Shown: in pieces, positions 1 through 64,000 of the stretch
How the letters are laid out: each line of letters begins with the position of its first letter
Numbering within the stretch: position 1 is the first letter of the stretch
Origin: Blastocystis sp. Blastoise
Taxonomy: Eukaryota; Protista; Bigyra: Opalinata
Assembly (NCBI GenBank): GCA_039096225.1
Contig: JBBPEB010000013.1
Coordinates: 1,550,001-1,614,000 of the forward strand
Reading direction: 5' to 3'
Length of the DNA stretch: 64,000 bases
Notes under the pieces: model-generated
Databases searched by the model: none
Seen by the model: only the letters and a program-made list of their open reading frames with translations
Told to the model about the DNA's origin: nothing
Program-made: the position numbers and the translations under genes

Positions 1-1255
1 TGAAATATAAAGATTCCTCTAATTTACCACTATATACCCAAGGGAATCCACAGAGTTTAAATTATATTCCTATCAATTCAATGAATACTTTCAATAACTT
101 GACAAATACTATTTCTCAAAGAATAAAGTCCAAAGAATTCACTGATATCAATAATAAAGATACAAGCATATATATATATATATATATATTTACCTAATTT
201 ATATTATTAATTAATATATTATTTTTATTTATATATATATATGTAAACAAATAATTCATTATCAATTGATTTCTTTAGATATATATTCTCAGAATACACC
301 CCCAAAACAAAAGTCTTCATATATACAACAGAATGAATCTCCTTTGAATGTACGTCATCTCCTTCTTCATACTTCAGAAACAAAAGATTATTCGAATTAT
401 ATAAATAATCCACTTGATACTTCATCAACACAGAATATCTCTATTAAATCTATAACGAATAATAATAAAGACAATAATGTTAATGATAAACAAAATAATG
501 TTAATAATATAAATTCAAATTATATTACATCTTTACAAGGTACAAATAGAACAATTACAAATAGTAAAACAAATAAAAACATGAATGAAACTAACTTCTT
601 TATGTCTCCAAAAGGATATGTTGATCTGAGAAGTACTGTTGAAAGAGGTATATATTATATTAAACATAATATTTCTATTTCTTCTAATTATAAACAATCA
701 TTCTATTTATTATTATTATTATTTTTTTAATCTTTCTCTATTTATTAATAGAATATTATATAATAAATATATTTTCTTCTTCTAGTTCTATCTCAGCCAT
801 TCGATATAGTTCCTTCTTTATCTCGACCTCCTAAACATCATTCTCTTCGATTACTTCCTAAGGAAGATAGTGATGAAGAATATCAATTACATTCTAAATC
901 AACAGGACATAAAGCGTTGTATATTCTTATTTATATATATATAAAGAAAATTCTTTCTTTCTTTCTTCTATAAAATATATATTATATTTATATACTTTTT
1001 TTCTATATATATATATATATATATATTAGTTCTATGTTTAAACGTGATGGAACAGTATTGAAATGGTGTCATCAATGTAAAGCACGTAAACGTGATGTAA
1101 TTGACTGCAAGAATTGTGGTAAAAACCGACATGGATCAGGTAATAGGTATCTTATATATTTATTATATATTTATTTAACTATTATCTATCTTTTATATTT
1201 GAATACTTTTATATATAATAAATAAAATAATAAATAAATATAAACTAATTTATGT

Positions 1256-1332
<77 letters not shown>

Positions 1333-1860
1333 TATTTAGATGTGTCCGATCTTATTGTCGTAAATGTCTATATAAACATTATAACTTAGTATATTATATA
1401 TAGATTTTTTATCTTATTTTTTCTAAACTAACTTTATAGAATATTGATGAGTTGAGAAAACTAAAAGATGGCTGGTTATGTCCTGGATGTCAAGATAAAT
1501 GCAGGTATATATATATATATATATTTATTTATTTATTTATTTAAAACTTATATGAATATCTCATATTATATATATATATTATTTATTTAAAACTTATATG
1601 AATATCTCATATTATATATATATATTATTTATTTAAAACTTATATGAATATCTCATATTATATATATTTATTATTACTTAGTTGTGCTGCTTGTATTCGA
1701 AAAAGATATAAAGATCCAAGAGATATCCCAGAAGAAATGCAACAGAAACGAAATTCAAGATTCTTTTCTACAAATAAAAAACTATTACAACAAGTATATT
1801 ATTATTATTATTCAATCAATCTATTTATTTTAGTTAGATAATAATGTGCAAGCTACTTAA
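1..1860 (+). CDS. zf-4CXXC_R1 (CDCA7/R1-type) zinc-finger protein; 5' end at or before the window edge; about 8 exons
   Basis: Exons 3-165, 279-647, 786-918, 1030-1146, 1340-1388, 1440-1504, ~1682-1793 and a short last exon splice in phase. The product contains WCHQCKARKRDVIDCKNC...RCVRSYCRKCLYKHY...WLCPGCQDKCSCAACIR, the CXXC spacing of zf-4CXXC_R1. The last acceptor is uncertain (stop at 1860 or 1876). Confidence 0.75.
1258..1328. repeat. (TA)n microsatellite in an intron
   Basis: About 35 uninterrupted TA units. Confidence 0.95.
1535..1670. repeat. ~43-bp intronic tandem repeat, 3 copies
   Basis: TTTATTTAAAACTTATATGAATATCTCATATTATATATAT occurs three times. Confidence 0.9.
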
Positions 1861-2112
1861 TATTCATAAAAAATAATTATTTTGTTTTCTTTTTCTTTTC
1901 ATTTAAAAGCTTATTTATTTATAATAAGAATTATAAAAATTTTAAAAAAACTAACAAAACAAAAGAAATAAATGAAAATATTTTTAAAGTACTCTAAAAA
2001 TGATAATAAAACCCAAGAATAATATAATACAATGCAATAGAAAAAGGCGAAAAACGAAAATGAATAGAAAACATTTATATTTTAAAAATAAATAGAACTA
2101 TATCAAAAAGGA

Positions 2113-4119
2113 TTAATCAACTTCTTCAATATGAGGACCATCATCAGGAGTACTAGAAGCACCAGCATTAGGAGCAGAAGCACCCATATTAGGCATACCT
2201 CCCATACCTCCCATACCTCCCATACCAGGCATAGGACCAGAAGCACCAGAAGCACCAGGAGCACCTTGAGCACCACCAGCTAATTTAGAGAAAATAGGCA
2301 TAATTTCTTTTTCAAGAGCTTTTTGTTTTTCTTCATATTCTTCTTTTTCAGCAGCAGGATGATCATCAAGCCAAGCATTAGCATCATCAATAATCTTTTC
2401 AATCTTCTTCTTATCTTCTTCAGGAATCTTACCTTGAAGAGAAGGTTCATTTAAACTATTACGTACAGAGAAAATATAATTTTCAACTCCATTCTTAGCT
2501 TCAATACGAGATTTATTAGCTTCATCTTCAGCTTTGAATTTCTCAGCTTCTTGAACCATTCTTTCAATTTCATCAGCAGATAATCTACCCTTATCATTCT
2601 TAATAGTAATCTTATTTTCTTTATTAGTACTCTTTTCAACAGCAGTAACATTAAGAATACCATTAGCATCAATATCGAAAGTAACTTCAATTTGAGGAAC
2701 ACCACGAGGCATAGGTGGAATACCATCTAAATGGAATTTACCAAGTAAATTATTATCTTTAGTCATAGATCGTTCACCTTCAAATACTTGAATTAAAACA
2801 CCAGGTTGATTATCAGCATAAGTAGAGAATATCTGACTCTTTTTAGTAGGAATAGTAGTATTACGAGGAATAAGAGGAGTCATAACACCACCAGCAGTTT
2901 CAATACCAAGAGAAAGAGGAGCAACATCAAGAAGTAATAATTCATCAAGTTTTGAACCAGCACCAGAACCAGAAAGAATAGCAGCTTGAACAGTAGCACC
3001 ATAAGCAACAGCTTCATCAGGATTAATTGATTGACAAAGTTCTTTACCATTAAAGAATTCCTTTAACATTTGTTGTACTTTAGGAATACGAGAAGAACCA
3101 CCAACTAAAACAACTTCATCAACTTCACTCTTTGATAACTTTGAATCACGAAGAACTTTCTCTACAGGACCCATAGTCTTACGGAAATAATCCATATTTA
3201 ATTCTTCAAAACGAGCACGAGTAATTTGAGAATTAAAATCAATACCTTCAAAAAGAGAATCAATTTCTATATAAGCTTGAGTACTAGAAGAAAGAGTTCT
3301 CTTAGCACGTTCACAACTAGTTCTTAAACGACGAAGAGCACGTTGATTAGATGAAATATCTTTATTATTCTTTCTTTGGAATTCACGTACAAAATATTCA
3401 ACTAATCTATTATCAAAATCTTCACCACCTAAGTGAGTATCACCAGCAGTAGCTTTAACTTCAAAAATACCATCTTCAATAGATAATAAAGATACATCAA
3501 AGGTACCACCACCAAGATCAAAAATAAGAATATTCTTTTCACCTTCTTTCTTATCTAAACCATAAGCAATAGCAGCAGCAGTAGGTTCATTTATAATACG
3601 CATAACATTAAGACCAGCAATAGCTCCAGCATCTTTTGTAGCTTGTCTTTGAGAATCATTGAAATAAGCAGGAACAGTAACGACAGCATTCTTTACTTCC
3701 TTACCAATATAAGCTTCAGCAATTTGTTTCATCTTTGTTAAAACCATAGAAGAAATCTCTTCAGCAGAAAAAGTCTTCTTTTCACCTTTATAAGTAACTT
3801 CAATAGTAGGCTTACCATCAGCACCAGAATAAAGCTTAAAAGGCCAATGTTTCATATCAGATTGAACTGAAGGATCATCAAATTTACGACCAATAAGACG
3901 CTTAGCATCAAAAACTGTATTTTCAGGATTCATAGCAACTTGATTCTTAGCAGCATCACCAATTAAACGCTCTGTATCAGTAAAAGCTACATAAGAAGGA
4001 GTAGTTCTTTGACCTTGATCGTTAGCAATAATCTCTACACGCTCATTTTGCCAAACACCAACGCAAGAATAAGTAGTACCTAAATCGATACCCACAGATT
4101 CACCAGTAACCTTGCTCAT
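2113..4119 (-). CDS. HSP70: Cytosolic Hsp70, intronless, 668 aa
   Basis: [21 protein letters not shown] and [12 protein letters not shown] signatures; GGM repeats; C-terminal EEVD. Confidence 0.99.
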
Positions 4120-4240
4120 TTATTATATTTATTTATAAATCAACTATTTTTTTGTTAGCTTTAATAGCTATTTATTATTATTATTTTTTAATATTAAATA
4201 ATTTATGACTTATTTCTTCAACTCATTCTTTTTTATCCTA

Positions 4241-4250
4241 TTTCTAGAAT
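4241..4250. promoter_or_regulatory. Possible heat-shock element (TTCtaGAA) upstream of Hsp70
   Basis: Two-unit nTTCnnGAAn about 125 bp upstream of the ATG; a further TCtaGAA at ~4362. Short motif in AT-rich DNA. Confidence 0.35.
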
Positions 4251-4926
4251 GGAATAGAAATTTTTCTTTATTTCCTTATAATAGAAAAAAAAATATTCCT
4301 CCCACAATTATTATCTATTTATCACCATCCTTTTTCTTTTATTCGTGAATAGAAACAAAAATCTAGAAGTATTTGGATTTTTCTTGAATGATTAACAGAA
4401 TCTCACAACTTTTCGTCATTCTTCTTCATAAGAACAAATACGAAGTTAATTCTTCCGTTTTTTTTAATTGTTTTTATTTTTAATATATAGTTTCTAAATT
4501 AAACACGTTGTTATTGACAAACAGCATGATGTAAAGTTCATTTAATAAAAATATTGAATAATTTGTGTTTTAATAAACAATTGCTTTCATTCATTATATC
4601 CAGAAATCTTCAAATAATGTTGAATATCTCGTATAAATTGTTTTTGTTATTTGGTTATTCAATTTATTTTTAAGAAATTATTTAATTATTTCAAATTATT
4701 CAAAATGAACACTTTTATATAATTAATAAATGTATAAATTAAATGTAAATTCTAGTAATAAAAAAATGAGGCATTTAAAAATACATTTTTGTTATTTGAA
4801 CGTCAATATATACATAAATATATTAACAAAACAAATAAATTAATTTTTAATAAATAAAGTACTAATAAATTGAAGAAAAAGAAATTCTTAAAATCTATAT
4901 GACTCACAAAAAAAAAATTATAACAT

Positions 4927-6913
4927 TTAATAAGAAGGTTCGACAAGTAAACCAATTCTAGATATTTCAGGAACATAATTATTCCAAGTAGAATCAATTG
5001 TAAGACGAACACCTGTAGCGGTAACAGGAGATGAAATCTTAACCATCTTCTTTAAACCTATAGAACAGAGTATATTAATATATTATATTTTAATATATAA
5101 ATAAATAAATATAAATAAATATTTAAATAAATATATTAATAAATAAATTAATAAATAAAATAAATATAAATATATAAATATAAATATATAAATGCTTACC
5201 AATAGTAGTACCAGAAGCAACAGTTTTCCATTGTCCATCGATTAAAGCATCAAAATGGAATTTGGCAACAGTTTGACCATGACGAATATATTCTTCAGCA
5301 AGAACAACATCAAAAGTAGCAGGTTCATCAAAGTAAATACTAGCATATTCAGCGGATTCGAAAGTTTCGACAGCAGGTTTCCAATAATACATCTTATCTC
5401 CATTAACAAGAGAAGAAGCAGGATGTTCAGCAGCAGCAGAAGAAGCATCAAAGTGAGTAGATAAAAGAGCATAATCAACACCATTAAGAGCATCAATATA
5501 TTGACCAAACTCACGAAGTCTAGTCTTATCTCTTTCATCTATAAGACCTTCCTTAGTAGGAGGAACATTAAGTTGAAGAGTATAACCATAAGCAATAGAT
5601 TTCCAATAGATATTAACAAGATCCTTAAGATATCTAGGTTCTTCTTGTAAATGCCAGAACCAACCTCCACGAATAGATACATCAAGAATAGAAGGCATAA
5701 AAACCTATAATATTATAATATATTTATAATGTTAATTCTATTAATAAGTATGTAAACAATAGCAAATAAATAATAATATACATATTCTTCACCAGGTCTA
5801 GGGAATAAAGTCTTAGGTTTCTTATTAAGCCAATATTCTTCTTTACCCTATTTAAACAACATAGGGTAAAATAATGAAATAATAATAGTATATATATTTT
5901 ATAAAAATAATATTCATTAGATATAAGTTACAAAATAATAATATATATTATAATAATATATACAAGGCCTGATTCAGTACCACCCCAATCAGCATCAGGA
6001 CCAGTAATTGTACCCATACACTTTTCATTATACTTCTTTGTAAGGCCATAGAATGTATCCCAATCATATAACTATACATATATTATATATATATTATATA
6101 TATTAATTATATATAAATCAGTCATTCCTTCTTGAGCATTAGCACCATCCCACCACATCTATATATATATATGTTTAAAAAAATATAAATAATTACAAAA
6201 AAAATATTTATAATTAATTATTAAAAAATAAATATATATAATAAACAAAAACAAAAAAACAAATATATATACTTCATAAACAGGACTATAATTTTGAAGT
6301 AAATATTCTAAAGTTTTAGCATAAAAAGCATTATATTTAGGATCCCAAGTCATATTATATTGATTTCTATCCCAAGGAGATAAATAAAAAGCAGGCTTCA
6401 TATGTTCCTTTCTACAGGCATTTACAAATTCACGAAGAACATCACCCTTACCGTTCTTCCAATCAGAAGAAGCAACAGAATGATTCGTATAAGGATTAGG
6501 ATACATAAAGAAACCATCATGGTGCTTAGCTACAAGAATAATTTCTTGAGTATGAAGTGGCTTATAAGCATCAATCCACTATAAAAATATATATATTTAA
6601 TAATTATTAATTAGAAATCTAAAAAAAACTGCATGAAAGAAGAAATAGCAATAATAATTATATACATCAGAGGCATTGAGATTAGTAGGAGCAAAAACTT
6701 TAGGATCTTCATTACCAAGACCCCATTCTCTATCAGTATAAGTGTTGACACCATAATGAAGGAAACCAATAATACCACTCTCTAACCATTCAATTTGACC
6801 TTCAGTAGGTTGAGGAAGAGGAGGTCTCTCAGCAATAACAAGTGCAATTACTATAGGCTATTAAGTATATTTTCTAAAATCATCATACCAAATAAAATAA
6901 GAACAGCTTTCAT
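4927..6913 (-). CDS. Secreted alpha-L-fucosidase (GH29) with C-terminal F5/8 (CBM32-like) domain; 8 exons
   Basis: Spliced product: signal peptide MKAVLILFVIALVIA, then FLHYGVNTYTDREWG, LVAKHHDGF, FYLSPWDRN, MWWDGAN (nucleophile Asp), GPDADWGGTESG, DVSIRGGWFWH, LNVPPTKEG, SGTTIGLK. Intron 4 has a non-GT donor (see findings). Confidence 0.93.
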
Positions 6914-8399
6914 TGTAATAAAAACGAAATAAAAATTACACAAAATGTAATTCTATTTTTCTTTAGGTTTAAGACGATATATCCGTAGATCTTAGCAGAT
7001 TCTTCATATGTTTCGAAAAATATGTATATAAAAACTACAGCTCCATCGTACCGGATGACGTATCTGGAATTAATGGATATTAAAAAGATAATCGATTTGT
7101 AATTCTTTTCCAGAAAAATCAGATTTTTATGGGTCGTTTTTCTCTAATTAACAAGGTGACGCATTTATGTCAAACACAAATATATAATTACAAATTGTTT
7201 CTCATCTTTCGAGAACCGTGTTTCTTATGTTCTTTTTGTTGTGTTTATATTCGGTTTTATATTGTGTTTTTCAATTCTAATGTTTATAAGAATTATTTGT
7301 AGAATGAAAAAAAACTATATGTTTCGGCAAAATGAAAATTTTTTCTTTATGAAGACACATTATTTGCTTCATTTTTCTATCAGTCTAGTTATTTGTTAAT
7401 TCTTATCAATAAATATGTTTCTATGCATTATTAATAATAAATACACACATTTTTGTGCTTATTTTATGATTAAAATCATATCTTAATAAGGATACCTCAC
7501 TTATTGGATACTAGAAACCTATTTCTCGTATGATAATAATGAGGTTAACATAAAATGAAAAGTATTTTGTAACAATAAACAGTCAGATAGTGCATGTTGA
7601 TTGTCAATAACACTCAAAAATAACTCAAACTATTTTATATAGCATATATATTCTTCAACGATATCCTTTAATAGGTTGATATATTTTAAACAGGGTTTTA
7701 TAAAAAACAAATTGAGAATATTATATTAAAGATGTTTTAAATTACATTATATTATTTAAACGAATAATATAGAATAGTAGCGATTCCATTAACATATATA
7801 TGCATTATCAATTACACATGAATTGCCATTCTTTTCTAATTAAAAAGATTGTTCTATGGATAAATTCATTTTATTTCATTCAATAGGATCAATAGGATCA
7901 TAATAATAAAAATATTATTCACTAACATTAAAAATAATTATTTTTGTTATTAGTCAAATAATATTATTTTTTATTAATAACGACAATATAAAGAGTCAAC
8001 TATATAATTATGTGAATATTTTATAAACAAAAAAAAATCTATTACAAATTAATTATTTTTATTATTATAGCATTCATAATGTCATTTCTACTCTATTTTT
8101 ATATAAACAAAACTATATCATTTATCTAGACAATTTAACTTTATATAAAAAAAAATATATAACATATATACATTTCAAAAATCAAATATAAATAATTTCA
8201 ACACTTATAAATAATAGGATCATCATATGAAAAAATAAATATATGAATAATAAAAAGTATATATGTCATAATTTTACGAACAATAGTTTTAAAAATATAT
8301 ATATATATATATAATTATATTAAAAAAAGGAGTTAAATAAAATAAAAAATATATGTATAAAATATAAAATTTATATATAAATAAAATATACTATAGCAT

Positions 8400-11300
8400 T
8401 TAATTATCTTCACCTGATAAAGTGACTTCAACTTGAGAGTCATTGACAGGGAAACTTCCTACAATAGTATCATCAGAAACTTGACAACTATTAGTATTTT
8501 GTTTCATAACATAAACAGTATTAGCATTCTTAGTACCATAACCCTTAAGAGAATAAGATTTAGGAACATTCTTAATTTGAATAGTATGAGAACCATCAGA
8601 AGAAGGAGCTAATTCATTGACTTGAGTAGAAGATAATTGAATATAATTAATATTATAATATTTATCAGTACCTGTGAATTTCCAGCAAATAGACCAAGTA
8701 TTTTGAGATCCAGATTCTAAAGTAAATGTATCTACATAAGTAGATTCAGTTTCTTTAGTAATAGATCGAATACTTTGTTCAGAAGTAAACCCTTGAGCAT
8801 CACTAGCATCATCAGCACAAATAGGAGAATTATTATTATTATTATCTATCCATTTATAAGTATCCGTTTCTCCAATAAAAGTAGATTCAAAACGAATCAT
8901 CTTAGGAGTATTTAAAACAGCAAAGAATGATTTCTTATCATCACTATTAATAGTAATTTCTATAAATTTATATTCAGTAGAAAGTTGAATCCATTCTTCA
9001 GAATTAAATTTATAGCACATATGAATAGTTTCAGTAAGATCATTAATATGATTGAAAGTAAATATAATTTCTTTAATACTACTAACAGAAATAGTAGAAT
9101 CCATACCAAGAGGTTCATCATTACAAGTACCTGATGTCTTTACAAACTTAACACTATCCTTAGAAGTTATACCATGGCCAGCAACAGTATAAGTATATTG
9201 AGTTTCAGCAAAGAACATATTATTATTATTAAATGAATTAGTCATAGAAGATATATAATAAACAGAAAGAGTATTAATACGAATAATCTTATTGATATTA
9301 ACAAATTTATAACACATAGCAACAGAATTATAAGGTAATATAGATTGAATATTAAGAGTAGCTTTATTATTATTAACAATAGCACTAGTACCTTCTAATT
9401 CAACACATTCACTATTAGGATTTGATAAGAAAACAACATCATTATTATTAATATTCATACCAGTAAAAGTATATTCTTTAGGTTGATTAATAACAATAGT
9501 ATTAATAGAACCATGAGGAACAGACATAGTATTAATAGTATATATATCAAATACAAAATTAGTTTGAGGGTGATATACACTTTCATGGAAATTATAACAA
9601 ATCATATATTTAGATGATATAACATTAGATGATATAGTAAATATAGACATAGCTAAATCATTATTAACAATAGTAAGAGATAATATATCAGAATTATCAC
9701 TAAAGATAAGACCATTTGTACAATCAGATTGAGAATTATAAGGAACAATCTTAATAGTATCAGTAGCAGAAAGACCATAACCTTGAATATATAATGTATA
9801 AGATTGATTAATAAGTAATGATTTATCTTCAGAACCTACTTGATTTATGGAAACAGAAGAAATAGAACCAATAAATAAAACAAGATTATTATTAATTTCA
9901 CTAAGATCTATCCATTTTTCATTAGTAAATTGATAGCATACTCTATATTTAAGAACAGATTCAGATAAAACAAAAGTAAATTCATTATTAATAACATTTT
10001 GTTTAATATAAGTATCATCTTCTACAGTATCATCACAAGTACTAGTATAAGGTATATAATAAATCTTATCAGTAGATTGTATACCATAACCAGAAATTGT
10101 AGCTGTTACTTGTTCATTAGGTAAATAAACACTAGGATTAATAGAAGTAATATCATAAATACTTATTAAAGGCTGAGTTAATCCAAACCAAACTTCATTA
10201 TGTAATATACATATCTTAGCATATTCATTATTAATATTTTCTTTAAATGTAAATTCAATATATAAAAGATCATCAATAATTTGCATAGGAACAATAGAAG
10301 ATTGACTATTCATTAAACCAATAGGATTACTTTCACAAGAATCTGTAGATCTTACAAATTTAATATAACTATTAGAATAATCACCAACAACATTAAAACC
10401 AATACGTTTAACTAAACCAACAACAGCTGTATTAATATTACCATAACCATCTAAAGCAATAGCTTCAATATTATCAACAGACATAGTAAATTGAGTATAT
10501 TTCATCCATTTTTGTTCACTAAATTTATAACAAAGATAAGAATCACTAGCAGTAGTAAAAGTAATAGAAATAGAACTATAAGTAATAAAAGCACTAGCTA
10601 ATATTTGATCTTCAGTAGCAGTATCACATTCAGCACCTAAACGAATATACATAACACGATCACCAGAACGAATACCAGAACCAGAGAAAGAAATAACTTT
10701 AGGAACATTTAATATAGCATTAGAATTACCAGTAGTAGAAGTAACCTTATCTATAGTAGCAGCTAACATATAGATATTATCATATTTCTTCATAACATTT
10801 TCAGTAGCATAATAATAACAAAGATAATAATTATCATTATTAGTAGAACGAGTAAAATGAGCTTTAACTAATAAATTATCATCAAGAGTAAATATAGGAT
10901 AAATAGTAGAAGTAACTTCACAATTAGTATGTAAAGGAACATAAGATATTTGATCACCTCCAGAAAGACCAACAGATGAAGAGAAATCTAAGAAATTATC
11001 TTCACCAACAATACTAATTGTACTACTAGTAGCACTACGAGGTAAATTAACAGAAGAAACAGTTAATTGAATATTTTCATAATAAGTAGGAGTATAGGTA
11101 GTAAGAGTATTATCATAGAAATAATAACACATATAATAAGTAGATTGAGGTCTAGATGAAGAATAAGAGAAAGCATAACCTTTAGAAGTCTTATAAATAT
11201 CTAATTTAGAAATAGATGAATCATTACTACATTCATTAATATCACTAACAAATGAAACCTTATCACTTACAGAACAACCTGTACAAACAAGATTAAATTC

Positions 11301-14300
11301 TTTTTCAGTATTAGCAACAATTATAGTATTTGAACCAGTACTAGCAGTTATACCTTTAATACCAACAAGAGATATAGTCATACTAGGATAAGCATAGAAA
11401 GATTCAGTATTAAATTGATAACATAAGAATAATTCCATAGAATTCTTAGTACTACTCTTCTTATCTAAAGTATATATAGTCCAATCATAATTAACAGCAG
11501 TATATATAGTCATATCTTCATCACAAGATTCATAAACAAATTTAAATTTATTAATACCAGTAGAATTAGGATATTCAGTTGTATCAATCTTAATATTCTT
11601 AGAAGAATTAATACTAACAACATTATTACCATCTTGGAATTCAATACTATTAACAGAAGCAACAGCAATTTGAACTTCAGGATAATGTCTATAAATACCA
11701 CCTACATATCTATAACATAATGATAAATTCATTCCAGCATATTCTTTAGCAATAATAACATTAAATTGATTTATACCAGAAGTCTTACTACTAACAATAA
11801 TAGTAGATAAATCATTATTACAAGAAAGTGTATCAGGTATCCAATAAAGTTCATCTAATACATTCCAACCATTAACTTCTACAGTAAATAATTTACTTTG
11901 TTCAGCAATAACAATAGAATCAGAAGTAGTACTATCACTAGCATGAATATTAACAAAACTCTTTACATATCCATAAACAGCAGAAGCTTCAGTAACAACA
12001 GGAGTACCATAATAATAATATTTATCTTCAATACCATATTTAATACAGAATACATATTTATTAGAAGTACTAGTAGATTTAAAGAGTATAGTCTTCATAC
12101 GATCACAAGTATTAATATTAGTATTAGCATCTATATGACAACTAGTTTCATCACCAACTAATTCAATAGGATTATTTTCTATAGTAGCAGGATTAGAACA
12201 AGTATAATCACCTTCAGTAGTTAATAATAAAGTAATTGAAGTATCATAACCAACAGAAGCCTTTATATTAATATTAGAATTACTAATAATATTATCATGT
12301 CCAATAATAGAAGATAAACCATATACAGATATAGTAGCAGGAGTTGTACTATCTTTTACTAAAATAGAATGAAGAGGAATTATATCTTCATTTCTACATT
12401 TATAAGAAACAAAGACTTGACCACCTACATAAGTTCTAGGAACACTTAATGATACTTTATTAGAAAGAATAGAATATCCTATACACCAAGTAGATTCTTC
12501 ACAATTTACAGAAGTACTTAAATAGATTTCATCATTATCTATAATAGATTGACCTTCTAATGTATATACTTTAGCAATATCTCCTATAATAATATTAGTA
12601 TTACCTTCTTCAGCAGCAAAACTAGTAATAGAATGAATCATAGGAATCATAGAAGAAATAATAGAAGTCTTTTCAATATTATTATATTTAGCAGTTAAAC
12701 ACATATGATAAGAATCAACATTATTAAATTGAATAGTACCCTTATTATTGGTAAGAGGAACAAGAATAGAATTATCATTACTAGAACAATCTAAAGAAGT
12801 AGTAAATAATAAAGATATAGTTTCAATAGGATAAGATTCTGATGATATAATAGAAAGTTCAATAGGTTTTGATTGATAAATAATATAATCATTAGTCATA
12901 TGTTTCATTGTTTCTTCACTATTTATACCATAAACAGACATAGTAATAAGAGTTTCAGGTAATAAATAATATTGTTCAGGAATAAAAGCATAACAAACAC
13001 GAAGAGGAGTAGTATGAACAGTATTAAATATAGCATGCATTTGATTATTATTATCAACAACTAAAGTAGATTCCATACCAAATGGTTCTTCATCACAATT
13101 ATCTATAACAAATTTTACATGTTGACCTTCTTCAATAGATTGACTATTAAATGTTATTGTTTTTTCTACAAAAGTAGAAGCAGTAAAACAATCAGAATCA
13201 CTACAATTAATAGATTCAATATCAGAAATAATAAGATGTTGAGAAGTAAATTCATAAATTTCTTTATATTGAGAGAAATAATAACATAAATTAAAGTCAT
13301 ATCCTTTATTAATATCAAATGTATAAGTATTAGTAGCCATAACAATAGTATAATCATCAATTATTACATCACTACATTGTTGAGATTTAGAAACAAAAGT
13401 AAATTTATCATAATTATATATAGTATTAGGAGAAGCAACAATAGTAAGAGTAACTTGTTCATTATTCATTACATAAGAAGGATTATTATTAATAATAGCA
13501 GATAATAATACACGTTGAGATTTCATACCAAAATCATAAAGTTTAGTAGTATTACTATAAATATAACAAGGTCTAACAATACCATTAGAACTAGGTTGAG
13601 TAAAAGTAATAACAGCTTCTTTATTAATAACACTAGTAGGAGCATAAATAATATCAGAAGCACAAGAAGAAGTACTTGGAACAAAATATACTATATCATT
13701 TTCTTCACTTTGACCAAATGTAAGAGTATAAGATTTTTCAGCAACAAAATAATCTGGTAAACCACTAATAGAAATACTAAATACATTAAATGTTGCTAAG
13801 AAAATTTGAGTTTCTTTAGGAGTATAACCATTAGTAAATTGATAACATAAAGAAATAGAAGTTTCAGAACCAGGATATTGAATAACAATAGTATCTAAAT
13901 TCATAGGATGATATTGTTGAATAGCAGTAGTAGAACAATCAGTACCTTTAACTAAATAAGCAATATCATGAGTAGATAAACCATAACCAGAAACAGTTAT
14001 ATATTTATCACTATTTAATATAAGTTCATCAGCAACACCACTAATTTCATCAACTTGAATACTAACAATATCAATATATATATTACTATAACCAATAGTA
14101 TAAGTATTACGATAATTATAACAAACATAATAACGACCTATAGTAGATACCATAACATCAACATATTTATTATCAACAATAGTAAAAGGAAGAAGATTTC
14201 TACAAGAAGTAGTAGTAGATAATGATAATGAATCACTATTATCTAAATAATCACCATTAATTTCAAATCTCTTAGTATCTTCAACATATATAATATTATT

Positions 14301-17300
14301 CTTAGTAGTAGTAAGAGTAGATTTAAGACTATTAAGAGAAGCAACAGTAATAGATGTAGATATAATATCAATAGGAGCTTCACCTTTAAACATATAACAA
14401 GCATGATAAATACCAGCTTTATTAAATATATAATTAAGAGGAGTAACACCATAAGGTAAAGCATCAGTAACTGTACCTTGACATTTAACAGTAGAGAACC
14501 AGAAAGAATCAGAAGCATCCCAACCATTAACACCAACTAAATAAGCTTTAGGTTCATTAACTATAGCTAATTGTTCAATACCATCAACAGCAGTAACACT
14601 ATTAACTGAAACAACTCTCATAGTATATTCAGAATATAATATATAATTAGTCATTTCCATAGATTGTTCAATCTTATAAGCATAACATAAATTAAGAGGT
14701 ATACCAGTAGTAGTAGAAGCAGTAAAAGATAAAGAAATAATACTATCTTGAGAAGTAATAACATCATTCATATTAACAGGAGAAGAAGTACAATCATTTC
14801 CAAGAATATATTTTATACTAAATTCATAAATATCACGATTATTTACATATATAAATGATTTAGGATAATTAACATAAGCAGTCTTATCATTACCATAATT
14901 AGGAGGAGCAACCATAACATTAATTAAATCAACAATAAGTAGAGAATGAGAAGTATATTGAGCAATACCTTCATTAGCAAATTGATATTCAATATAAATA
15001 GAATCACCATCAATAGATCTAGGAACAGTAACTTCATAAGTATTTTTATTTACTTTATTAAGATTATTAGTAGCACCAATAAAAACAAGATTATCATTAT
15101 CAGAAATACCATTACCAGTAATACTAATAGTCTTCATTTGATCAGCTATAATATAATTCTTAAGAATATCTTCAGAAGTAATAGATTGAATAGAATAAAC
15201 ATCAAAAGCAGTATTATGGAAATATACTTGTTCATCTATAACAAAACAAGCATAAATCTTAGATTTATCAGTAGTTTCATTAGTAATAGAAACAGTAAAA
15301 ACTCCATTAATAATACTAATAGAATCAGTAATCTTATTAATATCATCACAAGATTCAGTATCAACAAAATATACAGAAGAAATAGATTCAACATGATCAC
15401 CAGTAATAGTAAATTGTTTAGGTAAATTAGAAACAATTACATAATTATTATAACCTTCAGTAGAAACAATAGTATTTACAGTAAAGATAGTAGTATAATA
15501 TAATTCATTATTATTAATATCTAAATGAATATGTTTATCTTCATCTTTAAATATATAACAAAGATAAGCCATAGGATAATTATAATTATTAAATGATACA
15601 GTAGCTTTATTATCAACAATATTAAATAATTCAACAGAATCCATATTTTGAATACTAGTACATTCATCAATAGAAGGAACAAAATAAATTTGATCTTCAT
15701 TTGAAATACCATAACCATTAAATGTTAAAGTAATAGTATCATGTTTTAAGACTATAGATGATTGAGAAGAAGTAACATTTTCAATACCATATACTTCAAA
15801 AGGAGTATTATAACTTACATATAAATGATCTTTATGTATTTCTTCAGCATTTGTAACAGAATAAGTAAATCCATAACAGAAATAAAGAGGAGAAGTATAT
15901 AAACTATTAAATTCTAATAGATGAATACCATTATCATATTCAAAAGTATGAATAATTTGAGTACATTCATTATTTTCACTAATAGCAACAATATCTTCAG
16001 ATAATAATCCAGTACCAGTAATAGTAATAGTCTTATTATTATTAATAAGTATTTTATTAAATATATGATCTTCTTGTTCAGCTTGTATATTTGTAATACC
16101 TTTAGATTGCATAAGATAAGGTTGACTACCAATAAATGTATTTTGATTATAACCTAATAAAACAAATTCTTTATTATTAAATTTATAACATAATTGATAA
16201 GGAGTATTAGAAGTCTTTTCAAAAGTAAATGTAGCAACACCATTTGTATCAACATTAATAAGAGTAGTTTCATCATTAAATCCTTCAGAAATACCTGAAC
16301 AATCAACAGCATTATTAGATACCCATTTAAATGAATCACCTTCAGTAGATACTAAAGAATAGAACTTAATAGTACTAGGTATACCAACAATACTAAATAT
16401 ATCTTCATAAGCTAATTTAAGTGAAGTAGAACCAATAGATAATTCCATAGAATCTATATATAAGACATCTAAAGTAATATGTAATTTTACTACTTCTTCA
16501 TTATCAAATTTATAACAAATAGCTACTTTAGTAGTATAAATATTAATATTTTGAGAATATTTATTATTTTCTAAAGCATATAAAGTCATAGAATTAGTAC
16601 AACTATCTCTATTATCAATAAGAACAACACGATCATTAGTATTTAAATTAGATCCAATAAATTCAATAGTAGAATCTTGAGAATAAACAACAGCATCATT
16701 ACGAGTACCAGGAGTAATAAGAAGACTCTTAACATAATATACATGTAAAATATCATCTGGAATAACAAATACATTTTCACCTACCATCTTATAACATACT
16801 TGATATTGATCAATATTAATTTCATTTAATGTAATTGTTACAGACATATCACTATTAACATTAGTATAAATAGCACGTTCACAACTATTATGAAGAGGAA
16901 CAACAGCTACTTGATCTTCAACACTAATATGAGTACCACTAATTGTAAATGTCTTAGGAACATTATATATAACATAATTAGAATTACCTTGAATAGCAAC
17001 TAAAGAATCAACTCTCTTAGAAGTAAATACATCAGATAATTTATACCATTGATTAGGTTGATATTTACTAAATTGATAACAAACATTCCAATAATCAGAA
17101 GTACTATAATCTAAAGTATAAGTAGCATATAAACTTTCAGCATTTTCTTCAACAGTAATAGAATCAATAGTATTAAAACCAACAGAATTACCATTACAAC
17201 CTTCATTTTCTAAAACAAATTTAATCTTATCACCAGCAGTAGCACCATTCATTAAAGTAACATCATCTAATAATCTTCTAAAACCAACGGATTTCTTAAC

Positions 17301-20300
17301 TAAAACAACAGTCTTAGTAACACCAACTAAAGCACTAAATCCTGAATAACCATCAGAACTAGTTAAAGTAGGTGTAGCAAGAGGAGTAAAACGTAAGTTT
17401 TCTAATATAATAGGTGCTTCTTTAACAGAATCTTTAACAAATACATAACATATATCATAAATATGACCAGCTTGAAGAGATGACATAGGATAAGTTATCT
17501 TTTTATTAACTATAGAAATAACAGATTCAGGTTCAATACATTCTTCACCAGATTCAATAATATAAGCATAATCATTATTAGAAACACCATTACCAACAAC
17601 ATTAAGAACAATAGTTTCATCATTAATAACTGGATAATTTATATTATAATTATTAGTACCTTCAAACGTATTAATACCATCAATACTAATAGAGAAATCA
17701 TTATACATCTTCCATGATTCACCACCAAATAAATAACATAATTTAAGAGATTGAGAAACACTTGTAGGATAAACAACAGTAACAGTATGATTTGTAATAA
17801 TAAATTCATAAGTAGATTCAGTACAAGAAGAAACAACAAATTTAATCTTATCACCATCAGTTATACTATTACCATAGAAAGTAAAAGTTTTTTCTTGACC
17901 AGCAACAACAGTAGTAGGATTACCTTCAGAAACAGTAATTTCAACAGGTAAAAGGCCTTTAATAGTAATAGGATAAAGAGGGAAATAATCACTATTAGGA
18001 TATTGATAACAAATATAATATTGTTTATCTAACATATCTTCATTAGTAAATATATAAGTAGCAGATAAATGATTATCAGAATTCATAATTACACTCTTTT
18101 CAGCAAATATTACATTACTATTACAATCTTCAGTTTCAACTATTTTAATCTTATCATTAATAGAAGCTAAACCTCCAGAAATAAGAAGTGTCTTTCTTTC
18201 ATTTAATATAAATACATTATTACTTGTTTCTTTACTATCTGTAAGAATAGGAGAATTTTCAACATGAATAGAGAAATTATCACCATCATATAATTTCCAT
18301 TCTTCACCTTCAAATTGATAACATAATTTATAATATTTAGAACCAGATTGTCTTAAAACAAACATAGCAATAAGATTATTATCAATATCTACATAAGGTT
18401 CAGTTAAAATAGTATTACTATCTTCACAATTAGTAGAAGTATTATCAATAAATTTAATACGATCACCTTCTTGAATACCATTACCAGTAAATTGAACATA
18501 AGATTGTTCATGAGTCTTAATATCACCAAGAATAGTACCTTGAACACCAGTCATACTATATACTTCATATATAGTAGTATTATATTCATTAAGTAATTGA
18601 ACTTTAGCACCATTAAATTGATAACATAAGAATACAGAAGAATCAATTACTTTATTAAATGTAATATCCATAGAATGATCAGTAATAGAAGTAATATCAG
18701 CAATATGTTCTTCATCTTCACAACTAGAAATAACAAGATAAGCATTATCATTCATAGAACTGCCAATACTATCTATACTAAATGTCTTAGACATATGATT
18801 AACAGCAGTAATAACATCATTATCTAAAGTAATATCATTAAATTGATATACAGCAATACTAATAAGATTATCACCATGAGGACCAAGTAAAATAGGTTGT
18901 TCATTATTAAATAAGAAACATATTTGATAAGTATCAATAGAAGGAGTCATAAAAGTAATAATAGCTTCATTATTTTCAAGTGTATAAGGACCATTAACAA
19001 TAGTACCAGAACAATCTATAGAATCAGAACTAACAAAATAGAAAGATCCATTAATAGAATCAGGAGTAGTAGTAAAATGAAGTAATTTAGGTTGATCAAC
19101 TACAGCAACAGAATTTATTAAATTATTTTCTGATTCAATAGAAAGAATACTATATACAGTATAAACTTCAGAAAGAAGAACATAAGATTCACTACCAAAT
19201 TTATAACAAGCTTGAATACTAGCAATCTTACTATTAATTTGTATATTAATAGAATCTAAAGAAAGTATATCAAGATAATTATCATTATTATTTAATAAAA
19301 TATCCATATTATCACAAGTAGATCCTTCAGGAATAAATTTAATCTTATCATTAATAGCAAATCCATTACCAATAACTTGATAATCATGAGATTGGCTAAC
19401 AACAAATTTATTAATAGATTCATTATTCATAGTTAAACCAGTAAATGTCTTAGTAGTAATAGAATATAAAGAATAAGGTTTAATAGTAGCATCACTAAAT
19501 TGATAACAGAATAAGAAAGTACCTTGATAAATACTATTAATATTAAGTTCATAATAAAGACCATCTTCATTAGAAACAACAGAAGTAGTATAAATTTTCT
19601 TATCACTTTCACAAGTAATATCATCAACATAATAAACTATATCACTATTTGTTAATCCAGTACCAGTTACATAAATCTTCTTAGGATTACCAATAACAAA
19701 AGTATTAATTGAACCATCAGTAGTAGTAAGACTATTAACATTTAAGTCACCTTCTGTTTCTTGTAAGAAACGTTTCATCATCTTAGACATCTTAAATATA
19801 GTATTTAATTTATTACTATTAATAGTATATTGAGAATATTTATTTATAATACCATTAGAATATTGATAACAAAGAACAAACTCAGTTATACCTGTATATT
19901 CAGTAATAAAAGTAAATGTACCTTGTTTATTAGAATTATATTCAAATATATTATTATTAGAATTAACAATAGGTAACATAGCTTTAGTATTAGAACATTC
20001 TTCTTTAGAAGATATAAACCAGAATTTACTATTTTCAAGATTATTACCATAAATAGAAATAGTTTTTTCTTGAATACTTAATTCATTAAGAGGAATATTA
20101 ACACCTTCCATAGAAATAAATTGAGAAATAATTATAGGTTTAGATTGTAATGTAATTATACCAACATTCTTAATATTAGCACAAATATATACAGAAGAAG
20201 CACCTTGTTTAGGAATAATAGACATAGTATTACTAAGAATTCTCATAGTATATGTATTATCAGAACCAGAAATCATAAGTTTATACATATCATTATCAAA

Positions 20301-23300
20301 ATTACATTGTTTATTATTAAGATAGAATACATCATCATTATGAATATTCTTTAAAGTATTAAATATAATAGGAGTAGATATACCAGCAATCATACTTTCA
20401 ATAGGTTCCATATTAATTTCAATAATATTCATAGTAATAGAAGAATGAAGAGTCCAATCAATAGTATTAAGAGATAAACATAATGAATATTCATTAGAAG
20501 AATTCTCATTAATCTTATGAATAGTATAAATAGAATCTAATTCACTCTTTGATAAAATAGATTTATTATCAAATAATAAAGTAGAAGTAGATGAACAAGT
20601 TTGACCATTTTCAACAAATTTAATATAATATTGTTTAGGTATTTCAGGTTTAATAGTAAGAATAAGTTTAGAAGCTTGATTATTTTGAGCTCTATTAGGT
20701 ATAATAGTATCGACTTGATAATTAGTTAATTGAATATCCATCTTATTCATTATATCATCATTATATTGATAACATAAATTCATTTCTTCTTGAGATTCTA
20801 TTATAGGTTCAATAGTAGAATCATTATCATTAATAGAGGATTCAGAAACATTATCAGCAATATAACTATCTTTAAGTTGTACCATAATATTATATAATTT
20901 AGTATTAGAATGTTCAGTAAATTGAATACCTTTAGTAGATTTAGCATAATAATGATTATCAAGAGAAGAAATCATAGAACCACTAATACCTTGTTCAGAA
21001 GGAGAATGAGTAGCAAAATGAATAAGAGAATCTCTATTACAATTCTTATTATTTGAAGAAGTAAAAGCATATAAATCATTCTTTTGTATATTATGACTAG
21101 ATAATTTAATAGAGAAAGAATCATTAATAGAAGTATAAGTAGCAGCATTCATATTAACCATAGTAATAGAAGGAATATAAGATAATAATTTATATTGTTC
21201 ATCTTTAGATGATTTATAACAATAAGATAATTTAGTATTTTCAGGTAAATTAAGAGATAAAGTAAATTGTTTCTTTTCATCAATAGAAGAAACATAAACA
21301 AAATCTTGTTCATTATTACAATTATCTGATTGAGTAAGAGCAATAGAATCTTGATTAGATATATCAATACCTTCTATAATAAATGTCTTAGGAATAGAAT
21401 TAACAAGAATAGTATTACTACCTTCAATAGCTTCAATCTTAGAAATACCACGAACAGCTAATTGGAAGTTATTCATAAAGAATGATTCTACAGTAGATAA
21501 AGTATTAAACATATAACAAAGATGATATAAACCAGCTTGAGAAGGATTAAATTTAAAAGCATATTGATTCTTATTAATTTCTTGAATAGAAAGAGGATTT
21601 TCAATATTCTTACAATCTTCTACATTAACAACAGGAACAACTGTATCAAGTTTACTAATATGATAACCATTAATAAATATATCATAACTAGAATTCATAT
21701 CATAAGTAGTATCTTGTAAACGTCTACCATTATCATTATTACCATTAAGAGTAGCAACTGTCATTTGTATAGAAGAATACATCTTATAAGGTTCATCAAC
21801 AAATCTATAACATAAAACATAAGTATTAGTAGTAACATGATCAAAAGTAACTATTGCATGACCACCTTCATCTACATTAATATCAGTCATTCCATTAGAA
21901 ACAAGAGCTTCATTAGCATTATCACAAGAAGTAGAAGTAGAAGGAACATAACGAATAAAATCACCTAAATGAATACCATAACCAGTAAATTGAATTTGTT
22001 TTTCAACACCAGCAACAGCAATAGAACTATCACTTGAATTAATATCATATACTTCTACTTGATATTTAGTAACTAATGAGAATTGTTCATCAGATCCATA
22101 TTTATAACATAAAGAATAATAACCATTAGAAGCAACAGTAAACATAATATTCTCAAAAATAACTTCAGTCATATCTGAGAAATAACTAACTGAATAAATA
22201 GAAGTTTCAAGAACAATATCAGCATCACAATCATTTCCAGAAACAAATTTAAGTTGATCATTAGTAGATAAACCATAACCAGAAATAATAAGATTTTCAG
22301 GAACATTAGCAACATAAACAAGAGAAGAACCTTTATTACTATCAATAGTATCAATACCTATAACAGTAGTAGTAATATCTTGATAGAAAACAAAAGGTTC
22401 ATCAGCAAATCTATAACAAAGAGAGAATTTATTATTAGTAGCAGTCTTTGAAGTTTCAAGGAATGTAATAGTAGATTTACCATTAGAATCAACAGCACTA
22501 GTAAATGTAGCAATAGAAGCAGTTGATAATTTATTAATAATAGGAGTACTAGATACTTCAACAATAGATCCTTCAGTATTTATAGCAATTTCACTATTAA
22601 TAAAACCACTATTTTCAAGAGAAGATTCAGAAATAGCAACAGCATCACTATTACAATCTGTACCCTTAACCCATTTTACTTGATCTAAAGAAGAACCTGA
22701 TGAAATACCAAAACCAGTAAATATATAAACATCAGTATTATAAGCAGAACTCTTACTAGAAGTACAAGTAGGACAATTTTCAGAAACAACAGCTTTAATT
22801 TCATTTACATGAATATCTAAAGAAGCTAACCATTTTTCACTAGCAAACTTATAACATAATACATAAGCATCATTAGAACCATTATCTAACATAAATGTAG
22901 CTTCAAAAGTATCATCTAATGTAACAACAGGAACTAAGAAATTATTACTATTACAATTAGTCTTTGAAATAGTGACTTGATCACCAACAGTAACACCATT
23001 ATTCTTATTACTATTAAATATATATGTCTTAGGATATTTAGCAACAATAGTATTAATATTACCAGTCATAGAAGTAACTTCATCTAAAGATAACACAGTT
23101 AAATATACAGAAGTAGGAATATAAGAGGATAAACTAGAAGGATGATAACACATTAATAAAGGTTCACTAGAAGATTCTAATAATAAGAAATCAATATAAT
23201 ATTTATCTTCTTCAACATTTTGATTAACTTCAACAGAATCAGTAACAATAAATTCACCATTAACTTGAATATTAGCACCAGATACAGAACAATCATTACC

Positions 23301-26300
23301 ACTAACAAACTTTAAAGAATCACCTAAAGTAATATTACCATAAACTTCAAATTTCTTAAATTGATTCTTAACAATAATACCATCAGCACCTTCTTGACTA
23401 TCATAAGCTTTAAGAGCAATAATAGAACGAACATATAACTTCTTTCTAGGATAATACATCATTTCTTCATTACCAAATGTATAACAAAGAGAGAACCAAC
23501 CAGCATCAACAAATTTAACTTGAGACATACCATTAATAACACTAGCTTCATATACTATATCATTAGAACCATCTACTTTCATACCTAAAGCATCTTCTAA
23601 ATTAGAACAATCTTCACCACCAATAAAACGGAATTTATCATTAACATTAGATTCACTAACACCATTACCAGTAAATTTAATAGTACTATCAGCATTAAGA
23701 ATAAAAACTTGATTATCTTCAAGAGTACTAAATGTATCAATAGAAAATACCTTAAAAGTAAATTGAGGATATTTAATATATCCTTCATTCTTAAATTGAT
23801 AACAAATAGTAATAGAAGAATAAGTAGCTTCAAAATTGAAAATAATTTGATTATTTTCATCTAAATTAGAAACATTAGTATGATTAAAGTTAGTAATAGC
23901 ATATTCTACTCTACAAGTATCATCAGAATGAATAAAGAAAACAGTATCTTCAGAAGAAATACCATTACCAGTAAATTGAATAGGAGAATCAGTACCAGCA
24001 ATAACTACATTAGGTAAATCATTAGGATAATCAGTATAACTAGTAACATCAGTTAAATCCCAAATATTAACATTAATAGAAGGATATAATAAATAAGGTT
24101 CATCACCAAATTTATAACATAAATTATATTGATGAGCAGTTAAACCAGAAGCAAATTCAAAACGAATTGTATTATCAGCAGCAACATACATAGAATCTCT
24201 TCCTGTATGAGTCTTCTGTAAAGCACTAAGTATAGGAGTACTATCACTCTTTACAGTAAAATGATCTTCAGTTTCTTGTTTATTGACTTCTAATAAAGAA
24301 AGATTATCACTATTTTCAATATAATCAGCATTATTTAATGTAGCTATATTAATATTACAATCATTACCACTAACCCATCTAGCCATATCTAAAGTCTTAT
24401 CAGATATACCTAAACCATTTACTTTAAATTGTTTCTTTGTACCAACAATAGCAATATTACTTTCTAAAGCAGAATTAATAGAATCAAAACTAGTTAATTC
24501 ATATACTTTAAGAGTATAACTAGAATATAATTTATAATGTTCATTAGAGAATTGATAACATAAAACTAATTCTTCAGTAAGACCATGAGCAAAAGAAATA
24601 GGAGCTTCATGATTACTATTAATACTAAGAGGACCATAAATAGCTTGATCTATATTACATTCAGATATACTCTTAGGCATATAGAAGAATTTATCATTTT
24701 CATGAATACCAATACCATTAAAAGTAAATACTTTAGGATAACCAGCTACAACTACATCATTAGAACCAAAATCAGAATCAATACTATCAATATCACCTAA
24801 AGTAACACTAATAGAAGTCTTTACCCAATAATCTAAATCTTTAAATTTATAACAAACTTGAAGATTACCTACAAGAGAATTCTTGAAATAAAGATTAGCT
24901 TTAAGATCAGAAGTAATAGGGAATGTTCTATCTTCATAAGGACTATCACATTCAGTATCAGTAGAACCATTTACTAAACATTGAGAATCAGTATTTGTCA
25001 TAGGAATAAAACGAATACTATCTTCAGCACTAATACCATTACCAAGTATATTAACTTCTTCAGAAATATCAGCTACAAGTACATTATATAAACCACTAGT
25101 AGAAGTAGATAAACCATTAAATGACTTAATTTCAATAGTAATAGTAGCATAAGAAGCAATATTATCAGTACTATAAGCATAACAAAGAGAATAAGTACCA
25201 GCAACAGCTTGAGAATCAATAACAATATCAGAACCAATATGAGTATCATCAATAGCATAAACACTATTTAAATTATCTTCAGTAGAAAGTTTTAAGTAAT
25301 AATCAGTTTCAGTACATTGATGTCCACTTAAAACAAAAGCAACTTTATCATTTCTTTCTTCATCATAATTATAAGCATTTAATATAAATTTTGTCATACA
25401 TCCAGCAACAACCATAGAAGGAGTAAGACTATCAACTTTAAGAGATTCAATAATAAATTGATAATCTTTAGGAGTTTCATTACCAAAAGTATAAGTTAAA
25501 GAATATTGTCCTAATTTATTAAATTTAATAGTAGAAGAATATTCTCCTTGAATAACATCAATAGGAGTTTGAATAGTTTCTTTAGTATTAATCCAAGAAG
25601 CATTATCAGTATCAACATAATTAGCATACCAATGACCAGTATAAATAATCTTTGTAGATTGACCATTATAAGTGACAGTAGAAGGAGTAACAGCAGTAAT
25701 ATAAACGACATTAAGAACAATAGAAGTCTTTAAATAACCTTCAACACCATTGAAATGATAACATAAAGAAAGAGGTTGTTCATGTTCATCAAAAGTATAT
25801 ATAGCTTGAATAGAAGTAAGATCATTATTAATCATAATATCTTTTACAGAAGGAGCATAAGTGACATCAGCAGTACATTCCATAGATGTATCAATCCATT
25901 TATAAGTATCTTCATTAGTAAAACCATAACCAGATAAAGTAAATGATTTAGGAACAGTAGCTACAATATAATCATTACTCATTGTATCAATAACAGAAGT
26001 AAAAGTACTAATAAAAGATACTTTAATAACAATATTAGATAATAAAATATAATCAATTTGATCTTTAGATTTATAACATAAAGACCAATTATTACCACCA
26101 AATCCAGTTTGGAATTGAATAGTAATCATATTATCAGTAATTACAACAGAATCAGATCCATCCATAAATTTAGCATAAGCATCAGGATTTGTATTACAAT
26201 CTTCACCAGACATTAAGAAACGAATAGAACCTTGTTCAAAATTACCAACACCTTGAATAGAAGCAGTAGATTCAACACCAGCAATAAAAGAAGAAGGAGT

Positions 26301-29300
26301 TAATGATTTTATATAAGGAGTTTCAATAAGCATATCTTTATATAATTTCCAAGGATGTTCACCAAATTTATAACAAATAGCAGCAGAAGCAGTAGAAGAA
26401 GTAATATGAACTCTAGCTACATATTGGTTATTAATAGATTGAACAATAGCCATAGGATTATTACCTGTTTGATCTTTATTGACAGTAACAGATTGAACAG
26501 AAGTACTAAAAGAAGTACATTTATATTGTTTAGGACAAGCTTTAGCTTCTTTAGATTCAATAATATCAAAAGAATCAGAAGTAACAGTAGGAATAACAAA
26601 TACACGTTCAGTATCAGTTTGAATACCAGAATTATCAATTAAATAACCATAAATATCGAAGTAATAAGCAACATTATTTTCATCGATAATTTCAATACGA
26701 TGGCCAATATCAATATTACCAAAAGTACAAGATCCCTTAATTTCTAATATATTATACATAGCTTCATAATGGAAAGAAGCATTAGAACAAGTAGGTCTAT
26801 AACACATAGAACATTCTTCAGAAGGTAATATGACAGATAAAGCATTATGAGAACCAGCAGGAGATAAAATAGTAATACCAAGAATAGTATTCCATTTACC
26901 AGAAGGTTGTTGAGCAGTTTCAAAAGTAACAATAGCATCATCAATAGAACTTAAATGTTCAATCTTTAATCTAGCATCAACAAGAGTATCCTGAATATCA
27001 ATAGGAATAGTTTGACTAATACCATCAGAAACAATAAAAGAACCAGTAGTAGGTTCTTCATTAAATTCAAGTATAATAGTTTGTTTTTCTTGTTTACCTG
27101 TAGTAGATTGAGAATAATAATTCCAACAATCACTATCAGAAGTAGATTCAGAATCAACTAAGAATATCTTATCACCTTCTTTAATAGATTGACCATTAAG
27201 ATGAAGATCAATAATAGAATCAGCAGCAGCTAAAGAAGGAGAAACACTATCTAAATGAGCTACTTCATACGATAAATTATCATATAACTTAGGACTAGTA
27301 GTCATATCAGGATTACTTAAATCATAACAAACTTTAACAGAATTCTTAGAATTAGTATTAATATAACTAGCATGAGAAGAATCACCTACAGAGAAAATAG
27401 TACTTTCATCATCACAAGTATTTTCAACTAAACGAACAGTATTAGCAGTAGAAGAAAGAGTAGAACAAGCACTACCAATAAATTCAACTTCTGATAAAAT
27501 AGTAAATTCAGTATTACCCCAATTACGTGTAATAATAAAACGGAAATAACGAGAAGCAACAGGAGTATTAAAAGGTATTTTCTTCCATATACCAGATTTA
27601 GTTTCATCTTGATCTAAATTATAAAGAATAGTTTCTGGAATATCTTTCCAAGGAGCATTAGGTTTAAAAGCACAATCTTCAGTATTACAACTATCTAAAT
27701 ATTGTAATTTAATATCACGAGCATTACTAAAAGTATAAAAACCATTAATAAAAATATTAAATTGAGAGAGAGTATGACAACTACCGAAATCATAAATAAT
27801 CCAATTATTTAATCCCCAAGTATATCCAGCATTTGAGAAAACAAATACCTTATCATTAGAATTACCATCAACAGTAACAGAAGGATAAGGAGAACCAGGA
27901 TATTTATTATGATAATATTTACTTAATTCAGGACAAGCATCAGTATTACAGATACCTCCAGTAAGATCAGTATTAGGAGTTAAAGTCTTATAATCAACAT
28001 TAGGTTGATAAATACCAAAACCATTGAATCTCATATAATAATTCATACCTTCAACAAGAATATTATCTGTAGTACTAGTTTGAGTAGAAACAACACCAGC
28101 TAAAACAACATCAAAAGCAGTAGTAGTATAAAGAGAAGAAGTAGCATGAATATAATAACATAAATGATATACACCAGGATCAGCAAAAGTAATATGACCT
28201 AACCAAGTTTGACCAAAAGAGAAACTAGAATCAATAGTAGTTTCCATAGTAACAGGAAGACGAGTTTGACAAAGATCATCAAGAGAATAAGAAATTTCAT
28301 CTTGAAGTTCAAAACCAATACCACTTAATTGAATAGTATAAGGAATATCTTCAATAGCATCAACAAAAGGCATAGCTATATTATCTTGAATAACATTCAC
28401 TTGACGTATACCACTAAGAATGAAATGTTTATTAGGTACTTTAAAACCATGAATACCACCAAAATAATATAAGAGATTCAAAGGATTTGAATTATAAGTA
28501 GCACCCATAGTAAGTTTGAAAGAGATCATAGTATTATTAGCAGAAAGAAGAGTGGAGACACTATCAACAACAGTAAAAGAATCATCAGCGAAAGATATCT
28601 TATCTTGATTCGTGAATCCATAACCAGTAATAGTAAAGATCATAGGTACACTCATATATAAATAAGAAGCATCAACTTCAATAGCTTTAATAGAGAAAGT
28701 TTGTTCAATATCAATACAGATATTTTGGAAATAATAAACGAAATGAAGATCATTATAAGGAGTAGTAAAAGTAAATACAGCAGTAGCTTTAGTATCAGTA
28801 AATGTAGAAATAGTAGAAGAAGCATAAATATCACCTATTTCATCACAAGAGCCACTAACAAGTTTTAAGGAATCACCCTTACCAAAACCAATACCATGAA
28901 TATATACTTCAGTTTCATCACCAACAACACCAAGAGGTATATTATCTACAAATTCAAGAGATTCAATAGAAGCAGTCTTAATAGTAAATGTAGGTTGAAG
29001 AAGAATAGCATTATTATTAGGGAATACTAAGCAAATAGAAGCATCTTGATAAGATGATTGTAAAACAAGAAGAGGACCAAGATTTGCAGAATATTCATTA
29101 ATAGCTACAGGACTAACAATAGTATTTTCAAAATTGCATTGAGCAGAACTAGTAAGACCAGATTTAAATAAACCAAGTTTCATAGAAGTAGGAAGTAATC
29201 CATCAATTTGAACAGTTTGAATACCACCAGCAGGTCCACTTAAAGGAGAAATAGTATTAATAGAATAAATAGGAATAGTATTATCAGTTTTATCGTTATT

Positions 29301-30749
29301 AATACAAAGAGAAGCAGATTGATGGCCATAGACAAAGTTACTAAGTACCATATGTTGATTATTACTAACACAAGGATAGAAAGGAATAGTAGCTACACTT
29401 TGAAGAGAATCCATAATATAAACAGAACTAGGTAATAAATTACATTCAGTAAAGCAAATATGACCTGCAGGAACATTAACATCAATAATACGATATCTAA
29501 TATTAATATATTCAGGAATAGTATTAGTAAAAAGAATATTCCAAAGATTACCATATTTAGTTTCTTTAGCAAATTCATAAGAATCTACAAGCACTTGATA
29601 TCCATATTTCTTAAATAAAGCAGCAACTTCAGAAGCAGAAACAGTATAGCTCAATAAATCAGAATGATGATCAATTTCTAATACAAAAGAACTACTCTGT
29701 AACGTATATTGCTTACTATCTTCATCAGCAAAACCAAAAGTCCAACGAGAAGCTACAACTGAATCAGATTTAGAACAACCAGATTCAGAATCTACCCAAC
29801 GAATCTGATCATTTTCAGTAAGAGAAGCTTCATTAAGTTTATAACCATGAATTTGAAATTCAACTAATTCAGTCTTAATAGGATTACCCCAATTACTTTG
29901 AACGACAATCTTAAAATAACGTCCATAAATAGGAGTAACAGTATTCTTGTCAGAAAAGACTTTCCAACCAGCATCTTGATTTTCAGCTTCATAATTAATC
30001 CATTCAGACCAAGGACCCATAATAGAATCTAAGGAATAATAGACAGAAAGAAGACGAGCAGAAGCAGGAGAATTATTTACATAAACTCTAGCATCATCAG
30101 CAGAAATAATAGTTTGAGCATCGAAAGCAACCCAATTCTTTAAATTATTGCAACGAGCACAAAGAGAATCAGCACAAGAAGGAGAAGCAGAATTAGCATC
30201 ACTACAAGTGTTATCATCACCTGCAGTACAACCAAAACACTTACGACCACCTTCAAGTTGATTATAAGCTGATATAGTCTCATTTAAATAAGTAAAAGTT
30301 TGGCAATTTTCATCACCAAGAATACAGCCGTCATTAAAGGAAGGATGAGACCATTCAAATTTGGTAGTTTCACTACCATCAATAATAGAGAAAACACTTC
30401 CTTGAGCATAAGGAATAGGACGACCGGATTTAATGTTTGATGACCAACCCCATTGTCTAGTATTTTCAGAAATAGAGCCCCAAGATTCACGTTCAGTTTC
30501 AGTAGGGAGCCAAGCAGGAGTATAAGTAGTAGTATCACACTTGTAAGCATCATATCCAAAGAAGTAAGTTGAACTATGTCCAACAAAGGCATCTTCAGAC
30601 GCAGCCAGAGCAAGCATAAAAAGAGTTCTATAGATGAATAAACATAAATAATCAATTAATTAAAAATAAGTAGAAAATATGTTGAAAAAAAGATAAAATA
30701 TATAAATATAGAAGATTTTGACTACTTACAAAAATAATATATTACTCAT
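8400..30749 (-). CDS. Giant secreted repeat protein (~7,415 aa): signal peptide, ~60 ~100-aa two-Cys repeats, 2 discoidin/galactose-binding-like domains
   Basis: Exon 30749-30730 (ATG) splices via GTAAGT...CTATAG to a 22.2-kb exon 30627-8400, giving MSNILFLTLFMLALAASEDA. The repeat consensus is about xAxVxxxKxFxxxGxGIxxxDxxxFVxxxxC...FxxxxxxxLCYxFxxExxxxY. Confidence 0.9.
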
Positions 30750-30777
30750 TTATCAATTAATTGTAAAGATTAAGTAT

Positions 30778-30886
30778 CTATAGAAAAATGGAAATGAGCA
30801 CGAATTGAAATTAAAGATTTTATATATAAAAAGAACATCAACATGCTTCTCATGATGTGCTCTATCTAAAAATATATATCACTTAC
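30778..30886 (-). other. Probable 5'-UTR intron of the giant gene
   Basis: Strong donor AAG|GTAAGT and acceptor TTTTTCTATAG. In-frame stops (TGA TAA) precede the ATG at 30749, so the upstream exon is non-coding. Confidence 0.6.
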
Positions 30887-31636
30887 CTTCTTAAATAGAT
30901 TTAAGTTAATATACTATAAAAGGAATAGGTGATGAAAGAAAAGAAGCAAAACCATCGACTTTCAAATTCGATTGATATCAGGTTTATTTCTTTATCTTGA
31001 ATATTTTACAATAGTATACTCTAAAACACATAATAATCAGTATTCTTTTTTTCCTGATTTTTCGCTATTCTATTCTTCCTCAGAATACTCGACGGTCCAA
31101 TTAATTTCGGGTATTTTTTTTTACTGAGAAATTTGGTTGAAACGAATTGTTTAGATAACTAGGCTTTTATTATAGGCTTCAAAAAATTATTGTTTATATT
31201 TCGTTTACTTTGTAATATATAGTTATTGAGAATTTTATTATAATAGAATAATTTGATTTATTAATAATTTAAATTCATTCATTTTATATTATAATAAACT
31301 GGTATTTTTTAAGTTAGATCATTATTATTAGTATTTATAAATTAAGAGATAGCATAGAAAATGTAATTTTTATCATAAATATATGGGAAATGTATCATTT
31401 TTTTTTTAGTAATTTTTTAAATTGGATGAAAAAAATTAAAATTCAATAAATATTCTAATTATTATCAAAAACGAAGAATACAGTGATTTTGAGTTTCTTT
31501 AATATTGATATTTTATTATAGTGATAATTCTTTTAATTACAACATAAAAAACATGTATGAGCATAAAAAATGTTTTTAAATTAAAACGAAGAAAAATGAT
31601 GATAATAAAAAATGATGATAATAAAAATTTCCAGTA

Positions 31637-31725
31637 CCGAGCTTAGCTCAGTTGGAAGAGCGTTAGACTGTAGTGGCTGCATTGCAGCAATCTAAGGGTC
31701 GCTGGTTCGATTCCGGCAGCTCGGA
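31637..31725 (+). tRNA. trnY-GTA: tRNA-Tyr(GTA) with 16-nt intron
   Basis: Acceptor stem CCGAGCT/AGCTCGG, D-arm GCTCAGTTGGAAGAGC, anticodon arm TTAGA-CTGTAG[intron TGGCTGCATTGCAGCA]A-TCTAA, T-loop GTTCGATTC, followed by a T-run terminator. Confidence 0.97.
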
Positions 31726-32563
31726 ATTCTCTTTTTTCATTTTTTATTTATTTTTTAATTATTTATTTAGTATTCTTTTTAAAGTTGATTTCTGCATTTT
31801 TATATGTTTTAGTTATATTCAATTAATTTTTTATGCTTGTTGTAGTAAGAAAATTTAATAAAATTTAAGATTGAAAGCAAATTAAACAAAATAATTTTTA
31901 AAAATTCATTATAATGCTTATATGAAAAAACACTTAACTATACATTTAGCTTAAGAATAATACAATTATCTTATTGAATAAATATGTTAACAAGGTTCAC
32001 CACATATTGAGTATTATCTCTTAGACTTTCATTATTTTATATTATATATAAATATATGTTTTGTTAATATTGAAAATTATTTTGATTTACAAAAAAATAA
32101 ACACCATGATTCATCTTTCAATAACTAATTATGCCTTAATATCCTTTTATAAGTTATCATAGCAATAGTTATATCTTTAAAAAATACATCCAATATATTT
32201 TTATAAATATTACTTTACTTGCAAATATATTTTTTAAATAATCAAAATATGTCATTGAGTTATTATAGAAAATTTTCTTAAATCTGGATAAAAGAATAAA
32301 TATTATTAATTAATTAATGAAAGTTCATTATTAATTATTTTTGTAAATTTTTATATGTGTATATCATTTATATTTCAAATATTATGTATTTTGCTTATTT
32401 AAAAACAAAAATGTTTATCAATTATTTTTTTTAATAAAATTATTAAAAAAATTGAAAACATACATTAATATAAAGAGTTTATACATATAAAAATGCAGAA
32501 ATCAACTTTAAAAAGAATAATAAATAAATAATTAAAAAATAAATAAAAAATGAAAAAGAGAAT

Positions 32564-32652
32564 TCCGAGCTGCCGGAATCGAACCAGCGACCCTTAGATT
32601 GCTGCAATGCAGCCACTACAGTCTAACGCTCTTCCAACTGAGCTAAGCTCGG
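32564..32652 (-). tRNA. trnY-GTA: tRNA-Tyr(GTA) with 16-nt intron, identical second copy
   Basis: Exact reverse complement of 31637-31725. Confidence 0.97.
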
Positions 32653-33102
32653 TACTGGAAATTTTTTATTATCATCATTTTTTATTATCATCATTTTTCT
32701 TCGTTTTTTTCTTCAATTATTATCATCATTTTTTAAATTTTGTTTTTGAGCATACAGCTTAATTTACAATTCATATTCTATAGATCAACATTAATTAAAG
32801 AAAATGCGAAAACTCTATTCTAACGAAACATTACAATGAACATTCTATATTTAAAATATTATAATGACATCGAAATAAAACAATCATTATATACAATTAA
32901 AAATCATCTATATTCTTTATGTATATCATTGCCAAATCTTATGTTAATTATTGGGATATTGTAAAAATCATGGGAATACCGAAATTGTGTCTTTTTAAAA
33001 GAAAACAATAAAAATTGTTTGTTGTCAATTATTCCTTCATATCCTATTTCTTCTTGACCTATATTGTTTCATTAACTTATATCGTATTTGTATATACTTA
33101 TC

Positions 33103-33888
33103 ATGAGTGAAAATGAAGATAAATGGTATACTACAAGTCGTGGTGAGCCATGGGTGATTTGCTTTGCTGGAATTACGTTTGATATAGATGAAGGACAAAA
33201 AATAGAGTTTATATACCCAAAAAGAAGTCTTTCTGAACATGAAGAAAAATGTGTAAAATTCTTAGCTATGCCTGATTGCAATAATACTTATATGGGAAGT
33301 ACAGAATATTGCTTTCGATTTAGAGATGATGAAAAAATTCCATATAAATCATTATTATCCATCGAGCATTCCTACACATATGGTTTCTCTTTTTTTCGGT
33401 ATTTTTTTAATTTTTTAATCTACTTATTTATGCATCTCATATTTATAAAATTGATTAAATCTATATTTTGTATTTTCTAGACAACAAAAATGTCAAAATG
33501 CTCAACGAGGTGTTATACAGAAATCCATTGTTATTCTTACAAAATTACCATTCTATAGTTTATTTGATCAGTATATTCTATATTTCTAACTTTATTTGTT
33601 ATGTTATCTATATAGACTGATCCATATTATTGGTGAATTATATTTTCAAGAAGGTCAACATATTCTTGCTTCTTTATATTCAGATATATGTAAATGGTAA
33701 ATATGATGATTATTATTAATTTGATATTATTATTGTTTCTTCTTCTACTTTCTTCTTAATTAATTTTTTTTAATTTTCTATGTATATAGGCCATTTCCTG
33801 TTGTAGGAGAACGTCACTTATTGAGTTTAGCAGGACATGTAAATATATATATATATGTTTCTTTTTTTAGTTTTTATCTATCCTTTTA

Positions 33889-33923
<35 letters not shown>

Positions 33924-33949
33924 ATACATAAATAATAAATAATGAATAA

Positions 33950-33992
<43 letters not shown>

Positions 33993-34555
33993 CTATATAA
34001 GTCTACTTATTATTTCCTATAGACAATTCCTCTATGTGTTCCCTCTGATATTGTTACTGCAAAGATTATAAAGAATTATCAGAGTCAACTCTATCAACTT
34101 TCTAGTAGTCCTTCCAACAGACCTTTTACTCCTTCTCCTGTGAATAGTTTAAATGAGAGTCTTCCTCTATCTACATCTCCTATTCCATCATTACAATTAA
34201 ATCCTATATCTTCTTCTTCTTCTACTACTACTACTACTACTACACAAACTAAACATGTAACACATGCTATTAACATCAATATAACATCAGATACTAATTT
34301 AAATGTTCCTCTTTCTTCTCCTCTATCCCCTTCTCTAAATACTCCTATTTCCAATCCTCTCTCTACTTCTACTCCTATTTCTCAACCAACTCTAGTTACA
34401 AGACGATCCTCTCTTCTCTCTAATTCACATTCCTTATTAAGAACAAATTCTATTCCTTCTTTCTCTATTACCCGTACTCATTCTCCTCTTATTTCTGTCA
34501 AAAACAATAGTGAATCTCCTTCTAGTCCTCCTCCTTCTACTAATACTATTTATGC

Positions 34556-34587
<32 letters not shown>

Positions 34588-34694
34588 TAAATAATAACTC
34601 TAATAATATAAATAATAATGATAATACAAATATAAATAATAATAATATAAATAATAACTCTAATAATATAAATAATAATGATAATACAAATATA

Positions 34695-34728
<34 letters not shown>

Positions 34729-37602
34729 TTAATAATAATAATAATAATAATAATAAACCTGAAACATTCAATAATTCAAAATCTATTTTAAACCCTCTTC
34801 AGTCACCTCATGCCACCCAATCATCTTCGAGATATCTTTCATCATTATCCAATCCATCATCATCAACAACATCTTCTCTCTATTCTCCCCACGGTAGAAC
34901 AACACAGTTATCAGTTCAACATAATACATCTCATATCTCTTCTCAACAAGATACTTCATCATTATGCGTAGAGACATCGGACCTCTCTCCTATTTCTACA
35001 TCTTCTTATTCTCCTCAACGATCTATGTCTATTCCATCCTCTTATTATATTGAATCCTCTTCTATATCAACTACTCTAGCTACTGCTCATGATTTATCTT
35101 TATCTCCTCTATATTCATCAAATCTCTCTACAATTAAACCTACAAACAAACAAGGTATTCCTACTTCTTCTATTACAAATCGTACTTCAAATAAAAACTA
35201 TATACCAACTAAATCACAAAGTCCACCAACTCGAATCCCCATTCCTACAAATCTTCTTACATCTCGTGCTAATAACTTAATTTCTCCAAATTCACCTTCT
35301 ATTCGTTATATGATTCAACCAGACTCTCTCTCTCATCCTAATTCTATGTCTATTTCTTTCTCTCCTCCTTCATCTCCACCTACATCTCCACCTACATCTC
35401 CTCCTTTATCTCCATCTTTATCATTCTTACCTGCTTCTCTTCCTCCTCTACCAGAATCTAAACAGAATACAGTTACAACACGTGCTATGTCTCCATTCAT
35501 TCGACGAAAAGATGACGGAGTCTCTCCTTTATGTCGTATGACTATTTATAAGAAACAAAAGAACAATACATCTTCTTTCATTCGATCAAATGCTATTCTA
35601 TCTCGATCTGTAGAGTCTCCCGTGGGAAGTGAATATATTCCTTCGGAAGATGAAACTCCAGAAGTGGACTCTTTTGATATTAAAACTATTACTGTTCCTC
35701 CTCAAAATATATATATGTTTTTTTTATTAAATATATTTTATATATTTTATTATGTTGGTTTTTATTTCATATATTCTTTATTTATTATTTTTATTATTTG
35801 ATTCATTTTTTATTATTTTATTTATATTATTTCTTTTGTTTATTCTTTATATACTTACATATATATATAGATATATGGTTATCTCCTACTCTTTTATCTC
35901 CTCGTGGCAGTCGTCCTTATTCTCCTCAGTCTTCTGTTCAAAAGTGTCTAGACCCGCGGGAGGGACTAGATAAGAATAGTAACTCTCCTGAAGGAAATAT
36001 CTTCGCTACAAACACTATTTCCTATGGAAATTCTAAAGAAGATCGTTCCATAGAAACAGGACTTGATAAAAGTATATATATAGTATAGTTTATAGTAAAG
36101 AGTAAGAATTGATTATTCTTATTCTGGCTATTTATTAAATATACTATATATTTATTTATATACTATTTCCTACTCTATATAGATACTGATGATTTAAATG
36201 AGGATTCCCATGAATATATATCGATGAAAGAAGACGATTTGGAGGGAAACAACGAAAACTCAATTGTAAACAATATCCAGTTTGTAGGATTATTTCAAGT
36301 ATATCTATGAATATATATACTTTTTTTTCTTAATTATATTTTTTATTTACATACTATTATATATCTTTGTATATTCTTTTAATAAGTCACATTTTTTATA
36401 TGAATTATATATGTCTCTCTCTATCTCTCTCTATTCATATTAAGCTCAAATGTTTTATTATATATCTATATATCTTTATATATCTATATATATCTATATA
36501 TCTATATATCTATATGTCTATATATCTATATATATCTATATATCTATATATCTATATATATCTCTATATCTTAGGATATTCCGCTCTATTCGTTCTTCTA
36601 CAATAAATATAAGCTCTATGAGAAGCTCTATGAGATCAGTCTCTATAATGAATCACTTATTATTCTTAGTAGTTGTATTGATATCGTTTCTCAAGCTGTA
36701 CTCATTGTTACAAGGTATATATATATATTAGAAAGAATAATAATTTATGACTCTTTATATATATAATATTCTTCATATTCTTTTGTCTACTCTTTTATTT
36801 TTTGTGTTTATATATATATTCTTATTTCTTATTATCTATTCTATATATTAATATATATCACATTATATATATATATATAGTCTCAGCAATTCAATCCCTT
36901 ATACAGGTGATTTCCGTCCTTATTTCACTCTCTTCGATCCAGATTATAACGCTATTTTTAACAGCTATAAGCAGGACAACGAAACCCCTAAAGCTGACGC
37001 GTCACATGGAGTTATTCTTGGAGTTACAAACCCATATATCCTGACAGTATATATATATCTATCTATTTCAATCATTTATTATTCGTTATTGATATTTTCA
37101 AGTAATGTTATGGTTTGATGCTGTTTTATCTTTTATATAACTGATGTATTATATTTTTATTTCACTTTTTGTTTTATATTCTTTATTTGCTATCGTCTAA
37201 AGACAACACTATCTTATCGGTTTATATATATATCTATATATCTAGTGTTTTGAAAACATTACAAATGTTCTATACATTCCATCAAGAACCACTTCTACCT
37301 TTCATACAATACAGATTCCCGCGGGGAAGAGTGTATTACCTTATATAAATAATGATGAGAATGATTCCTATGCCAGTGGTGTACTTATATATAGAACTAA
37401 ATATATATATATTGATGAAAATAAGATTGAGAAAGATCATGAATTATCTATTAAACAAATTATGAATAGTCAATATAATCATAAAGGTATATTTATGTAT
37501 AAATTTAACTATCTTTATACTATTATTATATATATATATATATATATAGAGAAAATGTATAATGATCAGTGTTCGTTTATTCTTCGAAAATACTTTAAAG
37601 AG

Positions 37603-37633
<31 letters not shown>

Positions 37634-38765
37634 TTGTTTTTATATCTTTTTTCCCCTACCTACAGAGTCACAGATGCTCTCTTGGCTCCTATTCACCGCT
37701 GTATTGATACCGCCAAATCAGTTGGGTTCAATCACTTCGGTATATATATATATATATATATATAACTATCCTTATAAATAATACTTTGTATTTCTTTATA
37801 TATATAATTTACTAGTCAAATTAAATACATATTTATATTTTTTTCTTATTTCTGTTTAAAAAAAAATATAATTGATATTATTTTATTAAATATATCTATG
37901 TTATACTTCTTTATAAACTGAATTCCCTACTTTTCTCATTATTTCCCGCTATTTCTTCTATGTACAGGTCCGTACGATGATCCCCACACTCTCATTCATA
38001 TTCTATCCAATAAGGATCTTCTTATAATGATTGAAGAATATATACATAATCATCCTCATCATCCCTTTGTGGAAAACTGGAAAATTATATATACAAAGTA
38101 TATATATATTTATATATAATTGATTCATTTATTAGGATACTTTTACTTTTATAAGAATTATATATATATATATATATATTATTTTGAATATAAAAATAAT
38201 TGTTATATATGTATATATTTAATGTATATATATAGATTATTCTATACATATAACTTTAAATTATTCGCTATAAATCAAAGAGATGAAGCGATTAAAGAAT
38301 ATATACCGTTACTTGCTTATTTAAAATTAACAGTCTCTCCAACTCAATTCAGTGATACGCTGAGTCCATCTGAAAAAGAACGTGTTGCTTTACTCTATAA
38401 GGTGAAACAGGTATATATATATATATTTCTATTGTCTTGACAGTATAGAATAACATTTTTTAAATGTTAATTTATGCATATATATATTATATATACTTTG
38501 TATATATGTAACTATATTGATATCTATCTATATATATTCTCAATATATAATATATTAATAAATTATTTATATAAAATATATCTAGGCAATTGATAGTGAA
38601 GAAGATTCGTCACAGACTTCCCGCTATTTATCCGTAGAACCCGCCAAAGATCGTAATGATCGATTTTTGAATATGAAGAGACATTATAATATATTATATA
38701 ATTCATTATCCAAAAAGATGAAGAATATTCTTGGGAATACATTCAAGTTATATCCAAACTTATAA
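33103..38765 (+). CDS. DENND6: DENND6/FAM116-like Rab GEF with large low-complexity insertion; about 15 exons
   Basis: WVICFAGITFDIDEGQKIEFIYP, FLAMPDCN, YGFSFFRQ, RGVIQKSIVILTKLPF, YTGDFRPYFTLFDPD and VILGVTNPY are DENND6 hallmarks. Exons join in phase to TAA at 38763-38765. Confidence 0.88.
33888..33992. repeat. (AAAT)n intronic microsatellite
   Basis: Imperfect TAAA array. Confidence 0.9.
34556..34756 (+). repeat. Coding poly-Asn (AAT)n tract with an internal 60-bp tandem duplication
   Basis: NNNINNNSNNINNNDNTNI is encoded twice. Confidence 0.9.
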
Positions 38766-40623
38766 GTTCTATCTATTCTAAATACAAAAACATTTGGTTT
38801 CTCATCTATGGGTCTATCTTTATAACTATTTTCTATATATAATAGTACATGCTCTTTTTCTCCTTTTCTATTTTTACACAATTTGTCTGTATTCTCTTTT
38901 CTCTTAGTCTTATTAACTGTAATTATTATTGAATATCTTTATATAATACAATATATATATTTTTATTCAAAAGATTATATTTGTATTATTTTCCTTTTTT
39001 AAAATTCGTTTGTAAATTTTAAATAAATATATTATTCCTTTTCATTTATACATTTTTTTTTAAAACTAAACTTATATTATTTCTTTTTATTTTTTACTTA
39101 TATGAATCTGTTTAGTACAATATATATACTGTATATATTTAAGTTTTTAATCAACATTTTTATCATTTAGGAGAGAAATAGTCTACATATTATATATATA
39201 TATTTATATCTCCTTTTTTTACATGCTGTTGTCCTTGTGACTCGTGTTGGTGTTCTTGTTATCATGATAGTTATTCACTACTATTTTATTGTTTTCTTTT
39301 TGGCTTTGCTTTAAATATTCATATATATAGAAACAACAATGTCTTATATTCATTTTAAAGATGAAAATCTGTCACTTTAATTCTTTTTTAACATTTATGT
39401 GTATTCTTTTTTAAATAAGAAACTGACTTATAAATGAAAATTTATTATTTCTTTTCTTCTGATAGGTATAATCTCTTTATAAACAAGTGTTTAAAAAACT
39501 TTGTCTGATGCTGAATTTTTTTAACTTTTTTTAATTCATATATTATATATAATTAATCTCAACATTGAATGAATATAAAGCTTCAGAAAATGTAATTATT
39601 TAGAATGAAAAAAGTATGATTATGACGTTTTCTACGTCAGCTATAAAGACTATGAAAAATAATATGTTCAGATGTTTTTCAAATATGGACTAACATATCA
39701 AATTAGTAATTATATGCTAAAACGAATTTAAACATGTTTTGTGAAAGAAAGATGATATTATTTGAAAAAAGTTGAAATCAAGCTTTTTTTCATTAGTAAT
39801 AGAAAACATATTAAGAATAGAGAAGATATAAAGGAAAAACAAATATGATTTTCAAGAAATGCGTCATTAAAAACGTCTAAAAACAGAAAAAGGTTAATAG
39901 AATATTTTTAAAAGAAAGAAATATAACGGAATATATATTATCTTATAGATAATATGAATATTGACCGAAGTATCTAGGTAATAAAAATACTATGAAATAA
40001 AGCCAGATTCGTAATGAATGTTGGCAATGAAGATGTGTGTTCAAGTTGTAGCAAATCGCTTGAAGATAAAAATAAAAAAGATTTCTGATGCATGTTCATT
40101 CATTTGCTAAAAAAATAAAAAGCAGATGAAGAGACACTTGAGATTGTGATTAAGTAATCTCACATATTGTGGCTTGTTTGCTTTTATCATCCAATCATAA
40201 GATGATTAGCTCTTTAAAATGGTCAAATAGTATATTTGCATTCTTTCATAGGTTTCTCATTTGGAATCTCATATCCAATTAAACGAAGTGAGATTCAAAA
40301 GCCTATCCATATTTTTTGCAGACATCTTCGTTATTTTCACGGTTTCAATATTTTTCTATTATTCACGGTTTTTGCTTGTTGAAGGGAGATTTGAGATTGT
40401 TTTTCTAAATAAGATGCGGGGAAGACCCTTGGTTTTTTGGATAGATTCCGAAATATTGGGAAGTGTCAGCGAAGGTCAGCCATTCATTAATGGACAATTG
40501 CTTCATTTGGTTTAACAAAATTGATCATATGAATGCGATCTAAAAAATGCTGTTCCAAAAACCATGTTGTTTGTTAGAGAAATTAAATAACGTTTTCATT
40601 TTATATTTATTTTTATTATCAGA

Positions 40624-43600
40624 ATGAGATTTGCTATTTTTCTTTTCTTGATTTATTTATGTATGCATATATTCATATAATTAACTGCTATTATAATATA
40701 TATATGAAAATAAAAAATTTATCATTTTTTCTAATTTACTTTTTTTATATAGGTGTAAGTCAAAGTGTTACTTGCACTAGTACTCAAACAAAGGTTACTT
40801 TAGTTCGTACTTTTAAGTCGAATTGTGCTGAAGAAAGTTTTCAAATTTGGGAAGGTTCTTCATCTACAGGTACTTTAATTACTTCTGATAATGGTATCAG
40901 TAAGGAAAATACTGTAAAGAATTATGAGTTATGTTTAAATCCTACCATGCATACATTTGTTGCTCTTGATGGGTATGAATTTTATTATATTTATTATCTT
41001 ACTAAAAATTGAATATATATAGTGATAATAATGGCTGGGAAAATGGATCCACATTCTTAATAAAGACTCCTGCTGGTGTTATTTTAATTCAAGGAACTTT
41101 AGATAGATATACTAGAGCTGAATGGTCTTTTTATCGTATATATTTATTTTAATAAAGATAAATAAAAAATAAATAATTCTATTCTATAGCTTCTTATACT
41201 ATTTCTTCTACTTCTCAATGGAAATATACATCTACTGCTCAAAGTGGTACTTCTTGGACTACTGCTGCTTTTAGTGATGCTTCTTGGACCAGTTATGCTC
41301 CCGGAAGTTTCCCTGCTCCTTCTACTACAACTCGTTATTTCCGTGCTACAGGATCTATTCCTGCTGATAAAACTAATTTCGTTTCTTTTGAAGTTGGTGT
41401 TCTTACTAGAGAAGGTGTTGCTATTTATGTAAATGGTCAAGAAGTTTATAGAAGAAATCTTGCTGAGTATATATTAATTTATATTATATATTTATTAATT
41501 TATTAATATATATTTATTAATTTATTAATATATATTTATTAATATATTAATATATATTTATTAATATATTAATATATATTTATTAATTTATTAATATATA
41601 GTTCTGCTACTTCTTCTACTACTGCTTCAACTACCGATGCTAATAGTGCTTATAGAAGGTATTTCTTCTTTATTTTTATTATCTACTTTTATTTTTAATA
41701 ATAATAATAATTTCCTTATTTCACTTCTCTATATCTATAGAGCTACTGGTCCTATTAGTTCATTAACTGGAACTAGTGTTACTGTTGCTGTTGAAATTCA
41801 CGGATCGGGATCTAATCCTGCTTCTGAAGACTTTAAAGGTTTCTTTATTGTTTTCTATGGTCGTATATATATTTATTATATATAATATGTGATAGTAAAA
41901 CTATAATAATAGAATATATAATATTTCGATTTGTCTTTCTATAGCTTGTAATATTCGTTCTAAGGATGGTACTGTTGCTTCTAATCACGGTAATGTTGGT
42001 AATGCTCAAGAAACTATGAATTCCGCCTTTGATAATGATATTCAAACTTTATGGTATTTCGGTAATGTTCCTGTTAATCTTGATTATACATTTAATGATG
42101 GAAGGTATATATATATATTTTTTTTAGTTTATTATATATTCATTCTATTATTCTAATTAATTATATATTCATTCTATTGTTTTAATTATTTTATTATTTA
42201 TATTATTATTATTTTATAATTATATATATATCATCTATTCTTATAGAAAAGAATGGATTAATGCTTATGAAATTACTACTGGTTGGCAATGGGATGAAAG
42301 AAGACCTAAGAATTGGAAGGTTTCTGCTAGTAATGATGGTACTAATTGGATATTATTAGATTATAGAACTGATATGAGATTTGATGCTAGAAGAGATACA
42401 AAGAGATTTTATTTAAATACAAATAATATGAGATTTAATACTTATAGATGGGAAGTTTGTATGTTTTTAAATATATCATTAGTTATTCTCATTATTCATT
42501 TTTTTTATAATTATTATATATTTCTATTTTTAATTATTCTTTCTTTAGTATCTGTTCAAGCTAATAGTGATGGTGAAATAGCCGAATTCGCTTGGGTTGC
42601 TTGTAATCAACCTATTCAAACTCCTCAATTAGCTTATCCTCAATCTTCTTATACTCTTGTTACAAATCTTGATACTGTTTATTTATATCCTACTCAAAAT
42701 GGTTTTACTTCATTCCAAATTAATCCTTCACTTCCTGCTGGTCTTTCTATGGATGCTAATAGTGGTACTATTAAAGGAAAAGCTACTGTAGATACTTCTG
42801 CTACTATTTATACTATTACTGCTACTCATCATACTAATGTTCAAAGTCAAACTACTATTACTCTTACTACTTATACTTGTGCTTCTCCTAAATTAAGAGT
42901 TGATATTTATAAACGAACTAATAAAGATTCTTATGATGGTTGGGAACAATATATAGTAAAGAATGCTGCTGGTACTATTGTTTGGCAATATGAAGTTACT
43001 GCTTCTGATTATACAGATACTATTAATATTAAACATTATTTCTGTTGGGAACCTGGTGTATATACTATTACAGGTAATGCTCATACTTCTTCGGGTTGGG
43101 CTGGTACTTCTTATTTAGCTGTTGATCTTTATGGAAGAGGTTCTGCTTATTGTATTTCTAGATTCCATCTTTATAAAAAACAATCTGAAACTTATAAAGT
43201 GAATATTGCTTATGAAACTGAAACTTCATTTAAATCTATGTTAACTTCTACTTCTATACCTACTGGTTGGTATTCTCAAAGTTTTAATGATGCTGCTTGG
43301 CCTGCTTATACTGCTAGTGCTTCTACTCCTGCTTCTTCTCATATATGGTTCTTTAGACAAACCTTTACTGTTGCTTCTAGAACTGGTGCTCAATCCTATG
43401 AATATAGAATTAATGTTCGTTCTGGTTCTATTGTTTATTTAGATGGTGTAGAAATTCATCGTATTAATGTTGCTACTGGTGCTCTTACGATGGCTTCTTA
43501 TGCTACTGATGGAAGAAATAATGATGAAAGTGCTCAATGGAGAGTTATTACTGGAAAAATGTCTCAATTATCTGCTGGTACTCATGTTTTTGCTACTGCT

Positions 43601-46222
43601 GTTATTCATAAATCTGGTTATACTTCTATTAATTCTGAATTTGATGGTTCTTTATTAATTTCTTTTGATTCTGATCTTAATCCTCGTAATGTTGAAATGA
43701 GTGGTAAACAAAGTAGTCAAAGATGGAGTGATTCTCCTGCTAGTAATTTAGCAGATCAAGATTATGCTTCTCGTTGGGCTTCTTGGGTAAATACTGATGA
43801 AGATCCTATTCAATGGGCTCAAATTAGTTATAATAATTATAGAACTGAATATATTAATAAATATTGTGTTGTTAATGCTTGGGATGCTCCTCAACAAGAT
43901 CCTGTTAAATGGACACTTAAAGGGTCAAATGATGATACGAACTTTACAGATATTGATCATGAAGAAAATGTTACTTGGGATCAAAGAACTCAACGTTTAT
44001 GTTTCTATACTCCTAATAATTTAAATACATATCGTCATTATAGATTTGTTTGTGAAGAAACTAGTGTTGCTTTCCCTAATTGTCAATCTTGTATTATTGC
44101 TGAATTAGAATTTTATATTGTTAATTATGATACACTTTCTGTTCCTGCTCTTGATTACAATCCTAAACAAATCAATGGATATGTTAATGTTGATTTCCCT
44201 ACAACACTTCCTACTTCTGAATATTATCATAGTTTCACTATTACTCCTGCTCTTCCTGCTGGTGTTGTTTTAACACCTGGTAATGGACGTATATTAGGTC
44301 GTCCTACTACTCCTGCTTCTGGTACTTATACTGTTAGTGCTCTTAATCCTCAAGGTGTTACTTCTACTTCTCTTCTTACTATTAATATTGCTACTTGTAA
44401 TTATCCTTCTTCTGTTATTAAATTTAGTGCTACTGGATTTGAATCGGATGCTTATCAAAATGGTTATTATATTGAAAACACTATGGGTACTCAAGTTGCT
44501 TCTTATCCTCAATTCCCTCGTTGGGCTAATGAAATTACTGCTTCTTATTGTTTAGCTGCTGGTAGCTATAAACTTGTCTTATTAGATAATGGTAACAATG
44601 GTTGGGAAAAGGGTTCTTTAGTGATTTCATTAGAAGATGGAACTGTTATCATTCGTGCCTCTGTACAATATGGTGAATCTCCTAAAGCTATTCCTTTTAC
44701 TGTAGGTAATGTAGTTGCTATTGGTGCTGCTTCTTGGTCTTATTATTCTGGTTCTGAACCTGCTGCTAATTGGTATGATCCTGCTTATACTCCTTCTTGG
44801 CCTGTAGCTACTGCTGGCCATTTCACTGGACTTTCAGGTGTTACTCAATATTATAGAACATCCTTTACTATGACCAATATTAATCAATATGTTATTTATG
44901 AAATTACTACTTTATTAAAGGCTGGTGCTGTTATTTATCTTAATGGTAAACAAATTAATAAGATTAATCTTCCTTCAACTGTAAAATCAACTACAATGGC
45001 TCTTAAAGAATTCTCTGAAGTTACAAAAGTTACTTCTGCCGGTAGTATTCAATTTGGTGATCTTAAAGATGGTGCTAATGTCTTAGCTGTTGAAATTCAT
45101 CGTTTCTCTGATATTCCTGAAACAACTTTTGATGCTTATGTTCATGTTGAAACTTCTGGATCTTATAGAGCTATTGATGGTACTTATAGTACTAATGCTC
45201 CTGGTTATAAGACAGATAGTTATGATGAAAGAGAATATAAAGCTTTTGATGGTAGTTATAGTGCTAAATACTTTAGTAACAGATGTATGGTTGAAAATGA
45301 AAAAGTTTATCTTCAATGGACTTATAATAACAATAGAAGAGATTATGTTAATAGTATTACCTTCGTTAGAAGTACAGATAATGGTAGAGTTCCTAAAGAT
45401 TTCGAAGTTTTAGCTTCTAATGATGGTACTACTTGGGATTCCTTAGTTGTACGAACTGGCGTCGTTTTAGATAAATATAATAGTCTTACTGGTAAAGTAA
45501 CTCTTGATTTCTATACTACTAAGAATTATAATGCTTATCGTTTAACTATGTACAGTAGTGATTGTAATCAAGGTTATGAAGTTGCTGAAGTTATCTTAAA
45601 TAGTAAGAGATTAGATAATTATTGTGCTGCTGATAACGGCTTTACTATTGCTGCTGATGGTCAAATAGCTACAAAGAAATGTCAAGATTGGTATGACGGT
45701 GCTATTAGTCGTCTTTGTACTAATGGTGTTTGGGGAACTGAAGAAACTAAATGTACTATAGCTAAACCTCTTACTCTTCTTTATGATTCTTATGTATATA
45801 TCTTTAAGACAAATAAATTCAATACTATTACTGCTCCTGTTATTCGTGCTGTAAATGGTGTATTATCCCTTGAATCTACTCTTCCTGTTGGTATTACTTT
45901 TGATGAAAAGACGGGTATTATTTCTGGTACTCCTGTTGTTGATTTTAATACTACACAAGTTATTATTAAAACAACAAATAGTGCTGGTGAATCTCTGACT
46001 ACTCTTACTCTCTCTTCTATTACTGAAGTTGCTACTGTTTCTGGAGGTATCATTACTTTAATTGTACTTGCTGCTATTGTACTTATTGTTGGTGTTTGTC
46101 TCCTTGTTTGGTGTATTCTCATTCGTGTTAAGAGCAGTAAGAAGGGTAATCATACTAAATTAGAAAAGAAACCTAGTGCCACCAAAAAACCTAGTGGCAA
46201 TAATAAAACTGTTAAAGTCTAA
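40624..46222 (+). CDS. Type I membrane surface protein with putative Ig (He_PIG-like) and F5/8/galactose-binding-like domains; about 9 exons
   Basis: Signal peptide MRFAIFLFLIYLCVSQS. Three LPxGx..xxxGxIxG Ig-like repeats. Three PxxWxxxxSNDG/D-type discoidin units. YxNG/DGxE..AVEIH-type units. TM segment IITLIVLAAIVLIVGVCLLVWCILI followed by a basic tail. All introns are GT-AG and in phase. Confidence 0.88.
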
Positions 46223-46689
46223 AATGTTTCATTTTTTATAATATATTTATAATATACATTTGTTTTTCTTATTGCTTGCTTAAGATTTGTTCATTTTTTA
46301 AATCTCGTCATATCTTATTAGATATAATTCATTGTGTTATGTATACACAGCTTATTAAGTACTTTAAACTATTCTACTTGTTTTGTTAGTATATATTTTT
46401 AAACAATTTTGTTATATTAAAAAAAATATTAAAGAGGGCTATCAATGAAAGAAATGGTTTATATATAATAACTATTCAACTATTAGTTCAAGTGAACTAG
46501 GGACACATGAATGACATTTATTAAAACTATTGTTGATAATACTTTGTATTTTATGATACTGTAACATATAACGAAGTATTATTCATAATTATATTTAATT
46601 CTAAACAAAAAGAAAAAGAACTAATAACTAGAATAACTTTTATAATAAAAAGGTATGCATAAAGACCCACGGTATTAGTATTTGAATAT

Positions 46690-47170
46690 GATTCTTTGCT
46701 ACTGTTTGCCTTGGTAATTTGTTTTGACTAGGTTTCTTACATTTCTTTCTATATACAACAATATATGTAATAATAATAACACATAAGATATACTAATTAG
46801 AACTGCATAACAATAAGAGTAATACCACTAGTATTAAGATTAGGACCTTCAACAGTACTAAGAGTAATAGAAGTAGATATAGTTCTTTTAATGTTTGTGA
46901 TAATTATAGTATAATTAATGTGCACTAACTTTGAGGTTTTATTCCTAATAATACTTGTTTTAGTATCAATAAATAATAAAGAAAAAAGACTATGATAAAT
47001 AGAAATATTATATTCAACAGTTTGGATTCTAGGTTGAGGAGTAGTGTTATCACTATATGTATAGAAAATAGAGGATATATTAAAAGAATGACAAGATAAA
47101 GGTTTATTTAATGAATATATTTTGTGAGTATTTCCAAAGATATAATCAGTATAGGTATCACTTATAGGTA
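46690..47170 (-). pseudogene. Degraded 3' fragment of a paralog of the neighbouring Ig surface-protein gene
   Basis: KPLS...PQPRIQTVEYNISIYHSLFSLLFIDTKTSII...YTIIITN...TSITLSTV...SGITLIV aligns by eye with KPLT...APVIRAVNGVLSLESTLPVGITFDEKTGII...IKTTN...TTLTLSSI...GGIITLIV. Key Gly/Pro residues are lost and a stop falls in the TM segment. Confidence 0.7.
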
Positions 47171-48069
47171 TTTTCACATATAAGACAAATGAATAAGAGA
47201 AAAATGGGAAAAAAATCAATTAAATATGCTAAAAAAGTTGGTGATAATAAAAATTTTTCTTCCCCATATAGATTAAAAAATAAGTTCACTATAGATATAG
47301 TAGTACATTTTATAGTCACTTTGAGGGAAATGAAGATTTCATTGTCATTTCTTTTGGAATCAATGAATAATCAAGATAATATGACCATTCTTTAAATCAG
47401 AATCACATATATTTCATCACTTATCTTTGTATATACAATAGCAAAAAAAAATTAAAAAAAAAAAAAAAAAGAAAAAAGACATACAAAGTCTTATTTCCTA
47501 ATATTTTCTAAAACATTTAATAATTCTTTATCGAGAAGAAAGCTGAAATTATTACAATACGATCATAGACAGTGGTTCTTATAATATTTAGAATGATCTA
47601 CTTATTGGTAGATATTTGGAGCTAATTGCTGCTTAAAAAGATAAGTAGAATAATATAGATACTTCAATGAAGCCATTTATAGAAAGGATCATATAAAAAA
47701 GGAAAACTAATTACCAATGTAGTTTTATTTCATTTCTAAATATTTAGAAATTCATATAAATAATATGGAGAGAACAACAGGAAATATTTATTCATAATAG
47801 CATAATGTGCATGATGACGTTTCTAAGAGAATAACGATGAGAAGATTCTTGTATTCAAGACATTGATATCTATACTATGTCAACTAAATAACTCTATGGA
47901 GACCGTGTAATTAATAAAGTAAATACTATAAAAAGATTGTTGTTTAAATTACGGAACTTATTAGAAAAAGACTATAATTATCCATTTTATTTACGGTAAT
48001 TTTTTGGCTCTTCATTATAATAAGGAATTTTATGTATTTTTTTAATTCTTAAGATTAGTTCAAGTTAAT

Positions 48070-48978
48070 ATGGCTGTACGTTTCTATAACTTAGTGGGAA
48101 TTACTTAACAAATATATATAGATACAATATATTCTTTTGGTCAGTAGACAAGGAAAAATCCGTCTTCAGATGTTTTACAATAATGCTACACCTGCTGTAG
48201 CCAATCAAGTAGCTCATCAAACCGTGTCAACAGTATTAGCAAGATCTCCTCGTTTTTGTAATTTTATTGAACAGAAGGATTCTAAGATTGTTTTTAGAAG
48301 GTATTTAGTGTTATATTCTTTGAATATTAATTATTATTATTTTCTTTCTTCTTTTAATTTATAAAATGTTTTGAATATTAATTATTTTTTTTTATTTCTT
48401 TCTTTTAATTTATAAAATATTTTGAATATTAATTATTATTTTTTCTTTCTTTCTTTTAAATTATAAAATGTTTTGAATATAAATTATTATTTCTTATTTA
48501 TTTCTTTTAATTTATAAAATATTTTCAATAAATAATTTTGTGACTGTTAACTATAGATATGCAAGTTTATTTTTCATTGTAGCTATTGATCCTGCAGATA
48601 ATGAGCTTTTAGCACTTGAAGCAATTCAACATTATGTAGAAATATTGGATCAATATTATGGAAATGTATTTAAACTCTGTTTTATTCCATTGAATCATTA
48701 TTTATTTTTATATTTAGGTTTGTGAACTTGATATTATTTTCCATTTTGATCAGGTATATATATTTAAAAGAAAAAATATATATATAAATAATTATAATAA
48801 CTATTAATATATATAGGCATATTATGTTTTGAATGAAGTCTTTATTCGTGGTCAATTACAAGAAACAAATAAGAGAGAAGTATTAAGATTAGTCATGGAA
48901 CAAGATAAAGCAGAACAAGAGTCTCAACAAGCTACTCTTTCTTCTATTACTAATAAAATTCGTGTTCCTGGAATGTAA
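48070..48978 (+). CDS. AP1S: Adaptor complex sigma subunit, AP-1 sigma-like; 5 exons
   Basis: MA|[65 protein letters not shown]. Confidence 0.92.
48318..48530. repeat. ~55-bp intronic tandem repeat, about 4 copies
   Basis: TTTGAATATTAATTATT...TTCTTTTAATTTATAAAAT repeated. Confidence 0.85.
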
Positions 48979-49271
48979 ATTAATATTATTTATATATATA
49001 TATACTGGTATTATTCTATATATTACTATACAATGTTTATTTCATAGTTGTATATTTTTTTCATTATATTATATTTTATTTTATTTTATTTATTTTTTCC
49101 TTACTATTCCATAGTAATGCTATTCATATTTCTCTATCGTATTATTAACATGATTCATATATTATTTTGTTGTTTTTAAATACTCTCGTTTTTATCATTC
49201 ATATATAAATACAACTAAATAAAATTAACAATATATTGAATATAATAATAATAATTCAATGAATAAAATAA

Positions 49272-50649
49272 TTATAGCAATAAAGTTGTAAGATATTGAA
49301 CAGCATCACGAGCTAAAGTACAATCAGGCTCCATATCTAATAATTCTTGAACTTCTTCTAGTCTTCCTTGAATCATTGAATTGATTTCATCATTTGTATA
49401 TATTGTAGTACTTTTAAGAAATTCAAAAAGACTCTTTTGATAATACCATGAACTCTGATCATCAGGCTCTGTATATAGAGCATTCAAAATCAAACTTAAA
49501 TCTATAGATTAGGATATATTATATATATTCAAGGGAAATAATAAATAATAAATAATAAATAATAAATAATAAATAATAAATAATAAATAATAAATAATAA
49601 ATAATAAATAATAAATAATAAATAATAAATAATAAATAATAAATAATAAATAATAAATAATAAATAATAAATAATAAATAATAAATAATAAATAATACAT
49701 AATAAATAATACATAATAAATAATAAATAATATAATAAATAATAAATAATAAATAATAAATAATAAATAATAAATAATATAATAAATAAAAATATAAAAC
49801 TACCTTTATCAATAAATTCTTTAATATCAAAATCAATAAGATTATTTATATATCCTTCTGATAATAAACTTAATCTATAATTCCAAGCTGAATAATTACT
49901 GAAATTATGTTCAATTCTTTTATATGTAAATTCTAACATTTCATTAATTGATAAATGTAAATGTGTACAAACAAATTTCCAATGATTCCAACAATGGAAA
50001 TTTCGTTCATCCACTAAAAACAACTTTTCACATAATTTTATTTCGTCTTTTGTTAATAAGGATGGCTCTCTAGAATAAATAAATAATAATCAAACTATTA
50101 TAATAAAATTGTTTAACTAATATATATATATATATACAGAGTAAAAAGCCATTTTCTATGATGCCATAAAGGATAACATTTTGTGTCTTTATTTTGAATA
50201 ATACTTTGAGTGAGAAATAATTCATCAGCTATAAAACTCTTTCTACTTTCATCAGCTCTATTGTTTATAATATAATAAAATTCAACTTATATTGAATAAC
50301 ATAGATATATTATCAACAAAAAAATATATAATATTTACAGATTAGCTTGTGCAAGCGTGTTCTTTATATATTCTTTTCTATAATTCCATATACTTGTAAC
50401 ATCAGGGTTTAATGAAAGTAATTTAGTACTTAATTCAATAGCAGTTGGACTATAATCACCTTTAGCTTTCTAGAATCTTAGAATTTGAATAAAATAAAAA
50501 TTACCATAGCAAAACACATCTTTTCTAAAGTAACATATTTCTTAGCTTTTGCTTGTTCTTCAGAAATTTCTTCAATTGTTTTCTCAGTTACTCTTCTTAC
50601 TCTTCCATGCTATAAATATAAAACAATACAGCCAAAATTTATGTACCAT
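49272..50649 (-). CDS. RABGGTA: Rab geranylgeranyltransferase alpha subunit; 6 exons
   Basis: M|HGRVR start; PPTA repeats LNPDVTSIWNYRK, LWHHRKW, DERNFHCWNHW, NFSNYSAWNYR, ALYTEPDDQSSWYY. Confidence 0.92.
49538..49790. repeat. (ATAATAA)n 7-mer intronic satellite
   Basis: About 35 units; it produces the spurious YYLLFII ORFs. Confidence 0.95.
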
Positions 50650-50876
50650 TTTGTTAACTATATTTTATTAGTTCAATAAAAGGAAAATATCTCTTTTAAA
50701 TAATCATAATTTAATTCGTAGGAATCTTTGGAAACTCAGGTCTCATCTTAGTATTTTTCTTGATTATATAAATTGACTATGTTTTCCTTTATTCTTTCAT
50801 TACTTATCTAAATAAAGGATTATCAATATTTACTTTTTCTTCACATAATTAGAAATAACATTAAGATTGCCATAAA

Positions 50877-52264
<1,388 letters not shown>

Positions 52265-53734
52265 AAAATAATTTCACTGTATATTTGTAAATCAATAATT
52301 GTTTTGTTATCATATGTCAAAGATTTTTATTTATAAATAACATTTTTTTTTAATTAAAAAATAAAAAAAAAAAAGAATAACAAACTAAACAAAATAATCA
52401 AGAGGATGAAAATGGAATTTGTTATACCTCAGTATATATATAAAAGAGACTAATAAATAATATTACTTAATAGACTACAAAAATATATAAAGAAGTATAT
52501 TGAAACAAGTTAACAAAGAAATGCAGCAATTTTCTCAATATAAATTGAAATGTAAAGAAATAAATAGAGAATACATAATAAAAAAGATATTTATATTGAG
52601 AATAGAATAAGACTCTATTTGGATGAAATAATAGAGAGAGAAAGAATTGCAATTTCTTAAGAATGGATGAAAATATGGAATTAATAGAATTGAATATAAA
52701 TATATAAATATAAATATATAAACATACATATATATGTGGAAATCAAATATAAAACTATAGAGAAAAAAAATATACACATATTCTTTAGAAACAGTTATTC
52801 ACTCAAAAAAAATAACGAATTCATGAAATATTAATTGTAAAAGAAGAGATATAAATAAAGAATATTTGTTTTTAACTCATAAAAATCAAATTTATTCTTC
52901 TCTTCAAAATCAAATAATAGTATATAAAAAAATAATTATTAAGGAAATAATTATAAATTTAGGGAAATAATCTATTTATAAAAAGATATATAAATATATA
53001 TAGAGTAATAGAATAATTCTATTATAAAGGAGAAGAATGAAAAGAAAAAAGGTCTATAGAAAGTATATATATGATAGGGGGTATATATATATATAAAGTT
53101 GAGAAGGAATTTAAAAATTAAATAGGATCGAACAAAAATTTATATATAATATAAATATATATATATTTAAAAAAAAAAACATATATATATATATAAAATT
53201 AAAACAAAAAGTAAAAATATATAAATATAAGAAATAGAGATATTCAAAATGATGTGAGTATTTTCTATGAATAGAAATCTATTTAGAAATACACATCACT
53301 ATATATATATAAATGAAAGAATATCATATCTTCATCTGATAAGAAATTACAAATAAATTAGAAAAACAAAATTAGAAAAACAAAATAAGAAAATAAAAAA
53401 GTTTGAAAAATTATATTTAGTAATAATATAGTATATATATATATAAAAATACTAAATAAATAATAATATAGAGAATACTAAAGGAAGATAGTATTTTACT
53501 AACTAACTCATAAATGTAATGAGATATATAAATAATAATGATTTATATAGAATACAATATAGATATATAGACGATAAAAGAAATTGTACTAAAAAAAAAT
53601 ATATATTAATTTAGAAAGATATGTATATATATAAATATATATATATTCAAGAAGATAGATTACAAGTAAATAATATTTAACGGATTATAATGAATTATTT
53701 AATACTAAAACAATATAATGTATTATGATATTAT

Positions 53735-55004
53735 TTAAGCAGTTAATACTTCACAACCATTGTCTGTAATAAGAATGGTATGTTCGAGTTGAGCAGCACG
53801 ACCGCCGTCAGAAGTACGAACGGTAGAATCATCTTCATCAATATATGTAGTATTCGCATATTCTACTATAATAGGCTCTATAGTAAATGTTTGATTCTTC
53901 ATCATTCTTCCTGGATAAGAATTCTTTGTATGTATAATATAAGGTAATTCATGAAGTTCAGTACCTACACCATGACCACCAAGATCAAACACACTATATA
54001 TAGGTAATCATAATTAATAAAAGATATAAATAAATATATAAATAAATATATAAAATATATAAAAAAATATATATAAAAATATATATAAAAATATATAAAA
54101 AAATACGGTCTGTATTTATATTTGTTACAAACACGACTAATAGCATCACCAATATCTGAATAATTAGCACCAGGTTTACACACTTTTATAGCTTCATCCA
54201 TAGCTTCATGTGTACACTTGATTAATTTCTTTCCATTTTCATCGACGTTACCAATAGCATAACAACGAGTCATATCACCATAGTAACCTTTATAAAGATC
54301 ATACATATAGTTTATAATATAAAAAAAGAAAAAAGAAAACGAGTTCACACTTTATAAAAAAGGAGAACCTTGAATTTTCCTTGAAATGAAAAAGGAGAAA
54401 AAAAAATCTTTTGCATTACAAAAAGAGAATATGATAAATTAACAGCATACCATCAACAAACATGACCATATCCATCTTTAAAATATCTCCATCTTGGAGT
54501 TTACGATCGTCTGGAATACCATGACAGCAGACATCATTAACACTAGAGGAGATACTTTTAGGAAAATGACCATAGTTTAAAGGTCCTGGATAGTAACCAA
54601 GAGAGCAGGCATATTTGTGCATTTCTCTATCGATTTCATCAGTAGATACACCAGGTTGAACTAGTGTATCGACAAAATCCATGACCTTTTTGGTTATTTG
54701 ACAAGCTTTTCTCATTTTTTGAACGCCCTAAACACGAAAAAAAGTAAGAAAAGATATATCTTTTACTGTGAAAAAAAATAAAAACTGTATATACTTCAGG
54801 AGAATGAGCGTGAGCAGGAGCATTACTAGCAGGAATAAAGCCATCATAATAATAAGATGGTTTAAGGATCTCCTGAGGAACGGCGTTCATTGGGGAAACA
54901 TGTCCTAAGACTACTTCAGGGAAATTTTGAGGTCTTTTAGGTAAAACGAATGCCCTGGAGTGAAAGCAGTTCTTGCTTAAGCATAAAAGAGTCTTTGCAA
55001 ACAT
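53735..55004 (-). CDS. METAP1D: Methionine aminopeptidase type 1, mitochondrial (METAP1D-like); 4 exons
   Basis: FPKSISSSVNDVCCHGIPD, DGYYGD, GHGVG...HE, FTIEP, AAQLEHTILIT. Basic presequence-like N-terminus with no zinc finger. Confidence 0.93.
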
Positions 55005-55123
55005 AATGAGAAGTTGTCAAAATAAATAAAAAATGGAAAAAAAAATTTCAAAAGAGAAATTTTAGCGAGAATCAGCAGCCAGTCTCTTTGCTTAAAAATT
55101 ATTTTGGATGGCTAAGAAAACAA

Positions 55124-57955
55124 ATGGCTGTACCTCCAGAACCATTTATTTCATTATCAACTATTCTAGAATGTAATACGTATGATGAAACGAATACCAG
55201 AAAAAAGTAAGCTTTTTCACCCATTTGATGTCGACTTTCACTTTGTGAGAAAAATGAATAATGAACCATTTTTATAGTAGAATAAACGAATCTAAGACTT
55301 TCTGTGAAGAAACCAATCTTGTATGATATTCCAATAAGCATTTTGACGACAATTTAGATTTTTGGTGCTTTATTATGGGAGTACTATGAGAGGATCATAC
55401 TCCTTAGGTATTCATATGCATAAATAAGTGTTAATAATCATTTATCATTAGTCAAGAGAACTTTTCTACGAAGATTCCCCTTTCTCTTTGGTCAGGCAGT
55501 TGGAATATAAATGGTACTCTACCTCCTGAAAGCATTGAAAAGTGGATAGGTGATGCCAATTCTCAAGTAAATTAAAAATTTCAATAGTAGATGATCAGTA
55601 ATCTGTATAGAAAGATATATATGTCTTCAATATTCAGGAATTTGTACCACTCAATATACTTACACTTGTATCTTCTATCGATATCTATTTAATCGATCAT
55701 TTCTTTTCAGATATTTCGATATGGTGTTCAAAAAAGGATAGATATATGGAATAAAAATATCCTAATGACATTAAATAAGGATCCTAATGTTGTATGTGAA
55801 TTAGATCTATACTTATAATTATATGTGACGTATCCTCTATTGCCATTGTTGACTTGTTATGACATTCTAAGTTTTTATTCACTGTTTATCTTACATGTGT
55901 CTCAAATTATTATAAGTATTTAATATTATCTAGGAGTATTCTAACTTGATCATGCAATCTTCGGGTGGACTTTGTTTGCTTATATATGTGAAAACATCAT
56001 TAATCGATCAGATACATGATTTATGTAGTATATTTATGAGTCTAAGTTTTTATTTTTTAAAGTTTTATTTGCATGCGTTTATATTCATATATGTTTTTCT
56101 ATAATTTTTTTATTCTATTCTTTGTATAGTATTTAAAGTGAATACAGGACCTTTTGGGTTTCCAAATAAAGGAATTCTTGGTATTTCTTTCAATATTTAT
56201 AATACTTCATTATGTATATGTAATCAACATGCGAAACCACATCAAAAAGGATATAATAAACGATGTAAAGACTTTCAATAGTATATCATGATTATTAAGA
56301 TTCAATAAATATATATAATTATGTGTTTCATTTATTTATTTTTTATTTTCATGATTATTAAGATTCAATAAATATATATAATTATGTGTTTCATTTATTT
56401 ATTTTTATTTTCATGGTTAATCGTGTATATTTTTTTAGGGTATATATATATATAGTCTGAATACATATAAGCTTCCAAATGGGTTATTTATCAAAGATCA
56501 TGATATTATTATTTGGGTATATATATATATAACAGTAATTGTTATTATTCATATTTATTTATTTATTATTTATTATATATATATATATATATATATATAT
56601 TTTATTATTTATTTATTTATTATATATATAGTCAGGAGATTTGAATAGTCATTTACAATTTCCAAAAGAATGTAAGAATAACCGCGGGAAACTACTTATT
56701 GAGGATAAAAACAATGAAGAAAATAGTGTTATAGTGGATTCTTCAAAGTTATTATATTCGCGGTTATTTCAGTTTTCTTATCATGAATTAACTAGTCTTT
56801 TACCTTCTTATATTTGGGAATACTATTTCACTTATGATGAAGTATATTTATTATTATTATTATATTTATTATTATATTTATTTATTTATTTATTATTATT
56901 ATTATATTTATTATTATATTTATTTATTTATTTATTATTATTATTATATTTATTATTTTATTTATTTTTATTATTATACATATTATTATACATATTATTA
57001 TACTTATTATTATTCATATAGATCTATCAATCACAAATAAACGGAAAAGTTTATTTCAAAGGTTTTATGGAGTCCCGCGCTACATTCCCGCCAACATTTA
57101 AATTTAAACCTTTGACAGATCAGTATATCTTGAAAAAGGGGAAAAAGGAGAAACCTCCGGCTTGGTATATATTATTATTGTTATAATTATTTGTTTTTAT
57201 TATCACTATTATAATATTCTTATTACTATTATTATTATAAAATCATTTTTATTATGATCACTATTATCATATATTATATCAAATATTTTCTGTTTCTTTC
57301 TAGATATATAATATCATATTTTCCTTAGGTGTGATCGTATATTATATTCTACTCTTGTTCCTCTCTCTATTGCTTCCTCTTCTCCTCTCCTTTCCCTCCC
57401 TTTTTCCCGCCAATCGGATCATCTCCCTGTATCCTCTGTCATCTCTATATATGCATATCAATATAATCAATCAAATATGCAATCTCTTCTATTCTCAATT
57501 CCAAACAATAATCATTATTTCCATATTGCAGCTCTTAAAGTATAAATATATGCTTTGCAATTTATTATAAATATCATTTATATAATATATTTATTATTAT
57601 TATATTATGTATTATTATATATTATTCATTTTTTTCATATTTTTTCTCTAAATATATTTACTATTAACATATCATATAGTATTATATTCTTTCAGAAATG
57701 AAATCATTACCTAAGAAAGTATATATTATAATTATTATTATATTTTATTATTAATATTTATATTTTTATTATTATCATGTATATTCATTATAGACTCTCA
57801 AGTATAATGTTTCTAAATTACAGCAGTTTTCGTCTTTCTATTTATTATATCATAATCATCATTCTAAAAGTAATTACTCTTTAAGTTCAATCATATATAC
57901 TACTTCTCTATGTATGTTAACTATATTCTTATGCTTATGGCGTTATAAGCATTAG
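55124..57955 (+). CDS. Inositol polyphosphate 5-phosphatase with C-terminal hydrophobic tail; about 14 exons
   Basis: Spliced motifs SWNING, DIYVFNIQE, NKG, HDIIIWSGDLNSH, FPPTFKF, PAWCDRIL, SDHLPV. It ends IIYTTSLCMLTIFLCLWRYKH*. The 5' exons are less certain. Confidence 0.85.
56287..56415. repeat. ~63-bp intronic tandem duplication
   Basis: TCATGATTATTAAGATTCAATAAATATATATAATTATGTGTTTCATTTATTTATT occurs twice. Confidence 0.9.
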
Positions 57956-58265
57956 AATTTATCTTTTTGTTTCAATTTACTCTTTTAGAATAATTGTTTT
58001 ATTTTAATAGTTTTTGTAGCTTTAATTTATTTAAAATATGTCAACAAACAATTGTTTATATAATTATAAATTGAGCAACACAGAATATTCTTTAAAAAAA
58101 TTCGTACTATTATTTTTTTAATTTTATACACTATCTAAATAATTTAAAAAATGCAAAAAATAGTAAATACATATAAAATGAGAACAAAGAAAGAAAACGT
58201 AAAAAAGAGCTATTCTAATTGAATTCATTATATAATTATAATATATATATTATGTATGTATTAAT

Positions 58266-58304
58266 TTAATGTCTCTTGGCTTTAATCCATCCATCATCCT
58301 ATAT

Positions 58305-58335
<31 letters not shown>

Positions 58336-59343
58336 TATAATAACATACAGATTCTTTCTTTTGGTTATTATATCTTTTACTATAAATATATTAGTTATAA
58401 TAAATGTATAATGTAAGATATTCTATATTATATATATATATGTATAGACCTACTTATTACGATCGAATCTCTTCTTTTCTCCTTCCTTAGGTCTAGTAGT
58501 ATTTTCAGTAGACTTTTCACCATTATTAGTGTTATTATTATTATTGTTATTGTTAGATCTTTTGTGATAATTTCTTCTTCTATTATTCTTCTTCATAGGT
58601 TCTTTTTCTTCTTCCTTAACAGTAGTAGTAGCGACAGAAGCGGGAACGAAGGCGGGAATGAGATCAGGTTTACCGGTAAGAATACTCTTCCAAGAACGCT
58701 TTACAGGAGCAGCAACTTCTTCTTCTTCTTCCTTCTTTTCTTCAACAACTACTTCTTCAACAACTTCTTCTTCTTCTTTCTTTTCTTCAACAACTACTTC
58801 TTCTTTCTTTTCTTCAACAACTATATATTATATATAAAAGATTTAAATAAAAAAAAAAAAAAAAAGCACTCGAATACCTTCTTCAGCAACAACTTCTTCT
58901 TTAGTTTCTTCAACGACAGGTTCTAAAATAAAAATAAAATAAATATTATAATACTTAAATGATTCTATTTTTCAATACATACCACAAGGAGCACATAAGA
59001 CAGGATGCTATATATATAAATATGTAATGGAGATGATTAATAGAGAAAAAATACTTCTTCAGCAATTTTAGCAATAGATTCGTTAAGGGAAGATAATTCA
59101 CAAACGATAGCAGCATACTCACTCTTGTGAGAACATAATTCCTTTTCAGAATCAGTTATTTCCTATAGAAAGAGTGAAATAATAAAAATATACTATTAAT
59201 TATCTATATTTCATAGTTTGTATAACATAGCTACTTACAGACTTCTTAGCAGATTCTTCAATAGCCTTTAATTGACCATTAAAAAAGTCAATTCTCATCT
59301 TAAGAGCTTCAACATAAGGGTTTACTAAAGACTTGTCACTCAT
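58266..59343 (-). CDS. Uncharacterised protein (coiled-coil N-terminus, VVEEKKEE repeats, basic tail), possibly Caprin/YAG7-like; 7 exons; missed by the ORF track
   Basis: In-phase GT-AG splicing gives MSDKSLVNPYVEALKMRIDFFNGQLKAIEESAKKSEITDSEKELCSHKSEYAAIVCELSSL...KRSWKSILTG...DDGWIKAKRH*. Confidence 0.75.
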
Positions 59344-59540
59344 GGCTCAATATAACGAAATGAAGAATATAAAATAATATATATTACTCTACAATTATCT
59401 ACAAAAAGATAGTAATTGTTTTTCATTTTGAGAAATGCTCCTATTATAATGTTGTTGATTTCCCCGTTATTATCTGATAATTCATGGGTATATCTACAGA
59501 ATTCTCGTCATTCTTTGGATTAGATTTTTTCTACAAACAT

Positions 59541-59555
59541 ATTCTAGAATTTTCT
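59541..59555. promoter_or_regulatory. Three-unit heat-shock element-like site
   Basis: aTTCtaGAAttTTCt, ~200 bp upstream of the ATG at 59343. Confidence 0.4.
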
Positions 59556-60390
59556 CTTACTTTGAGTACTCATTTCAAAATTTTCAAATGGAATCATTTT
59601 CATGTTGAATTGTGTATTAATAAGATGTTTTCCTTGCTTAACTATGAATCTACTTATTTCTAATGAAATAATCAACAGAAAATTATTGATACTGTCAAGT
59701 GTTTATATAAACCCATTATTTTGTCAATGATTCCTATTCATTATTTATTCAAACAACGTTTATTTGGGGCAAATAATAAATAGATGATAAGTATTATATT
59801 CAAAATTTCACCTTCAAGATGTGAATAGTGTCAATATCAGAGATTAAAGTTTTTATGTTGAGATTAAGTCAAACAATCAAAAAGATATCCTAATTCTGGC
59901 AAAAGAAATCATTTATTATGTTCTTTTATGCTTTTAGAAAAGCAAGTAAAATTAATCATTCTCAACAAAGTGATAATTTTCTTTTCGAAAAATATATATT
60001 ATATCTAATAATGAAATATTAATAAGCTAATTGCTATTTATCTATTCGTAAAGCTTATTCTAAAAGTTAGAAAATGGGAAAAAAGTGTTTATAGTAGCGA
60101 AAAACTTATTATCAAGGAAACATAATAGAAACAACAATTTTTTAATAAAGAAGAACATTCTTTTAAAAGTAATATAATAAAAAGAATATAAAAAGAAGGA
60201 GAACCATTAAGAAAGGGAAATAAAAAATAAACGGACAAACAAAAAAGGGTACAAAAAGTAGAAACGAGAAAGAATGAATCAAAATAAAAATGGTTTTAGG
60301 ATTTTTACAAGATTATTTGATAAAAAGACGAGATATGAGGATATTTTCCCTAATTATTCGAAATATTGATATCGCTAAGGGTTTAATCGG

Positions 60391-61374
60391 ATGTTTGTGG
60401 TATGGATAATTTTCTCATCTATTTTATTCTTTGCTTCACCTCTACTCGAGATGAATGACGATACAGATTACTATGAACCTTATAAAGCGGATCGTACTGC
60501 CAACGTTGCTAACTACTTAGTTCCTGCTATAAGTGGTTGTATAGGTACAGCAATGGCACACCCTTTCGATGTTATCAAGGTTCGTATTCAAGTTGCCTCA
60601 CCTATTCATGGTGTTCGTCCTACAATTCTCTCAGTTGCAAAAGGTATCTTAAAGAACGAACATCCAAATGCATTCTTCAGAGGTGTATCTGGTACTGTTA
60701 TGGGTCAATTTGTATTTCAAACTATTAGACAAGGAACTAGAGATAATTTATATGGATATTTAAAAAGAAAACAAAATATTGAAGTTTTACCATTCTACCA
60801 ACGTTTAGGAGTTTCTGTATTTTCTGGTATTCTTGCTGGTTTATTTGGTAGTCCTTTTGATTTAGCCATGGTTCGTATGAATGCTGATGTATCAAAACCT
60901 TATGTTAAAGGAAAAATATATAAAAACTGTTTTGAAACTCTTGGTGATGTTTGGAGAAAAGAAGGGTTTTTTGTAATGTGGAGAGGTTATACTGCTTTAG
61001 TTTGGAGAGGTATCTGTTCAAATACAGCTAGTTTATTAACTTATGCTTCAATTAAATCTGTTGTTAGCGATGAATATGGTTCTTTATCAGCTAAAATTCT
61101 TGTTTGCTTATTTACTGGTGCTATGGGCTCACTTGTGTCTCATCCATGGGATGTCATGAAATCTCGTGTCATGTCTATGAAGAGAGATCCTGTTACTGGA
61201 AAATTACCTTATAGAGGTACATTAGATAGTTTAGATGAAATTCTTCGTAAACAAGGTTTCTTTGGTTTATATAGAAGTTATTGGGCTTTATATTTCCGTT
61301 TAACTTTCCAAGCATTTATTACTTGGGGTCTTAAGGAATATTTCAGTGTAATCCAAGGATGGGATATGACATAA
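60391..61374 (+). CDS. Mitochondrial carrier (SLC25), dicarboxylate/oxoglutarate-like; intronless
   Basis: Three Px[DE]xx[KR]xR-type motifs: HPFDVIKVRIQ, SPFDLAMVRMNAD, HPWDVMKSRVM. The true start may be Met at 60451. Confidence 0.92.
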   Translation: MFVVWIIFSSILFFASPLLEMNDDTDYYEPYKADRTANVANYLVPAISGCIGTAMAHPFDVIKVRIQVASPIHGVRPTILSVAKGILKNEHPNAFFRGVSGTVMGQFVFQTIRQGTRDNLYGYLKRKQNIEVLPFYQRLGVSVFSGILAGLFGSPFDLAMVRMNADVSKPYVKGKIYKNCFETLGDVWRKEGFFVMWRGYTALVWRGICSNTASLLTYASIKSVVSDEYGSLSAKILVCLFTGAMGSLVSHPWDVMKSRVMSMKRDPVTGKLPYRGTLDSLDEILRKQGFFGLYRSYWALYFRLTFQAFITWGLKEYFSVIQGWDMT

Positions 61375-61945
61375 AAGATATATATAATCATACATATATA
61401 TGTATCTTTATATATATTACCTTTTATTATCTTTTAAAGAATCGTAATATATATTATGTATAATTTAATTTCATCTTCCTTTCTCTATGTCAATTCAGTT
61501 CTCTTTTTTTTTCTTCTTTTATAATGCTTTTTCAATGTTCATACATTTCTTTCATATATATATACTATTATTATGGTCGCTTTTAATTTTTCATTTTTAC
61601 CATTTTATATATCTATACATATTTTGTTATATAATATAATAATATATTATCGTTATTTCTTGATGATTTATTTTTAACTTAAAATCTATAATGCTTTTAT
61701 TATCCATTTAGTTCCTTTCAACTTTTTTAAAGTATACCAACTATTCATTTGCTTTGTTTTTCATTCAAATTTTAGAATTTTATTGATCCTTAATAAAAAG
61801 GAGACAAAAAATACAAAAAAGAAAGAAAAATTTTGTTTCTCTTTTTTGACTGAAAGTGAATCAGACTCTTTCAGCTTTCTAGGGTTTCAAAAGATTTTTA
61901 TCGTCTTTTCTTTTATTTTTTGATTGTGATATTAATCTGTTACAA

Positions 61946-62823
61946 ATGTCAGGAGTCTCTAGTACTTTATTTGATCTTCTCACTTACGAAATTGTTAATA
62001 AAATTGTTAACGAGAAATGGGATCAAAAATCATACAAAGAATACAACGAACTCTGTGCTAAATTAGATGCTATTGGTGTCAAGACTGGATCTTCTTGGGC
62101 TGAATTGTATTTTATTATTATTAATTCTTATATATTCACTTTGCTTTTTTTAAATTCAATTATTTAATCCTTTATTTTTACATTTTAAAATTTTATCTAA
62201 AGAAAAACTTTATCAAATCCAAATTGGGATACTCCTAAGAATACAATAGAATATATTGCTAAATACTTTTGGTTAGAGATTTTTGGAAAAAATGCTGATG
62301 AAATTATTATTGATAATCAAGTATATATATAATTATGTATAATTTTATTTTGCTATTTGATTTTTTTCCAGTATAAATGTTTTTTTTTTTATTTGTAATT
62401 TTTTCCGTATATGTTTTTTATTAAATAATAAATGTATAATTAGGGTTCAACAACTATAGTAGATAAAGATTTCAGACCTACTAAACCTATTTCATCTCCA
62501 AATTCAAATGATAAAATCCTAACAGTGTATATATTTATAATATATTATAATATATGCTTTGTTTTTATTTATCTATATATGTTATTAAATATATTCTACT
62601 CATACATTTATATTCAATTATATATAGATACACTATTTTCTATAATGGAATTATTAAAGGAATTTTAAATTGTGCAGGATATAACGCATCTGTTACTAAT
62701 ACTATTGATGATAAAAATGAATGTATATATTATATTATATTATATTATATTATATTATATTATATTATATTTGTTTATTACTTATATATTCTTTTAGGTT
62801 CCTTCACAATTACTATATATTAA
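61946..62823 (+). CDS. TRAPPC6: TRAPP complex Bet3-family subunit, TRAPPC6/Trs33-like; 5 exons
   Basis: VSSTLFDLLTYEIV, KLDAIGVKTG, EYIAKYFWLEIFGKNAD, DNQGSTTIVDKDFR, GIIKGIL, CSFTITIY*. Confidence 0.78.
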
Positions 62824-63420
62824 ATATATTGCTTACCTGACTAATTCATATACTTAATATATATTGCTAATCATTGTATACAATTGTATTTTATTCTTTA
62901 AACGAATTTTGTTGCATTATTATGAACAATTATATATATAAATATATTTTAATATATTACATATCTGTAGTATTCTGTTAACCATAACAGTTTACATTTT
63001 TTTTTATATTATTTAATGACTTATCATTAATACTATTTAAAACAATTGAAAATGATATCACACTTATCAAATAATTATTCTTATAAATATTATTTTATTT
63101 AATAATCTGTAGTTTTAAATAAATATAAATAAAAAAAGTCTATATTTAAAAATTCTATTAATGAATATAATTTATTATTAAAACCATGTATATGCAAATT
63201 ATTCATTTAAAACTTTTTATAAATTTTTATATAAATACAGAAAAAAATATGAAACAAAACTCAAACAAGCATAGCAACCAAATAAAGATAACCAATTACG
63301 TTTTAAAATATATATATTATTATATATATTATATTTAAAAAAAAAAGTATATAATTTTACGATGATATATAAAAAAAGAAAAGAATATCCCCAAATAATA
63401 ATAGTTACTCAAATAATAAT

Positions 63421-64000
63421 TTAAGCAGAGGTTGTTTTAGTTTCTTCAGTATTTTCTTTAGGAGCCTCAGTACTATTTGTAGTAGTATTATTATTATTAT
63501 TATTAGTAGTAGTAGTATTAGTATTATTAGTAGTTTCTACTTTGGTTTCAATAGGTTTAAAATTACCTCCTAAAGAATAAAGTAAAATAGAATTTAATCG
63601 TGGTAAAATGGCTCTAGGATCATCTAAAAGATCAGCAGTAATTAAACAATTATCAAATAATTGTTGAGTAACAGCTTGAGCAACAAGTGGTTTTTCAGTT
63701 CTCATTTTATATAATTGAGACATAATTTCATGATTAGGATTAATTTCTAAAGTAAGAGGTTCAAGAGGAAGAGATTTAGGCATTTCCCCGCGGGACTGAG
63801 CCATAAGTCTCATAAGACGTCTATAACTACTATTCATAACATCAGAGAGAAGAGCAGGAGAATCCGATAAACGGTGTGTAATCTATAATAATAATAATAA
63901 ATAAACATAATAATAAACATAATAAACATAATAAACATAATAATCATAATAATAAACATAATAACAATAAATAAAACTATATATATACCTTAACAGTTTT
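63421..64000 (-). CDS. TRAP1: Hsp90-family TRAP1/Hsp75, 3' end only
   Basis: ITHRLSDSPA...LEINPNHEI...QQLFDNCLITADLLDDPRAILPRLN; no MEEVD or KDEL. The last exon starts at ~63883 and the gene continues beyond the window. Confidence 0.85.

Follow-up and report, generated by a model that had tools for sequence, protein, structure and literature searches.

The window analysed here, a stretch of 64,000 nucleotides to which all positions refer, contains the gene WA158_004086 of Blastocystis sp. 'Blastoise' (tortoise gut) at 8400-30617 on the minus strand. Its 7,405-codon exon encodes about 65 copies of a two-Cys repeat of roughly 105 residues, here called the scaffold repeat, and all the non-repeat modules of the product lie within its first 1,450 amino acids. 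The open frame stops within a repeat, and a search of the protein for a membrane anchor found none. A donor-like site stands at 8412-8414, so that further exons may follow, and a 30-nt stretch at 17510-17539 may be spliced. Contigs of a polyA RNA library map on the main exon at 28729-29097 and 29992-30224, while a spliced contig (run X1) connects 30627 with 30730. The features are listed below from the 5' end of the gene, with the basis of each assignment in brackets.

30730-30749, minus strand: end of an upstream exon that carries the ATG start (30749-30747) and is absent from the gene model (spliced contig)
30628-30729, minus strand: intron 1, 102 nt, GT..AG, read as CT..AC on the plus strand (spliced contig)
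30546-30596, minus strand: mature N-terminal stretch, aa 8-24, DAFVGHSSTYFFG... (hhalign, AlphaFold2)
29844-30545, minus strand: discoidin 1, aa 25-258 (Pfam Sad1_UNC, AlphaFold2 model mcd1b6c1fef8a)
29721-29843, minus strand: C-strand part of the first host repeat, aa 259-299, ENDQIRWVDSESGC... (HMM, hhalign)
29520-29720, minus strand: module 2a, aa 300-366, SFVLEID...LWNILF (AlphaFold2 secondary structure, pLDDT 63-80)
29268-29519, minus strand: β-rich stretch, aa 367-450, with motifs HICFTEC, FYPC and SASLCI (AlphaFold2 strands)
28107-29267, minus strand: four divergent scaffold repeats, uninterrupted, aa 451-837 (HMM matches)
27975-28106, minus strand: left part of the discoidin 2 host repeat, strands A-B, ending FNGFGI, aa 838-881 (hhalign)
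27459-27974, minus strand: discoidin 2, F5/8 type C-like, aa 882-1053 (Pfam F5_F8_type_C, DUF5000)
27243-27458, minus strand: right part of the same repeat, strands C-G with both Cys, aa 1054-1125 (HMM, hhalign)
27102-27242, minus strand: left part of the 2b host repeat, strands A-C to the first Cys, C1164, aa 1126-1172 (hhalign)
26814-27101, minus strand: module 2b-1, aa 1173-1268, QTIILEF..GSFIVS..IEHL..KWNT (motifs)
26466-26813, minus strand: module 2b-2, Cys-rich unit of ~115 aa, aa 1269-1384 (conserved in P0002 and P0003)
26292-26465, minus strand: right part of the 2b host repeat, strands E-G with AICYKF and C1415, aa 1385-1442 (hhalign)
8403-26291, minus strand: rod of ~57 more scaffold repeats without large inserts, aa 1443-7405

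A profile of the scaffold repeat (~105 aa) was derived from the body part of the same protein. The family proved very narrow, with 10 matches among 1.8 billion representatives. Pfam does not recognise the repeat, nor was a Pfam family found for module 2a, 2b-1 or 2b-2; relaxing E to 5-10 gave nothing credible for 2a, 2b, the Cys-rich unit or 19 single repeats. When the repeat alignment was run as a profile against the PDB, the best match was a SAG protein at E 0.96, which is not significant. The repeat motif (...sIts.., t-I-t-f-G-x-G-I, D-x-I-x-F-V...C) resembles the first half of an IPT/TIG domain, and one Atlas row in which 41% of members carry TIG shows a feature similarity of 0.89 to the scaffold. 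Membership of IPT/TIG was rejected since neither a match to Pfam TIG (PF01833), in the whole protein or in the 19 single repeats even at E 10, nor a significant PDB sequence match was obtained.

An earlier note on this DNA, all of whose quoted motifs and coordinates are present in the sequence, proposed that the non-repeat modules sit inside loops of scaffold repeats. At the level of sequence profiles this is supported for discoidin 2 and for module 2b, where the segment on each side of the insert corresponds to a different, complementary portion of the repeat; for discoidin 1 and 2a one of the two sides gave no significant match. Discoidin 2 itself is matched by F5_F8_type_C at aa 916-1038 with 26.0 and 21.7 bits, below the Pfam cut-off of 28.2, and is 27% identical to discoidin 1. 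Its left flank (838-884) aligns with scaffold columns 2-29 (hhalign with orthologue alignments, P 1.2e-3); the significance is modest, this flank by itself scoring 6.9 bits, and its FxGxGI motif is present in five of five orthologues. Directly after the discoidin the profile match restarts at position 35 (HMM positions 35-107, aa 1054-1125), the right flank (1052-1125) aligning with columns 20-102 at P 1e-4. Canonical F5/8 C domains have a disulfide linking N- and C-terminus. The Cys at both ends of discoidin 2 (C890/C895 and C1051) are compatible with such a bond; both occur in P0001 and P0002 and both are missing from P0003-5, and the P0008 discoidin likewise has a Cys at each end.

On the scaffold profile the left flank of 2b (1120-1172) covers columns 2-51 (P 1.4e-5), while residues 1385-1442 to its right cover columns 55-103 (P 9.5e-8), bearing out for 2b the claim that a GSF-type insert follows the first Cys and that the repeat then resumes. 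In each of the two hosts, then, N- and C-terminal portions of one β-sandwich flank the insert in sequence. As controls, 21 windows taken from within the inserts were compared with the scaffold in the same manner and all gave P ≥ 0.09. With 2b (aa 1173-1384) excised in silico, the rejoined repeat matched the profile over its full length at 46.3 bits, close to what the two halves score together (15.5 + 29.9). C1164 and the Cys of the LCY motif, C1415, flank the insert on opposite sides and are kept in P0001, P0002, P0003 and P0008.

The split is also present in the collinear orthologues (P0002, 48% identity; P0003-5, ~27%). P0008, from a GC-rich eukaryote, is a distant type-I membrane protein with a C-terminal membrane anchor; it shows the identical two insertion points, the halves of its 2b-type host matching columns 2-48 (P 1.7e-5) and 61-102 (P 3.7e-4). 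These data bear on a more ordinary arrangement in which the modules lie between complete domains, like beads on a string, and the apparent half-repeats are linkers or degenerate repeats. The N-terminal repeats are indeed highly divergent, each half of the artificially halved intact repeat 450-556 is likewise non-significant in hhalign (P 0.2-0.3), and discoidin 1 is simply N-terminal, behind the signal peptide. However, the flanks of discoidin 2 and 2b hit complementary, non-overlapping profile parts with no complete repeat adjoining, the 2b-excised repeat scores like one full repeat, and the FxGxGI and DSDC.../...CYKF motifs persist at 27% identity and in P0008. We consider this arrangement unlikely.

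A further possibility is that the inserts broke two repeats whose halves now act as linkers or have become part of the domains that invaded them. In the AlphaFold2 model the repeat hosting discoidin 2 shows no secondary structure over its right half (model residues 307-389, pLDDT 20-27), as would be expected of such a scar. That model (aa 745-1445, from a five-row alignment) is nevertheless poor throughout, with a mean pLDDT of 45, and both flanks are constrained: invariant or motif-conserving columns run through five orthologues and P0008, and the Cys pair spans 2b. Decay of this kind therefore seems very improbable, and we favour the reading that the split repeats are true domains with inserts.

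The sequences agree with the two permissive loops proposed earlier. Discoidins are always preceded by FxGxGI, which ends strand B, and followed by the D-x-I-x-F-V...C strand, and the junction from discoidin to C strand is common to the two discoidins of this protein and the two of P0008. GSF-type modules always lie directly behind the first Cys, and among 56 ordinary body repeats indels concentrate in this post-Cys loop, at profile positions 53 and 59. Tandem arrays allow several phasings by sequence alone, and if the unit began with strand C and closed with strand B of the following repeat the discoidins would fall at domain borders, leaving only 2a and 2b nested. The strand-C segment directly after discoidin 1, with no clear A-B strands ahead of it, would suit that phase. 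Against it, the 11-repeat array of P0010 starts at profile position 4 and stops after strand G, where a low-complexity Ser/Ala/Pro linker begins, so that the B-C turn is intradomain; the single long insert between ordinary repeats (45 aa) falls at profile position 109; and repeat 451-547 opens with strand A in the AlphaFold2 secondary structure. The shifted phase is distinctly unlikely.

The extreme N-terminus is less regular. Read jointly by eye, exons 1 and 2 encode a hydrophobic signal peptide ending ...LALAAS, followed by EDAFVGH, and signal peptides occur at the equivalent place in the homologues P0004, P0005 and P0006. Discoidin 1 had been placed between repeat halves, but it begins some 20 residues after the signal peptide, and the stretch to its left (aa 8-24), while in the expected register with scaffold columns 4-17, is non-significant (P 0.16). 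In the AlphaFold2 model aa 16-20 form a strand (pLDDT about 50-70). Residues 8-24 may contribute a strand to the first host domain. A few CBM32 structural matches start at model residue 13-15, so this strand may instead pack on discoidin 1.

Discoidin 1 is recognised by Pfam Sad1_UNC at aa 203-258 (28.4 bits in a 1,500-aa piece, 18.9 for aa 1-260 alone; cut-off 22). The AlphaFold2 model of aa 1-560 has a pLDDT of 63 overall and of 64-87 in the discoidin 1 core, and in this moderate-confidence model the domain forms an eight-stranded jelly-roll, or distorted β-barrel, of CBM32/SUN-like fold. VIA-align over residues ~30-262 gives Z 13.5 for 7nsn_B, a GH92-associated domain and the top match, 13.1 for SUN2 and 12.8 for CBM32; across 50 galactose-binding-domain-like domains Z ranges from 13.5 to 10, with about 125-135 aligned residues and rmsd 2.5-3.5. 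It differs from typical F5/8 C, CBM32 and SUN domains in a Cys-rich sub-insert of ~70 aa (aa 92-158). Discoidin-type matches filled the lists returned by Foldseek, VIA-align and Atlas for the aa 1-560 model, identifying discoidin 1 only, so these searches were uninformative on the host domain.

To the right of discoidin 1 scaffold resemblance returns: the C-strand part covers HMM positions 29-60 (15.5 bits), and residues 256-298 align with columns 13-68 (P 0.003). Module 2a follows, predicted as a helix plus a β-β-α-β-β unit. Here the claim that the repeat resumes behind the module found no support, the stretches after 2a (366-405 and 400-452) giving no significant match to the second repeat half (P 0.4-0.6). 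HICFTEC (aa 388) and SASLCI (aa 438) were each tried as the resumed F strand and rejected, either join adding no more than 2.5 bits. The β-rich stretch 367-450, in which C416 and C438 are invariant across seven homologues, is presumed to be the rest of the first host domain.

The earlier note had further assigned 2a and 2b to one module type. Module 2a matches the second P0008 module (2125-2215) at P 6e-6, but compared directly with 2b it reaches only P 0.04. Module 2b-1 is collinear with P0008 2010-2115 at P 0.018. In ESM Atlas features it reaches 0.96 to unnamed eukaryotic clusters, mostly diatoms, and this feature similarity is the one lead to the supposed likeness with stramenopile giant proteins: a word search for giant relatives with the P0008 modules returned P0008 only, and the likeness is accordingly unconfirmed by alignment.

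That the modules are interchangeable may be so, but the case is weak. Paralogues retain the head of discoidin 1 and 2a, and searches of the organism's own genome, one with discoidin 2 and its flanks and another with 2b, recovered the gene itself only. Apart from the Cys-rich and tandem GSF inserts of P0008, no loop was seen to accept modules of different types in exchange for one another.

Taken together, we put at about 70% the probability that WA158_004086 encodes a secreted fibrillar protein consisting of a rod of split and ordinary two-Cys repeats with an insert-bearing N-terminal head; it is probably a cell-surface protein of Blastocystis. Some 65 tandem two-Cys β-sandwich repeats would build the long rod, the first ~1,450 residues forming the head, in which at least two scaffold repeats would be split domains. 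One would bear a discoidin/CBM32-like domain in the turn from strand B (FxGxGI) to strand C (D-x-I-x-F-V...C), and the following split repeat an insert of ~210 aa, comprising a β-β-α-β-β module and a Cys-rich unit, directly behind the first conserved Cys. In both split repeats the two halves would be expected to fold together, in which case the inserted domain would bud sideways off the rod. At the extreme N-terminus another discoidin and another small module would probably adopt a similar, more degenerate arrangement. The head may lie at the distal tip, given its N-terminal position, the signal peptide of this protein and, in P0008 only, a C-terminal membrane anchor. The fold of the discoidin domains suggests that they may bind glycans, and by analogy with lectin-bearing adhesins the likely role would be to bind bacteria, mucus or neighbouring cells through their glycans or other ligands.

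Nested ligand-binding domains have precedents. In integrin β subunits and in Gram-positive pilus adhesins such as RrgA, the ligand-binding domain is nested in a loop of a stalk β-sandwich; there the inserted domain is vWA-like and the stalk short, and Pfam scans reveal no sequence relation. PKHD1L1 papers searched for a nested IPT precedent yielded nothing relevant, and in the literature no description of lectin-like domains nested in split repeats was found for any protist. As we read it, the nearest parallel comes from bacteria, in the 'split domain' of RTX adhesins of the AhLap, FrhA and MpIBP group (PMC12077191, PMC10865825; Graham et al. 2024, Proteins 92:933, as cited in PMC12077191), of which the Blastocystis case would be a eukaryotic variant. 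The two have in common a giant rod built of tandem Ig-like extender repeats, with inserts clustered near one end and ordinary repeats separating the split domains. In the adhesins, an Ig-like domain split around the insert carries the budding ligand-binding domain, among them carbohydrate-binding modules, an arrangement that the Blastocystis protein, judged by its sequence, would share.

The differences are nonetheless considerable. Unlike the adhesins, the Blastocystis protein comes from a eukaryotic gene that contains introns and encodes a signal peptide; Pfam detected no RTX repeats, T1SS signal, retention domain or BIg extender repeats in the 7,405 aa. The head lies at the N-terminus, not at the C-terminus as in the adhesins, the scaffold repeat has no sequence relation to the RTX extender, having two conserved Cys and no Pfam match, and the inserts are discoidin-like and small β-β-α-β-β modules. 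The protein would work like the RTX adhesin family but is not a member of it.

The surface coat of Blastocystis is filamentous and carbohydrate-bearing, sometimes with attached bacteria, and possibly serves adhesion and protection; a review that calls it 'intriguing but poorly studied' names no protein components (PMC6115916). A secreted rod of 7,400 residues with lectin-like domains at its putative free end is a concrete candidate. We suggest, very tentatively, that Blastocystis and a few other protists evolved split-domain display on a very long repeat rod independently of bacteria, and that the three clustered giant genes of this family may furnish surface-coat fibrils catching bacteria or host glycans through budding discoidins. 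In bacterial RTX adhesins, split-domain display has been used as a guide to ligand-binding domains (PMC12077191). If our reading is true, such display also arose in eukaryotes, on an unrelated scaffold that, like the small β-β-α-β-β module, has no Pfam family, and a repeat profile that stops and then restarts could be used to find binding modules in giant protist proteins.

A word search identified the giant open frame, which lies in DNA of 24-30% G+C, as 'hypothetical protein WA158_004086 [Blastocystis sp. Blastoise]' (P0001), and also gave an orthologue, P0002, of 7,348 aa and 48% identity to P0001.

Features of the WA158_004086 gene.
Window 8400-30617, minus strand: giant open frame, P0001, 7,405 codons
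Window 30628-30749, minus strand: upstream exon and 102-nt intron, from a spliced contig; the exon adds the first half of the signal peptide
Window 8400-8414, minus strand: 3' end of the giant frame, donor-like AG|GTGAAG, GT at 8413-8412

The intron (GT..AG) is spliced out in a contig from RNA run X1 that joins 30627 to 30730. An ATG lies in the upstream exon, at 30749; the P0001 annotation begins instead at the internal ATG 30617. Read jointly, exons 1 and 2 encode a typical signal peptide ending directly before EDAFVGH. Signal peptides occur at the corresponding place in homologues P0004, P0005 and P0006, as does a signal-peptide-like hydrophobic stretch in paralogue A, whose start codon presumably lies on an upstream exon. 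At the other end, the frame breaks off partway through a scaffold repeat, of which it covers profile positions 2-73, and four codons past the donor-like site. The model probably lacks the C-terminal exon(s) and any anchor; that of P0002 stops at the equivalent point. A 30-nt in-frame GT..AG stretch (17510-17539), taken out as an intron in the public model, codes for the conserved first Cys of one scaffold repeat; either it is a genuine mini-intron or the annotation is wrong.

The whole of P0001 gave two Pfam matches only, Sad1_UNC (aa 203-258) and F5/8 type C (aa 916-1038). Its Cys residues recur with a period of ~100 residues, and a profile made from 51 of its body units detects ~65 scaffold units, the consensus being ...sInsIts..nvvvan.pktItFnGnGIs.nDkIkFv.sseC, ~35 aa, ssyslCYkF...ItltV. 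Gaps of >40 aa between scaffold matches are confined to the first 1,450 residues (1-258, 295-489, 838-1053 and 1194-1379). Pfam and PDB searches found no sequence relative of the repeat; a TIG-containing cluster in the ESM Atlas, at 0.89, is a lead only. The structural unit runs from strand A to strand G, with the turn after FxGxGI inside the domain, since the 11-repeat array of P0010 (EukProt) starts at profile position 4 and stops after the last strand, followed by a Ser/Ala/Pro linker, and since the sole long between-unit insert among 56 body repeats falls at position 109.

The earlier note had placed the non-repeat domains inside scaffold repeats, and at the profile level this holds for module 2b (aa 1173-1384) and discoidin 2 (27459-27974). 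Using hhalign, the flanks of module 2b, aa 1120-1172 and 1385-1442, align on scaffold columns 2-51 (P 1.4e-5) and 55-103 (P 9.5e-8), and with the module excised in silico they align without a break as a single repeat scoring 46.3 bits, approximately the sum of the halves. The first Cys (C1164) and the LCY Cys (C1415) flank the module on opposite sides and are both retained in P0002, P0003 and the distant relative P0008. For discoidin 2, hhalign with the orthologue alignment A3 places aa 838-884 on columns 2-29 (P 1.2e-3) and aa 1052-1125 on columns 20-102 (P 1e-4). The scaffold profile match restarts at position 35 right after the domain and continues to 107 (aa 1054-1125), and the FxGxGI motif of the left flank is kept in all five orthologues. 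Residues C890/C895 (domain start), C947 (inside the domain) and C1051 (domain end) co-occur in P0001 and P0002 and are jointly missing from P0003-P0005 in A3; the P0008 discoidin has Cys at its start and end. This pattern fits disulfides that are optional, among them perhaps one that ties the start of the inserted domain to its end. As a control, 21 windows of 50 aa taken inside inserts gave P 0.09 or worse. An intact but divergent N-terminal repeat, cut in halves, fails the hhalign test too, and a negative result in the N-terminal region therefore carries little weight.

Nesting was not confirmed for discoidin 1 (aa 25-258): the segment following it (ENDQIRWVDSESGC) resembles the scaffold (15.5 bits, P 0.003), but the left half-repeat was not recovered. 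Only ~20 residues precede the domain, because the signal peptide ends just before EDAFVGH, and their match to strands A'-B, in the correct register, is not significant (hhalign P 0.16). The strand in this stretch may, in the model, belong to the discoidin itself, since three of the 50 structural matches listed (3ggl_A, 7jnb_A and 7jfs_A) start at model residue 13-15. The discoidin-to-strand-C junction is common to discoidin 1, discoidin 2 and both P0008 discoidins, and absent in P0007 and P0011, proteins with tandem discoidins only. After module 2a (aa 300-366), where the repeat had been said to resume, neither HICFTEC nor SASLCI gave a significant match to its second half, and this proposal was not upheld; AlphaFold2 places beta strands either side of the beta-beta-alpha-beta-beta unit of 2a. 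In the AlphaFold2 model of aa 1-560 (7-row alignment, pLDDT 63) discoidin 1 has a galactose-binding-domain-like fold, with structural matches to a GH92-associated domain (Z 13.5), SUN2 (13.1) and CBM32 (12.8), and Foldseek and Atlas agree. The model of aa 745-1445 has a pLDDT of 45.

Two insertion loops, as previously suggested, are indeed seen: discoidins sit in the B-C turn only, and the only site of small modules and Cys-rich units is directly behind the first Cys. The latter site is length-variable in ordinary repeats, with inserts of up to 22 aa in 24/56 at position 53 and 31/56 at position 59. Modules 2a and 2b likely share a common type, judging from sequence comparison: 2a matches the second P0008 module at P 6e-6, but 2a against 2b directly reaches only P 0.04, leaving their kinship unproven, and 2b matches the first P0008 module weakly (P 0.018).

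Relatives of the gene.
L009:1226-14104: P0008 gene, 12.9 kb, intronless; contig from run SRR23287145
G000:C16:1460246-1545358 (outside the window; L004, L005, L007, L008): paralogue pair, ~11,500 codons each, head to head

An exhaustive search with aa 251-1450 returned just 10 proteins at E <=0.001 among 1.84 billion. P0003-P0005 are collinear fragments, ~27% identical to P0001, that jointly retain discoidin 1, 2a, discoidin 2 and 2b. Of the proteins with the nested unit, P0008 (4,292 aa) is the most distant. It comes from a GC-rich eukaryote (Logan contig) and combines a signal peptide with PKD domains, a C-terminal membrane span and a tail of ~330 aa; its gene adjoins a TMEM131-like gene. 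In one P0008 repeat, ...LEGFGVGG and DRDRVKLVRVEDTC flank a discoidin, and a Cys-rich insert precedes ...LKLCFGF. In the following repeat, the segment from the first Cys to ...LQLCYQ is occupied by two small modules and a Cys-rich stretch; the halves of this repeat give P 1.7e-5 and 3.7e-4. At the level of sequence, the nested design of P0001 recurs in P0008.

Within the Blastoise genome the scaffold repeat occurs in three genes only, all inside 120 kb of contig 16. Two paralogues have the discoidin 1 and 2a head in common with P0001 (40% identity), and own-genome searches found no relatives of discoidin 2 or 2b beyond WA158_004086. The paralogue pair is mirror-symmetric, with identical match scores and coordinate sums of ~3,005,604, and one copy is broken into two open frames, 3,063 and 8,483 aa long; the pair is an inverted duplication of ~35 kb or else an artefact of assembly. 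Elsewhere in the window, the product of a neighbouring 1,282-aa open frame (42374-46222, plus strand) combines three Ig-like domains of the He_PIG type with a domain resembling F5/8 type C that scores under the Pfam threshold, and the frame is a further discoidin-bearing surface-type gene; an HSP70 gene (2113-4119, minus strand) is intact (Pfam HSP70, 892 bits).

The closest known design is the split domain of RTX adhesins in bacteria: their chain of extender repeats includes Ig-like domains from which ligand-binding domains, some of them carbohydrate-binding, project (PMC12077191). RTX, T1SS and BIg features are all missing from WA158_004086, which is therefore not a member of that family. 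On present evidence it probably works like an RTX adhesin split-domain protein, its ligand, anchoring and orientation being inferred. A search of the Blastocystis literature found no description of a protein with such a design. Since the Blastocystis surface coat is filamentous and bacteria-binding, with no protein component named (PMC6115916), WA158_004086 is a reasonable candidate component of that coat.
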